35,727 nucleotides of DNA from a virus. The notes below the pieces were generated by a model. The model did no database searches. It worked only from the letters and a program-made list of their open reading frames with translations, and had not been told where the DNA came from. The stretch lies in IMG/VR virus record IMGVR_UViG_3300046475_000289. One strand, written 5' to 3'. This document shows, piece after piece, positions 1 through 35,727 of the stretch. The position numbers and the translations under genes are program-made. Position 1 is the first letter of the stretch; the number at the start of each line of letters is the position of its first letter.

Positions 1-91
1 CTCGACGCGGGCCGCCCGTCGGTTCTCCGCGCTCACTGGGTTCCTTACCTGTGCTCGGACGTCTTCGTGTTGGCGCAGTACGCGGCGCTTC
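1..91. repeat. 91-bp terminal overlap, identical to 35637-35727 (circular assembly overlap or terminal redundancy)
   Basis: Base-by-base comparison: ctcgacgcgggccgcccgtcggttctccgcgctcactgggttccttacctgtgctcggacgtcttcgtgttggcgcagtacgcggcgcttc at both ends. Confidence 0.97.
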
Positions 92-330
92 GCTTCGATC
101 TCGCGCAGCACCCTGGCCGGATCATGCTCGGCGATGAACGCGGCCTGCTCCACGGTCGGGTAACCCTCGTCGTAAGCCACGTGATAGCCGTCATGATCAC
201 CTGAGACGTGAGCACCATTCTCATCCCCGTGGTGGTGCCATCGCCCTTCCGCGCCCTCGCGAGCCGCCAGTGCGATCCGCTCGTCCTCGTCGAGCTGCTC
301 GCCGAGCCACCGCACCAGGTCTTCCGTCAT
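1..330 (-). CDS. DUF6221-like protein, first 110 codons; the gene continues across the window junction into 35636..35553
   Basis: ATG at 330; hand translation MTEDLVRWLGEQLDEDERIALAAREGAEGRWHHHGDENGAHVSGDHDGYHVAYDEGYPTVEQAAFIAEHDPARVLREIEAKRRVLRQHEDVRAQVRNPVSAENRRAARVE runs off position 1 without a stop. Motifs HDPARVLRE.EAKR and C-terminal PYADRPGYREEWRP are recalled from the actinobacterial DUF6221 family. Not in the ORF track because it is truncated by the window edge. Confidence 0.7.
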   Translation of the reverse strand, partial: MTEDLVRWLGEQLDEDERIALAAREGAEGRWHHHGDENGAHVSGDHDGYHVAYDEGYPTVEQAAFIAEHDPARVLREIEAKRRVLRQHEDVRAQVRNPVSAENRRAARVE

Positions 331-416
331 GGGGTCATCCTCTCGCAGTGGTGTCAGCCGCGGGCACAGTCTCGGGAGCCGGTTCCGGGGCGATCTGGGC
401 CGCTCGTGGAGGGGCC

Positions 417-503
417 CGAAACTCGAAACTTCGCAGGTGGGGTCCGATATCGGGGGCGAAACCGGTTTCGGATCAAGGCGAAACCACGGGCTTGATCCGA
501 AAC
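417..503. repeat. Array of CGAAAC(C) motifs (5 direct, 1 inverted) with an embedded palindrome and hairpin; candidate clt-like translocase recognition array or terminator/promoter region
   Basis: CGAAAC at 417, 424, 457, 479 and 498; inverted copy at 464-470 gives the perfect palindrome CGAAACCGGTTTCG (457-470); GGATCAAG (470-477) and CTTGATCC (491-498) form an 8-bp stem whose loop holds another copy. Confidence 0.8.
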
Positions 504-516
504 CGGGTTGAGGGCT

Positions 517-2613
517 CTACTCGGCGTCTTCTGCGGCGGGCAGATCGGCGTACCGGAGGCCCTTGGCGCCGCCGCAGCACTCCCGGATGGTGAGCTGCCG
601 GGTGGACACCTTGTGGGGCTTCAGGGCGGCGGACAGGGCCGTGGACGCTCCGGCGGCGTCCAGCTCGGTCCACGGCCGGTACAGGTCGGCCCGGTACGCG
701 GCGAGGGCCTCGACGAGCCGGTGCGAGTGGACGGTCTCGACTCCGTCGGGCCAGATGGCCCGCAGGTGGTCGAGGACCGTCTCGACGTCCTGCTCTTCGA
801 CCCGGGCGCCGACGGCCTGCCCGGTGAGGGTGCCGGCCGCGGTGCGCAGCGCCAGGGCGCGCTTGCCGATGTCCTCGGCCTCGGTCTGCTTGATGAACGC
901 GGCGCGGACGGTGATGCCTTCGCGGCCGCGGGCGAGGATGCCGGTGCCCTGCTCGTCGATGCTGATGTCGGTGGCCCGGAGGCCGCGGTCGTAGGCGCCG
1001 GTGCCGAGCACGTTGTTGTTGGCGCGCCAGTCCATGACGGCGAGGCACAGGCGGGTGCCGACGGAGCTGGAGACCGAGCTGGGCAGGCTCGGGGCGTCGG
1101 GGTTCTGGGTGAGCAGGATGAGGATGAGGCCGTAGGCGCGGCCCTTCTTGATGAGGCGGGTCGCGAGGGCGCTGGCCTCGTCCTTGTAGTCGGCGTGGGT
1201 GAACAGCTCCTGCACCTCGTCGATGACGATGACGCGCGGGCCGAGCTGCTGCTCCGGGTACTTCTCGGCGAGCGCCCGGGTGACGCGCCGGCCGTCGGGG
1301 ACCTCGGAGGCGGGCAGTCCCTTGATGAACTTGGCGCGCCGCTGGTACTCGGCGATCCCGGAGCGCATCCCGGCGAGGGCGGCCTCCAGGTCCTCGTCCT
1401 CGTCGCCGGACACGTACCGGTGGCAGACGGGCTTGACCGAGTCGAGGTCGCCAGAGCCCTTGAGTTCGTAGATCCACAGCTCGGCGGTGACGTCGAGGGC
1501 GACGCCGAGGACGATGGCGAGCGCGCACGACGTCTTGCCGGAGCCGGGGATGCCGCCGACGAGCAGGTTCGAGTACATGAGGGTGACCTCGATGAGGTTG
1601 CCGCGCGGGTCGAAGCCGTAGGGCAGCGGCTCGTACACGTCGGCCTGACCGCCCTTCATGAGCGGCCACAGCCTCCGGTCGGCCTTGGCCGGGTCCCGCT
1701 GGGCGACCCACAGCACGAGACGCCCGGGGTGGGCGGTGCGGTCGGCCGAGGGCCACACGGTGCTGATGGGGCGGCGCATGGCGGCGGCGAGCGCGGCCCG
1801 TTTCTCCAGGACGGCGGTGGCCTCGACACCGGGCGGCAGGTCGACCTCGGCGCGCCAGCCGGGCCCGTCGCGCATCACCTCGGAGGCGAACTCCACGCCC
1901 TTGCGGCCCTTCCTGCCCTCGATGCCGATCGCGGCGAGCGCGTCGAACACCTCGGTGGAGTCGAGGCGGCGGAGCACGTTGGTGGCGACGTAGCGGGTGA
2001 TGAGCGCCTTGTCGCCCTTCTTGCCGTTCAGTCCGGCCAGGGCGGCGGCGCCGATGTAGGCGGTGAGCGTCCAGCCGGGTACGAGGAACGTGCTGACGAG
2101 GGTGGTGATGCCGGTGGCGGTGGCGACGGCGATGGAGGCGACGCGGCGGGGCCGGACGCGGCGGGAGTGCTCGCGGGACAGGGACAGCCACGCTTCGATG
2201 TCGGCGGACGCGGCGGCCTTGGCCTCGACGGGTCGGGCCTCGGTGTCGGCGACCCAGCGGCCCCAGCGGACGATGAGCCGGCCGGTGCCGCGAGGGGCGC
2301 GCAGGAGCAGCCGCCCGAAGTAGACGGGGGCGCGGAGGGCATGGAAGCCGGCGACGTGTCCGTAGTAGGACGCGGTCCAGCGGACGGAGTTCGTGAAGGC
2401 GTCCCAGCGGCGGAGGGCCGGGGGGACGATGGGCGGGGCCTCGGCGAGGTAGGCCTGGCGTTCGGCGATCCATGTGCCGTCGGCGGCGGGCTCGGGGCGG
2501 TCGACGGGACGCGGCTCGGCGTTCTGGATGATGTCGAGGACGGTCTGCCGGACGCCAGCGTCCTCGGCGTCCTGAGGGGCGTCCTGTAGCGGCTTGATCA
2601 GGCTGTCGGTCAT
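517..2613 (-). CDS. FtsK/SpoIIIE-family DNA translocase, Streptomyces TraB-like
   Basis: 698 aa; Walker A GGIPGSGKTSCA, Walker B VIVIDEVQELF, LILLTQNP motif, hydrophobic N-terminal segment (IAVATATGITTLVSTFLVPGWTLTAYIGAAALAG), C-terminal wHTH-like tail (SHRLVEALAAYRADLY...KVSTRQL). Confidence 0.9.
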   Translation of the reverse strand: MTDSLIKPLQDAPQDAEDAGVRQTVLDIIQNAEPRPVDRPEPAADGTWIAERQAYLAEAPPIVPPALRRWDAFTNSVRWTASYYGHVAGFHALRAPVYFGRLLLRAPRGTGRLIVRWGRWVADTEARPVEAKAAASADIEAWLSLSREHSRRVRPRRVASIAVATATGITTLVSTFLVPGWTLTAYIGAAALAGLNGKKGDKALITRYVATNVLRRLDSTEVFDALAAIGIEGRKGRKGVEFASEVMRDGPGWRAEVDLPPGVEATAVLEKRAALAAAMRRPISTVWPSADRTAHPGRLVLWVAQRDPAKADRRLWPLMKGGQADVYEPLPYGFDPRGNLIEVTLMYSNLLVGGIPGSGKTSCALAIVLGVALDVTAELWIYELKGSGDLDSVKPVCHRYVSGDEDEDLEAALAGMRSGIAEYQRRAKFIKGLPASEVPDGRRVTRALAEKYPEQQLGPRVIVIDEVQELFTHADYKDEASALATRLIKKGRAYGLILILLTQNPDAPSLPSSVSSSVGTRLCLAVMDWRANNNVLGTGAYDRGLRATDISIDEQGTGILARGREGITVRAAFIKQTEAEDIGKRALALRTAAGTLTGQAVGARVEEQDVETVLDHLRAIWPDGVETVHSHRLVEALAAYRADLYRPWTELDAAGASTALSAALKPHKVSTRQLTIRECCGGAKGLRYADLPAAEDAE

Positions 2614-2649
2614 GCTGGTGGCTCCGGTTGCTCGATGGGCGGTCCGGGG

Positions 2650-2692
2650 CCCGGGGACGGCGACGGCTTGCAGGCAGGACGCCGTCCCCGGG
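2650..2692 (-). terminator. 13-bp GC stem hairpin between the 61-aa gene and the translocase gene (terminator or attenuator, no U tail)
   Basis: cccggggacggcg (2650-2662) pairs perfectly with cgccgtccccggg (2680-2692); 17-nt loop. Confidence 0.45.
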
Positions 2693-2698
2693 GCGGTG

Positions 2699-2884
2699 CT
2701 ACTTGCGGCGTGCGGCGTCCTTGGCGTCCTCGCGCTTCTGCGCGTCCTCGCGGATCCGCTCGACGCGGTTCTCCAGGGCCTTGACGGGCTTGCCGCGGGC
2801 CTGACGGCGTTCGATGCGGACGCCGAGGAGGATCACGGCGGCCAACTCGCGGGCGTTGTGCGGGTCCTTGTCGGTGAGCGCCAT
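2699..2884 (-). CDS. Hypothetical small basic protein (61 aa)
   Basis: ORF track; plausible sequence MALTDKDPHNARELAAVILLGVRIERRQARGKPVKALENRVERIRED...; 1-nt gap to the upstream gene. Confidence 0.6.
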   Translation of the reverse strand: MALTDKDPHNARELAAVILLGVRIERRQARGKPVKALENRVERIREDAQKREDAKDAARRK

Positions 2885-2885
2885 G

Positions 2886-3092
2886 TCAGGCCTCCGGGGT
2901 GGTGTCGTCGGGCAGGGCCTGGGCGACGGCGGCGTCCGCGACGGCGATCGATGCCCACAGGGCGCCGGCGGCGGCGAGCGGCTCCGCCCTCTGCCAGCCG
3001 TCGCCCCGGGCCGCGGACTCGGCCTCGCGGGCGAGGGTGGTGGCGCGGTCGATGGCGGCGTCCGCCATCTTCAGGCGCTTGTCTCGGTTCAC
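2886..3092 (-). CDS. Hypothetical protein (68 aa), GTG start
   Basis: C-terminal part of ORF 2886..3236. Trimmed to GTG at 3092, preceded by CAGGAGGAACCC (RBS). The N-terminal extension is Pro/Ser-rich off-frame-like sequence overlapping the upstream gene. Confidence 0.6.
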   Translation of the reverse strand: MNRDKRLKMADAAIDRATTLAREAESAARGDGWQRAEPLAAAGALWASIAVADAAVAQALPDDTTPEA

Positions 3093-3105
3093 GGGTTCCT
3101 CCTGT

Positions 3106-3405
3106 TCAGCGGTGCTTTTGGATGTCGCTCCAGATGGAGCGGAGGACGAGGGCGAGGATCGCGACGGACACGGCGCCGATGGCGACGGCGATGGCGAACA
3201 GGGAGGCGACCAGGCCCCCGGCGATGCCGAGGCCACCGATGGTCAGCCACTTCCGGGCGTCGAACTCCTGCCGGGCCTGCTGCGGGGCGGGCGTCTGCTC
3301 CGCGGTGGCCTTCTGCACGGCGAGGATTGCGGTGATCGTCCGCATCAGCTCGGTGTTGTCGGCAGCCTCGACGGCGTCCCGGGCCGCCTTCTCGATGTCG
3401 CTCAC
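3106..3405 (-). CDS. Small membrane protein (99 aa) with a C-terminal pair of TM helices
   Basis: GTG at 3405 overlaps the upstream stop (GTGA); hydrophobic WLTIGGLGIAGGLVASLFAIAVAIGAVSVAILALVL. Confidence 0.65.
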   Translation of the reverse strand: MSDIEKAARDAVEAADNTELMRTITAILAVQKATAEQTPAPQQARQEFDARKWLTIGGLGIAGGLVASLFAIAVAIGAVSVAILALVLRSIWSDIQKHR

Positions 3406-4349
3406 GGGTTGCCCCCGCCCGGCCCGGCCAGTGCCTTCTCCCGGTCGTACAGGGCGTCGATGGTGTCCCATGCCCCGGTCAGACCTTGGGCGTTCATCTC
3501 GGCCCGCATCGCCGCACGGAACTGCCGCTTCGAGGGCGGCGGGTCGGTGGCGTACAGCTCGGCGGCGAGCATCGCTACCGCCTTGCTGTTCGCCGTCCGC
3601 GGCCCCTCCAGCGGGGGCGTGCCAGAACCGTGACCGCCCTGCGTGACCGCCAGGCTTGAACCCCCCGTGCCACCTGCGGTTTCGTCGTCCGGCACACCCC
3701 CCGCGAGGAGGGCCTGCAACTCGGTGTCGGAGACCAGGGCGGGAAGGTCGGTGTGCCAGTCCGGCAAGGGGTGCTCGTCCACGATCTCCGCGTACCGCTC
3801 GAACGCGTCGTGGGTGGTCGTGATGGCCTCGGCTTCCGCCTCCCGGGACGCCTTCACGATGTCCGCGGCAGCGAGGGTCTCGTCGGCCCGTGCCGCGGCC
3901 ACGGCACGGGAGACGGCGATGCGGTCACGCGTGATGGCACGGGTTCGGTCGATGGCGGCCTGCGCCCGCGCGCTGATCCGGGTGCGCTCCCGGTCGATCG
4001 CCATGACGAGCGTCGTCTTCGCGAGGACGGGGATCAGGGCGCCGACCGCCGCGGCGAGAGCGTCTCCGGCGAGCGCCCCGTGCACGGCGAGGACCGCAAC
4101 GGTGAGGGGCAGGAACACCCACCCGATGACCTTGGGGAGTCGGGCACTGGATCCCTGCCGGCGGTGCGCGGTCTCCTGCGCGAGGGCGTACAGCCAGACG
4201 GCGTCGTAGAGGACGGCGACGGAGTAGGCGAACGCGGGGTGGGCGGTCGCGGTGAGGATGCTGCCGATCGCGGCGACGGCCCACACGACCGCGACGGCGG
4301 TAAGGATGGCGGGCAGCAGCCAGGGCGCTGCCTTCCTGACGTGGTTCAC
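3402..4349 (-). CDS. Polytopic membrane protein, DUF2637/Spd-like (N-terminal approx. 4 TM helices plus soluble C-terminal domain)
   Basis: 315 aa; N-terminus PWLLPAILTAVAVVWAVAAIG..AYSVAVLYDAVWLYALA..VIGWVFLPLTVAVLAVHG..AAAVGALIPVLAKTTLVMAI; located upstream of a TraB-like gene as in actinomycete integrative/conjugative elements. Family assignment is from memory. Confidence 0.5.
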   Translation of the reverse strand: MNHVRKAAPWLLPAILTAVAVVWAVAAIGSILTATAHPAFAYSVAVLYDAVWLYALAQETAHRRQGSSARLPKVIGWVFLPLTVAVLAVHGALAGDALAAAVGALIPVLAKTTLVMAIDRERTRISARAQAAIDRTRAITRDRIAVSRAVAAARADETLAAADIVKASREAEAEAITTTHDAFERYAEIVDEHPLPDWHTDLPALVSDTELQALLAGGVPDDETAGGTGGSSLAVTQGGHGSGTPPLEGPRTANSKAVAMLAAELYATDPPPSKRQFRAAMRAEMNAQGLTGAWDTIDALYDREKALAGPGGGNP

Positions 4350-4597
4350 GGGGTGTCCTCTCGGAACGACGCGTAGTCGCCGGGCGGGTAGACGTAGTTA
4401 CTGAGGGCGCCCTCGGCGGCGACGGCCGCAGCGCCGAGGGTGGCGACGACCGCAGCGGTGCCGGCATGCCCGTGCTGCGCGGCTGCCTGCGCCGTTACGG
4501 CAGCGAGCTGGGTGGCGCGGCGGGCGGAGGCGGGGGAGCCGTCGGGCGTGTTCATCGCGGAGTACAGGGCGTCGCGGGCCCGGTCGCGGAAGCTCAC
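4346..4597 (-). CDS. Hypothetical Ala-rich protein (83 aa)
   Basis: ORF track; 4-nt overlaps with both neighbours. Confidence 0.55.
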   Translation of the reverse strand: MSFRDRARDALYSAMNTPDGSPASARRATQLAAVTAQAAAQHGHAGTAAVVATLGAAAVAAEGALSNYVYPPGDYASFREDTP

Positions 4598-4968
4598 TGG
4601 CCACCGTCCCGGAGCGCGTCGAGCTGGTCGGCGAGGCCGCGGAGCCGATCGGCGTACCGGTCGAGGTCAGCGGCCAGGCTGTACAGCTCGGTGGCGTCGA
4701 GGGTCTGGCCGAGCGGGTAGACAGAGACGCCGGGCGCCCGGCCGCCGAGGTGCCTGTCGGAGGACTCGGCGTAGGGGGACTGGACGAGCTCGGCGGCGAG
4801 CAGCGTGCGGCCGAGGTAGAGGCACTCGACGACGGGGCCGGCGTGGATGAGGTCGACGCGCTGGGTCTCGGGGTCGTGGTGGGCGTGGCCCGCGCACCAC
4901 GTGGGCTCGGGCAGGGCGACCGGGCCGTGGTCGGCGGTGGTCAGGGTGACGGTGCGCAGCTCGGTCAC
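4594..4968 (-). CDS. Hypothetical protein (124 aa), possibly DUF6907-like
   Basis: ORF track; PTWCAGHAHHD motif and C-terminal coiled-coil-like LDRYADRLRGLADQLDAL; family assignment is weak and from memory. Confidence 0.6.
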   Translation of the reverse strand: MTELRTVTLTTADHGPVALPEPTWCAGHAHHDPETQRVDLIHAGPVVECLYLGRTLLAAELVQSPYAESSDRHLGGRAPGVSVYPLGQTLDATELYSLAADLDRYADRLRGLADQLDALRDGGQ

Positions 4969-5303
4969 TGGTCCTCCCCTGCGGGGAGCGCGACGGCCTC
5001 GGCCCAGGTCTTGCCCTCGTTGAGGGCGGCGTCCGCCTGGTCGACGGTGACGTAGCCGGTGACGGGGTGCTGGGCGAGACGGTCGCGCAGGTAGCGGGCG
5101 TCCCAGGCGGGGCCCATGGCGGGGCTGAGCTCGGCGTCATCGAGCGTGCTGCGCAGCGCGAGGCGGGCGTACATGACGCGGTCGTTGAGGAGCCGGTCGT
5201 GGGCGTCCTGGCCGCCGTAGGTGGCGGGGTGCGGGATGTTGATCGCTTCGAGGACGGCGGCGAGGAGGTCGCGCACCGGCTCGGGGATGTCGATGTTGGT
5301 CAC
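4965..5303 (-). CDS. Hypothetical protein (112 aa)
   Basis: C-terminal part of ORF 4965..5738. GTG at 5303 overlaps the upstream stop (GTGA). Sequence VTNIDIPEPVRDLLAAVLEAINIPHPATYGG... is protein-like, whereas the track N-terminus is Arg/Pro junk. Confidence 0.6.
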   Translation of the reverse strand: MTNIDIPEPVRDLLAAVLEAINIPHPATYGGQDAHDRLLNDRVMYARLALRSTLDDAELSPAMGPAWDARYLRDRLAQHPVTGYVTVDQADAALNEGKTWAEAVALPAGEDQ

Positions 5304-5458
5304 CGGGCGTCCGCCTTGCGGATGCTGCTGCCGGTGGCGCCGGCCGCGGTGACGCGCACGGTGATCGTGCGGCCGGGGGTGCGGCGGATGATGCCGGCCG
5401 CGACGAGGCGGCGGCTGGGCTGCGCACTGGTCAGTGCGCACGGAATAGACTCCGGCAT
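5300..5458 (-). CDS. Hypothetical small protein (52 aa)
   Basis: ATG at 5458 preceded by CCAGGAGGACCGGCC (RBS); MPESIPCALTSAQPSRRLVAAGIIRRTPGRTITVRVTAAGATGSSIRKADAR. Confidence 0.5.
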   Translation of the reverse strand: MPESIPCALTSAQPSRRLVAAGIIRRTPGRTITVRVTAAGATGSSIRKADAR

Positions 5459-5559
5459 GGCCGGTCCTCCTGGTTGAGTCAGGGGGTTCTGGTCTGGGGT
5501 CGGGCGACGCGCGCGCCTCGGGTGTTCCACCACCCGGGAGCTGTCGTCCGGCCCCGCTT

Positions 5560-5808
5560 CTATTCGGTTGTCGAGTACTTCTTGATCGCGTCGTTGACGG
5601 AGGTGTAACTCCGTCCGACGTCCTTCGCGACCTTGTAGGCGCTGCCGAGTTCGGCCTTGCCGTCGGCGAGCGCCTTGCCGCGCCGTTCGAGCGCTCCGGA
5701 CAGTTGCGATTGGAGCTGTTCCACCAGCTCTTCCTCACGCCTGAACCGGACCCGCCAGGGTTCCTCGGTCACAACGGAGAGACTATCACGGGGGGCCGTT
5801 ATAGTCAC
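5560..5808 (-). CDS. Small protein with C-terminal HTH-like segment (82 aa)
   Basis: GTG at 5808 overlaps the upstream stop (GTGA); C-terminus LGSAYKVAKDVGRSYTSVNDAIKKY resembles an HTH. Confidence 0.5.
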   Translation of the reverse strand: MTITAPRDSLSVVTEEPWRVRFRREEELVEQLQSQLSGALERRGKALADGKAELGSAYKVAKDVGRSYTSVNDAIKKYSTTE

Positions 5809-6443
5809 GCGTTCTCCTTCGGCTGGAAGTGCGCGAGCAGCAGCAACTCCTGCTCCGTCCGGTACGACGCCCCGCACCACCGGCACCGCACCACCTCACC
5901 CGGCAGCCGGGACAGCACCGCACCGCACACCGCCCCGTCCACCGCCGCGATGCACAACCCGAGCCGCTGACGACGCGGCAGCGGATCCCCGACGAGCGAC
6001 CGCAGCTGGGCCTCCAACTCGCGGACCTCGCGCGCCAGGTCGCCGGCCGCCGGGTAGTGGACGACGATCCACTCCAGCTCCATCGACAGCCACCGGCAGT
6101 CCGCGGCCAGCCCGGCCGGGGGCGGCGCCGCGTGCTGCGGCCACCGCTCCCGCTGGACGTCCACCCGCCAGGAGTGCACGACCTCGCCCGCCCGGTTGCC
6201 GTGGATCTCGTCGAACACCGCCTCGTTGATCGGCGACCGCGGGCCAGCGGCCGACCGCGTGGCGACCAACTCGCCGAACCCGGAACGCGCGGGCACCAGA
6301 TGCATGGTCAGCTCGGCGTCGAGGTCGGGCAGTTGGGCGAGGCGCCGGACGAGGGTGACCGCGTCCCGCTCGCACAGGTACCGGCCGTCGGCCTCGCCCT
6401 CGCACAGCCCGCAGGCGTTCACGGCTTGGTCGTTGAGGGTCAC
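5805..6443 (-). CDS. Hypothetical protein (212 aa) with N- and C-terminal Cys pairs (possible zinc ribbon)
   Basis: ORF track; CGLCEGEADGRYLC near the N-terminus, CGAVLSRLPGEVVRCRWC near the C-terminus. Confidence 0.65.
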   Translation of the reverse strand: MTLNDQAVNACGLCEGEADGRYLCERDAVTLVRRLAQLPDLDAELTMHLVPARSGFGELVATRSAAGPRSPINEAVFDEIHGNRAGEVVHSWRVDVQRERWPQHAAPPPAGLAADCRWLSMELEWIVVHYPAAGDLAREVRELEAQLRSLVGDPLPRRQRLGLCIAAVDGAVCGAVLSRLPGEVVRCRWCGASYRTEQELLLLAHFQPKENA

Positions 6444-6473
6444 GTCGGCCTCCCTTCTCTGGCTGGTCGCTGA

Positions 6474-6950
6474 TCAGAACGGGGGCTCGTCGCTGTGTCC
6501 TGCGCTCTGCGCGGCGGGCTGCTGGTTGCCCCAGCCGCCGCCCTGCTGCTGGCCGCCACCGTGTCCGGATCCGGACACGCCGCCCGCCGGGTTCTTGGTG
6601 ACCTTGGCGGTGGCGCGGGCGAGGGTCGGGCCGACCTCGTCGACGTCGAGCTCGTACACGGTCCGCTTCACGCCCTGGCCGTCCTCGTAAGACCGCTGCT
6701 TCAGCCGACCCTGGACGATGACGCGCACGCCCTTAGCGAGGGACTCGGCGACGTTCTCGGCGGCCTGCCGCCACACCGAGCAGGTGAGGAACAGGGCGTC
6801 GCCGTCCTTCCACTCGTTGGCCTCGCGGTTGAAGACGCGCGGGGTGGAGGCGATGCGGAACTTGGCGACGGCGGCGCCGGCCTGGGTGAAGCGGAGTTCG
6901 GGGTCGTCGACCAGATTGCCGACGACGGTGATGACGGTCTCGCCTGCCAT
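6474..6950 (-). CDS. ssb: Single-stranded DNA-binding protein
   Basis: ATG at 6950; [40 protein letters not shown]-fold signature, Gly/Gln-rich linker, acidic tip DEPPF. Confidence 0.95.
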
Positions 6951-7011
6951 GGCGGGGCTCCTTCGGGAGTGGTGGTCGCGGTGACCACCGGTTGCGGGAT
7001 GCTGGGTGGGA

Positions 7012-7040
7012 GGCCGGGCCCGATATCCGCGGGCCCGGCC
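7012..7040 (-). terminator. 11-bp perfect GC hairpin upstream of ssb (attenuator/terminator)
   Basis: ggccgggcccg (7012-7022) pairs with cgggcccggcc (7030-7040); 7-nt loop; no U tail. Confidence 0.4.
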
Positions 7041-7053
7041 GATTGCGTGCGGG

Positions 7054-7452
7054 TTAGGCCGAAGTGCTGCTCTGCCACGGGTCGGTGTTGAGGAACTGCT
7101 CCCGCTGGAACGCCTGCGCGAGGTCATCCAGTTCGGCGGCGAGCCGGTAGACCGGGCCGAGGGGCATGCCGACCGGGGTCTCTGCGCTGCGGAAGAAGTA
7201 GGCGAGCCAGCCCTGGACTACGTCGCGGAACACGACCGGGTTGCCGTGGAGTTCGCCGCTGTCGAGTCGGCGCAGGCTGGCCTCCAGGGTGGTGAGGGCC
7301 GTCCGTTCCCCGGCGTTGAAGGTGGGGTCCTCGGCGAAGTAGTGGAGGTCTTCGGCGAGGCCTTCGATCATGCTGGGGGCGACGGCGTTCCAGAGGCCGG
7401 TGATGCGAGCTGCGGTGAAGTCGTCGACGTCGGTGATGGTGGTGCGGTGCAT
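7054..7452 (-). CDS. Hypothetical protein (132 aa)
   Basis: ORF track; protein-like composition; RBS-like GGAGAACCACC before the ATG. Confidence 0.65.
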
Positions 7453-7486
7453 GGTGGTTCTCCTTCGGTTGTTGGCTGGCTGCCGG

Positions 7487-8128
7487 TCAGCGGCCGATGA
7501 ACAGCTGGGGCAGGGCAGACAGTTCGCGCCAGGCCGCCCTGTACGCCTCGACGGGCAGCAGCTCGGCGACCTCGGCCGAGCTGCGGAGGGGGCGCTGATA
7601 GGCGTCCGCGAAGTCGGCCGGAAGGCGCTCGGCCTGCTCGTCGTAGCCGGTCCGATCGAAGACGGACAGGGCCAAGGGCCCCACCGTGCCAGCGAACCGG
7701 ACGCCTTGGACGTAGACGGTCGCTCCGATCTCTCGGGTGGTGACCGAGCGGTGGACCTTGAGATCTCCGTGCTCCGCGCGGGGCGTATCCCGCCGGGCGC
7801 CTTCGTGGATGCGGGCCGTCACGTACTCGGCCACCAGCGGATGCCGGAGGTACGCGTGCTCCGGGGCCAGGACGAACCCGCGGCGCAGCTGGTCGCCGAG
7901 CTGCCACACGACGTGCAGGTGCTCCTTGGCGTCGTCGCATCGGTCGGGGTGGTAGTTGACGATTCCCCACGGGGTGCCCTGGACGTGTCCGGTGTTGTCG
8001 ATGGCCGGCTGCTCGATGAGCTGGCGGAAGATGCCCTGGGTCATCTGCTTGGAGCCGACGTTCAGGGTGCGGATCTGGACGGTGGCTGTCTCGATGGACG
8101 TGCTGTCCGGCGTGGGCTGGGTTGCCAT
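7487..8128 (-). CDS. Hypothetical protein (213 aa), first gene after the AT-rich island
   Basis: ATG at 8128 preceded by CCAAGGAGAGAC; the track N-terminal 33 aa are Pro/Arg-rich leader sequence. Confidence 0.65.
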   Translation of the reverse strand: MATQPTPDSTSIETATVQIRTLNVGSKQMTQGIFRQLIEQPAIDNTGHVQGTPWGIVNYHPDRCDDAKEHLHVVWQLGDQLRRGFVLAPEHAYLRHPLVAEYVTARIHEGARRDTPRAEHGDLKVHRSVTTREIGATVYVQGVRFAGTVGPLALSVFDRTGYDEQAERLPADFADAYQRPLRSSAEVAELLPVEAYRAAWRELSALPQLFIGR

Positions 8129-8252
8129 GTCTCTCCTTGGGGTGCGGCGGCACGGGTGCGGGTTGTTTCCCTTTTTTCCATGCCGTGCAGGGGTGGGGAT
8201 CGGGTGGCGAGGTGGCCTGTTGCTCACGGTCCGCGCATGACCTCTCCCCTCA

Positions 8253-8315
8253 TTGATTACAGAGAGTAATAATTACTCTTTAAATTGGCTTACGGGGAGA
8301 CCTGTAAGTAATCAA
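8253..8315. promoter_or_regulatory. AT-rich island with nested palindromes (candidate ori or middle promoter/operator)
   Basis: Perfect 8+1+8 palindrome AGAGTAAT-A-ATTACTCT (8263-8279), flanked by TTGATTACAG (8253-8262) and CTGTAAGTAATCAA (8302-8315, imperfect inverted copy). Local GC is far below the rest of the window. Confidence 0.55.
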
Positions 8316-8361
8316 GGGCAGTCCTCGGCCTCCCCTCGGGCATGGAATTAATGGAAAGAAC

Positions 8362-9927
8362 TCACCCGGCCTTCGCCTTGAACGTCTCCGGGTGCGCGAC
8401 AAAACGAGACTTCGGCGGCCGGCCGCGAGCCCCGTCCTCGCGCGGCGGAGGGTCGATCCTCCGGACCCACCCGGCGTGCTCCAGCACGCCGATAGCGGCG
8501 TCCACGTCCTCCATGGCCGTGCACCACTTCTGGCCCCGCACGGCCTTCTCCACGTCCTTCGCAGCGAACCGACCCCGCTGCTCGGCACGGCGCACCCAGT
8601 CCAGGACGGCGCGCGCGGGACCGAGCTTGGACTGCCGCTCCTCCGACATGAGGTCAGCGACCAGACGCGCGTGCTGGATCAGGTACGGCACGAGGGAGAT
8701 CGCGTCGTCCATCACCTCGCCGCTCACGGTCAGCGTGGTCGGCTCCTCGTACAGCGCGAGCACCGCGGCGATCCGCAGAACCTGACCGGGCAGCTTCTTC
8801 GCCCAGCCCTCCACCGCGGCGAGGTCGCCGTGCGCCTTGTGTCGCGGCTCCAGCGCTTCCCAGAACGAGCGGAAGAGATCCTGCGCCTTCTGGTCCAGGC
8901 TCATCACCCGGTACTCGGGGTCGTCGTGGATCGTCTGCATCATCCGGACGACGGCCGCGTTGTACGCGGCGGTCACCTCGGCCGGGATCGGATCGCTGTC
9001 GTAGGTCCGCTCTCCGACTCGGCTGGTCGGCATGGCGAAGATGAACCGGGCCATGAGGCCGCGGGCCTCGAAGACGTCGCCGGTCTCTCCCATGCCGGTG
9101 AGGAACCCGGGCTGCACGGCGAGACCGAGGCTGAGGTTCGGGCGCTTGAGCAGGACGGGCGGGCCGCTCTTGCGGTTGACGGAGTGCGTCTCGTGGCTCC
9201 ACGCCTTGAGGACGATCTCGGGGTTGGCCGACTTGCTGTACCGGCCGCCGACGTTGCCGAGGAACGATCCCTCGGTGGACAGCACGGCGAGCCGCTCGCC
9301 CTGCTCGGCGATCAGGTCGATGGCAGCCTCGGGCGTGGTGTCGTCGGCGACCAGCTGGGTGTGCACGAGGGGGTCGCCGAGTTCCTCCAGCTCGGAGTAG
9401 GCAGCTTCCAGGTTCTGCTTCGCCTTGCTGCGGGCGGCGGAGTCCTTCGCCTTGATGACGCGGTTCTCGGCCTCGGTGACCGCGGCCTCGGTCATCTTCC
9501 GGTCCCGCCGGTCCCGGACGACCGCGACCTTGTCGGCTTCCCTGCGGCGTTCCTCCTCCGCGTAGATCGGCTTGCCCATCAGGCTCAGGGCTGGCGACTT
9601 CATCTCTCCGGGGGCGGCGACCGGCATCGTGTACAGGGTGACCGGCTCGGTCCAGTCCGGCTTCGGGCTCACGGCCCGGCGTCCGCCGATCGCAGTGGAG
9701 ACGGCGGCCATCCCGAGCCAGGCCGGCAGATCGACGGGCACCTGAAGGCTGGTGGACACGGCCTGCGCCATGACCCCGATGCCGCGCAGTCGACCGGAGT
9801 CGAGCGGCAGCGGCGGCGGGGGCGCCAGGGGGACCGCTTCGTCCCACCCCTGGCTGTCCTCGGCGTGGACACCGGACGACCAGTCGGGTTCCTTGACGTC
9901 CTCGGCCCAGTTCGGCTCTTCGCTCAT
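8362..9927 (-). CDS. DUF3987-like protein (primase-associated, helicase-like replication protein)
   Basis: 521 aa; motifs LAVLSTEGSFLGNVGGRYS and ARFIFAMP recalled from DUF3987; immediately downstream of and overlapping the Toprim primase gene; C-terminal wHTH-like tail. Confidence 0.6.
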   Translation of the reverse strand: MSEEPNWAEDVKEPDWSSGVHAEDSQGWDEAVPLAPPPPLPLDSGRLRGIGVMAQAVSTSLQVPVDLPAWLGMAAVSTAIGGRRAVSPKPDWTEPVTLYTMPVAAPGEMKSPALSLMGKPIYAEEERRREADKVAVVRDRRDRKMTEAAVTEAENRVIKAKDSAARSKAKQNLEAAYSELEELGDPLVHTQLVADDTTPEAAIDLIAEQGERLAVLSTEGSFLGNVGGRYSKSANPEIVLKAWSHETHSVNRKSGPPVLLKRPNLSLGLAVQPGFLTGMGETGDVFEARGLMARFIFAMPTSRVGERTYDSDPIPAEVTAAYNAAVVRMMQTIHDDPEYRVMSLDQKAQDLFRSFWEALEPRHKAHGDLAAVEGWAKKLPGQVLRIAAVLALYEEPTTLTVSGEVMDDAISLVPYLIQHARLVADLMSEERQSKLGPARAVLDWVRRAEQRGRFAAKDVEKAVRGQKWCTAMEDVDAAIGVLEHAGWVRRIDPPPREDGARGRPPKSRFVAHPETFKAKAG

Positions 9928-10784
9928 GCCTGCCCCCGGTCGGCAGGGTGAGGGACGGGCGCCCAGACCTGGTTGAACTCCGAGTCCTTGTGACCGGCGG
10001 CGAAGTGGTCGTGGGCGTCCTTGCCGGTGAGGGCCTGGACCACGTACACCGTGCGGGCCAGCCCGCGGAGCGACGCGACGACCAGCTCTGCGTGCTCGCG
10101 GCCCTTGGGGTCGCGGTCGGCGACGATCGTCACGTCCGCGCCTTCGAGGTACGCGGCGTGCTCAGCCACCCACTTCCCGGACCCGGCCGCGTTGCAGGTG
10201 GCCACGAGCCCGTGGTCGACGAGCGCGTGTACGTCCTTCTCGCCCTCGGCGATCCAGATGACCCGGTCCGCTTCCTTCGCGGCCAGCAACTCGGGCAGCC
10301 GGTAGGGGACGAGGGGTACGAGCCGGTTGCCCTCCTTGTCGTTGAGGGACCAACGGCGTCCGGAGCGGGTGCCGTTGTCCGGCCGCCACTGGGCGAAGCA
10401 CTTGTTGTCGCAGCGGGTCACGCCGTGGACGACCGCCTTGTTCTCGTTGCGGTAGACGTACTGGGCGACCCGCTTGTGGCCGCGGTCCTGGCAAGGGATC
10501 CACGTGTCGTCTTCGGGCCTGTCGCGCGGGCGTTCGGCCAGCGGCTCGTCGAACAGGTCGGCCTCGGTCCAGCCGATCGCGGCGAGGAAGTCGGTGTTGC
10601 CGTCGCACTTGTGGCAGTGGATGACGACGCCGCCGTTGTTGCCGCGCCGAACGGCAACGGTGTCCGGGGAGTCCCCGTCGTGGCAGACACCTTGGACGCG
10701 CAGTGCGCCGCCGCTGAACCGGTGCTGAAGACCGAGGTCGCGGACGCGGTCGGCGAGCTTGTTGTAGGCGATCCCGTCGGTCAC
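9924..10784 (-). CDS. Toprim-domain DNA primase with N-terminal zinc finger
   Basis: GTG at 10784 overlaps the upstream stop (GTGA); CHDGDSPD..HCHKCDG zinc motif; Toprim IWIAEGEKD and IVADRDPKG. Confidence 0.8.
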   Translation of the reverse strand: MTDGIAYNKLADRVRDLGLQHRFSGGALRVQGVCHDGDSPDTVAVRRGNNGGVVIHCHKCDGNTDFLAAIGWTEADLFDEPLAERPRDRPEDDTWIPCQDRGHKRVAQYVYRNENKAVVHGVTRCDNKCFAQWRPDNGTRSGRRWSLNDKEGNRLVPLVPYRLPELLAAKEADRVIWIAEGEKDVHALVDHGLVATCNAAGSGKWVAEHAAYLEGADVTIVADRDPKGREHAELVVASLRGLARTVYVVQALTGKDAHDHFAAGHKDSEFNQVWAPVPHPADRGQA

Positions 10785-11089
10785 GTGGTCACCTCCGGGA
10801 AGTAGTACGTGCCGGTCGGGAGGCCGATGCAGCGCGAGCGTCGGGGGCAGACGCGCGGTGCCGAGGCGAGGCCGGCGGAGTGGACGTGCTGGGTGCCGCA
10901 GAACGGGCAATCGACGACGAGGAGCGCGCGCGGCTCGTCGGGTGTTTCACCTGAAACGGTGTCGCGGTAGGCGACGAGGCGGGCCGCGGCGGCGGCCATG
11001 CCGAGAGCGGACGGAGGCGACTGGATCGGCGCCTCGTCCTGCTCGGTGTCCTCCCCGAAGATCGGGAGGACGGTGGTGGTGCTGTTCAC
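10781..11089 (-). CDS. Hypothetical Cys-containing protein (about 102 aa; start uncertain)
   Basis: C-terminal part of ORF 10781..11254; candidate GTG at 11089; CPFCGTQHVH...CPRRSRC. Confidence 0.5.
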   Translation of the reverse strand: MNSTTTVLPIFGEDTEQDEAPIQSPPSALGMAAAAARLVAYRDTVSGETPDEPRALLVVDCPFCGTQHVHSAGLASAPRVCPRRSRCIGLPTGTYYFPEVTT

Positions 11090-11139
11090 GAACGTGCTCT
11101 CTTCTACGAGCGGGGCCAGTGAGGTTCGTGAGTGCGCAA

Positions 11140-11173
11140 GCGGCCCCGGGCCTGGGGGTTGGCCCGGGGCCGC
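11140..11173 (-). terminator. 13-bp perfect GC hairpin after the 75-aa gene
   Basis: gcggccccgggcc (11140-11152) pairs with ggcccggggccgc (11161-11173); 8-nt loop. Confidence 0.5.
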
Positions 11174-11187
11174 CAGCGTTACCCCGG

Positions 11188-11415
11188 TCAGCCGGAGTTG
11201 TTCCGCTTGGTCTTGGCGACCTGGTCGCCCACGGCGATGACGTCGTTGATCCACCGGCGGACGGCGGTGAGCACCGTGACCGGGCTGGGCTGTTCTTCGA
11301 GGTGGATCCGGATGTTGTCGAGGATCAGCTCATGCCGGGCGTGCTCGGCCGCGCGCTGCATGTACAGGTCTTCGGGGACCAGGTCGATGGGCTCGTCCGG
11401 CGGGGTACGGGTCAC
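11188..11415 (-). CDS. Hypothetical protein (75 aa)
   Basis: ORF track; 4-nt overlap with the upstream gene. Confidence 0.6.
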   Translation of the reverse strand: MTRTPPDEPIDLVPEDLYMQRAAEHARHELILDNIRIHLEEQPSPVTVLTAVRRWINDVIAVGDQVAKTKRNNSG

Positions 11416-12077
11416 CGGTGGCCCCCGTCCAGGTCGAGGGCACCGAGGGGACCGCGCCGGATCTGCTCGCGGGCGACCTCGGCCGAGGGCAGCGGACCCT
11501 CGGCGAGGATGGCGTCCGTCATGGACTCGCCCGTCTCGTGCACGGTGCCGTCCTCGGCGATCCGCACGGTCTGGAACTGGTCGCCGAGCCCGGTCTCGAC
11601 CATGACCCGGCGGAAGGCGGGCTGAGCGTTGGCCATCAACTCCCCGCCCCAGGGGCCGTCGAGGGCGAGCAGGAGTGCCATCTGCCAGTTGCAGACGTCG
11701 AGGGTGTGGGTGGTGCCGTCGGCCCCGTAGACGGTGACCGTGTCCACCCGGGGCGGTACGGCCGGCTCTACTGCGGCTTCGGCGATCTCGTCGTCACGGA
11801 CCCGCTCCCACTGCTGCCGGGTCGCACCGGTGGCCAACAGGACGGAGCCGACGAAGTACCAGTCACTGTCCCCGTCCCGCGGGTCGGCGAGAACGGGGAT
11901 CAGCTTTTCCGGGAGGCCCATGAAGGTGACGGCCTGCTGGCTGTCCGTGAGGTGGCGGCCGTGGCGTTCCGCGAGGTCGCAGACCGACAGGACGGTCTGG
12001 CCGTCGTGGGCGGCCAGTGCTCCGGACTCGATGTGTCCGTGGATCGTGGCGCGGAAGGTGTCCGGGGCGAAGTTCAT
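11412..12077 (-). CDS. Hypothetical protein (221 aa)
   Basis: ATG at 12077 overlaps the upstream stop (ATGA), preceded by CAGGAGGCGGC; the track N-terminus is off-frame-like. Confidence 0.65.
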   Translation of the reverse strand: MNFAPDTFRATIHGHIESGALAAHDGQTVLSVCDLAERHGRHLTDSQQAVTFMGLPEKLIPVLADPRDGDSDWYFVGSVLLATGATRQQWERVRDDEIAEAAVEPAVPPRVDTVTVYGADGTTHTLDVCNWQMALLLALDGPWGGELMANAQPAFRRVMVETGLGDQFQTVRIAEDGTVHETGESMTDAILAEGPLPSAEVAREQIRRGPLGALDLDGGHR

Positions 12078-12295
12078 GCCGCCTCCTGGCTGTTCGGGGT
12101 GGTGATGGTGGAGAAGGCGGTCCTGATCACGGCCCGCTGGTGGTCGCTGAACGGCGGCGCCGACGAGACGATCGCGTCGATGCGAGCCCAGTACGCGGCG
12201 TTCCGGACGGGGTCCTCGAAGCGGACGGGACGGTCGCCGCGGGCCGGACGGCCGGAGACAACTCCGGCCGTCGCGGTCTTCCCGGGGGCAGTCAC
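12074..12295 (-). CDS. Hypothetical protein (73 aa), GTG start
   Basis: ORF track; GTGA overlap with the upstream gene. Confidence 0.5.
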   Translation of the reverse strand: MTAPGKTATAGVVSGRPARGDRPVRFEDPVRNAAYWARIDAIVSSAPPFSDHQRAVIRTAFSTITTPNSQEAA

Positions 12296-12897
12296 TCGCC
12301 CGCCTTCTCGCCGAGGTGGGCGCGGAGCTGGTCCAGGACCTCGTGCGCGTCCATGCTGTGGGGGACCAGGACGAGTCCGGACTCGGGCCAGACAATAATC
12401 TGTCCGTCGAACTGGTCGTCGGCGCTCGCGTTCGCTCGCGCCAACCGCAGGTTGTTCTCCGCCGCGATCTGGTTGGCCATCGCCTGGAAGATGACTTCGA
12501 GGACGGTATCGACGTCGTTGGCCTCGATGAGCATCTCGCCGAAGGTGTTCAGGACCCGCTCGTACTGGGCGTCCCAGAGGCCGGCGTCCTTCGCGGCCTG
12601 CTTGTCGAGTTCGAGCTGCGCGAGCGCACGGGTCACCTCGGGGGAGCGCGCGGGCTGGGCGGGCTGGCTGAGTTCGGCCGTCATGCCAGCGGCGATCGCG
12701 GCGGCGGTCTCGGGCGTGTAGTGCTCGGGGAGGGCCTTCCGCATGGCCTGGTCGACGGCCTCGGGCAGGGCCTCGACGACCTTGTCCCGGCTTGCGGTGA
12801 GGATGCGCTCCATCATCTCGTCGGCGGGGGACTCCTTGCCCGCCGGTGCGTAGGGCGGGGTGGGCGACGACGCTGTCGCCATGGCAAGGTTGCGCAT
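12292..12897 (-). CDS. Hypothetical acidic protein (201 aa)
   Basis: ATG at 12897 preceded by CGAAAGGATCCTC (RBS GAAAGGA). Confidence 0.6.
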   Translation of the reverse strand: MRNLAMATASSPTPPYAPAGKESPADEMMERILTASRDKVVEALPEAVDQAMRKALPEHYTPETAAAIAAGMTAELSQPAQPARSPEVTRALAQLELDKQAAKDAGLWDAQYERVLNTFGEMLIEANDVDTVLEVIFQAMANQIAAENNLRLARANASADDQFDGQIIVWPESGLVLVPHSMDAHEVLDQLRAHLGEKAGE

Positions 12898-12963
12898 GAG
12901 GATCCTTTCGCAGCGGCGCATGGGGGCGGCCTGGCAGTTGGCCCCGGCGTCGCTGTTTTTCAG

Positions 12964-13221
12964 TTAGCGCTGGTGAGAGGTGACTCGTGTGGCGTTGGCG
13001 TCGAGGTGGCCTGGCAGCTGTTCCTCGGCGTCAACGCTCTTGGTGCTGGCCTGCGAGAGCAGGGCCTCGTCGAACTCGCGGATCGCGGTCTCCGGGTACA
13101 GGAAACGCCTCCCGACCTTCGCCCCCTTGGGGCCGTAGCCGATGTGCCGCCAGTACCGGATCGTGCTTGAAGCGGTGCGGTAGCGCTCCGCTACCTCCGC
13201 CGTCGTGAAGTAGTGCTGCAT
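12964..13221 (-). CDS. Excisionase/MerR-type HTH (HTH_17-like) DNA-binding protein; Cro-like early regulator or RDF/Xis candidate
   Basis: MQHYFTTAEVAERYRTASSTIRYWRHIGYGPKGAKVGRRFLYPETAIREF matches the excisionase-family HTH pattern; divergent from the XRE gene. Track start 13230 is a TTG; ATG at 13221 preferred. Confidence 0.7.
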   Translation of the reverse strand: MQHYFTTAEVAERYRTASSTIRYWRHIGYGPKGAKVGRRFLYPETAIREFDEALLSQASTKSVDAEEQLPGHLDANATRVTSHQR

Positions 13222-13322
13222 GCCGTTCAACCTCGTCAGGGATGGGCGAGGGAGCTTGGATCAGCCTCCTGATGCTGCTGAAGCATGCCAGCGCTTTCGC
13301 CACCCCGTCAACCTTGCTGGGG

Positions 13323-13351
13323 GTGACGCCGTCGCGTGTCGTCGCTACCAT
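13323..13351 (+). promoter_or_regulatory. Candidate sigma-70-type promoter for a leaderless repressor transcript
   Basis: GTGACG (13323-13328), 17-nt spacer, TACCAT (13346-13351), 8 nt to ATG 13360; no RBS precedes the ATG. Confidence 0.3.
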
Positions 13352-13359
13352 CGATCCTC

Positions 13360-14163
13360 ATGAAGGATGAGCGCAGTTCAACGCCAGCCAACGAACCCGA
13401 TCTGGATGCGGACGCCCTACGTGTGGCGTTGGGTCGCCGCATGAGGATGGCGAGGGTGAACCTAGGTCTCTCTCAACAGGCCGTAGCTGACGCGATGATG
13501 GGGCGCGGCTTCAGTTGGCGGCAGACCACGGTGGCCAAGACAGAGGCGGCCGATAGGCCGGCCCTTTTCACGGAAGTCGTGGCACTCTCATCGATTCTGA
13601 AGCGGGAGCTGAGCTATTTCCTAAGCGGGCGGACTGCGCTAGACGAGGTGAAGGAGGAGTTGCAACAACAGACGAACGATCTGAAGCATCAGATGGACCA
13701 CGCAAAGAGTCAGCTCGCCTACATCGAATCGAATCTAGCGAAAGCTGTCGTGGTTGAGGGGGTCATGCTGGCCATCGTTGAATTCTCTTACACGCTGGAC
13801 ACGTCACGGCTAAAGCAATCTTTCGAGGCTTTCTCGCAAAGCCGTGCGTTCGATGTTCCTTCGCTGAAGCGCGTGCTTGATGCCGCAGGAGTACCAGCCC
13901 ACCAGGTAGAAGAGGTGGATCAGATGGGGCTGACTCATGCGGCCCGAGAGGTAAAGGAGAAGGGGGTGACGGGCCCGAGCGAGTGGTTGCCGGGGTTCGG
14001 AGATAAGGAGATTCCTCTTTCGGCGGCGCACTACCTGGAAACAGGAAAGTCTCCTACCTACTTTCTCGACTACCTGCGTCGCCGTGAGACATACGTGAAC
14101 ACTGTGTGTCCGCTGCTAGTCGACGACGTCATCGACTGGGTCGAATCGAGGAATCATCCTTGA
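13360..14163 (+). CDS. XRE-family HTH protein with uncharacterised C-terminal domain; candidate prophage (CI-like) repressor
   Basis: LGRRMRMARVNLGLSQQAVADAMMGRGFSWRQTTVAKTEAADRPALFTEVVALSSIL is a classic HTH_XRE. Plus strand, between int and the early operon. Clearly lower GC and many A/T-ending and CTA codons. Alternative GTG start at 13336. Confidence 0.8.
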   Translation: MKDERSSTPANEPDLDADALRVALGRRMRMARVNLGLSQQAVADAMMGRGFSWRQTTVAKTEAADRPALFTEVVALSSILKRELSYFLSGRTALDEVKEELQQQTNDLKHQMDHAKSQLAYIESNLAKAVVVEGVMLAIVEFSYTLDTSRLKQSFEAFSQSRAFDVPSLKRVLDAAGVPAHQVEEVDQMGLTHAAREVKEKGVTGPSEWLPGFGDKEIPLSAAHYLETGKSPTYFLDYLRRRETYVNTVCPLLVDDVIDWVESRNHP

Positions 14164-15665
14164 GTGCTGCGCCTTTTCCATGCGAAATGCACAGCGTCGT
14201 AGTCGAAGTACCCGCCGTCGGGCATGCGCCCCGACCGCGGCTTGACCAGCGTGACGACGAGCGCCGCCCGCAGCACGTTGCGCTTCTGCTCCAGCAGCAA
14301 CGCCTTCCACGCCTTCCGCACATCCGGCGCGCCGACCAGGCCGACGAGCGGGTCCACCATCGCCGCACGCGCCAACTGGTGCGTCACCCCGTCGAGCTGC
14401 GCGCGGGCCGTCTCCATGCCCTCGGTGAACGGGCCCAGCTCCAACTGGCCCGCACCGAACAGACCGGCCAGGTCGGTCATCCGCCGGCGGATCCGCTCGC
14501 TCTCCGCCTGCAACCCGGCAACGTCCACGTCGTCCGGACCGGGCAGCAACAGGTCCTCCGCGTCGTCGCGTGACAGCCGCTCGACGATCGTGTCCTCGAC
14601 GTACTGGTCGACGACCTCGGCCCGCCGCCCGCCGCCGTGCCCGGTCGGACACTTGTAGCTCGGGTACTGCCGGCCACCGGACTGGGTCACCGTCATGCCC
14701 TGACCGCAGTCCCGGCCGCACAGGTACAGCAGCGAGCCCACCCACTTCGGCTGGGCCCCGCGGTTCGAGGTACGTGACGGGTCGGACAGGATCGCCACAA
14801 CGGCCCTGAACTTCTCCTCCGGGACGATCGGCGCCCACTGTCCGGGCCCGACCTCCTCGCCCCTGTAGACCGCGATCCCGGCGTTCCTCGGGCGCTTCAG
14901 CATGTCCCGCAGATCCTGGTGGGTGATCGCGTTCCCGCGGGTGGTGGTGAGCCCCTTGTCCGTGCACCACTTCACGCAGCTGCGGATGGACCCGCCGGAC
15001 AGGATGGTGTCCGTCCACTGCCGCAGCGCCTCGGCCTCCTCGGGCACGACCTTGTTCGTGTCGAGGACGGGCACCTCGAGTTCCTCGCCGGTCGCCCGGT
15101 CGACCCGCTTCTGCGTCTCCCCGGTGGGTACGCCCCAGCCGAACGGGCGGGTGCCGCCCGCCCATTCGCCGGCCATGGCCTTCTGCTGCCGGGCGCGGGC
15201 GACGCGGTGGCCCTTGTGCTCGGACTCCTGGCGGGCGACGGCGCCGAGGATCCGCGCGGTCATCCGCCCGGACGGCGTGGCGAGGTCGACGGTCCCGGCC
15301 TGCACGGTGTGCGTGGCGATGCCGCGGCGCTCGGACAGGGCGATGTACTTCTCCAGCTCCGTCGGGCTGCGGTGGAGCCGGTCGGTGTGCCAGGTGATGA
15401 CGATGGTGGCGGTGCCCTGCTCCAGGTCGTCGAGCATGCGCAGGTAGTCCTTGCGCTTCTTGCCGCTGTAGGCGGACACGTCGTTGTCGACGTACACCTC
15501 GACGACGTTCCAGCCGTTGCGTTCTGCGAGGGCTTCGCAGTCCTGGCGCTGTCGCTCGACGCCGAGGCCGGCGCCGGTGCGGTCCTGGCTGATGCGGCAG
15601 TAGATGACGGCGCGGGTCTTGGTGCCTGCGGCAACGTCGACGGCGGCGCGGAGAGTTGGGCTCAT
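14154..15665 (-). CDS. int: Large serine recombinase (phage integrase)
   Basis: ATG at 15665; resolvase domain AVIYCRISQDRTGAGLGVERQ (catalytic Ser), ITWHTDRLHRS, recombinase domain, zinc-ribbon CGRDCGQGMTV..YKCPTGHGG, coiled-coil C-terminus; 503 aa. Confidence 0.92.
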   Translation of the reverse strand: MSPTLRAAVDVAAGTKTRAVIYCRISQDRTGAGLGVERQRQDCEALAERNGWNVVEVYVDNDVSAYSGKKRKDYLRMLDDLEQGTATIVITWHTDRLHRSPTELEKYIALSERRGIATHTVQAGTVDLATPSGRMTARILGAVARQESEHKGHRVARARQQKAMAGEWAGGTRPFGWGVPTGETQKRVDRATGEELEVPVLDTNKVVPEEAEALRQWTDTILSGGSIRSCVKWCTDKGLTTTRGNAITHQDLRDMLKRPRNAGIAVYRGEEVGPGQWAPIVPEEKFRAVVAILSDPSRTSNRGAQPKWVGSLLYLCGRDCGQGMTVTQSGGRQYPSYKCPTGHGGGRRAEVVDQYVEDTIVERLSRDDAEDLLLPGPDDVDVAGLQAESERIRRRMTDLAGLFGAGQLELGPFTEGMETARAQLDGVTHQLARAAMVDPLVGLVGAPDVRKAWKALLLEQKRNVLRAALVVTLVKPRSGRMPDGGYFDYDAVHFAWKRRSTQG

Positions 15666-15684
15666 GCTCTGAGTCTGCACCCGT

Positions 15685-15738
15685 AGTGGTGTCACTGTCT
15701 CAGGTTCGGGAACCCCAATATGGCTTCGTGCCACCACT
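15685..15738. other. Candidate attP: 54-bp imperfect inverted repeat centred on AA/TT, 20 bp upstream of int
   Basis: Outer arms AGTGGTGtCAC (15685-15695) and GTGcCACCACT (15728-15738); inner TTCGGG-AA-CCCCAA. 17 of 27 positions are symmetric by hand alignment. Architecture resembles known serine-integrase attP sites. Confidence 0.4.
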
Positions 15739-15757
15739 GGAAAGATCTTGCTCGAAA

Positions 15758-15779
15758 GGGTGGGCATTGGTGCCCACCC
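15758..15779 (-). terminator. 9-bp perfect palindrome GGGTGGGCA-TTGG-TGCCCACCC (hairpin terminator, operator, or alternative attP core)
   Basis: Perfect arms at 15758-15766 and 15771-15779; on the minus strand it is followed by TTTCGAGC. Confidence 0.4.
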
Positions 15780-15857
15780 ATGCCCTTGACCTGCGCTTAT
15801 GTCGCCGATTTCCACAGCCTGTGGGCACGCCTTCGAATCCAAGGTTGGGTGCAAAAC

Positions 15858-15889
15858 GGCCCCGGCCGGATCGGCGTCCGGCCGGGGCC
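15858..15889 (-). terminator. Rho-independent terminator of the micro-ORF operon
   Basis: ggccccggccgga (15858-15870) pairs with tccggccggggcc (15877-15889), 6-nt loop, followed on the minus strand by GTTTTGC. Confidence 0.7.
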
Positions 15890-15934
15890 TGGTCCCGCCC
15901 GCCCCCAATGGGCACGGGGTACGGGGCGGGCGGT

Positions 15935-16075
15935 CTACCAGCTCTTGCGGCTGTACGCGTGCCAGTGCCTACCGCTGTGCCCGAACGGCAGGGTGCAGTG
16001 GTACCGGCCGCCCTGCCATTCGTTCCAGCAGTAGCCGCCGAGCCCGCGCTTACGAGGGAGGGACGAAAGGCTCAT
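15935..16075 (-). CDS. Cys/His/Trp-rich micro-protein X3 (46 aa)
   Basis: ATG at 16075 preceded by GCGAGGAGGCCTCG (strong RBS); MSLSSLPRKRGLGGYCWNEWQGGRYHCTLPFGHSGRHWHAYSRKSW; 41 of 46 codons end in G/C by hand count; ATGA overlap with X2. Confidence 0.65.
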   Translation of the reverse strand: MSLSSLPRKRGLGGYCWNEWQGGRYHCTLPFGHSGRHWHAYSRKSW

Positions 16076-16251
16076 CGAGGCCTCCTCGCGCAGGCGCTGC
16101 GACGGGACGCGGCGCGCCACTGTCGGCGCAGCGCTCCGGCCCGCGGGCACTCCCGTTCCGGAACCGTCCGGCACGAGGTGCAGGTCGAGCAGTGGGTGAG
16201 TAGCGCCCGGTACTCCACGGGCGCGAGTGGCTGTACGGATCGGGCGCTCAC
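16072..16251 (-). CDS. Cys-rich basic micro-protein X2 (59 aa)
   Basis: GTG at 16251 overlaps the X1 stop (GTGA); VSARSVQPLAPVEYRALLTHCSTCTSCRTVPERECPRAGALRRQWRAASRRSACARRPR; only the last 59 codons of track ORF 16072..16806 are taken as coding. Codon-position GC is ambiguous here. Confidence 0.4.
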   Translation of the reverse strand: MSARSVQPLAPVEYRALLTHCSTCTSCRTVPERECPRAGALRRQWRAASRRSACARRPR

Positions 16252-16424
16252 GGCCGGACCGCCTGGCGGAGCGGGAGGAGGTGGCGCTGCTCCCGGCACG
16301 GGGCGCACGCGCTGCCGCCCTCGACCGGGGCGGCGGTACCGGACGGGCCTCGGTGCCAGTCGCACCATCCGGTGTCCGGTGTCTGGTCTGTGCTGCGGGG
16401 CGGGGTATGCGTATCGTCGGTCAC
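16248..16424 (-). CDS. Cys-containing micro-protein X1 (58 aa), below the ORF-track length cutoff
   Basis: GTG at 16424 preceded by GGATGGAGTCGAC; hand translation VTDDTHTPPRSTDQTPDTGWCDWHRGPSGTAAPVEGGSACAPCREQRHLLPLRQAVRP, stop TGA at 16248-16250; high third-position GC. Confidence 0.5.
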   Translation of the reverse strand: MTDDTHTPPRSTDQTPDTGWCDWHRGPSGTAAPVEGGSACAPCREQRHLLPLRQAVRP

Positions 16425-16497
16425 GTCGACTCCATCCAGTCGGCCGAGCCCGGGGTCGGTGACACGGCCGCCGGGGTTTTCTGTGTTCGCAGCGTAG

Positions 16498-16521
16498 CCC
16501 TAGGTAGCTAGGGTAGCTAGG
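16498..16521. promoter_or_regulatory. CTAG-rich operator-like element in the divergent X1 / GntR-like intergenic region
   Basis: CCCTAG-GTAG-CTAGGG near-palindrome (16498-16513, 14 of 16 symmetric) overlapping the tandem 9-mers GGTAGCTAG GGTAGCTAG (16503-16520); a fourth CTAG lies at 16563-16566. Confidence 0.5.
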
Positions 16522-16576
16522 CGTGTCAGGCAATCTCGTCTCGCCGGGTAGGCCTGTCCTGCCTAGCGTCGAGATC

Positions 16577-16813
16577 ATGGACTGGAAGCCGGACATCCCG
16601 CGGTGGCGACAGGTGTACGAGGTGATCGAGGCGCGGATCGCGGACGGAACGTATCCGCCGGGCGAGCAGCTGCCGGGCGTGCTGGCCCTGCACGGCGAGT
16701 TCGGGATCGCGCAGATGACCGCCCGCCGGGTGCTCTCCGAGCTGAGGGACGCGGGCCTCGCACAGATGCAGCCGGGCATCGGCACGTTCGTCACCGAGCT
16801 GCCCAAGCCGTAA
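16577..16813 (+). CDS. Stand-alone GntR-type winged-HTH protein (78 aa, no effector domain)
   Basis: RQVYEVIEARIADGTYPPGEQLPGVLALHGEFGIAQMTARRVLSELRDAGLAQMQPGIGTFV fits the GntR N-terminal domain pattern; alternative GTG start at 16523. Confidence 0.75.
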   Translation: MDWKPDIPRWRQVYEVIEARIADGTYPPGEQLPGVLALHGEFGIAQMTARRVLSELRDAGLAQMQPGIGTFVTELPKP

Positions 16814-16814
16814 G

Positions 16815-16838
16815 GGGGTACTCACTGACGAGTACCCC
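16815..16838 (+). terminator. 9-bp hairpin directly after the GntR-like stop
   Basis: ggggtactc (16815-16823) pairs with gagtacccc (16830-16838); 6-nt loop. Confidence 0.45.
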
Positions 16839-16851
16839 TGGACGCACGAAA

Positions 16852-16883
16852 GCGGCCCCGCCCTCCGAAGAGGGCGGGGCCGC
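16852..16883. terminator. Bidirectional terminator between the convergent late operon and the GntR-like gene
   Basis: gcggccccgccctc (16852-16865) pairs with gagggcggggccgc (16870-16883), CGAA tetraloop; on the minus strand it is followed by TTTCGTG, immediately after the stop at 16886. Confidence 0.75.
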
Positions 16884-16885
16884 GG

Positions 16886-17152
16886 TCATCGTGCGAAGAG
16901 GGCGACGGCGCCGGTCGCCGCGCCAGCGACACCGGCGAGGACGCCGATGGTGGGCAGTGGCCATCGGGCTTTTTCCAGCGTGCGGATGCGGGCCTCGTGG
17001 TCAGCGACGTCCTTGCCGACGTCGTTGAGACCCTGCCCGATGCCATCGAGCTTGGTCTCCACCCGGGTCAGGCCATCGCTCAGGGATCTCAGCTCCTGGT
17101 ACATCTGCGTGTTGCTGATGTAGACGCCCGGGTCCGGGACCGGGGCGCCCAT
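16886..17152 (-). CDS. Tail-anchored coiled-coil membrane protein (88 aa), lysis-cassette accessory (holin/spanin-like role possible)
   Basis: Coiled-coil-like N-terminus and C-terminal TM WPLPTIGVLAGVAGAATGAVALFA; last gene of the late operon. Confidence 0.6.
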   Translation of the reverse strand: MGAPVPDPGVYISNTQMYQELRSLSDGLTRVETKLDGIGQGLNDVGKDVADHEARIRTLEKARWPLPTIGVLAGVAGAATGAVALFAR

Positions 17153-17334
17153 CAGACGCCCGTGGTCTGCCGGTTGGGCACCGCCCAGGTGATGCCCCAG
17201 GCGGCGAGGATGGCGAGCGCGATGGTCACGCCCTCCCCGGTGGTGAGCGTCCCGTCCTGCATGGCGGTGACGGCGACGGAGGCGCCGGCCGCGAGCCCGG
17301 CGACGAGGGACTTGGCGATGCTGGAGATCTTCAT
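17152..17334 (-). CDS. Holin-like small membrane protein (60 aa, two TM segments)
   Basis: ATG at 17334 preceded by GTGAGGACCAGC; MKISSIAKSLVAGLAAGASVAVTAMQDGTLTTGEGVTIALAILAAWGITWAVPNRQTTGV; directly downstream of the endolysin. Confidence 0.6.
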   Translation of the reverse strand: MKISSIAKSLVAGLAAGASVAVTAMQDGTLTTGEGVTIALAILAAWGITWAVPNRQTTGV

Positions 17335-17342
17335 GCTGGTCC

Positions 17343-18110
17343 TCACTTCGTTTCGAGCGCGGTGACGCGCTTCTCCAGGGCGGTGAGCCGCTGGTCGGTG
17401 GTGAGTGGCGGCGTCGGTATCGGGCCCGGGATCGGGGCGGGGAGAGTGACCGGCTTCGACCACGAAGCCGGGTGCGTCAGCCGCTCGGCGACGTCCGCCC
17501 GGAACTGCGTGCCCGTGTAGGCGAATTTGCCGCGGGTGCCGTATCCCTCAACCGGGCCGAGCGGGTCGACCTTGCACTCGATCGAGGTCTCCTTGTGGCA
17601 GCCGCACGACTCCGCCGACCAGCCGTACTCCCGGCAGAACGCGGCGTTGATCCGCACCCACGCGTCGTACTGCGCCCGCGTGTAGACGTCGCTGCCGTTG
17701 CCGAGGTTCTCCGTCTCGATGCCGTAGGCCACGTCGTTGCCGTCGATCGTGCCCGAGCTCTTGGCCGGAGCCGGGTGCGTGGACTCCTCGTCGAGGAACG
17801 ACTCGTAGGCGTTGCGCGCCATCAGCCCAGCGTGGTTCGCCCGGCCCGCACTGCACAGCGTGGCCAGCCCGGACTTCGCCAGGTGGATGTGAGCGAGCGG
17901 GCCGGGCAGTCCGGCGACGCCGTCCTTGGCGACGACCGCGAGCGAGTCGCGGCCTGCCGTGTGGTGGTTGAGGACCATGTGGACCGGGCCGAACGTCTTG
18001 CCGGTCTCGTCGTCCCGTCCGCGGGTGCGCCAGCCCGGGTACTCGGCGACCTTGACGCCCTCGGACTTGAGTATCGCGAGCAGCCGGTCCGGTGTCAGTG
18101 GTGCGGCCAT
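17343..18110 (-). CDS. Endolysin, N-acetylmuramoyl-L-alanine amidase (Amidase_2/PGRP-type)
   Basis: VLNHHTAG, GRANHAG, YGIETEN and CHKETSIECKVDP motifs; Pro-rich linker and short C-terminal coiled coil. Confidence 0.85.
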   Translation of the reverse strand: MAAPLTPDRLLAILKSEGVKVAEYPGWRTRGRDDETGKTFGPVHMVLNHHTAGRDSLAVVAKDGVAGLPGPLAHIHLAKSGLATLCSAGRANHAGLMARNAYESFLDEESTHPAPAKSSGTIDGNDVAYGIETENLGNGSDVYTRAQYDAWVRINAAFCREYGWSAESCGCHKETSIECKVDPLGPVEGYGTRGKFAYTGTQFRADVAERLTHPASWSKPVTLPAPIPGPIPTPPLTTDQRLTALEKRVTALETK

Positions 18111-18113
18111 GGG

Positions 18114-18596
18114 TCAGGGCTCCTCTACGGGGTGGATGGCGAGCTTGAACTCGGCGAGGGTGACCCGCCTCGAGGACGTCGCGTCGTGCGCGACGAGGAG
18201 GGCGAGGGGGACGTCGGGCCGGACGAAGAGCTGGTGGTGCTTGGTGAAGCACTGGATCCCCGGGCTCGGCGCCCGGTGGTCGGTGGCCGTGGAGTCGTAG
18301 TCGCCGAGCGGGTCGCGGACGAACCGGTCGCGGACCTCGGTGTAGTTCCCGGCCTCCCAGTAGATGAGGGAGGTGAGGACACCCCAGCCCGCGACGGCCG
18401 GCCAGATCAGCCCCGACCGCTCGTCGGTCTTCCAGTTGGTGACGTTGGCGCCGTCGGGCTGGGTGGGCTGGTGCATGCCCCAGGGGTCGTAGGACTCGGT
18501 GGTGTAGGGGAAGCGGACCAGGTGGTAGCCGTCGGTGGGGACGGACTGCGGGATGTCGACCTTGAGCGACACGATTCGGACGCCGGTCACCGGCAC
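18114..18596 (-). CDS. Hypothetical tail-associated protein (about 160 aa; start may be the GTG at 18590)
   Basis: ORF track; CCGGAGGTGCCGGTG context suggests RBS GGAGG plus the second GTG. Confidence 0.6.
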   Translation of the reverse strand: MPVTGVRIVSLKVDIPQSVPTDGYHLVRFPYTTESYDPWGMHQPTQPDGANVTNWKTDERSGLIWPAVAGWGVLTSLIYWEAGNYTEVRDRFVRDPLGDYDSTATDHRAPSPGIQCFTKHHQLFVRPDVPLALLVAHDATSSRRVTLAEFKLAIHPVEEP

Positions 18597-18653
18597 CTCC
18601 GGAAATGACGAAGCCCCGGCCGGGAGGCTCGGGGCGGACGGTGTGGGGGCGGG

Positions 18654-19187
18654 TCAGCTGGTGGCTTCGTACCGGCCGGCGATGTGCAGGGTCATGCCCG
18701 CGGCCGCGGCCACCGGGTTGGTCTGGTCCCAGAATGTGGAGTCGGGCTGGTTCGTCGAGCCGTTGACGGAACCACCGGCGAGGGCGCGGACGCTGCCGCC
18801 GTTGCTGGTGGAGATTTCGCCGGAGCCGCGCGCCTCGCCTGAGGCGCCGAGGCGGACGGACACGTTCGCCGCGCGGACCGCGCTGAAGGATCCGGCGACT
18901 GTGAAGGGCGGGAGGCCGAACGCCCAGTTCGCGTTGGCGCTGCCGAACGTGGTGGTGCTGCCGACGACGAGCTTGATGAGGAAGTCGACGCTCCTGCCGA
19001 CTTTCAGGTACCGGCCGGTGAGGCTGCCGTTGTTGACCGCTGGGGTGCCGCCGGTCTCGGCGGTCCAGGTGGGTGTGTAGTCCGTCCAGGCGCCGAAGAA
19101 CGACAGGAACTGATCGCGGATCTCCTGGTTCATCAGCGCGGCGGAGACCACCTCTCCGACGACCCAGGTACGTGGCGTGAACGTCAT
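18654..19187 (-). CDS. Minor tail / tail fibre-like protein (177 aa)
   Basis: N-terminus TWVVGEVVSAALMNQEIRDQ is a motif recalled from actinophage minor tail proteins; Gly/Ser/Thr/Asn-rich beta-type C-terminus. Confidence 0.6.
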   Translation of the reverse strand: MTFTPRTWVVGEVVSAALMNQEIRDQFLSFFGAWTDYTPTWTAETGGTPAVNNGSLTGRYLKVGRSVDFLIKLVVGSTTTFGSANANWAFGLPPFTVAGSFSAVRAANVSVRLGASGEARGSGEISTSNGGSVRALAGGSVNGSTNQPDSTFWDQTNPVAAAAGMTLHIAGRYEATS

Positions 19188-19609
19188 GCCAGTTCCTCCT
19201 GCTGTTCAGGCTCCGCGGGCGGGTACGGATTGGCGGGGTCGTCGTCGTTCCACCAGTTCCGCAGGCCGGGCTTGAGCGCCATGAGGCCAGCCTCGACGGC
19301 GGCCGGGTCGGCGGGGAAGACGAGCGTGACCCAGCCCCACTGGCACTCGGTGCACGCGAAGCGGGGGTCGGTGGGCGAGACGACCGCGGCCGACCCGCAG
19401 CTGCTGCAGTCGGCGATCCATCGGTTCTGGTTGATCCGTGCGTAGCCGACCTCGCCCGTATCGCCCTCCGGCGGGACCAGGCGGCGGCTGGTCCGGTACT
19501 CCATCCACCGCCAGACCAGTTCGGCGGCGGGCACGCTGGCCCACGCGTCGGCGGGCTCCCGGGGCGGCGGCGTGTAGTACTTCTCGGCGCGCACCACAGC
19601 GATCGGCAT
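19184..19609 (-). CDS. Hypothetical protein with CxxC...CxxC zinc-ribbon (141 aa)
   Basis: CSSCGSAAVVSPTDPRFACTEC; sits in the tail module. Confidence 0.6.
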   Translation of the reverse strand: MPIAVVRAEKYYTPPPREPADAWASVPAAELVWRWMEYRTSRRLVPPEGDTGEVGYARINQNRWIADCSSCGSAAVVSPTDPRFACTECQWGWVTLVFPADPAAVEAGLMALKPGLRNWWNDDDPANPYPPAEPEQQEELA

Positions 19610-19617
19610 GCGGGCTC

Positions 19618-22080
19618 CTAGTAGGCGAGGCGGGTGGTGGAATCGAGGACGCCGTAGACCGAGTCACCCAGGACCCAGACGCTGTCGGTGGCCGACGCCG
19701 AGGTGTGGAACTGGATGACGTGCGACCGCTCTTTGAGCGTCTCGGTGTAGCCCTCGACGGTGGAGCGGACGCTGGACGCGGAGGCCTGCGAGGGCAGATT
19801 GAACACGGTGAAATAGGAGCTGATCTCGGCGTCGAGGATGTCCAGATAGTTGGACAGCGTGTACGCCTCGATGACCACCTCGCGCAGCTCGGGCGCGGGG
19901 TTGGCGTAGCGGGACACCAGCCAGTACGCGGCATCCAAGACCGAGTTGTCGGAGGTCTTGATGATGTCGAGCGGTTGAGGGTATTCGCCGAACGCCAGGA
20001 TGCTGGCGGGTGCGGTGACCCGCTGGGTGGCGCCGCCCGGTCTGCTGGCTTCGACGGTGTTGACCAGCTTCTGGTCGTCGTCCGCGAAGCGGGTGCCCGG
20101 CTCCAGATCGGCGTAGTCGATCGTGAAAACCTCGCTGCTGGGGTCGGGGTTGTAGCGCAGGTCACGGGACTGGTAGGCCAGCCCGTAGTAGTCGCGCTCC
20201 GCGTACAACTTCCCGGACTCGGTGGACTCGACTTCCCGCATCCGGGCCACCACGCCGGTGCCGCCCGGGCCCTGCGAGGCGATCGCGTCGTGGGTGCTGC
20301 CCAGGATCGTCACCGAGGGGATGCCCGCGTACCGGGCCAGCCTCGCCATCCGGACGTCCGCGTCCTCGCCAGAGAAACCGGTGGTCGCCGCCTGATAGTG
20401 GGACGGCGAGATCGTCGCCCCGATGTTCCCGTTGACCGAAGTCACCGCCACGTGCGCGATCTGCCCGTTGAAAAGCCTCGCGCCCTTGTAGCCGCCGACG
20501 TGCATGGTGCGCAGGCCGACCATGTCGACGACGGACAGCGTGAAGCTGGACGCGACACCGTCCACGTACAACTGCTTGCTGGGGTAGCCGTCGTGGACGA
20601 CGTGGTGCCAGTTCCCGTCATTGAGCGCCGCGCCGCCCGACGTGTACACGGTGAGGCTGCCGCCCGCGTCGGTGTGCTCGATGGTGAGGACACCGCTGGC
20701 GTTCAGCGCGTAGACGATCTGGTGGTCACTGCCGCTGTCGAACATGCCGAGGATTGCTCGGCTGACCGTGGACGTCTTGATCCAGAATTCGGTGGTCTGC
20801 CAGTACGTGGTCGAGTCGGCCGCGAACTGCGAGCCCAGGTCACCGACCAGGTACTTGCCCGCAGAGGCGGACGCCGGTGTGAACGTGACGCTGGTGTCGC
20901 CGGTGTCTGCCAGCCCCTCGGACCCGAACTCCAGCGTGCCGCCGGCACTGACCTGGGTGACCGCGAGGGAGCCGCAGCCGCCACCGGAGATGTCGCCCGC
21001 CGCCGCGGACCCGGCCGGTTCCGTGAGCGGGTAGTAGGCGGACACGAAGTCCGTGACGGACGCGACGTTCTGCGCGAGGATCTCCTGCGCGAGCATGGAC
21101 TTGAGGACCGGCAGCCGGTTGAGCCGCTTGAACAGGTCGGTGCACGTGATGCTGACGGTGCTGACCAACCCCTCCCAGTCGACCGGGAATTCGTTGACCA
21201 TGCCGTAGAAGCGCGGCCGGACGTCGGCGCCGACAAGGTCCCACTCGATGAAGTCGGCGGTCCCGCCGGTGCGGGTCGCGGCGAACTCGACGGCCACGGT
21301 CTGGCTCGTCACCCAGGCCGGCGTCGCCAGCGAACGGCGCACGGTCCAACTGGCGCCGTCGCCGCTGCTCTCCCAGTAGACGGTGCCGCCCGACTCCCGC
21401 ACCCGCAGCCACATGTAGTCAATGGCGGAGTACGCCGTCGACACGGCCGAGCCATCGGAGAACCCGACCTGGTTCTGGCAGGAGATGTTCCCGGAGACCG
21501 GGTTGTACGACCAGCCGATACGGGTGCCGCTGGTGGTGCTGTTGACCCACATCGACGCCGAGCCGGTCGACGAGCCGGACGCGCCCGGCACGGTGACCAG
21601 CTTCGCCGTCAGCTTCGAGGCGGTGAACGTCCACTCGCGGGCGGACTGGTAGCCCGCGGTCGTGCCCACGGGGACCGGCACCCGCATGCGGCCGCCCGTC
21701 TCCGAGGCGCCGCCGTAGTTGTTCGGCCACAGCGCCGTGTTCACGGTCCGGTCGTCGAAGTCGTCGCCCAACATGGCGAGCGCGTAGGGCGCCGATCCGG
21801 TCCGGGTCGGGATGACCGCCTGCGAGATCCGGATCGGCGCGTTCTTCCGCACATACGGGTAGTACGGCGAGCTGCTGTTGCCGGGGGTGAACCGCCCGTC
21901 GAGGTTGTCGAGGCTCAGTGTCGCGGATCCGGGCTGCGTCTCTGACCGTTCGTCGGACGCGCCCCGGGTGATGACGACACCCTGGATGATGCCGTCCACG
22001 TACTGGCTGATGTCCGTCCAGGTGATGGTGGCCGGCAGCTGCACGAGGCCACCCCAGCCCGCCTCTACGAGCAGTGCCAT
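19618..22080 (-). CDS. Large minor tail protein: distal-tail (Dit-like) N-terminus fused to LamG/concanavalin-like domains
   Basis: N-terminus ITWTDISQYVDGIIQGVVITRGASDERSETQPGSATLSLDNLDGRFTP is typical of phage tail family proteins; LamG-like NDGNWHHVVHDGYPSKQLYVDGV...FNGQIAHVAV. ATG at 22080 preferred over the track start 22098. Confidence 0.75.
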   Translation of the reverse strand: MALLVEAGWGGLVQLPATITWTDISQYVDGIIQGVVITRGASDERSETQPGSATLSLDNLDGRFTPGNSSSPYYPYVRKNAPIRISQAVIPTRTGSAPYALAMLGDDFDDRTVNTALWPNNYGGASETGGRMRVPVPVGTTAGYQSAREWTFTASKLTAKLVTVPGASGSSTGSASMWVNSTTSGTRIGWSYNPVSGNISCQNQVGFSDGSAVSTAYSAIDYMWLRVRESGGTVYWESSGDGASWTVRRSLATPAWVTSQTVAVEFAATRTGGTADFIEWDLVGADVRPRFYGMVNEFPVDWEGLVSTVSITCTDLFKRLNRLPVLKSMLAQEILAQNVASVTDFVSAYYPLTEPAGSAAAGDISGGGCGSLAVTQVSAGGTLEFGSEGLADTGDTSVTFTPASASAGKYLVGDLGSQFAADSTTYWQTTEFWIKTSTVSRAILGMFDSGSDHQIVYALNASGVLTIEHTDAGGSLTVYTSGGAALNDGNWHHVVHDGYPSKQLYVDGVASSFTLSVVDMVGLRTMHVGGYKGARLFNGQIAHVAVTSVNGNIGATISPSHYQAATTGFSGEDADVRMARLARYAGIPSVTILGSTHDAIASQGPGGTGVVARMREVESTESGKLYAERDYYGLAYQSRDLRYNPDPSSEVFTIDYADLEPGTRFADDDQKLVNTVEASRPGGATQRVTAPASILAFGEYPQPLDIIKTSDNSVLDAAYWLVSRYANPAPELREVVIEAYTLSNYLDILDAEISSYFTVFNLPSQASASSVRSTVEGYTETLKERSHVIQFHTSASATDSVWVLGDSVYGVLDSTTRLAY

Positions 22081-22084
22081 CTGC

Positions 22085-25000
22085 TCACCCCCCGACACTC
22101 AGTCGCACGGTCGCGCCCTGCGAGCGGCCGAACTGGACGAGAACACGCTGGATTTCGCGGCCGACGGCGACCGGGTCCATCGCCTGCTCGACGACGACGT
22201 TCACGTTGTAGACGACGCCGCCACCGGCGCCCGCCACGGCTGGGCGGCCGAGGACGGGCCGGGTTCCGGCGACCCGTCCGGACACCACGTCGAGTGCCCG
22301 GTCGAGGTGAGGCACCGCGTCGACCAGGCCGCGCGCGAGGCCCTGCGTGGAGTAGCGGCCGAGCTGCGCCATCACGGTCGACGGGGACTTGATGCCGAGG
22401 GCCTTCTTGATCGCGGCCTGCATGCCCTTGGCGATGGACATCATCAGCTTCTCGATGTCCTTCTGCTGGCCCTCCAGCCCCTTCAGGAATCCCTTCCCAG
22501 CGTTCTTGCCCGAGTCGTACAGGGCGTCTGCGCCCTTGCGGCCCAGCTTCTCGGCCGACTCGTTGATGGCGTACTGCGTCTTGTTGATCGAGGCGAACGT
22601 CTTCTTGTCCGCCCCCGCGAGCGCGGACGCGTAGGCGTATCCCTGCTCGGGGCCCATGTCGAGGATCTCGCGCAGCATGGTCTTGTTGAGGCCGCGCTTC
22701 GCCAGCGTCCCGATGAAGGTGCTGAACTGCTTCATCTTCGCCAGCTTCGCCTGCAGCCGGGCGGTGATCCCGCCCGCGCTGACCGTCTCCTCGTTCTCGA
22801 AGAGACTGCCGAGGCTGGCTGACCGCTTCGCCCCGACCCGGGTGGACTCGGCGTAGGCCTTCGCGGTGGCGATCTTCTTTTCGAGGGCGTCCCTCTGCTT
22901 GGCCGCCGCGAGGAGCTTGCTCGTCTCCCGGTTGACGTAGGCCACCAGCCGGTTGTCCTTGGACCCGGAGAAGGCCGACCAGATGTCCGCGGCCAGATCC
23001 TTGGCCGTCGCCTTGATCTTGTCCCGGGAGCCGGTCAGGCCCACGATCAGGCCCCTGCCCGCGTCCGCCGCGAGCGCCTTCGTCTTCTTGCTCGGGCTGG
23101 CGATCTCCAGCTCGCCGCGGATCCCGACGAGAACAGCCTGCGCCATCTTCCGGGCCGCGCCCTCGACGAGGCCGCCGCTGCCGGACATGCCGGAAGCCAG
23201 GCCCTTCGCGACGTCCATGCCCGCGCCGGGCATGCCACCACCACCGAGGCGGTCGGAGTTGATCGCCTCGATCAGCCCCCGGTGCTTCGCGGTCGACTTG
23301 GCATTGACGACGTACTCGCCGGTCGACGCCCACCACATCGGGATGGAGTCCGACCTTCCCGTGCCCGGTCCGTTCAGGAGACCGGTGGGCATCCCGCCGC
23401 CCGCGAACCCGGGCGCCGGCCCGCCGCGGGCACGGAACGTGGGCGACGCGTGGGAGTCCACGTGCTGCGTGCGGACCGTGGTGAGCGCAACCCGCCCGTT
23501 GAGATTGTTCAGCATCCGCTCGACGAGCGAGAGTTTCCCGCTCGCCTGGTCCGAGACCTTCACGGCCGCAGCCCGCTTCTGCTTCAGCGAGTCGAGGCGG
23601 GCCTGAGCCCGGCTGACCTCCGCGTCCAGCTGCTGCTTCTGCGCGCCGACCGCGACCTTGCGCTTCTGCTTCAGCGTGTCGAGCTCATGCTGCGCGGTAG
23701 TGATCTCGTTGGACAGCGGGGCGGAGTCGCCGTGGAACTGGACATCGGGCATGCCGCCCGCCGCGACCGAGTAGGCATCGAGCTGATCGAGGACACCGTC
23801 GAACGAACCGTCCGCGCTCTCGCGGAACTTGTGGAACTTGTCGGCCGCCCTCTGGATCTCGTCGCCGACTCCCGGGAGCGCGCTGGCCGCTTCCGCGGCG
23901 CCCGTCATGAGGACGTCGATGCCGCTCATGGCCGAGTCGAAGATCCCGGCCATGGCCATCACGATGAACTTGACCTGCCCGATCACCATCAGCGCGGTGG
24001 CCTGCACCGCAACAGTCACGACGGCGCGGAACTTCTCGCTCTTCTGATAGGCGGTGACGAGTGCGAACCCGAGTGCCGCCCCGGCCGCGGCCGCAAGAAT
24101 CAACGGATTCGCGTCGAGGATGAACAGGGCAGCCGAGACCCCCATCGTGGCGACCTTCACGGCGAGCAGGCTCGCGGCGATCGCCGCGATCACGTCCGGC
24201 GGCATCCACTGGATGAACTTCGCGAAGCCTTCCGCGATCTCGATGGACGTACCGATCAGAGGGCGCAGCGCGTCGTACAGGTCCAGGGCGGCCAGGGCCA
24301 GATTCTCCAGTGAGCCCTGCCCCTCGCCCGCGATGTCCATGAACCGCTTGAAGCCGTCCGAGTCGCCGAGGCCCTGGCCCCACTTCGCGAACGCGGCGCT
24401 GCCTTTCTGGAGTCCGCCGGTGAACCGGTCGGACGTGGGCAGGAACGCGGAGATGATTCCGCCGAGCCCGACGAACACGTTGCGCCCGGTGGCGAGCAGA
24501 TCCGGAAGGGTCTTCTTCGCCGCCGAGTTGAGTCGGTCGATGAACCCCTTGAGGCCGTTCCCGTCGAGGCCGTCCATGAAGTCGGACAGGGCACCGGCTG
24601 TCGTCCGCACCAGCGGCGTCAGCAGAGGCAAAGCCTTACGCGCACCCTCGATCCCCTTGGTGAAGATCGGCATGGTGTCGTCGGAGAGAGAGTCGGACCA
24701 CTTCGCGTAGTCGCTCTTCAGACCGACGAACGCCTTGGCCGTCTCCCTCGTCTTCGGCGGCAGATCGGCCAGGGCTTTGCTGTATGCCTTGTTCGCGGCG
24801 GCCGCCTTCTTGCCACCCTCGGCCTGCGCATCCTGTGCCGCCGCGTAGAGTTCCGCGGCCGCGGTCACCTTGGTCAGCTGAGGCTTCACCGCGGCACCGA
24901 ACGCGCCGGCCGCCGCGCCCGCCGAAGCGAACGCGGCCGTCATGGCGCCCGCTCCGGCGATGATGGTCGCCGCCATGGGGCCGCCGCCGAGCTGGCCCGC

Positions 25001-25117
25001 GATGGCCAGCTTGGTCAGCTTCTTCTCCAGGTCCCCGGCGGAATCGCCGGCCCGGTCCATGACCCGGGACAGCCGGTCGCGGCCCTCGAGGATGAACGTC
25101 ATGCGGGAGCTACTCAC
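22085..25117 (-). CDS. Tape measure protein
   Basis: 1010 aa, Ala/Gly-rich with central hydrophobic segments; follows the G/G-T chaperone; GTG at 25117 (or ATG at 25102). Confidence 0.9.
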   Translation of the reverse strand: MSSSRMTFILEGRDRLSRVMDRAGDSAGDLEKKLTKLAIAGQLGGGPMAATIIAGAGAMTAAFASAGAAAGAFGAAVKPQLTKVTAAAELYAAAQDAQAEGGKKAAAANKAYSKALADLPPKTRETAKAFVGLKSDYAKWSDSLSDDTMPIFTKGIEGARKALPLLTPLVRTTAGALSDFMDGLDGNGLKGFIDRLNSAAKKTLPDLLATGRNVFVGLGGIISAFLPTSDRFTGGLQKGSAAFAKWGQGLGDSDGFKRFMDIAGEGQGSLENLALAALDLYDALRPLIGTSIEIAEGFAKFIQWMPPDVIAAIAASLLAVKVATMGVSAALFILDANPLILAAAAGAALGFALVTAYQKSEKFRAVVTVAVQATALMVIGQVKFIVMAMAGIFDSAMSGIDVLMTGAAEAASALPGVGDEIQRAADKFHKFRESADGSFDGVLDQLDAYSVAAGGMPDVQFHGDSAPLSNEITTAQHELDTLKQKRKVAVGAQKQQLDAEVSRAQARLDSLKQKRAAAVKVSDQASGKLSLVERMLNNLNGRVALTTVRTQHVDSHASPTFRARGGPAPGFAGGGMPTGLLNGPGTGRSDSIPMWWASTGEYVVNAKSTAKHRGLIEAINSDRLGGGGMPGAGMDVAKGLASGMSGSGGLVEGAARKMAQAVLVGIRGELEIASPSKKTKALAADAGRGLIVGLTGSRDKIKATAKDLAADIWSAFSGSKDNRLVAYVNRETSKLLAAAKQRDALEKKIATAKAYAESTRVGAKRSASLGSLFENEETVSAGGITARLQAKLAKMKQFSTFIGTLAKRGLNKTMLREILDMGPEQGYAYASALAGADKKTFASINKTQYAINESAEKLGRKGADALYDSGKNAGKGFLKGLEGQQKDIEKLMMSIAKGMQAAIKKALGIKSPSTVMAQLGRYSTQGLARGLVDAVPHLDRALDVVSGRVAGTRPVLGRPAVAGAGGGVVYNVNVVVEQAMDPVAVGREIQRVLVQFGRSQGATVRLSVGG

Positions 25118-25693
25118 GGGCCTGCGCCTCCTGCTGTCGCTGGTAGTCGTCGATCCACGCGATGGCCCGCTCGAACTGGTCGAGGGTCAGCCGCTCGACA
25201 TCCCACGGCTTCATGTGCAGGAGGTGCGCGAACAGCGGCTCGTAGGTCAGCCGGCGCCACGCGATGCTTTGACGGCCGACGCTTTTGGGACCGCCTCCGG
25301 GTTGCCGCCGGGCGAGGGCTCGTCCTCGTCGAGGAGCGCGTCGGCCTCGTCGAACTCCGCGAGGAGAGCCGCCTTCTGCTCGGGCTCGATGTCGGGGTTC
25401 TCCTCGACGGCCTTTCGGATCTCGGCCCGCTCCACCTTGCTGTACTCCCAGCCCAGCTCACTGGCGGCCGGGACGAACGCGCTGTAGCGGAGGTCGGCCT
25501 GGGTGCGCTTCATGAGGACCCAGGCGACAGCGCGCAGGGCGAGCATGCTGCCCTTGATGACCTTTGACCGGGCGGCAGCCCAGTCGAGGTCGGTGACCCG
25601 CTCGACGGCCTCGGCCTCGGTGGCGAGGATGCGGATCTCGGTGAGGTCCCAGCGGTGCGCGTCGCCGCCCTCGGGCTCATAGGTGATGATCAC
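25110..25693 (-). CDS. Tail assembly chaperone G-T fusion made by a -1 programmed frameshift
   Basis: The -1 frame after the slip reads SVGRQSIAWRRLTYEPLFAHLLHMKPWDVERLTLDQFERAIAWIDDYQRQQEAQARE, stop TAG at 25110-25112; protein-like, unlike the +1 frame. Confidence 0.65.
25247..25693 (-). CDS. Tail assembly chaperone (G-like)
   Basis: 148 aa, acidic C-terminus, immediately upstream of the tape measure; GTG at 25693 after GAAAGG. Confidence 0.75.
   Translation of the reverse strand: MIITYEPEGGDAHRWDLTEIRILATEAEAVERVTDLDWAAARSKVIKGSMLALRAVAWVLMKRTQADLRYSAFVPAASELGWEYSKVERAEIRKAVEENPDIEPEQKAALLAEFDEADALLDEDEPSPGGNPEAVPKASAVKASRGAG
25283..25289 (-). promoter_or_regulatory. Slippery heptamer C CCA AAA (X XXY YYZ) for the -1 frameshift
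   Basis: The plus strand shows ttttggg at 25283-25289; in the G frame it reads GTC CCA AAA GCG. Confidence 0.65.
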
Positions 25694-25705
25694 GGGTGGT
25701 GCCTT

Positions 25706-26212
25706 TCAGTTCAGACGACGGCGGACGTCGTCCAGGACACGGGCCACCTCGCGCCCCATGCGCGGCTGGTGGCTTCTGACGGGGCGGTCCCACCACAGTG
25801 GCGTCGCGTTCTGCTGCGACCAGCGGCGTTTGTTGCCGAAGGTGGGGTGGCGCAGCCTGCCTTCGTTGAGGCGGGCGAGGACGCCGTTGCTGATGTCCGG
25901 GGGCAGGGCGGACCGGTCGACCCACACCCGGGCCCCGGGGTTGCCGGTGGTGCGCACCGAGATACGGATCGCCTCGGCGATGCTGACGCGCAGCGGCCGC
26001 GTGGTGGGTGAGGGCCCGCCCCGCTTACCGGACTTGCGGCCCTCGGACCTGATGTCGAGGTGACGGATGGAGTCCTGCAGATCGGCGCGCAGCGGCTCGG
26101 CCGCACGGCGGATCCGGCGCTGCATGCTGCTGCGGATGTTCTCGTGGCCGGCCGCCCGCAGCTTGCGCTGCAGGTCCAGGAGTTGCCCGGTGCCGGTGAT
26201 GGATACCTGCAC
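25706..26212 (-). CDS. Structural protein, HK97 gp10-like (tail component)
   Basis: MQVSITGTGQLLDLQRKLRAAG N-terminus resembles the HK97 gp10 family; sits between the major tail and chaperone genes. Confidence 0.5.
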   Translation of the reverse strand: MQVSITGTGQLLDLQRKLRAAGHENIRSSMQRRIRRAAEPLRADLQDSIRHLDIRSEGRKSGKRGGPSPTTRPLRVSIAEAIRISVRTTGNPGARVWVDRSALPPDISNGVLARLNEGRLRHPTFGNKRRWSQQNATPLWWDRPVRSHQPRMGREVARVLDDVRRRLN

Positions 26213-26221
26213 CGGGTCACC

Positions 26222-27208
26222 TCACAGCGTGATGTCCGTCGTCATGTACTCGATCTTCGGCTGGTTGGTGCCGTCGTACAGGGCGGTGAAGTTGAACGTC
26301 GGCCGCACGACGTCGAAGCCGTCGACAACCGGGGGGCCCTCGTCGAACTTCACTGCGGGCAGGGTGATGCGGAACGTCTCCGCATACGTGCTCGCGATGA
26401 TCGGGCCGACGAACTCCCACACCAGGCTGGTCGCGCCGTCGCTGGTGTACAGGTCGTCGAGGATCGTGTCGATGTAGTCCGTCTCCAACGAACCACTGAT
26501 TTTCACCTGGTCATTGCTGATCGGTTCCTTCTTCAGTCCGGCCTGGCCCGCGTAGAAACGCTCCGTCGCCTGCGGCCGCTCGACCTTCACGGACACCTTG
26601 CGGACGCCGTCGCGCGCCGTCTCCGAGGAATACGTTCCGGTCTTGACGGCCATCTGGCCGAAGTGGAAGGGCGACATGTTCGGGTAGCTCGCGACCCCGA
26701 GCGTCTGCGCCTCGTCGCACGTCTTGCCGTCGAACTCGAAGCTGCCGGTGAGCATGCCGCCCACCTCGCACGCGAACTCCGCCGACGTGACCTTGCAGCC
26801 CAGGAACGTCTTGTCCGTCACCGTGCCCGTGGTGAGGGGCACGCCCTTCTGGATCGTGAGCGACTTGCCAGCCGTATCCGCGAGGGTGTGCGTCTGCAGG
26901 TAGGCGGTGGTCGCCACCTGCTGCACCGGTGTGACCGTCGTTCCCATGAGCGCCTGCAGCAGGACGCCCATGGACTTGTTGACGATCTCCAGGTCGATGG
27001 AGCCCTGCACCTCCTGGCGCGTCAGCACACGCCGGGACGACAGCGCGAGCAGACGCCCGGCCGCGATGCCCGCACTCTGCGCCGTCGTCTTCTTGAGAGC
27101 GAGGCTCTCCTTGGTGAACTCGATGAACTTGGCCGGCGCGACGAACGTGCCGTAGGACGACTCCGCCGAGATGCCGAGCTGGGCGCCAAGGCCCGAACCG
27201 ATCGCCAT
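26222..27208 (-). CDS. Major tail (tube) protein
   Basis: 328 aa, beta-rich, position upstream of the chaperones and tape measure. Confidence 0.75.
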   Translation of the reverse strand: MAIGSGLGAQLGISAESSYGTFVAPAKFIEFTKESLALKKTTAQSAGIAAGRLLALSSRRVLTRQEVQGSIDLEIVNKSMGVLLQALMGTTVTPVQQVATTAYLQTHTLADTAGKSLTIQKGVPLTTGTVTDKTFLGCKVTSAEFACEVGGMLTGSFEFDGKTCDEAQTLGVASYPNMSPFHFGQMAVKTGTYSSETARDGVRKVSVKVERPQATERFYAGQAGLKKEPISNDQVKISGSLETDYIDTILDDLYTSDGATSLVWEFVGPIIASTYAETFRITLPAVKFDEGPPVVDGFDVVRPTFNFTALYDGTNQPKIEYMTTDITL

Positions 27209-27423
27209 CAGAGATCAGCTCCCTTCGCGGCACGCGCCGCCCTCTTCGCCTCAGCCGCGGCCTTGAGGCCCGGCTCTTCCACGGACTCCCAGTTGGTGGT
27301 CTGGCAGACGTAGCCCTCGAACCGCTCGTCCGGTACCTCGATGACGGTGTCCGGCTCGACGAGCCGGTCGCCGAGCTCAGGCACGGTGACCGGGTCCGAG
27401 CCCACGTAGCGCACTCGCGCCAT
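27208..27423 (-). CDS. Hypothetical small structural-module protein (71 aa)
   Basis: ATG at 27423 preceded by CCCGAGGAGTACAGCC; TGATG overlap with the major tail gene; the track N-terminus is junk. Confidence 0.55.
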   Translation of the reverse strand: MARVRYVGSDPVTVPELGDRLVEPDTVIEVPDERFEGYVCQTTNWESVEEPGLKAAAEAKRAARAAKGADL

Positions 27424-27446
27424 GGCTGTACTCCTCGGGTGGTTGA

Positions 27447-27911
27447 TCAGATACGGGCTCGGCAGGACACCGCGAACTCGACGCCCACAGAGGCGCCCTC
27501 GCTGGTGGACTGCTGGACGTTGCCGGTGGTGAGGTGCGCCCACAGGACAGCGCCGTTCAGGGTGGGGGCCTCGGGCGCCGCATCGGTGGCCCGCAGCGCC
27601 TGCTCGACCTCGCCGACCAGGTCGAAGGCGTCGACACGGCGGAAGGACATGTCCTTGTCGCCGCCCCGCGATTCCGCGTAGCAGGAGATGACGAACGCCT
27701 CGTCGCGAGTCCGGGCCCCAGCTGCGTTGAAGGACTGCTCCAACTCGACAGCCTGATCGCCGCCCGGCGACCAGCCGATATGGATCCGGCGCCGCTGGGT
27801 CAGGTTCACCGCGCTCGGCCCGTCGACGACGGCGACGTCCGCGAGGGCGGGCCGTGCGCGCAGGAGTGCGAGCAGCGCGTCGACCGCGGCAGGTACACGG
27901 GAGGTCTGCAC
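27447..27911 (-). CDS. Tail terminator / head-tail joining protein (DUF3168-like)
   Basis: 154 aa; position and N-terminal VPAAVDALLALLRARPAL pattern; GTG overlaps the upstream TAG by 1 nt. Confidence 0.5.
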   Translation of the reverse strand: MQTSRVPAAVDALLALLRARPALADVAVVDGPSAVNLTQRRRIHIGWSPGGDQAVELEQSFNAAGARTRDEAFVISCYAESRGGDKDMSFRRVDAFDLVGEVEQALRATDAAPEAPTLNGAVLWAHLTTGNVQQSTSEGASVGVEFAVSCRARI

Positions 27912-28465
27912 TACGCCACCCCCGGCGGGACCTTGTACGGCTCCAGCAGCTGCAGCACCCGGTTCGGGATCGCGTAACCCCAGCCCGGCACGGCCTCGGT
28001 GACGCTGAAGTCCTCACCGCCGCCGATGGAGGACATGCCGCGCGACGCCCCGTACTGCGTGCGCCACAGGTGCTGCAGCAGGATCCGGGCTGCGAGGTTG
28101 ACGGTTGGCATCTCCTCGGTGCGGCCTGCCGTGTACACGAAGCGCCACAGGGTCCCGGCGAAGCTGCCGCCGCGGTAGCGGACGATTCCGGTGGCTCCGT
28201 CCAGGACGAGCTTGGACAGGTCCAGGGCGTCGCCCGTCTCGACCGCAGGCTCGACCGACACCAGGGCGACGGCCGGGATGCGGGACAGGCACATCGAGGC
28301 GCTGCGGCCCTCGATCGTCTCGGTGAACTCCCGGACCTCGACCGGCCCGATGTGTCGTTCGATCGGCGCGGTCAGTGCGTCGATGAACGCCTGCAGCTCG
28401 ACGTCCTCGGCAGAGCCGTCGATGTCGAGCTGGGCCTTCGCCTCTTCGAGGGTGAGCAGCGCCAT
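27911..28465 (-). CDS. Head-tail connector (gp6-like adaptor)
   Basis: MALLTLEEAKAQLDIDGSAEDVELQAFIDALTAPIERHIG is the characteristic connector N-terminus. Confidence 0.7.
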   Translation of the reverse strand: MALLTLEEAKAQLDIDGSAEDVELQAFIDALTAPIERHIGPVEVREFTETIEGRSASMCLSRIPAVALVSVEPAVETGDALDLSKLVLDGATGIVRYRGGSFAGTLWRFVYTAGRTEEMPTVNLAARILLQHLWRTQYGASRGMSSIGGGEDFSVTEAVPGWGYAIPNRVLQLLEPYKVPPGVA

Positions 28466-28477
28466 GAGGACCTCCGC

Positions 28478-28726
28478 CTACTTATCGACTGCGGACTTCG
28501 TCATGGGCCCCTTGCGGCGGGCGGTGGCGGTCTCGGGCTTCGCCGGGTTGGCCGCGTTCTCCTCGGCCGGCTCCTCGGTCTCGGGCTCGTCGTCGGCCTC
28601 CTCGACGAGACCGCCCGCGATCATGTGCTCGGCCTCGTCGTCGGGCAGGTCGACCACACCGCCCCGCGCGGGCCAGGACTCGCCGTCGCGGGTCCCGGAG
28701 ATGGCGACCTTCATGCGAACGCGCAT
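28478..28726 (-). CDS. Hypothetical acidic protein following the capsid gene (82 aa)
   Basis: ATG at 28726 preceded by GAGAGGAAACAGCA. Confidence 0.55.
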   Translation of the reverse strand: MRVRMKVAISGTRDGESWPARGGVVDLPDDEAEHMIAGGLVEEADDEPETEEPAEENAANPAKPETATARRKGPMTKSAVDK

Positions 28727-28749
28727 TGCTGTTTCCTCTCAGACCGAGA

Positions 28750-28773
28750 GGGCGGCCACGGCCGTGGCCGCCC
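28750..28773 (-). terminator. 24-bp perfect GC palindrome just after the capsid gene (attenuator/terminator)
   Basis: gggcggccacgg (28750-28761) pairs with ccgtggccgccc (28762-28773). Confidence 0.45.
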
Positions 28774-28787
28774 CGGATGCGGATGGG

Positions 28788-30002
28788 TCAGGACGCCCCG
28801 CCGGCGAACAACTTCACGGCGCCGGTCTGGTCGACGAGCAGGCCGTCCGCGCGGATGATCGCCCGGAAGGTCACCAGGTCGGAGTTGAACGCGTAGTCGT
28901 CGGACCGCTCGAACCGCACCCCGCCCGCCATACGGACGAAGTACTGCGAGATGTCGCCGAACGCCACGGACTTCGCGTTGAGCGCGATGGCCGCCACGTT
29001 CGGGTCGGTGTGGACCGGCTTGCCCAGCAGCATGTCCGGAGCGCCGACCTGGATGGACGGCTGCCACAGGTACTGGCCCTGAGAGTCCTTCAGCTTCCGA
29101 GCCGAGCCGAGGGTGGCGTCGCGCATCAGCCAGCCGCACGACGTGCTGTTCCGGTACGGGGCGATGACCGAGTAGTAGAGGTCGATCAGGTTGTCCGCGG
29201 TGAACGCACCCACCACGCCGGTGCCGCCGGTCACGCCCGCAGAGGCGGAGGTGATGATGCCGGTCGGCTTCGACGATCCGTCACCGGTGATCGCGTGGAC
29301 GCCGAACGCGTTGCCCAGCGCCCGCCCCGCCTGCATGGCGAGGTAGCCCTCCAGGTCGACGCCCGTGTCGGTGAGCAGCTCGGTGGCCGCCTGGATCAGC
29401 ACGGCGTACTTGTAGGCGCCCAGGGTCCGCTTGCCGAACGCAGGGTCCGACTCGCTGATCGCCGCGGCTTCGGCGGTGAGCGCGGCACTGGAGTGCGCCG
29501 TGGTCACCGGGATCTCGATCGTCTCGCCGGACGCCGTGTTCAGCACGGTAGGCCCGGCCATCAGAATCCCGGACACCTCGATGAGGTGCGCCATCAGCTG
29601 GCCGTAGAACGTGGTCGGCACGGTGTTGCCGCCCGCGGTCGTGGTGCCCTTGACCAGGTCACGGAAGGCGACCCCGTCCGGCTTCGCGACGTCGATACTG
29701 CGGATCTCACCGCGCGCCCACCGGCGCAGCTCCGAGTCCTCGACGGGCTTGCGCTCCTGCTCCTGCGGCTTGGCGAGCAGTCCGGCGAACGCGGCCTCGG
29801 CGTCCTTGGTCCGCTGCTCCGCCTCGGTCAGGTCCTTCACCCGGGCGTCGATCTTGTCGAGGTCCGCGTTGAAGGCCTGGTACTTGCCCTCCTCCTCGGC
29901 GGACAGATCCCGCTTCTCGGTTTCGGCCGTGTCGAGCAGTTCCTTCGCCTGCTCCCACACGTTGGCGCGCCGCTCCTGCAGCGCCTTGATGAACGCAGTC
30001 AT
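28788..30002 (-). CDS. Major capsid protein, HK97 fold, with N-terminal delta (scaffold) domain
   Basis: 404 aa; coiled-coil N-terminus (LSAEEEGKYQAFNADLDKIDARVKDLTEAEQR) followed by the capsid body; downstream of the protease. Confidence 0.9.
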   Translation of the reverse strand: MTAFIKALQERRANVWEQAKELLDTAETEKRDLSAEEEGKYQAFNADLDKIDARVKDLTEAEQRTKDAEAAFAGLLAKPQEQERKPVEDSELRRWARGEIRSIDVAKPDGVAFRDLVKGTTTAGGNTVPTTFYGQLMAHLIEVSGILMAGPTVLNTASGETIEIPVTTAHSSAALTAEAAAISESDPAFGKRTLGAYKYAVLIQAATELLTDTGVDLEGYLAMQAGRALGNAFGVHAITGDGSSKPTGIITSASAGVTGGTGVVGAFTADNLIDLYYSVIAPYRNSTSCGWLMRDATLGSARKLKDSQGQYLWQPSIQVGAPDMLLGKPVHTDPNVAAIALNAKSVAFGDISQYFVRMAGGVRFERSDDYAFNSDLVTFRAIIRADGLLVDQTGAVKLFAGGAS

Positions 30003-30090
30003 GTCGCCCTCCTGGGCATGACGAAGGCGCCCGCGGCAAGTTGGCCGGGACGCCTGATGGGTGGTGTGTCGAGGTGGGGTTCGCCCTGCC

Positions 30091-30765
30091 TCAGAAGGTG
30101 CGGCGCTGCATGAGCTCGGCGCGCCGCTGCCGTACCGCCATGACCAGGTGGGTGTCGCCCTGCCCGGCCGGCGGGATGATCGTGGGGGCCGGGGCCCCGA
30201 GGAACCGCTTGAGCTCGCCGGCCTCCGCCGCGGCCCGGACCTCCGCCAGCTCGGCGCCCGCCTTCTCCGCCAGCGAGCGCAGGCCCGTGGACGTGTCGAG
30301 GTACGCCGGATCGTTGACCGGGGCGACGTCGACGAGCTGGCCGGACAGCAGCGTCCGCACGGGGAAGCCGTCGTCCGTCATCGCCCAGTCGTCCTCGAAC
30401 GTGTAGAACGCGAACGAGGATTCGGCGACGTCGCCGCGCTGCACCAGCTCGTACACGTCGCCGCGCGCGGCCGGGACGTCCACGCTGTAGTCGAGGCCCG
30501 TGCCGTCCGTCTGCAGCCGCAGCGTGCCCGAACGGGACGTGCCCAGCAGCATGTTGTTGTCGTGGTTGTAGCGGGCCATCACGCGCGGCCAGCCGTCACC
30601 CTCGCTCTTCGCGAAGAACCCGGGGTCGATGCGCTCGACGAACCCGCCGAGGTTGCGGGACAGCGTGTTGAACTTCGCCGCGTACCCGCCGATCGTCCTG
30701 CTGTCGCCGGCCGCCCGGACCTCGACGAGGCCGCGCGTGAACCGACGCTCACTGTCGCCGTTCAT
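30091..30765 (-). CDS. Prohead serine protease (HK97 family)
   Basis: ATG at 30765 overlaps the portal stop (TGATG); GYAAKFNTLS, ARYNHD, GTLRL, DYSVDVP, GDVAESSFAF motifs. Confidence 0.85.
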   Translation of the reverse strand: MNGDSERRFTRGLVEVRAAGDSRTIGGYAAKFNTLSRNLGGFVERIDPGFFAKSEGDGWPRVMARYNHDNNMLLGTSRSGTLRLQTDGTGLDYSVDVPAARGDVYELVQRGDVAESSFAFYTFEDDWAMTDDGFPVRTLLSGQLVDVAPVNDPAYLDTSTGLRSLAEKAGAELAEVRAAAEAGELKRFLGAPAPTIIPPAGQGDTHLVMAVRQRRAELMQRRTF

Positions 30766-31910
30766 CACTTCTCGCTTTCGTCGGGGGCCACCGCGCCCAG
30801 TGGCGTGTAGTCCTGCCCCAGACCGTCGGGCAGGGGCGGTTCGTCTTCCACGCGCCGCAGCTCGTCGATGCTGTGCAGGCCGATCGTCCGGGAGATCCGG
30901 TGTGACTGGTAGCGGGTCAGGGTGTCGGTGCGCAGCATCGCGTCCACGTTGAACCGCGCCTCTTCGGTGGGAGGCCGCAGCCAGGAGAACGCGTCCTCCA
31001 GCCGGGCCAGCCACGGGCGCAGCGTCCACGTCAGCAGGTCGATGGAGTTCTGCTCGACCGTGGCGTAGGTGAGGCTGCCGCCCGTCTCCCCGCCGACCTT
31101 CTCCGGCGGCACCCCGTAGATCGCGGCGATCTGGTTCGCCGTCGCCTTGATGGTCTCCAGGAACTGGCTCTCGTTCGCGGGCACGGAGATGGCCCGGTAC
31201 TTCACGCCGTTGCCCAGCGCCACCACATCGCGGCCCTCGGCGGCCTCCTTGAACCGGGCCTTCAGGACGGCGGCCGCGTCACGGTCGACGGCCATGTCCG
31301 TCTCCAGGACGGCGCTCGGAGTCGACCCGTTGGCGAACCAGTCCCGGCCGAACTGCCCGGCCAGCAGCCCGGCCTCGGTCGTCGTCGCGAAGTACGCGAT
31401 CGGTGACAGCCCCAGGATCTGGCCGGGCACCGTGTACGCAGGGATGTGGAACAGCTGCCCGTCCTCGAGGCGCCGGCCCTTGTAGTACCAGACCGGGACC
31501 GCGGCGAGGTTGTCCTCGGGGTGCACGTCGTCCGGGTGCAGCCACTCGATCTGGCTCGGCCAGCCATCCGGCCCCCACGCGACGACCAGCCCGTAGGCGT
31601 TGCCGCGCAGGGTGAGCGACGTCATGCACCGGTGCAGCCAGTCGTAGCGCGTGCCGGTCGCGGCCGGCCGCCGGAACAGCGGGGGCACCGGAGCGCGCAG
31701 CCGGTCGTCTCCGTCCGTCCGGTAGGACTTGAGCGGCAGGGATGCCACGGAGTCCGCGAGCAGCCGTGTGGCCGCGTACACGGGCCCCAGGCGGAGCGCC
31801 CGTTCCTGGCTGCCGCCGCGCAGGACGGCCGAATCTGAGCCTGCTCCCCACACGTCCTGGTACGAGATCGCCCGCTTCAGCGCCGTGCGGCGGAAGGGCC
31901 ACCACCTCAT
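30765..31910 (-). CDS. Portal protein (HK97 family)
   Basis: 381 aa between TerL and the protease; LRLGPVYAATRLLADSVASLPL and TLRGNAY motifs. Confidence 0.85.
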   Translation of the reverse strand: MRWWPFRRTALKRAISYQDVWGAGSDSAVLRGGSQERALRLGPVYAATRLLADSVASLPLKSYRTDGDDRLRAPVPPLFRRPAATGTRYDWLHRCMTSLTLRGNAYGLVVAWGPDGWPSQIEWLHPDDVHPEDNLAAVPVWYYKGRRLEDGQLFHIPAYTVPGQILGLSPIAYFATTTEAGLLAGQFGRDWFANGSTPSAVLETDMAVDRDAAAVLKARFKEAAEGRDVVALGNGVKYRAISVPANESQFLETIKATANQIAAIYGVPPEKVGGETGGSLTYATVEQNSIDLLTWTLRPWLARLEDAFSWLRPPTEEARFNVDAMLRTDTLTRYQSHRISRTIGLHSIDELRRVEDEPPLPDGLGQDYTPLGAVAPDESEK

Positions 31911-31923
31911 GTCGTCACCCTTC

Positions 31924-33453
31924 TCACCACACGCTCAGCAGGATGTCGCCCGGCGGCTCGACCTCGGCGCCGAGCCCCCACTTCGCGAGGGTCGAGGCGA
32001 CGAGCGGGCTGATGTCGACGTTCACTCCGCGCCGGGCCCACGCCCACGCATCGCCGAGCGGCCGCTTCTGCGCGCCCGCCAGCGCCGTCGCGAGGGGCGC
32101 CTGGTCGAGGTGACTGAGGGTCTGCTCGGTGACCGCGTCGTACAACTGGCCGCAGGCCGACGCGATCTCACGCGCCTTCGGCTGGACCACCTCGACGCCC
32201 AGGCGCTGCTGCAGCTGCTCGATGACGGACCCGGCCGGGCCGCCGCCGTCGACCACCCAGCACTTCGGCTTCCACCGCTTGTGGAGTTCCTCCGCCCGCT
32301 CCAGCAGCCAGCCCGTACCGGGCCGGTGCTCGACCACCTCGACGTGCGTGCCGCCCCGCCAGGCGCCCGCCACGGCGATCGCCGCGTGCGAGCGCTCCGG
32401 GGTCATGTCGATCGCGAACGCGACCAGGCCCTCCGGTGCGGAGGCCGCGTCCGCCAGTGCCCGCCACACGTCCTCGCCGATGACCTGCCACGTGTCCGCC
32501 GTGTCCGACGGATACACGCCCACACCGAGCCGCTCACGGGAGAACAGGGTGTCGCCCAGCGTCAGCCGCTCGTTCCCCGACTTCTCCAGCGTCAGCCGGT
32601 AGCCGATCGCCGGGTTGGCTCTCAGGATCGACTCGGCGTCCGCCACGTCGTCGTGCTCCGTACAGCCCTGCCCGCACTCGTCACGGTGCTCGTTGATCGA
32701 CCACTCGAAGTAGGCGAGCGTCGGATCCGGCACGCCGGTCTCGGCCGAGGCGAGGGCCCGGCGCCGTACCCGTCCCAGCTGTACGGACTGGTGGCCGATG
32801 CCCGCGCTGCCCAGGTACCAGGTCTGCGGGTTGGCGACCGCGGCCAGCGTCGGCGCGAGGGCCGCCATGGCGTCGTCGCCGAGGATCATGTCCTCGTCGA
32901 GGATCACGCAGTCGGCGGTGAAGCCGCGGCCGGAGCCGCCGGAGCGGGCGATGAACCGCAGCTCCTGCCCGGAGTGCAGCTCGATGGCCTCGTCACCCAC
33001 GGTTTTGCGGTAGATCTTCACGCGTTTGTGCAGGTCAGGGCATGCGCGGATCAGGTTCTCGATCCGCTTGTACGCGTTCTTCGCCGTCTTGAACTCGTGG
33101 GCGGAGTGCAAGATCAGGCGCTCGCCACCGATGAACAGGCCCCAGAGTTCCCTGGCTTCGATGATCCCGCCCTTGCCGTTCTGCCTCGGCACGTTGACGC
33201 ACACCTCGGGCGCCGCCCAGTTGCCGTCCGCGCGCTCGCCCATGCCCTGATCGAGGACGTGCTGCTGCCACGGATCGAGCAGCAGCCCGGCACGGGCCGC
33301 CAGGTCGACGGCCTCCTGGCCCGCGCTCGACAGCGCCGTGCCCGGCACGGTGAACACCCGGGGGCGCTGACGGCCGTACACGGGGCCCTCAGCCACCGGC
33401 AGCGCGCTCTTGTGCAGCGGCTCGGCGCTTCTTTCGCTGCTCAGCAATGTCAT
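31924..33453 (-). CDS. terL: Terminase large subunit
   Basis: PRQNGKGG Walker A-like, VILDEDM Walker B, C-terminal nuclease region; alternative GTG start at 33396 (8-nt overlap with TerS). Confidence 0.9.
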   Translation of the reverse strand: MTLLSSERSAEPLHKSALPVAEGPVYGRQRPRVFTVPGTALSSAGQEAVDLAARAGLLLDPWQQHVLDQGMGERADGNWAAPEVCVNVPRQNGKGGIIEARELWGLFIGGERLILHSAHEFKTAKNAYKRIENLIRACPDLHKRVKIYRKTVGDEAIELHSGQELRFIARSGGSGRGFTADCVILDEDMILGDDAMAALAPTLAAVANPQTWYLGSAGIGHQSVQLGRVRRRALASAETGVPDPTLAYFEWSINEHRDECGQGCTEHDDVADAESILRANPAIGYRLTLEKSGNERLTLGDTLFSRERLGVGVYPSDTADTWQVIGEDVWRALADAASAPEGLVAFAIDMTPERSHAAIAVAGAWRGGTHVEVVEHRPGTGWLLERAEELHKRWKPKCWVVDGGGPAGSVIEQLQQRLGVEVVQPKAREIASACGQLYDAVTEQTLSHLDQAPLATALAGAQKRPLGDAWAWARRGVNVDISPLVASTLAKWGLGAEVEPPGDILLSVW

Positions 33454-33664
33454 CGACGGTGTCCCCCTTCTCCCCGACGGGGGCCAGCCGCCGCAGGTCG
33501 GCCATGATCGTGCGGAGCTTTTCGGCGACGACGGCCTTGGCGGTGGGGGCGTCCGTACCGGCCATGGCCTGCGCGAGGTCGAGGGCGACGGCCGCCATGC
33601 CGGGCGAGGTCTCGTCGGCGTGCAGGTCGTCGAGTTCGTGGGTGATCTTGTCGACGATGCTCAT
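33389..33664 (-). CDS. terS: Terminase small subunit
   Basis: ATG at 33664 preceded by CCGGAGGTGGTC; 91 aa, helical, basic C-terminus (AEQRKKRRAAAQER); directly upstream of TerL and downstream of the repeat-rich gap. Confidence 0.6.
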   Translation of the reverse strand: MSIVDKITHELDDLHADETSPGMAAVALDLAQAMAGTDAPTAKAVVAEKLRTIMADLRRLAPVGEKGDTVDDIAEQRKKRRAAAQERAAGG

Positions 33665-33680
33665 GACCACCTCCGGTCCG

Positions 33681-33789
33681 AGTCACTCAGGGTGACGCAA
33701 CTTGGAGGGTCGAACCGAGTTCGCGTGCACAAGTTGAGCAGTCACTCAGGGTGACCGCTCAACTTGGAGGCCCGAACCGAGTTCGCGCG
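33681..33789. repeat. Two direct repeats of about 47-50 bp with nested palindromes in the 229-bp gap upstream of terS (candidate cos / terminase-binding region)
   Basis: R1 33681-33727 and R2 33740-33789 share AGTCACTCAGGGTGAC..CAACTTGGAGG..CGAACCGAGTTCGCG. Each contains GTCAC-TCAGG-GTGAC. CAAGTTGAGC (33730-33739) is the inverted copy of GCTCAACTTG (33757-33766). A-tracts lie at about 33801-33820 and 33861-33865. Confidence 0.7.
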
Positions 33790-33893
33790 GAAGGATCTTT
33801 CAAAATCGCCGCGCAAAAAATCGGGCGAGAAGGGCGTTTGGGTCGCCCGGTCCGGCCCTCAAAAAGTGTCCGGGCCCGCCGGATTGATCATGC

Positions 33894-34331
33894 TCACCAT
33901 GATCGCGACGCCTGCGGCATGGCCTCGCGGGGCTGGCCGCGTCGGGCGTTGTACCAGCGCGAGGCGACCCGCTTCATCTCCGGCTGCCGCATGGCTTCGA
34001 TGCGCTGCATGACGACGTCCCGCCCGGGGTCGATGGTGACGATGCGCGCTTCGAGCCTCTTGTACTTGGCCGTGGCCTTGGGGCTGGGCTGGGTGTGGAT
34101 CAGGTACACGTCGACCTTGTCGAGGTGCTGGCATGCCTCGTCGATGGCCGCGTACCTCGCTCGGTGCACGACGGCGGTGAGTGCGGCGGTGTGGTTGTGG
34201 TGGTCGGCGCCGGGGCCGGCCATCGCGAGGGCCATCAGGTCCAGGTCGATGACGATGTCACGCGCTGTCGCGTGCGCCTTGATCCAGCTGGACTTGCCCG
34301 CGGCCGGCGGACCGGTGACCACGATCAGCAC
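33894..34331 (-). CDS. P-loop NTPase / nucleotide-kinase-like protein (145 aa)
   Basis: GTG at 34331 after AGGAGGAG; Walker A VVTGPPAAGKSS at the N-terminus, as in small kinases and AAA_33-type proteins. Confidence 0.65.
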   Translation of the reverse strand: MLIVVTGPPAAGKSSWIKAHATARDIVIDLDLMALAMAGPGADHHNHTAALTAVVHRARYAAIDEACQHLDKVDVYLIHTQPSPKATAKYKRLEARIVTIDPGRDVVMQRIEAMRQPEMKRVASRWYNARRGQPREAMPQASRSW

Positions 34332-34363
34332 GAGGTGTCACTCCTCCTGCTCCTTCGCGGCGC

Positions 34364-34495
34364 CTACGACTCGGAGCGGCCGGCCTTCATCCGTTCGATC
34401 TCTGAGCGGAGGCGGACTTGCCTAACGTCTCGGATGCCGAGTAGGGCGCGAACTCGGTAGCGGACCTGGAGCCAGAGCAATGCCATGCGGCCCAT
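34364..34495 (-). CDS. Possible Arg-rich micro-ORF (43 aa)
   Basis: ATG at 34495; MGRMALLWLQVRYRVRALLGIRDVRQVRLRSEIERMKAGRSES; about 77% third-position GC; fills the HNH to NTPase gap; weak support. Confidence 0.25.
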   Translation of the reverse strand: MGRMALLWLQVRYRVRALLGIRDVRQVRLRSEIERMKAGRSES

Positions 34496-34499
34496 GCTG

Positions 34500-34778
34500 T
34501 CACCACCTCCGGGAGGACCGCACCGTCTGGCGCGGCGGGCCAGCCCGGTTGCCCCTGCTGCTGTTGCAGCGGCGGTGCGCTGAGCGGGCGTTGGCGGGGT
34601 CGAGCAGGTCGCCGCCGCGACTGAGTGGCATGAGGTGGTCGAGGGTGAAGGCGAGCGGGTGTCGGCGGCCGTCGACGCCCTCGGGGATGTTGTGGCCGCA
34701 GATCCAGCAGGGGTGGCCCATGGCCTTCACGGTGGCGACGAGGCGGCGGTAGGGGCGCCCGTTGCGGATGCCGGCCAC
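34500..34778 (-). CDS. HNH endonuclease (terminase-associated type)
   Basis: CWICGHNI...LDHLMPLSRGGDLLDPANARSAHRRCNSSRG: CxxC plus H-N-H motif; sits next to the terminase genes. Confidence 0.85.
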   Translation of the reverse strand: MAGIRNGRPYRRLVATVKAMGHPCWICGHNIPEGVDGRRHPLAFTLDHLMPLSRGGDLLDPANARSAHRRCNSSRGNRAGPPRQTVRSSRRW

Positions 34779-34796
34779 GGGCGCCTCCTGCTCTGT

Positions 34797-35087
34797 CTAC
34801 GCGTCGCCGAGGACCTCGTCGCGCGCGGCCTGGGCCCTGCGGTTGAGCGCGCCGGTCATCCGGAACAGGGCGACGGTGAGGGCGAGGAAACCGACGACGA
34901 GGAGCGTCTGTGTGATGACGCTGAGGATGTGGACGTGCTGGGTGGCGAAGGCGATGACCAGCAGGATGAAGGTGCCGGTGGCCCAGGCGAACCAGATCCG
35001 GAGTTTCTCGACGCGGACGGCTGTCTGTACGGCGCGGTAGTCGCGCATGGTCCCCCCAAGGACGCTCGACGGCTGAGTGGGCATCAT
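34797..35087 (-). CDS. Small membrane protein with two TM helices (83-96 aa; start at 35087 or 35048)
   Basis: WFAWATGTFILLVIAFA and LLVVGFLALTVALF hydrophobic segments. Confidence 0.6.
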   Translation of the reverse strand: MMPTQPSSVLGGTMRDYRAVQTAVRVEKLRIWFAWATGTFILLVIAFATQHVHILSVITQTLLVVGFLALTVALFRMTGALNRRAQAARDEVLGDA

Positions 35088-35225
35088 GCGCCGTCGGGGG
35101 GCGTTGCGGTGGCCGTATGGCCGTCCCGTGACCCGGGTGAGTGAAGGTCCGCAGCCTGGGCCCCGTGCTCACCACGGCCCGTGTCAGTGCATGGTGAGCG
35201 GTCCCCCCAGGCGGCGGACGCTGAG

Positions 35226-35298
35226 CACGACGAAGCCCCAGCCGGGGGACGGTGGCTGAGGCTTCGTCGTGAGTGCTGTGATGCCCGTGTGCGGGCAT
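35226..35298 (-). other. Two stable hairpins in a 250-bp apparently non-coding region
   Basis: cacgacgaagcc (35226-35237) pairs with ggcttcgtcgtg (35260-35271), 12-bp stem with inner cagcc/ggctg pairing; atgcccg (35281-35287) pairs with cgggcat (35292-35298), loop tgtg. Confidence 0.5.
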
Positions 35299-35338
35299 GG
35301 CTGTACACGCAGATCGTGACACTGCGTTGACCTGCGGG

Positions 35339-35539
35339 TCAAGCGGACTGGGGCGAGGCGCGCCGGGCGACGAGAGCGGCGACGTCCTGCACGGCGTACC
35401 AGGGCTGTCGCTCGGTGCCGCCGGAGCGGGAGAGCTGGCCTCGCTGGACGAGCTTGCGGACGGCCGGGAGGCCGACGCCGAGGGTGCGGGCGGTCTGGTG
35501 GGCGGTGAGGTGGCCGGGCCGGATGAGCTGTGACTCCAT
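35339..35539 (-). CDS. Excisionase-type HTH (HTH_17-like) DNA-binding protein (66 aa)
   Basis: LTAHQTARTLGVGLPAVRKLVQRGQLSRSGGTERQPWYAVQDVAALV fits the HTH_17 pattern. Confidence 0.65.
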   Translation of the reverse strand: MESQLIRPGHLTAHQTARTLGVGLPAVRKLVQRGQLSRSGGTERQPWYAVQDVAALVARRASPQSA

Positions 35540-35552
35540 GCCCCCATGATGT

Positions 35553-35727
35553 CTACGGCCGCCACTCCTCGCGGTATCCGGGCCTGTCCGCGTAGGGCAT
35601 GGCGAGCAGGCGCATCACGTCTTCCAGCGCGCCTTGCTCGACGCGGGCCGCCCGTCGGTTCTCCGCGCTCACTGGGTTCCTTACCTGTGCTCGGACGTCT
35701 TCGTGTTGGCGCAGTACGCGGCGCTTC
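35553..35727 (-). CDS. C-terminal part of the DUF6221-like gene that starts at 330 (35637-35727 duplicates 1-91)
   Basis: In-frame continuation QGALEDVMRLLAMPYADRPGYREEWRP, stop TAG at 35553-35555; 84 unique nt + 330 nt = 414 nt (137 aa). Confidence 0.7.
   Translation of the reverse strand, partial: KRRVLRQHEDVRAQVRNPVSAENRRAARVEQGALEDVMRLLAMPYADRPGYREEWRP
35637..35727. repeat. 91-bp terminal overlap, identical to 1-91
   Basis: Direct comparison of both ends. Confidence 0.97.

Follow-up and report, generated by a model that had tools for sequence, protein, structure and literature searches.

The closest described counterpart of the locus analyzed here is the TraB-clt system of Streptomyces plasmids, best studied in pSVH1 of Streptomyces venezuelae, where TraB is reported to bind the 8-bp (TRS) repeats of clt through a C-terminal winged helix (PMC4170104, PMC3583192, PMC4447253). 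The clt sites of pIJ101, pJV1, and pWTY27 are described as containing short direct and imperfect inverted repeats; that of pWTY27 adjoins or overlaps the 3′ end of tra, and that of pIJ101 lies near korB instead (PMC3583192). Annotations of actinobacteriophage genomes frequently list FtsK-like genes without an assigned function (PMC13587820), and in a limited literature search we did not find a clt-like array reported next to such genes in Streptomyces phages. We present here the analysis of such a candidate array in a viral DNA sequence of 35,727 nucleotides (IMG/VR record IMGVR_UViG_3300046475_000289; hereafter, the window). From its sequence and that of its relatives, the stretch at 416 to 506 is moderately likely to be a clt-like recognition array for the adjoining translocase, overlapping a terminator-like hairpin.

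Carrier genome and gene neighborhood

The window contains a tailed-phage gene set comprising the small and large terminases, portal, major capsid protein, tape measure, and minor tail proteins. It also encodes an endolysin-like gene, a primase, a helicase, an SSB, and a serine integrase (14154–15908). The first 91 bases are identical to the last 91, so the window represents a complete genome of 35,636 bp that is circular (or terminally redundant). By this overlap and by gene content, the carrier of the array is a temperate tailed phage of 35.6 kb and not a plasmid, a context missing from the preliminary description. The large terminase shares at most 42% identity with that of any isolated phage, and no DNA relatives were found among deposited plasmids and phages beyond one SSB gene segment. 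No tRNA genes were found in the search.

All credible genes lie on the minus strand, with the sole exception of a gene for a 96-aa GntR/HutC-type regulator (16523–16813, plus strand). The gene for an FtsK/SpoIIIE-type (TraB-like) dsDNA translocase of 698 aa, called traB here, occupies 517–2613 on the minus strand, with its stop codon at 517–519. Past the array, the gene order on the circular map is DUF6221, a 66-aa helix-turn-helix (HTH) protein, a small membrane protein, an HNH endonuclease, a P-loop protein, and the terminases. The DUF6221 gene (Pfam PF19730, E 2e-20; minus strand) has its 5′ part at 1–330 and wraps around the circle to end at 35553; relatives carry different genes at this position with the array unchanged. 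The HTH gene (35339–35539, minus strand; product MESQLIRPGHLTAHQ...) directly follows the array in most relatives. The HNH gene lies ~1.2 kb and the terminase genes 2.5 kb downstream of the array on the same strand, and the array sits where the early genes give way to those for packaging and structure. No spd-related family matches were found among the genes beside traB.

Repeat array

CGAAAC occurs on the plus strand at 417, 424, 457, 479, and 498 and inverted, as GTTTCG, at 465–470, which confirms the six copies in 87 bp of the preliminary description. The window holds nine copies on both strands, six of them inside those 87 bp (417–503) and three elsewhere in 35.6 kb. Since dinucleotide-preserving shuffles give an expected total of 12.7 ± 3.5, the notable feature is the clustering and not the copy total. 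A cluster scan covering all strand-collapsed 6-, 7-, and 8-mers ranked the CGAAAC array as the most significant k-mer cluster in the 35.7 kb (Poisson p ~1e-15), and the local enrichment claimed earlier holds on this full-window count.

The repeat unit had been given as CGAAAC(C). The hexamer is real, but an 8-mer, RGTTTCGN when read in the translocase sense, describes the unit better, with GGTTTCGG and GGTTTCGC present twice each and AGTTTCGA and AGTTTCGG once each. Copy 1, GGTTTCGG (497–504, minus strand), is the proximal part of the stop-side hairpin arm and is invariant in 27 distinct relatives. The copy said to be displayed in the hairpin loop at 479 is present in the window as GGTTTCGC (478–485, minus strand), but most relatives have GGTTTCAC there, and the exact copy is unconserved. 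The last two copies form a tandem pair, AGTTTCGA-GTTTCGG, with a 7-bp period (416–430, minus strand).

Two palindromes lie within the array. An inverted copy at 464–471 and a direct copy at 456–463 together form the perfect 14-bp palindrome that had been reported, CGAAACCGGTTTCG (457–470), which is kept in all window-family loci, down to ~51–52% overall identity. The palindrome CCGATATCGG (444–453) was recognized in the alignment of relatives as a second, near-invariant element of the repeat type. Some relatives have a duplicated GATATCGG that takes the place of one GTTTCG copy. At 433–439, CACCTGC (minus strand; GCAGGTG on the plus strand) is the window version of a central GACCTGC element that occurs inside the arrays of many lineages, pSVH1 among them.

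Hairpin after the stop codon

The array overlaps a perfect 16-bp inverted repeat, CCGGTTTCGGATCAAG (462–477) and CTTGATCCGAAACCGG (491–506), with a 13-nt loop at 478–490; this replaces the 8-bp stem at 470–498 of the preliminary description. Two motif copies are the proximal (inner) arms of the hairpin, and the 16-bp stem dominates the ensemble when the RNA is folded in the translocase sense. Across 27 distinct sequences, the proximal 10 bp, which equal the motif, never or hardly vary, and five of the six distal pairs have changed on both sides. Of all cells in the stem alignment, 93.5% are paired, a covariation value reached by none of 500 shuffles. Together with the distal changes, this indicates that pairing ability is selected beyond the motif sequence itself. 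The mismatches comprise 9 of the G·U type and 8 of the A·C type, a balance that makes the selected structure compatible with RNA or DNA alike.

Consensus scans of the array region returned no T-tract terminator and no sigma-70-like promoter. The terminator call is missing because the stem is followed only by UUUCG. The hairpin comes behind traB or, where extra genes have been inserted, behind those genes, and, as its distal stem covaries, it probably has a terminator-like structural role, ending the translocase transcript. A stem acting as a terminator or mRNA end would fit this position and would be compatible with the motif copies acting as protein-binding sites. A known RNA family was also considered for the array and set aside, as Rfam gave no match in this region.

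Conservation behind related translocases

A protein-guided scan of viral contigs yielded 44 loci. GTTTCG/CGAAAC copies stand at fixed offsets past the stop in 40 of 40 close relatives (64–94% identity), and in most of these 6- to 14-kb loci the array accounts for 5 of 5–10 copies, with only 3 in L037 and 4 in L031. A search in the opposite direction, starting from the DNA pattern GAAACCGGTTTCGNCCNNGATA, gave 43 arrays in viral contigs, and all 42 with enough upstream sequence sit 51–62 nt behind a window-family translocase (52–96% identity). The same pattern had 60 matches in 185,579 species (one genome each), 44 or 45 of them with at least three copies; these arrays come from Streptomyces, Actinacidiphila, Nocardiopsis, or an uncultured actinomycete, and a window-family translocase adjoins wherever this could be tested. 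The other 15 matches, in unrelated phyla, have 1–3 copies and no translocase, and their number is about the chance expectation for 19 fixed bases. Conservation in related genomes, one of the checks named in the preliminary description, is thus borne out, with an array beside every homologous window-family translocase found.

Column conservation is 0.90 in the array, 0.89 in the last 57 nt of the coding sequence, and 0.70–0.78 in flanking noncoding DNA. Within the alignment, the motif copies and CCGATATCGG are invariant, the hairpin tip is variable, and the stretch that follows is poorly conserved. The palindrome CGTCACGTGACG, the sps of SpdA (PMC4170104), was tried as the conserved element and is not what the array conserves. 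Three loci (L191, L203, and L213) have an extra small gene between traB and an otherwise intact array.

Other translocase lineages

About 10 diverged translocase lineages each have a different repeated 6- to 9-mer at the same position. Plasmid NZ_CP107792 (40% translocase identity) carries, directly past the stop, two copies of GCTATCGATAGC inside a perfect inverted repeat of 18 bp, along with GATAGCGG and CATAGCGG; GATAGC/CTAGC are the array words of this plasmid and its relatives. In pPaSha2, copies of GCTACA, including the palindrome GCTACATGTAGC, follow after one small open reading frame. Four phage-like contigs (L041 to L044; 30% translocase identity) have four to six copies of TAGAGGGG, including a tandem pair. 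Anchoring the comparison on the conserved 66-aa HTH gene added 80 loci, with several further translocase lineages upstream of this gene; their words are GGGAGGC, CAGGGAGG, CAGTGA, TGACGTCAG, and CTAGNCCTAGC. Of 46 distinct translocase loci, 38 have their most significant 6-mer cluster, as scanned over the entire locus, within 400 nt past the translocase stop.

pSVH1 served as a positive control. The same scan returned five direct copies of GACCCGGA at +5 to +91 and one inverted copy (GACCCGG) at +108; this is the published TraB-bound clt, so the scan recovers an experimentally defined site. Different words at a fixed position are predicted by altered DNA-binding specificity. It had been anticipated that the motif would differ where tail specificity differs, and the diverged lineages do carry their own words at the same place.

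Translocase and its C-terminal tail

The translocase matches Pfam PF01580 (E 1.1e-6) and the FtsK structure PDB 2iuu (E 1.5e-6) over residues 237–562, the approximate extent of the motor. Inspection of the sequence located a hydrophobic, membrane-associated segment in the N-terminal part, at residues ~158–197 (mean Kyte-Doolittle value of 1.6–1.7 over 19 aa). The best tblastn matches are actinomycete plasmid translocases, with 40% identity over 88% of the query for Streptomyces plasmid NZ_CP107792. Identity is ~40% to the translocase of Pseudonocardia pPaSha2 and 31% over the motor to pSVH1 TraB; the sole match in a deposited phage is in Gilgamesh, at 25%.

Residues ~600–698, encoded at 520–816 (minus strand), are modeled by AF2 as a putative winged-helix DNA-reading domain. 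A first model, built from a shallow alignment, had a pLDDT of 68, and a second, from a more diverse alignment, reached 74.7, with 81–89 in the core. The model topology, H-b-H-H-H-b-b, has the winged-helix order. Its Foldseek neighbors (TFIIIC tau138 eWH, Fur, TubR, PadR, MarR, the KAT6A winged helix bound to DNA, ORC, and MukE) are mostly winged-helix DNA binders, none of them at a significant score (best E 0.28). Judged from the model, a winged-helix domain is plausible. By sequence, the tail had no significant match to PDB chains, a weak DUF3631 match in three of nine tails, and a nonsignificant hhalign score against the pSVH1 TraB tail (E 0.16). The translocase had no Pfam match to FtsK_gamma and no gamma-domain match by sequence or fold. 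Attempts to identify the tail at the sequence level as FtsK-gamma or as a pSVH1-type winged helix-turn-helix thus gave no significant match.

Loci of the L053/L124 type have a comparable array but lack an ATPase motor within 4 kb; the corresponding genomic position is occupied by a gene for a small membrane protein whose C terminus resembles the translocase tail, at a weak score (hhalign E 0.07). Their array consists of two copies of GTCTACCGC inside the gene end, then TGACCTGC, and then five copies of CATCTACC. If the resemblance is real, arrays would be tied to the tail domain and not to the motor. These loci fit neither the clt-like reading nor its rivals neatly.

Co-variation of genes with the array word

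The phage genomes are mosaic and therefore provide natural swap experiments. The comparison covered genes within ±6 kb of traB, plus the GntR gene. Five neighbors in the window, namely, g61, g68, and g121 (small genes of 61, 68, and 121 aa upstream of traB), the 66-aa HTH gene, and g212 (212 aa), occur at 41–86% identity beside other translocases and other arrays. Conversely, g61, g121, and g315 are missing from loci that bear a window-family translocase and a CGAAAC array.

The GntR gene of the window was of interest because the GntR/HutC-type family includes the TraR/KorA repressors of plasmid tra genes. That gene has its own repeat just upstream, at 16499–16521, with CGAAAC absent nearby, and GntR proteins that are 93–95% identical accompany CGAAAC arrays in some contigs and TAGAGGGG arrays in others; on both counts, the array was rejected as an operator of this regulator. 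The array was likewise rejected as a promoter or operator of the HTH gene, as it remains on the traB side where DUF6221 or other genes lie between the two, and the HTH gene is common to lineages with different words.

Among the genes tested, the translocase alone tracks the word, and its tail tracks it most closely. Two relatives with motors of 50–53% identity, L136 and L148, keep the motif, and their last 41 aa, where the protein is conserved best at this distance, are 76–78% identical. In L037, the motor is 79% identical, the last 41 aa are 54% identical, and the array is rearranged, with three copies. Other lineages, with lower motor identity and 27–39% in the last 41 aa, have different words.

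Interpretation

The clt-like reading made in the preliminary description is supported by the observed enrichment, conservation, fixed position, and lineage-specific words that co-vary with the translocase and its tail, together with the pSVH1 control. The array would be a cis-acting site composed of five to six copies of RGTTTCGN plus the related palindrome CCGATATCGG, directly 3′ of the translocase gene. Winged-helix-like tails of a hexameric translocase are predicted to read the repeats, and the ring would then load at this single site on the circular 35.6-kb genome and pump dsDNA through a membrane or septal pore, like TraB at clt. The first two inverted copies would form the base of the hairpin, which would also end the translocase transcript. 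Because the carrier is a tailed temperate phage, the translocase-array module would have a purpose changed from that in plasmids, which may be to move the phage genome from hypha to hypha, or from one hyphal compartment to another, without particles.

Three other explanations were weighed, all of them weakened by the arrays behind traB in plasmids and by the word following the translocase over the other genes tested. The first, which we regard as unlikely, is that the stretch serves only in punctuation or control, the hairpin being a terminator and the repeats being operators of another lineage-specific regulator or alternative RNA pairings that control the downstream genes (DUF6221, HTH, HNH, and terminase). 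A terminator alone would explain the position of the array without any translocase binding, and the strong hairpin right past the stop, its compensatory changes, the integrity of the array behind genes inserted after traB, and its place at the border of early and packaging or structural genes are in keeping with such a role; one CGAAAC could also pair with several alternative GUUUCG copies. However, the motif copies reach well past the hairpin, the terminator, promoter, and Rfam searches were negative, and the stem mismatches are balanced between the two types. The word also follows the translocase lineage and not the downstream gene, the small neighbors, or GntR, and true plasmids without a late operon have the same architecture after traB. 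A terminator role can, in any case, coexist with clt-like recognition.

A replication origin in which the repeats act as iterons for a Rep protein of the element, or a centromere-like partition site recognized by its centromere-binding protein, seems quite improbable. Short direct and inverted repeats are typical of iteron origins, for example, the pWTY27 iteron; the NZ_CP107792 array lies ~1.6 kb upstream of a primase-polymerase gene, and TubR-type winged-helix centromere binders are among the weak fold matches of the tail. Against this, the array region has 62% G+C and lacks an A+T-rich stretch of the kind expected of an unwinding element, the phage primase and helicase genes are 6–8 kb away, and par genes were not detected. 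The array keeps its position relative to the translocase stop despite different replication modules, and the equivalent in pSVH1 is an experimentally defined clt. A part in the packaging signal (cos/pac), with repeats bound by the small terminase and CCGATATCGG as the nicking site, is very improbable and was rejected as the main reading: the array does contain a symmetric element and is followed on the same strand by the HNH and terminase genes, but the contigs of two independent relatives, L012 and L013, both end 1361 nt past traB, just after HNH, which suggests physical ends there, equivalent arrays follow traB in terminase-free plasmids, and the motif changes with the translocase lineage.

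Under the clt-like reading, the array is a putative clt-type site with a new word, and its unusual carrier is the source of interest. A cognate site of this kind would turn a vague FtsK-like annotation into a testable mechanism in which the phage genome is the substrate of the pump. More speculatively, and with considerable doubt, tailed temperate phages of Streptomyces, as a widespread family with a complete plasmid-type TraB-clt module, could spread particle-free as naked dsDNA (a “conjugative phage”), with tail and array pairs forming an exchangeable addressing code. If so, the excised or replicating genome would be pumped into neighboring hyphae or across cross-walls, and the code would comprise ~10 words at one conserved position, including those of motor-less membrane proteins with a tail and an array. 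The line between transduction and Streptomyces-type conjugation would then be blurred, with a bearing on how prophages spread within mycelia and from strain to strain. The comparative set, with ~10 lineages, 6- to 9-bp words, and tails and motors that diverge at different rates, provides a library for the specificity of TraB-type tails. It may also be useful for locating clt sites in AICEs; in the archetype, pSAM2, clt is undescribed (PMC9513070).

Comparison with known systems

The TraB-clt system of pSVH1 and the module in the window both have an FtsK-like gene with a cluster of one element-specific 8-bp word immediately behind it, with a GACCTGC-type central element adjoining the repeats, and the motors of the two translocases are homologous. 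A homologous motor, a membrane segment, a 3′ repeat cluster, and lineage-specific words, the sequence features of TraB/clt, are all found in the window. The two differ in the word, which is GGTTTCGG in the window and GACCCGGA in pSVH1, and in the 16-bp hairpin made from two copies and the perfect palindrome made from one pair, which are features of the window. The tails of the two proteins are without a significant sequence match, and binding at the window array is predicted. TraB/clt modules belong to plasmids or AICEs with spd genes, and pSVH1 is a 12.6-kb plasmid with such genes, whereas the carrier here is a 35.6-kb temperate tailed phage with a serine integrase.

In the pIJ101 clt, a 5-bp repeat, G(C/A)AAC, resembles the GAAAC core of the window as a short-word similarity; the motifs and copy numbers of the pIJ101, pJV1, and pWTY27 sites differ from those of the window (PMC3583192). 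FtsK-KOPS and SpoIIIE-SRS are alike in their hexameric FtsK-family motor and in a C-terminal winged helix that reads an 8-bp word for loading. KOPS and SRS are dispersed and strand-skewed over the chromosome, whereas the window word is confined to one ~90-bp site and three other copies; with six of nine copies at one site and no FtsK_gamma, the window does not conform to loading of the FtsK-KOPS type.

The plasmid-phage pZL12 (Zhong et al. 2010) makes phage particles and has a tra gene needed for conjugal transfer, according to two papers that cite it (PMC4487206, PMC3583192). As described there, pZL12 is set apart from the window phage by its size of ~90 kb, autonomous replication, and parAB, compared with a 35.6-kb genome carrying an integrase. 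From these accounts, pZL12 is a precedent for phage/conjugation hybrids in Streptomyces.

Comparison of the two ends of the window showed that bases 1–91 are identical to bases 35637–35727, and the window thus represents an entire genome of 35,636 bp, either circular or terminally redundant. It also follows from the identical ends that the DUF6221 gene, apparently cut at position 1, is continuous across that position and resumes at the opposite end, with its stop at 35553. The phage belongs to a family without a close isolated relative, its large terminase being at most 42% identical to that of any deposited phage. Homologues of the FtsK/TraB-like translocase (gene at 517–2613, minus strand) that are 83 to 100% identical number in the hundreds in Streptomyces genomes, including the chromosomes of S. 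scabiei and S. hygroscopicus. Since these homologues are so numerous and no close phage relative has been isolated, the family is a common yet undescribed prophage group.

The sole plus-strand gene of the window (16523–16813) encodes a 96-aa winged-helix protein of the GntR/HutC type, and the repeat CCTAGGTAGCTAGGGTAGCTAGG directly upstream (16499–16521) is probably this protein's own operator. The protein was rejected as the reader of the repeat array that lies directly 3′ of the translocase gene (416–506; main motif GTTTCG in the translocase sense), because near-identical copies of it occur in relatives whose translocase arrays differ.

Two other sets of repeats were noted near the translocase gene. 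Between a 61-aa gene and the start codon of the translocase gene (2613) lies another G+C-rich inverted repeat, GGGGACGGCG/CGCCGTCCCC (2653–2689). In several relatives, a separate CGGGACG/CCGGGACG cluster, with 4 to 5 copies in 120 nt, is found approximately 1.4 to 1.5 kb upstream of the translocase start (L002, ~4538; L041, ~1080; L044, ~4622).

In some comparative loci, small extra genes separate the translocase gene from its array, which is otherwise intact and lies 354 nt from the traB stop in L191 (Cys-rich product of ~100 aa) and L213 and 583 nt from it in L203 (product of ~170 aa); another such gene is at 5954–6196 in L046. These insertions are moron-like, and the interval seems to be a hot spot for them. 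No FtsK-type motor was found within 4 kb in loci L053 and L124, though the downstream HTH gene is the same. Both instead carry a gene for a membrane protein of 196 to 237 aa (L053, 3075–3760; L124, 2915–3700) whose C terminus weakly resembles the translocase tail (hhalign E value, 0.07). This gene has its own array, which begins within its 3′ end and runs as two copies of GTCTACCGC, followed by TGACCTGC and five copies of CATCTACC.

Within the window's array, CCGATATCGG (444–453) matches the main motif in its degree of conservation. In the arrays of L136, L161, and L195, GATATCGG is duplicated and replaces one GTTTCG copy, giving GATATCGGGTTTCGG in place of AGTTTCGAGTTTCGG; the duplication and substitution suggest that this element and GTTTCG belong to one recognition word, the former as a variant half-site. 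A short GACCTGC(R)CAAA-like element, present in the window as CACCTGC (433–439), occurs mid-array or alongside the repeats in many translocase lineages (arrays of L059, L080, L100, and L053). Among these lineages is that of the experimentally studied Streptomyces plasmid pSVH1 (L047), in which the element lies ~150 nt past the traB stop.

Follow-up and report, generated by a model that had tools for sequence, protein, structure and literature searches.

A TraB-like translocase gene with a candidate clt element in a temperate, Streptomyces-type tailed phage

Streptomyces plasmids such as pSVH1, pIJ101 and pSG5 possess the TraB/clt/Spd system. Its FtsK/SpoIIIE motor has a membrane-associated N-terminus and is preceded by coupled small ORFs, one of which encodes a four-TM protein. 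In the pSVH1-type clt, repeats of 7-8 bp, one pair of them inverted, are clustered directly 3' of the gene. The DNA analyzed here (the window, 35,727 nucleotides) has each of these features. It differs from the plasmids in being a 35.6-kb tailed phage and not a small plasmid, in having GGTTTCG as its repeat, in a four-TM protein which lies outside Pfam DUF2637 and has no N-terminal coiled coil, and in the absence of an adjacent GntR-type TraR/Kor gene. Among other phages, the FtsK-like proteins of isolated actinophages (Streptomyces phage Gilgamesh and cluster J mycobacteriophages) share the FtsK/SpoIIIE domain and PHROG 1358 with the window protein, but the best of them is only 25% identical to it (E 2e-8). 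In the account cited for them, the actinophages phiC31 and VWB carry a lone SpdB2-like gene; compared with that account, the window differs in having a motor, a candidate clt and several membrane partners together, conserved as a cassette. Another phage-like replicon is pPaSha2 of Pseudonocardia alni, a 41.9-kb circular 'plasmid' with capsid, portal and terminase genes, where DUF2637 lies directly upstream of an FtsK/TraB-like gene whose product is 40% identical to that of the window. It differs from the window in genus and in flanking genes and does not have the GGTTTCG element.

The window closes circularly through a 91-nt end overlap into a unit of 35,636 bp with 70% GC. TerL, portal, major head protein, tape measure, minor tail protein and endolysin are all encoded (PHROG matches, 1e-24 to 1e-83), along with a serine integrase. 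The terminase, portal, major capsid, tape measure, tail, lysis and integrase genes by which a temperate tailed phage is recognized were found in one replicon-sized unit. By this gene content, the window is a temperate tailed phage, an HK97-type siphovirus of Streptomyces type. The original prediction had described an HK97-type virion, a lysis cassette and a serine integrase, and the PHROG matches and integrase calls agree with it. The window shares with AICEs a DUF3987/YfjI-type replication helicase (primase/DUF3987), an integrase and an HTH_17 excisionase-like protein. However, an AICE carries nothing virion-related, while the head-tail-lysis module is complete here despite the integrase, primase/DUF3987 and Tra-like genes. 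The integrase also lies between the structural and early genes and not at the edge of a tra-rep block, and a scan that covered part of the window proteins against Pfam revealed no NUDIX/Pif gene. The features of the locus are as follows.

416..506, minus strand: clt-like element, 91 nt, non-coding, directly after the translocase stop codon, with repeats and a covarying hairpin
517..2613, minus strand: TraB-like FtsK/SpoIIIE dsDNA translocase, 698 aa, assigned by Pfam, PHROG and PDB matches and by similarity to plasmid/AICE Tra
2699..2884, minus strand: 61-aa basic protein, immediately upstream of the translocase, with weak DUF6257 similarity (E 0.069)
2886..3092, minus strand: 68-aa soluble helical protein of the conserved 'p68' family of the module (GC3, gene call; 13 related loci)
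3106..3405, minus strand: 99-aa protein with a C-terminal two-TM hairpin (~53-92) (GC3; family upstream of the translocase in 23 related loci)
3402..4349, minus strand: 315-aa polytopic four-TM protein, SpdB2-like (family alignment, hhalign, PF27080 homologues)
4346..4597, minus strand: 83-aa Ala-rich protein, translationally coupled on both sides (coordinates, GC3; few related loci)
4594..4968, minus strand: 124-aa DUF6907 protein, first conserved gene of the module (Pfam DUF6907 7e-26; family upstream of the module in 35 loci)
16523..16813, plus strand: 96-aa GntR-type HTH-only protein (Pfam GntR 2e-16), the only clear plus-strand gene

The translocase is composed of two N-terminal hydrophobic helices (residues ~159-196), a motor (~250-595) and a conserved C-terminal region of ~100 aa (STALSAALKPHKVSTRQLTIRECCGGAKGLRY). 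Residues 346-505 matched Pfam FtsK_SpoIIIE (PF01580) with 28.7 bits against a cut-off of 24, the protein matched PHROG 1358 'FtsK/SpoIIIE-like' at 5e-28, and the P. aeruginosa FtsK motor structure 2iuu matched residues 237-562 at 1.5e-6. Walker A (GIPGSGKTS) is located at ~residue 355 and Walker B (VIVIDEV) at ~461. The hydrophobic pair was scored as TM in most orthologues by a Kyte-Doolittle scan and is helical, with low confidence, in the AF2 model. The model of the C-terminal 103 aa (pLDDT 70) has the order H-strand-H-H-H-strand, and its top Foldseek matches were winged-helix domains, all with E of at least 0.6. The TraB hallmarks predicted earlier were thus found in the motor, the Walker motifs and the N-terminal hydrophobic segment, while the wHTH-like tail stays at the level of this model and these matches.

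The relationship of the motor was analyzed by similarity searches. pSVH1 TraB showed 31% identity over 347 aa of the translocase domain (E 8e-35), and the Tra protein of an 18.4-kb AICE-like plasmid (NZ_CP107792) showed 41% over 627 aa; the neighbours of the latter gene are GntR, NUDIX, DUF2637, prim-pol, YfjI and Tyr-integrase genes. A canonical AICE of Nocardiopsis codii (L055), which has no virion genes, encodes a translocase 58% identical to that of the window and carries the same GTTTCG element. These two AICE proteins are the closest full-length relatives outside the phage-associated clade. In tblastn, 54 plasmid records were obtained with the translocase against 2 phage records. pSVH1 TraB itself matched isolated-phage FtsK-like proteins only at E of at least 7e-7, and chromosomal-type FtsK structures matched the window translocase only at ~1e-6. 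The window motor falls in a large, mostly prophage-borne clade in which canonical AICEs are included. Pairwise similarity, as distinct from phylogeny, therefore supports grouping of the motor with Streptomyces plasmid/AICE Tra proteins and not with isolated-phage FtsK-like proteins, in line with the TraB kinship originally proposed. The gene is 83-94% identical across more than 100 elements, whose TerL proteins are as low as 30% identical.

Upstream of the translocase, the predicted run of minus-strand ORFs with a 315-aa and a 99-aa membrane protein was borne out by ORF coordinates and GC3. Starts and stops overlap by 4 nt at 4594-4597, 4346-4349 and 3402-3405, and all module ORFs are coding by GC3 (0.85-0.96). 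GC3 places the coding start of the 99-aa protein at GTG 3405, inside a 121-aa ORF. The 68-aa and 61-aa ORFs are situated between this gene and the translocase; the S. scabiei counterpart of the 61-aa protein carries PF19771 DUF6257. The resulting order of small ORFs, polytopic membrane protein, small ORFs and translocase matches spd-spdB2-orf-traB of pSVH1, and the module genes recur in related loci, so the proposed synteny with tra/spd operons holds.

The 315-aa protein possesses four hydrophobic helices within residues ~9-117 by family alignment, followed by a charged/helical, Pro/Gly-rich C-terminal half. In hhalign, its family profile matched the SpdB2 profile with 70% probability and E 4e-5 over 116 columns which cover all four TM helices; reversed and 23 column-shuffled controls gave E of at least 0.1. 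Pairwise BLAST against SpdB2 was not significant, and no Pfam DUF2637 (PF10935) match was found in the window protein at E < 0.1, while three of the 67 family members matched DUF2637 weakly (best 0.0016). Its homologues belong to PF27080, some being named DUF2637 or spdB by their sources, and in related phage loci L008, L044 and L046 the same slot is filled by true DUF2637 proteins. Relatives of the 315-aa protein and of SpdB2 were both sought by tblastn among the isolated phages of the collection, and none was found. In pSVH1 SpdB2, aa 1-99 form an N-terminal coiled-coil oligomerisation domain (PMC4447253). No such N-terminal coiled coil was found in the alignment of the 315-aa protein, where TM1 starts at ~residue 9 and a charged helical stretch follows the TM domain. 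At the profile level only, the protein appears to resemble SpdB2/DUF2637. The expected Spd/DUF2637 kinship of the membrane proteins is therefore retained in this profile match, in gene order and in the DUF2637 proteins of the same slot, and not as a direct Pfam DUF2637 match.

The element at 416-506 contains six GTTTCG motifs, five direct and one inverted, around a 16-bp hairpin (arms 506-491 and 477-462), which is followed by CGATATCG and tandem AGTTTCGAGTTTCGG. Six of the nine GTTTCG copies in the genome fall in a span of 87 nt inside the element, a clustering which was matched by none of 200,000 random placements. A hairpin directly after the translocase stop codon could also simply be the operon terminator. 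The same repeat scan recovered the known clt of pSVH1 (GACCCGGA repeats) at the same position, with direct repeats and an inverted pair. Among related loci the element is near-invariant; the hairpin shows covariation, while its outer stem, loop and flanking motifs are invariant. Across 55 related genome loci (1.27 Mb), among them the canonical Nocardiopsis AICE, a covariance model located exactly one copy each time, on the 3' side of the translocase in every case. The element remains beside the translocase whatever lies downstream, be it late genes, convergent tail genes or AICE replication genes. The C-terminal motif of the translocase is kept in every case where GGTTTCG occurs and is not the same in the other clade. 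A natural swap was observed in L059/L106, whose translocase is only 30% identical and whose repeat is TAGAGGGG instead. The replication-region proteins of L059/L106 and L069 are 87-90% identical, and TerL and portal of L059 and L007 are ~90% identical. As the repeat type follows the translocase clade among phages with near-identical replication and packaging proteins, the repeats track the pump and not the replication or packaging genes. Clustered repeats 3' of the gene, as in a cognate clt, make 416-506 a clt-like element and a candidate clt for the TraB-like translocase. What is new here is a clt-like repeat element directly 3' of a phage-borne translocase.

Taken on sequence evidence, we consider with slightly better than even confidence that the early operon ends, on its 3' side, in a conjugation-type dsDNA translocation cassette which moves the phage genome and is homologous to tra/clt/spd of Streptomyces plasmids and AICEs. 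The 698-aa ATPase would form a membrane-anchored hexameric pump, and its C-terminal domain presumably recognizes the GGTTTCG array 3' of its own gene as a clt-like site. The part that spans the envelope would be made up of the SpdB2-like four-TM protein together with the small two-TM proteins. The circular phage genome, excised or replicating, might then be moved across hyphal cross-walls or into adjoining hyphae. The cassette shares a tightly packed, co-directional minus-strand gene run with the replication genes, and for this reason it is expected to be active after infection or induction. The outcome would be a virion-independent route through the mycelium, a possible second means of spread for the phage. 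Against this, time for such spreading may be short where a lytic programme kills the compartment.

The pump-site pair could instead be a segregation device within the mycelium, comparable with FtsK/SffA at sporulation septa. Phage genomes would be placed in prespore or neighbouring compartments and inherited or carried by spores, but would not pass to other individuals. In favour of this, the motor is homologous to FtsK/SpoIIIE, a directional recognition array beside the gene would serve equally well for this role, and phage FtsK-like genes have been linked to host development (PMC13587820). However, the closest relatives are conjugative Tra proteins, a canonical AICE included, and not chromosomal FtsK, and a prophage that integrates is passed on with the chromosome in any case. 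We regard this explanation as unlikely.

Two further explanations are each judged improbable. A cassette for host takeover or exclusion would block incoming plasmids, AICEs or phages or perturb host chromosome segregation, with no movement of phage DNA. The PHROG class of the family, 'moron, auxiliary metabolic gene and host takeover', fits this, as do weak PADLOC matches to the FtsK-like ATPase parts of mad8 (4e-12) and SspH (8e-10). But these matches span the generic ATPase core only and are far weaker than those to TraB/AICE proteins, the gene lies in the early replication gene run and not beside the repressor, and a cis repeat array co-varying with the translocase is left unexplained. No more probable is an element unrelated to the ATPase, which could be an early-operon terminator with a late promoter/operator, an iteron origin or a packaging site, the ATPase aiding replication or concatemer handling. 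The hairpin is directly 3' of the stop codon and covaries like an RNA/terminator stem, and the RepAM ori of pMEA300 has 8-bp repeats and a hairpin (PMC2440964). Yet the element stays with the translocase in all the downstream contexts described above, differs from one translocase clade to the other although replication, terminase and portal proteins are still 87-92% identical, and occurs in an AICE without packaging genes. The invariance of its outer stem, loop and flanking motifs also exceeds the needs of a terminator.

That recombination simply left an AICE fragment in the phage as inert cargo, without any role, is very hard to credit: the family is common to AICEs and the cassette is exchanged between phages, but the intact ORF, the 83-94% identity across hundreds of elements, the conserved upstream synteny and the invariant cis element point to selection on the cassette.

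If the conjugation-type cassette is accepted, a wider proposal can be made tentatively, and we hold it to be rather less probable. A widespread lineage of temperate tailed phages of Streptomyces (and Actinomadura) might also be conjugative, with dsDNA circles moved by a TraB-type pump which reads a phage-borne clt, and with pump-site cassettes of differing specificity exchanged among phages and AICEs. If true, this would blur the line between virus and conjugative element.

The original prediction knew of no functional link from actinophage FtsK-like genes to a clt-like site and a Kor-like regulator in the same genome. For the first item, the translocase-specific repeat array is a candidate. 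For the second, no Kor gene adjoining the translocase module was found, and the regulator available is the short GntR-type HTH gene, which lacks an effector domain, is ~14 kb away from the translocase and stands as a lone transcription unit on the opposite strand. This protein is a candidate prophage repressor or Kor-like regulator, of which a repressor is the more likely.

The putative transfer module is formed by seven genes, given here in 5' to 3' order.

4594-4968, minus strand, DUF6907 protein (Pfam, 7e-26)
4346-4597, minus strand, 83-aa protein
3402-4349, minus strand, 315-aa protein with four TM helices
3106-3405, minus strand, 99-aa protein with two TM helices
2886-3092, minus strand, 68-aa protein
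2699-2884, minus strand, 61-aa protein, weak match to DUF6257
517-2613, minus strand, 698-aa FtsK/SpoIIIE protein (translocase)

These open reading frames, their coordinates and three 4-nt overlaps were found as described in the original prediction, which had also taken the 698-aa protein for a TraB-like motor. In the profile search the translocase matched FtsK/SpoIIIE, and its closest relatives were Tra proteins of plasmids and AICEs, not phage FtsK proteins. Comparison with plasmids by tblastn gave 54 matching records. On an 18.4-kb Streptomyces plasmid which possesses a classic AICE gene set (GntR, NUDIX, XRE, DUF2637, prim-pol, YfjI, HTH and tyrosine integrase), the Tra protein showed 41% identity with the translocase over 627 aa, a stretch that takes in both the N- and the C-terminal region. 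To TraB of plasmid pSVH1, a conjugative translocase characterised by experiment, the translocase was 31% identical (347 aa, E 8e-35). Solved FtsK motors matched only at 1e-6, and the only isolated phage detected by tblastn was Streptomyces phage Gilgamesh, represented by two records (25% identity, E 2e-8). The best matches of pSVH1 TraB itself in isolated phages were also weak (E 7e-7 or worse). As the matches to plasmid and AICE Tra proteins far exceed those to phages and FtsK structures, sequence comparison places the translocase in the plasmid/AICE Tra lineage and not among the usual actinophage 'FtsK-like' proteins. More than 400 protein clusters match it; the best 120 of these are 83-100% identical and come from metagenomes and Streptomyces genomes, S. 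scabiei 87.22 among them. A PADLOC-type defence role was rejected, as the matches cover the generic ATPase core only.

Related loci were retrieved from species-representative genomes (58) and IMG/VR (44), many of them on 34-42-kb contigs, and synteny in the species-representative genome set and the earlier loci was analyzed by gene calling and iterative HMM searches. The upstream block is kept across these loci and is composed of a DUF6907 gene followed by a 250-450-aa polytopic membrane protein, small genes and the ~700-aa translocase. The small genes encode a 57-59-aa two-TM protein, a 105-125-aa two-TM protein and then one or two small proteins. The 57-59-aa protein is missing from the window, and the 99-aa protein of the window is a member of the 105-125-aa family. 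Late genes or convergent tail genes are situated 3' of the translocase; the late genes include a terminase in at least 28 loci, and portal and capsid in about half of those. No other gene is conserved nearly as well as the translocase, which shows 83-94% identity where TerL can be only 30% identical. The related locus L001 and about 35 others often encode two or three DUF6907 proteins per element, and one of these genes always lies directly 5' of those for the membrane proteins.

The conserved module also reaches a locus of Nocardiopsis codii (L055, 5764-16786), where a translocase orthologue 58% identical to that of the window occurs with the same GTTTCG element. It is flanked by NUDIX and membrane protein genes on one side and by prim-pol, DUF3987 and tyrosine integrase genes on the other; beyond these lie host genes. 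Virion genes are absent from this locus, which, judged by its gene content, is a canonical AICE; L058 is grouped with it. Orthologues of the translocase in Nocardiopsis and Actinomadura are 58-65% identical. Since L055 carries the same translocase type and element, the cassette is common to AICEs and phages across genera. Pseudonocardia alni pPaSha2 (L004, 41.9 kb) is on deposit as a plasmid, yet its DUF2637 and FtsK/TraB-like genes are accompanied by genes for capsid, protease, portal, terminase, holin and Bet; it probably represents a phage or phage-plasmid bearing a module of this kind.

The 315-aa membrane protein had been predicted to be Spd-like. It showed no match in local Pfam, and pairwise BLASTP against three DUF2637/SpdB2 proteins was not significant. 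Similarly, tblastn of this protein against plasmids and phages, and of SpdB2 against phages, gave no match. Its close homologues fall in the newer family PF27080 and are named DUF2637 or spdB by some sources. An exhaustive profile search collected 228 relatives, and 3 of the 67 scanned touched DUF2637 weakly. The profile of the 315-aa family matched a 25-sequence SpdB2 alignment over 116 columns and all four TM helices (70% probability, E 4e-5), and none of the reversed and 23 column-shuffled controls was better than E 0.1. Proteins in the same slot of the related loci L008, L044 and L046 matched DUF2637 at 1e-9 to 1e-17. We read the 315-aa protein as a divergent SpdB2-like protein, an assignment that is supported, not proven. 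SpdB2 of pSVH1 has an N-terminal coiled coil, whereas the 315-aa protein is devoid of one.

Directly 3' of the TAG stop of the translocase gene lies a 91-nt element (416-506), which is newly proposed here as a candidate clt. Its layout on the minus strand is CCGGTTTCGG-ATCAAG-(loop with GGTTTCG)-CTTGAT-CCGAAACCGGTTTCGCCCCCGATATCGG...AGTTTCGAGTTTCGG. Six of the nine GTTTCG hexamers of the whole genome fall in 87 nt of the element, a clustering reached by none of 200,000 random placements. Among 97 related loci, about 85 carry the element almost unchanged. The 16-bp hairpin inner stem showed compensating changes, with 90.8% of cells paired and 48 cells altered on both sides, and this pairing level was reached in 0 of 500 shuffles. 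The GGTTTC blocks of the outer stem, loop and 3' flank show no change. In a covariance-model scan of 1.27 Mb each locus had a single full copy, placed in all cases shortly 3' of the translocase, and no further copy was detected; where an extra ORF is inserted, the element is up to ~550 nt away. Rfam searches, run permissively on 250-650 and with gathering cut-offs on the whole window, found no family for it.

The clt is composed of direct 8-bp repeats bound by TraB (PMC4447253). The k-mer scan, when run on pSVH1 as well, recovered the known clt as five or six GACCCGGA repeats, one inverted pair of which forms a hairpin. The clt of pSVH1 and the window element share the position 3' of the translocase gene as well as hairpin-forming inverted repeats. 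The matching position is occupied by CGATAGC repeats in the 18.4-kb AICE-like plasmid and by TAGAGGGG repeats in a second clade of phages (clade 2), whose translocase is only 28-31% identical. In four Actinomadura/Spirillospora loci (L044, L046, L048 and L051) the post-translocase element fits the model on the opposite strand and with rearranged motif order, and the translocase C-terminus is only ~50% identical; together these may represent a diverging specificity.

Comparison of closely related phages revealed that pump and repeats are replaced together. Replication-region proteins of the clade 2 loci L059 and L106 are 87% (891 aa) and 90% (489 aa) identical to those of L069, which has the window-type translocase and GGTTTCG array (clade 1), while TerL, portal and the next gene of L059 are 90-92% identical to those of L007, also from clade 1. 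Between these loci both the translocase (~30% identical) and the repeat array (TAGAGGGG versus GGTTTCG) are replaced. L107 and L049 showed the same pattern, and across these pairs replication, terminase and portal proteins are 85-92% identical. We read these pairs as exchange of a cassette in which the pump travels with its site. The GGTTTCG array is kept despite unrelated replication modules (Toprim, prim-pol, fused primase-helicases) and across differing integrases and downstream genes. Wherever it occurs, the translocase C-terminal segment STALSAALKPxKVSTRQLTIRECCGGAKGLRY is also kept. Nocardiopsis AICEs have this segment at 67-74% identity, against only 35% for the N-terminus, and in clade 2 a different sequence takes its place. 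Co-variation of this kind is what a DNA-binding domain and its cognate site would be expected to show.

As the repeats track the translocase and its C-terminus, a replication-protein origin, attP, cos or late promoter is argued against as the identity of the element. Replication iterons were rejected because replication proteins remain 87-90% identical where the repeats switch along with the translocase, attP because the element is independent of integrase type, and a cos site because the HNH-terminase region lies ~1.5 kb downstream of the element, which an AICE also carries.

The full-length AlphaFold2 model of the translocase, built on an alignment of 31 sequences all at least 84% identical, had a pLDDT of 39 and was left out of the fold search. 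The C-terminal 103 residues were modelled with a pLDDT of 70 in the order helix-strand-helix-helix-helix-strand. The best Foldseek matches were winged-helix domains (ASFV I73R, TFIIIC eWH, Rok, Fur and TubR), none of them significant, so the wHTH assignment of the C-terminus is a putative one.

The window has a GC content of 70%, and its minus strand carries almost every gene according to GC3 frame analysis. Nucleotides 1-91 are repeated exactly at 35637-35727, which gives a closed 35,636-bp unit; the repeat reflects either terminal redundancy or a circular assembly. The junction is crossed by a minus-strand DUF6221-like gene that starts at 329. The following phage genes were identified.

34500-34778, HNH endonuclease
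31924-33453, large terminase (PHROG profile)
30765-31910, portal (PHROG profile)
28788-30002, major head protein (PHROG profile)
22085-25117, tape measure (PHROG profile)
Minor tail protein (PHROG profile)
17343-18110, endolysin (PHROG profile)
14154-15908, large serine integrase

The early operon encodes an HTH_17 protein, a Toprim primase, a DUF3987 helicase and SSB. Together, the virion, lysis, integrase and early replication genes characterize the element as a temperate siphophage, and the co-occurrence of tailed virion, lysis genes and serine integrase in one genome was as anticipated. Similarity to deposited phages at DNA level did not extend beyond the SSB gene, no tRNA genes were found, and a sigma-70 promoter and terminator scan of 1-6500 gave no informative signal.

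At the level of homology and architecture the TraB/Spd transfer-module interpretation is supported, and the candidate clt and the natural specificity swaps extend it. Among the mechanisms considered for the module, a predicted movement of phage DNA without virions has the best support. The main rivals are that the module serves intramycelial or spore segregation, or exclusion, or that the element has a role unrelated to the pump. Streptomyces grows as compartmented mycelia, and the module may bear on how a phage genome leaves the compartment it first entered. A working TraB/clt/Spd system in tailed phages would provide a second route of spread, independent of virion and receptor, which could move prophages, and possibly flanking host DNA, from strain to strain. 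The C-terminal domain and the GGTTTCG array are a candidate protein-DNA pair open to direct test, with natural swaps of specificity (GGTTTCG versus TAGAGGGG) available in otherwise near-identical phages. FtsK-like genes of Streptomyces phages have been discussed only as possibly tied to replication or host development, and AICE surveys treat FtsK matches in prophages as noise; in the literature library that was searched we found no account of a TraB-type motor carried by a phage along with a clt-like array cognate to it. AICE-finding pipelines relying on FtsK_SpoIIIE matches, and likewise the phage label 'cell division protein FtsK', misdescribe a large class of elements.

The sole clear plus-strand gene of the window (16523-16813), between the integrase and the lysis genes, encodes a 96-aa GntR-type HTH protein without an effector domain, which could be, and likely is, the prophage repressor. 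It belongs to the same family as TraR/KorA but does not adjoin the transfer module. A 145-aa P-loop protein (33894-34331, minus strand) matched the PHROG 'terminase small subunit' and also ATPase and polynucleotide-kinase families, and its S. scabiei counterpart showed a faint AAA_33 match; the small-terminase label is doubtful. The stretch 13231-14153, flanked by the HTH_17 and serine integrase genes, has the lowest GC of the window (0.61 against ~0.70) without strong coding signal and is a candidate attP or regulatory region.

Follow-up and report, generated by a model that had tools for sequence, protein, structure and literature searches.

Overlapping genes for Cys/His-rich mini-proteins beside a phage integrase: a modular cassette family with predicted repressor and antisense RNA control

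The window analyzed here (the whole 35,727-nucleotide stretch of IMG/VR virus record IMGVR_UViG_3300046475_000289, read as one strand) contains three real, separate and selected small genes, X1, X2 and X3, upstream of a large serine integrase gene (Table 1). Temperate phages, prophages and linear plasmids of Streptomyces carry the modular and as yet unnamed cassette family to which these genes belong; its constant head is a gene of the X1 type (gene A). A repressor, translational coupling and an antisense RNA hidden in codons 3-5 of the leading gene appear to act together at the locus, and we know of no Streptomyces phage for which such a design has been described. Small phage genes beside attP tend to encode functions in lysogenic conversion, immunity and defence, and genes below about 60 aa are often missed in DNA of 70% GC. 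In the protein collection searched with X1-X3, an identical called protein for this contig was present for X3 only. The sequence-only reading, which took these ORFs for a coupled prophage cassette with a possible role in exclusion, defence or host modulation, is partly supported.

Table 1. Features of the cassette locus, in window coordinates
Feature	Position	Strand	Description
Large serine integrase	14154..15656	-	Pfam Resolvase 7e-31, Recombinase 2e-11; downstream of cassette
Operon terminator	15858..15940	-	two GC-rich hairpins (15890-15940, 15858-15889), then GUUUUG
X3 = module C1	15935..16075	-	ATG start, 46 aa, pI 10.2, motif YCW-x9-C-x5-H-x3-H
X2 = module B1	16072..16251	-	GTG start, 59 aa, pI 11.5, predicted helical
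X1 = gene A	16248..16424	-	GTG start, 58 aa, pI 6.2, C-x2-H...C-x2-C motif
Candidate antisense -10 hexamer TATCGT	16412..16417	+	within codons 3-5 of X1
Conserved 74-nt element	16416..16489	-	X1 5' UTR or antisense RNA gene
Predicted cis-antisense sRNA, ~60 nt	16424..16486	+	complementary to X1 start codon, Shine-Dalgarno (SD) sequence and whole 5' UTR
HP2, predicted 5-bp hairpin CGACU/AGUCG	16427..16442	-	X1 SD in loop and 3' arm
HP1 hairpin and U-rich tract	16449..16486	+	HP1 16449-16476, tract 16477-16486; predicted intrinsic terminator opposite the cassette strand
Cassette -10-like hexamer TACGCT	16491..16496	-	putative sense promoter
Tandem 9-bp repeats, GGTAGCTAG x2 (CTAGCTACC on the minus strand)	16503..16520		over cassette -35 region, operator-like
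-10-like hexamer TAGCGT	16563..16568	+	8 nt before GntR ATG
GntR-family HTH-only regulator	16577..16813	+	78 aa, ATG 16577; Pfam GntR E = 2e-16

The three consecutive micro-ORFs that had been proposed are present on the minus strand in three different frames, and the stop/start overlaps claimed for them were confirmed as GTGA (X1/X2) and ATGA (X2/X3). The signal quoted upstream of X1 (GGATGGAG) is in the sequence, and the ribosome-binding site ascribed to X3 (GAGGAGG) was found 6 nt 5' of that gene; inspection gave a weak site for X2 (AGGCGG). When the GC frame analysis suggested with the proposal was run, the GC3 frame changed precisely at both junctions, with the weakest codon-position signal in X2 (GC3 0.80, GC2 0.75). 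All three ORFs and both RTGA overlaps are kept in nine related loci, whose divergence at synonymous sites reaches about 60%. In close pairs, dN/dS was 0.43 for X1 (compared with locus L007), 0.2-0.45 for X2 and 0.16-0.41 for X3, all below 1, i.e. purifying selection on each ORF, clearest for X2. Homologues also appear as separate ORFs of 46-76 aa in the gene calls of public assemblies. The sequence-only reading had set its three genes against a single uninterrupted ORF in homologues: no such ORF was seen in this lineage, but fused relatives occur elsewhere in the family.

A profile search with gene A returned 139 cluster representatives at E <= 1e-3 among 1.84 billion proteins. The family signature WCxWH...ACxPCREQ is conserved in the alignments and places X1 in the Piccadilly gp26-like family, whose members include gp26/27 of Streptomyces phages Piccadilly, Eklok, Ignacio and others (tblastn against Ignacio, E = 9e-7); about 10 central residues of other gene A members are missing from the window lineage. 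Across 106 family members, C21 and C43 are invariant and H24 and C40 are present in at least 90%. Gene A is followed by interchangeable Cys/His modules, first a B module (B1, the type of X2, or B2 or B3) and then C1 (the type of X3), C2 or nothing. The 66 classified loci comprise the types A-B2-C1, A-B1-C1, A-B1, A-B3-C2, A-B2-C2, A-B3, A-C1 and A-B1-C2, and no correlation links the B and C types to the type of integrase or of GntR. All 99 family junctions scored are overlaps (90 of 4 nt and 9 of 7 nt), and ribosomes entering at gene A are therefore probably passed on to the downstream genes; X1-X3 are, on this arrangement, predicted to be translationally coupled. Natural fusions of the types A-B1, A-B2, A-B2-B1, A-C2, A-A and B1-like-A suggest that the modules work together and are not a sign that the X1-X3 copy is broken.

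Each module type has four invariant Cys/His positions, and the Cys/His residues picked out earlier in each peptide proved to be invariant columns of its family, in a four-ligand, zinc-type arrangement; from these motifs we infer zinc binding by X1-X3. X1 has two zinc-ribbon-type knuckles (C-x2-[CH]...C-x2-C). The B1 motif is H-x3-C-x2-C-x(8-14)-C, with a last spacer of x7 in X2 itself, and its H-x3-C-x2-C part is invariant across 20 B1 sequences, fused ones included. AlphaFold2 models, built from shallow alignments, gave pLDDT 50 for X1 and three helices with pLDDT 60 for X2, and a Foldseek search of the X2 model against the PDB returned zero matches. No hydrophobic segment was apparent by eye in X1-X3.

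That the peptides match no recognised family, as had been claimed, was borne out: X1-X3, their relatives and all module types gave no significant match in Pfam, PHROGs, NCBIfam or PADLOC. In sequence and profile searches of the PDB based on the alignments of A, B and C, no match fell below E = 0.037, and in the gene A profile searches none fell below E = 0.5. Sub-threshold Pfam matches of gene A are scattered (Zn_ribbon_FGT1_1 in 4 of 106 members, GRF in one of 106), and a GRF zinc finger was rejected for gene A, with its single sub-threshold match. One homologue had a chance-level match to ThsB in PADLOC (E = 0.034). Neither X2 nor X3 matched any deposited phage by tblastn against 50,697 phage records, and no description of the cassette was found in the literature searched. 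Three further candidates were set aside: a RiPP precursor (no modifying enzymes among the neighbours examined), an arbitrium-like peptide beside the HTH-TPR-like gp24 of Piccadilly (no signal peptide by eye), and IosA as a relative (a 15-kDa protein whose paper mentions neither zinc nor cysteines).

The location proposed for the cassette, between lysis genes and attP/int, is upheld by the domains of the flanking genes: an Amidase_2 endolysin and holin-like genes lie upstream, and the 278 bp that separate X3 from int are the expected site of attP; a candidate phage repressor is encoded at 13336-14163. The position of the cassette recurs in unrelated phage backbones, and most contigs that extend far enough have an integrase of serine or tyrosine type 0.03-1.3 kb downstream; the same cassette types are seen with serine integrases (on the same strand or convergent) and with tyrosine-type integrases. 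The prophage-end location also holds in integrated relatives, where a tRNA lies 0.2-0.8 kb downstream (L005, L010, L011) and the cassette sits at the prophage end opposite to int. Strains with an integrated copy include Streptomyces sp. NBC_00554 (L002), NPDC096311 (L005), NPDC056738 (L010) and NPDC127595 (L011). In a lysogen the cassette would, on this layout, be the last, outward-facing unit before the attachment site. Plasmid copies adjoin regulators, with no integrase within the 5-kb flanks.

A control region shared with a divergent GntR-like gene had also been predicted, and the Pfam match confirms it. The mechanical ORF of that gene begins at GTG 16523; its homologues begin at MDW(K/Q)P. 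Among 27 representatives, Pfam assigned 22 upstream neighbours (14 GntR, 6 HTH_31, 2 DUF6879), and by our own count a GntR, HTH_31/DUF5753 or DUF6879-operon protein lies upstream in 24 of the 27. In several loci gene A directly follows an HTH_31 regulator of ~280 aa or stands beside a DUF6879 + HTH_31/DUF5753 operon, and a DUF397 gene follows the cassette in L014 and is near it in L069. No sigma-factor family was found among the neighbours scanned or listed.

Operator-like tandem repeats overlie the cassette -35 region, and loci with other GntR sequence types have other tandem repeats at the same position (CTATCGCAC x2, GGTAGTA x2 and GCGGTAAGG x2). A sense-strand TAnnnT lies 14-30 nt (mostly 18-28) upstream of the hairpin in 29 of 32 distinct leaders, against a background rate of 0.00034 per position; a scan for the E. 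coli-type sigma-70 consensus found no promoter. The position of TAGCGT suggests that the GntR mRNA may be leaderless. At the other end of the operon, the terminator hairpin with a GTTTTG tail that had been reported is real, with a second hairpin just before it; together they fold at -65.6 kcal/mol (z = -4.4, equalled by 0 of 200 shuffles), and their sequence is kept in four related loci (L007, L002, L005, L011), even where gene C has been replaced. Like a moron, the cassette has its own terminator and a putative promoter of its own.

The 74-nt leader is more conserved than the ORFs in the alignments. A covariance model of it (R1) scored 80 bits in the window (E = 7e-18) and found a single match in each of 38 sources, out of 50 searched, in every case directly ahead of gene A; elsewhere in the 520 kb searched it gave nothing better than E = 0.04. 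Rfam searches of both strands of 15600-16900 gave chance-level matches only and no family for the leader. Loci in which another gene comes before A in the run (Piccadilly and its relatives), or in which A follows an HTH_31 gene in tandem, lack the motif; the RNA layer is therefore tied to operons that begin with A, not to gene A itself.

On its sequence features the leader reads best as a cis-antisense RNA gene. An antisense TAnnnT lies at exactly +8..+13 of gene A in 32 of 32 distinct loci, again against a background of 0.00034 per position, and codon 4 of gene A always ends in T (CCT, ACT, GAT, CAT, CTT; GAT in X1) despite the varying amino acid; a good -35 element was not seen by eye. The predicted antisense RNA, bounded by the TATCGT hexamer and the HP1 terminator, would form two stem-loops, the first with the anti-SD loop CCAUCC, followed by UUUUCUGUGUU (MFE -30.3 kcal/mol, 54% of the ensemble). 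A terminator scan flagged plus-strand positions 16456-16474, followed by GGTTTTCTGT. In the 32 distinct leaders, 92% of HP1 cells are paired, with two covarying pairs, and 0 of 500 shuffles match this. In 29 of 32 leaders the antisense strand forms the more stable HP1, ~2 kcal/mol of this advantage being a nearest-neighbour effect that is present even in perfect stems; the three leaders that favour the sense strand come from one lineage. In nine leaders a sense-strand A.C mismatch in HP1 is a G.U pair on the antisense strand, and the tail of HP1 has 5.8 T per 12 nt, compared with a background of 1.6, and is U-rich on the antisense side only. HP2 was predicted in nearly all 32 leaders, in two classes (CGACU/AGUCG and CGCUU/GAGCG) that both keep the stem. 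The MFE of the sense-strand leader was not significant (z = -0.57). RNAalifold on the MAFFT leader alignment recovered 4 pairs only, with a register shift in four sequences, and the leader structure was instead taken from a hand-drawn structure and per-sequence folds.

Taken as a whole, we consider it somewhat probable that the locus is a working operon of zinc-type mini-proteins under repressor and predicted antisense control, whose assembly acts as an anti-regulator. The control steps proposed here derive from sequence conservation. The HTH-only GntR protein would bind the tandem repeats over the cassette -35, and an antisense RNA of ~60 nt would start from the TAnnnT in X1 codons 3-5, end at HP1 and its U-tract, and pair with the X1 5' UTR, SD and start codon, the SD-containing hairpin of the mRNA opposing the anti-SD loop of the antisense RNA. 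Because X2 and X3 are coupled to X1, a block of X1 initiation would silence the whole operon. The repressor-like neighbour, operator-like repeats, predicted antisense RNA and SD hairpin together suggest an operon that is off by default; on the expression from the prophage that had been thought probable, they point, if anything, the other way. The mini-proteins may form a small multi-zinc-finger assembly that binds protein or nucleic acid and would have no catalytic activity; our best guess, and the weakest step of the proposal, is that this assembly, under tight gating, could counteract a regulator in the manner of an antirepressor or an anti-XRE/anti-sigma protein. As to defence, PADLOC-DB gave no match for X1-X3, and no enzyme or membrane effector is present.

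Two other accounts of what the locus consists of were weighed against this proposal. A single gene broken by frameshifts, or non-coding DNA with chance ORFs, would be consistent with the fused A-B relatives and with the codon-position GC signal being weakest in X2; it is nevertheless scarcely credible, because nine diverged loci keep the same three-gene split with its RTGA junctions, each ORF is under purifying selection (X2 most clearly) and separate homologous ORFs are called in public assemblies. The frameshifted pseudogene in particular is refuted by the nine-locus conservation and the dN/dS values. The leader, for its part, might involve no antisense RNA and act in the sense direction only, either as a DNA operator or as a structured 5' UTR that stabilises the mRNA or serves as a translational operator, with protein A as a possible ligand: HP1 and HP2 form in the mRNA too, leader and gene A always occur together, three leaders favour the sense strand and the inverted repeat could be a protein-binding site. 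This account leaves unexplained the invariant T at the codon 4 wobble position and the A residues at +8 and +13, the restriction of the U-rich tract to the opposite strand, and the nine A.C mismatches whose antisense counterparts are G.U pairs, and we regard it as unlikely.

The function of the cassette admits three further readings. The mini-protein(s) may be harmful and the antisense RNA their antitoxin, in a type I toxin-antitoxin-like or abortive-infection module that serves prophage stabilisation or exclusion/defence. Such a module would fit the hok/mok/sok design of a predicted antisense RNA over the first cistron start with coupling, the several layers of negative control, the occurrence at a prophage end and also on plasmids, and the combinatorial shuffling of variable modules, as in arms-race loci. 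A type I toxin is typically a membrane peptide, whereas X1-X3 are soluble-looking, basic Cys/His modules with no hydrophobic helix or nuclease-like family match, and PADLOC gave no match; such a module is rather unlikely. That the cassette proteins are instead host-modulating partners of WhiJ-like/XRE regulators, in the role of DUF397 (BldB-type) proteins, and alter lysogen development or antibiotic production, is suggested by the loci in which gene A follows an HTH_31 regulator or adjoins the DUF6879 + HTH_31/DUF5753 operon, by the two DUF397 genes after or near the cassette, and by the small-partner/XRE pairs and fusions documented for BldB/WhiJ (PMC10294661, PMC10364602). It is quite unlikely, given that the proteins have no sequence relation to DUF397, that a GntR HTH rather than XRE-DUF5753 neighbours most loci (the window included), and that none of the 20 longer A representatives read of the 139 carries an HTH fusion. 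As would suit one or more recombination directionality factors, or some other accessory factor of the adjacent integrase, the cassette adjoins attP/int in the window and in most contigs of sufficient length. Some directionality factors of serine integrases are indeed small proteins encoded beside int, but this role is rejected here as highly improbable because integrase type varies under the same cassette types; moreover, plasmid cassettes have no integrase in their flanks, and cassette and int lie at opposite prophage ends once integrated.

Among known systems, P22 immI (mnt / arc-ant, sar) resembles the proposed anti-regulator operon in several respects; it has been called an 'ant moron' and has two repressors as well as sar, an antisense RNA (PMC2629481). 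Both are accessory units inserted at the end of the late region, in which a small operon diverges from a small repressor gene, its translation start is opposed by a short cis-antisense RNA (only predicted here), and control is tight and multi-layered (here a deduction from sequence). The proteins are unrelated: the P22 regulator is a ribbon-helix-helix protein and that of the window a GntR wHTH protein, and a 300-aa antirepressor stands in P22 where the window has three Cys/His mini-proteins of 46-59 aa. An antirepressor function for X1-X3 would be a guess. In hok/mok/sok, translation of the downstream product is coupled to an upstream frame whose initiation region the antisense RNA targets; the window likewise has a (predicted) antisense RNA at the initiation region of its first frame and coupled downstream products, but Hok is a membrane toxin, X1-X3 are soluble-looking zinc-motif proteins, and the window locus adds a protein repressor.

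Genuine homologues are found in gp25-gp28, annotated as hypothetical proteins, of Piccadilly, Eklok, Ignacio, HFrancette, AxeJC, Eastland and Cumberbatch: gp26/27 corresponds to gene A (54-60% identity) and is followed by a B2-type module. As in the window, small Cys-rich genes with 4-nt overlaps lie between an HTH gene and a serine integrase. Gene A is second in these phages, however, after a gene for a 50-aa Cys protein, the leader/antisense motif is lacking, and the partner modules are others, with no homologue of X2 or X3. XRE-DUF397 pairs (WhiJ/BldB, Scr1/Scr2), in which a small partner gene lies beside an HTH_31/DUF5753 regulator (PMC10294661, PMC10364602, PMC6262351), share with the cassette paralogous, shuffled loci on mobile DNA and fusions taken as evidence of cooperation. 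They differ in that the cassette proteins are Cys/His zinc-type modules with no DUF397 domain, the commonest neighbour of the cassette is GntR, and an antisense RNA layer is predicted. A likeness to ZAS (zf-HC2) proteins lies in the invariant H-x3-C-x2-C of X2/B1 at a helix-turn-helix junction; one relative reads AHLAECPAC. Against zf-HC2 (PF13490), X2 had no Pfam match at E <= 1, and the best relative, the B protein of L066, reached E = 0.041 and 14.4 bits (cut-off 22.2) over 9 residues only. ZAS proteins (RsrA/ChrR) have a further Cys/His ligand ~25 residues upstream and an adjoining gene for the cognate ECF sigma factor, whereas the fourth invariant Cys of B1 lies 8-14 residues downstream, no Cys/His is conserved upstream, and there is no sigma-factor gene near the cassette.

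The three small ORFs are shown to be real and are placed in a family of ~140 clusters for which Pfam, PHROGs, NCBIfam and PADLOC have no model. If confirmed, the leader would represent a new antisense RNA family, with none in Rfam, and would show cleanly how a promoter can restrict the choice of codons, and the cassette would offer a handle on mix-and-match zinc mini-proteins in lysogens of antibiotic-producing bacteria. It is a tentative possibility that the cassettes are a new phage accessory system, antisense- and mini-GntR-gated, in which a split, combinatorial multi-zinc-finger assembly of a constant A protein with swappable B/C specificity subunits, once released, binds and disables a host or phage regulator (a sigma factor, a repressor or an XRE protein of the WhiJ type) or is toxic. 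If that is true, Streptomyces phages would have a second switch of the immI kind, or else the cassette would be the first module resembling type I toxin-antitoxin systems to have a zinc-finger effector.

The three small Cys/His-rich ORFs that the sequence-only reading had placed on the minus strand, X1, X2 and X3, were confirmed in their coordinates, in their use of three different frames and in the GTGA and ATGA stop/start overlaps that join them; the signals quoted upstream, GGATGGAG for X1 and GAGGAGG for X3, are both present. In a GC frame plot over the micro-ORFs, the GC3 coding frame switches at both the X1/X2 and X2/X3 junctions. Database searches with each peptide returned homologues as free-standing ORFs of comparable length. 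In fetched contigs, the three-gene layout was shared by a Streptomyces chromosome (L002), integrated prophages (L005, L010 and L011) and metagenomic or viral contigs (L007, L008, L013 and L014), with an RTGA overlap at both junctions in 9/9 loci, the window included, so the window copy is not a frameshifted remnant. dN/dS in close pairs was 0.43 for X1, 0.2-0.45 for X2 and 0.16-0.41 for X3; X2 has the weakest composition signal of the three, yet the plainest purifying selection. X1, X2 and X3 are three real selected genes and not one broken gene. X2 (pI 11.5) and X3 (pI 10.2) are strongly basic, unlike X1 (pI 6.2).

Features of the cassette, its predicted antisense RNA (window coordinates) and a recurring neighbouring operon
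Feature	Coordinates	Strand	Remarks
X1	16424-16248	minus	GTG start, 58 aa
X2	16251-16072	minus	GTG start, 59 aa
X3	16075-15935	minus	ATG start, 46 aa
Terminator hairpin	15858-15889	minus	preceded by second hairpin, 15890-15940
Predicted -10 element	16412-16417	plus	antisense hexamer
Predicted transcript start	near 16424	plus	
Predicted terminator hairpin	16449-16476	plus	
Predicted U-tract	16477-16486	plus	
~85-aa/DUF6879/HTH_31 operon	L002 7906-9548; L005 7937-9571; L069 3296-4874		

The terminator hairpin claimed for the end of the unit was found, with an additional hairpin in front of it, and the pair gave a folding z of -4.4 against shuffled sequence. This trailer (GGGGCGGGCGGGACCAGGCCCCGG..., window 15858-15940; L002, L005, L007 and L011) is conserved in nucleotides though the proteins are just 30-60% identical, which seems to exceed the apparent needs of a terminator. 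A perfect 9-bp inverted repeat (15758-15779, GGGTGGGCA-TTGG-TGCCCACCC) lies in the gap that separates the terminators of the cassette from the start of the integrase gene, and could be the core of attP or a further terminator; L007 carries an inverted repeat, with another sequence, in the corresponding position.

X1 belongs to gene A, the widespread member of a cassette family. Seven deposited Streptomyces phages (Piccadilly and relatives) carry its homologue as gp26/27, under the annotation 'hypothetical'. Gene A was found at 44 loci in a viral-contig scan, and when 1.84 billion representatives were searched exhaustively with a profile, only 139 clusters emerged, mostly of 58-75 aa. Cassette types were assigned by walking downstream from gene A at 66 loci. 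Gene A is the constant head; behind it the middle position is taken by any of three unrelated modules, B1 (of the X2 type), B2 (of the Piccadilly gp27 type) or B3, and the last position by C1 (of the X3 type), C2 or nothing: A-B2-C1 (14 loci), A-B1-C1 (12), A-B1 and A-B3-C2 (10 each), A-B2-C2 and A-B3 (4 each), A-C1 (3), A-B1-C2 (1), and A alone or with other partners (8). The genes overlapped at 99/99 junctions, by 4 nt in 90 and by 7 nt in 9. Each module type has its own four invariant Cys/His positions (C-x2-H...C-x2-C in A, H-x3-C-x2-C-x(8-14)-C in B1 and C-x10-C-x5-H-x3-H in C1). None of the six module types matched a model in Pfam, PHROGs, NCBIfam or PADLOC, so that the family is new to all four libraries, and a literature search found no description of the cassette. 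The ORFs are ordinary in kind, being small phage zinc-motif proteins; what is unusual is the combinatorial, always-overlapping architecture.

Natural A-B1 fusions were found in L043, the L069 plasmid copy, P0018, P0029, P0059 and P0116, and further fusions have the orders A-B2, A-B2-B1, A-C2, A-A and B1-like-A. We read the fusions as evidence that the modules may act together; fused relatives are no proof of degeneracy in the window copy. Two gene A proteins, P0127 and P0107, are fused behind other domains, one being DUF6415 (E = 5e-6) and the other a ~140-aa N-terminal domain without assignment. In the window lineage (window, L007 and L016), X1 lacks ~10 central residues (the '...VLVDAIERNSGP..LY' segment) present in nearly all gene A proteins (alignment A7), with 4/4 Cys/His ligands intact. 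At L011 (8164-8323; also in L017-L019, L024 and L038) the small unrelated module C2 (MICARCDxPI...H..LC) replaces the third gene with the 4-nt overlap and downstream double hairpin retained, so modules seem to be exchanged by recombination exactly at gene boundaries.

The window looks like a 35.7-kb temperate phage genome transcribed almost wholly from the minus strand. Its large terminase (31924-33453, minus strand) shares no more than 42% identity with its counterpart in any deposited phage, the closest being Arthrobacter and Rhodococcus phages, and the phage therefore has no close cultured relative. The setting is as had been described: a divergent GntR-type HTH gene (E = 2e-16), Amidase_2 endolysin and holin-like genes upstream and a large serine integrase downstream. 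Homologues of the GntR protein begin at an MDW(K/Q)P methionine, ATG 16577 (plus strand), rather than at the mechanical GTG 16523, which would add 16523-16576; a TAGCGT hexamer lies 8 nt upstream of this ATG, and the mRNA would be leaderless if this were the promoter hexamer. Elsewhere, a 275-aa ORF (13336-14163, plus strand) has a low GC3 (0.67 against ~0.9), an XRE-type HTH-like N-terminus and no Pfam match; it is oriented convergently to int and divergently to an HTH_17 (Xis/MerR-like) gene (12964-13230, minus strand). It is likely the phage repressor, and the pair an immunity switch.

Across 27 representative neighbours scanned with Pfam, the upstream gene nearly always encodes a transcription factor: GntR in 14 (divergent, highly varied in sequence, nearly all of the HTH-only kind and 69-126 aa long as mechanical ORFs), HTH_31 in 6 (3 with DUF5753) and DUF6879 in 2, in operons that also contain an HTH_31-type regulator. 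On chromosomes and plasmids an operon of a ~85-aa protein without family, DUF6879 and HTH_31/DUF5753 recurs beside the cassette, and copies on large linear Streptomyces plasmids lie behind a DUF6879-HTH pair. At L014 a DUF397 (BldB-type) gene follows the cassette. An integrase lies 0.03-1.3 kb downstream in most contigs long enough to show one. It may be of the serine type on either strand or of the tyrosine type, and this free variation makes a directionality-factor role improbable for the cassette. In each of three integrated prophages a tRNA gene follows the cassette at 0.2-0.8 kb without an intervening integrase, which bears out the placement at a prophage end and makes the cassette the last outward-facing unit, at the end opposite int.

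The ~74 nt upstream of the X1 start are conserved above the coding sequence. A covariance model of this leader matched 38/50 sources, once per locus and always directly before gene A, with no further match better than E = 0.04 in the 520 kb searched; Rfam held nothing resembling it. The leader contains HP1, a 10-11-bp GC hairpin with two covarying pairs (C-G in place of G-C in 13 sequences, A-U in place of G-C in 5) and a structure score reached by 0/500 shuffles. In 29/32 leaders the antisense version of HP1 is the more stable one; ~2 kcal/mol of the difference is a nearest-neighbour effect without evidential weight. An A.C mismatch in the sense strand is G.U on the other in 9 leaders, and the reverse occurs in only 3, of one lineage. 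On the antisense strand HP1 is followed by a U-rich tract (mean 5.8 T per 12 nt, window average 1.6; just 0.23% of window 12-mers have 6 T or more), and a terminator scan independently marked 16456-16474 on the plus strand, then GGTTTTCTGT. An antisense TAnnnT hexamer occupies precisely positions +8 to +13 of gene A in 32/32 distinct loci (TAGGCT 17, TAGTGT 5, TAGTCT 4, TATCGT 3, three others 1 each), at a background frequency of 0.00034 per position. What creates it is an invariant T at the end of codon 4 (CCT, ACT, GAT, CAT or CTT, encoding P/T/D/H/L, at a local GC3 of ~0.9), an invariant A as the middle base of codon 3, and ACN as codon 5 throughout. To our knowledge, an antisense promoter hidden in the codons of a first gene has not been described in Streptomyces phages.

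The strand asymmetry of HP1, the U-rich tail and the hidden hexamer together place leader function on the strand opposite the cassette, and the leader probably encodes an antisense RNA. The predicted RNA of ~60 nt would be fully complementary to the X1 start codon, Shine-Dalgarno and 5' UTR, and folds into two stem-loops, the first with an anti-SD loop. Its counterpart in the mRNA is HP2, a 5-bp hairpin that holds the X1 SD and is conserved in either of two sequence forms (CGACU/AGUCG or CGCUU/GAGCG), a layout expected for loop-loop recognition. In 29/32 leaders a sense TAnnnT precedes HP1 by 14-30 nt (mostly 18-28), so the predicted transcripts would overlap across the entire 5' UTR. Tandem repeats (GGTAGCTAG x2, 16503-16520) cover the -35 region of the predicted sense promoter and differ by GntR sequence type, as would be expected of operators of the divergent GntR.

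Beside what is observed directly (selected genes, obligate overlaps, zinc-type motifs, shuffling and fusions, conserved position and strand-specific non-coding signatures), we infer a scheme of control in which the GntR protein would repress, or otherwise control, the cassette promoter and the antisense RNA would stop initiation at X1. X2 and X3 would rely on ribosomes coming from X1, so that a single block would silence all three, the same logic as in hok/mok/sok. At their size, and with so little resemblance to any enzyme or membrane effector, X1-X3 can hardly be catalytic, which favours binding proteins working as a small complex. X2, with its H-x3-C-x2-C motif and predicted helices, is reminiscent of ZAS anti-sigma domains, an assignment rejected on profile, ligand topology and the lack of a sigma gene.

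Constant regulator-gene company and heavy negative control make a gated anti-regulator of the antirepressor kind our leading guess, protein action being the weakest step of the proposal. One main rival is a toxin-like or exclusion module following type I TA logic; the other, by analogy, is a modulator of host development like the BldB/WhiJ pairs (PMC10294661, PMC10364602). The defence or conversion role proposed in the sequence-only reading is possible but unsupported, and the expression from the prophage that it assumed has, if anything, become less likely. The cassette as a whole is laid out like the P22 'ant moron', in which ant is under two repressors and the antisense RNA sar (PMC2629481). 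We class the cassette as a regulated accessory operon built like immI or a type I TA system.
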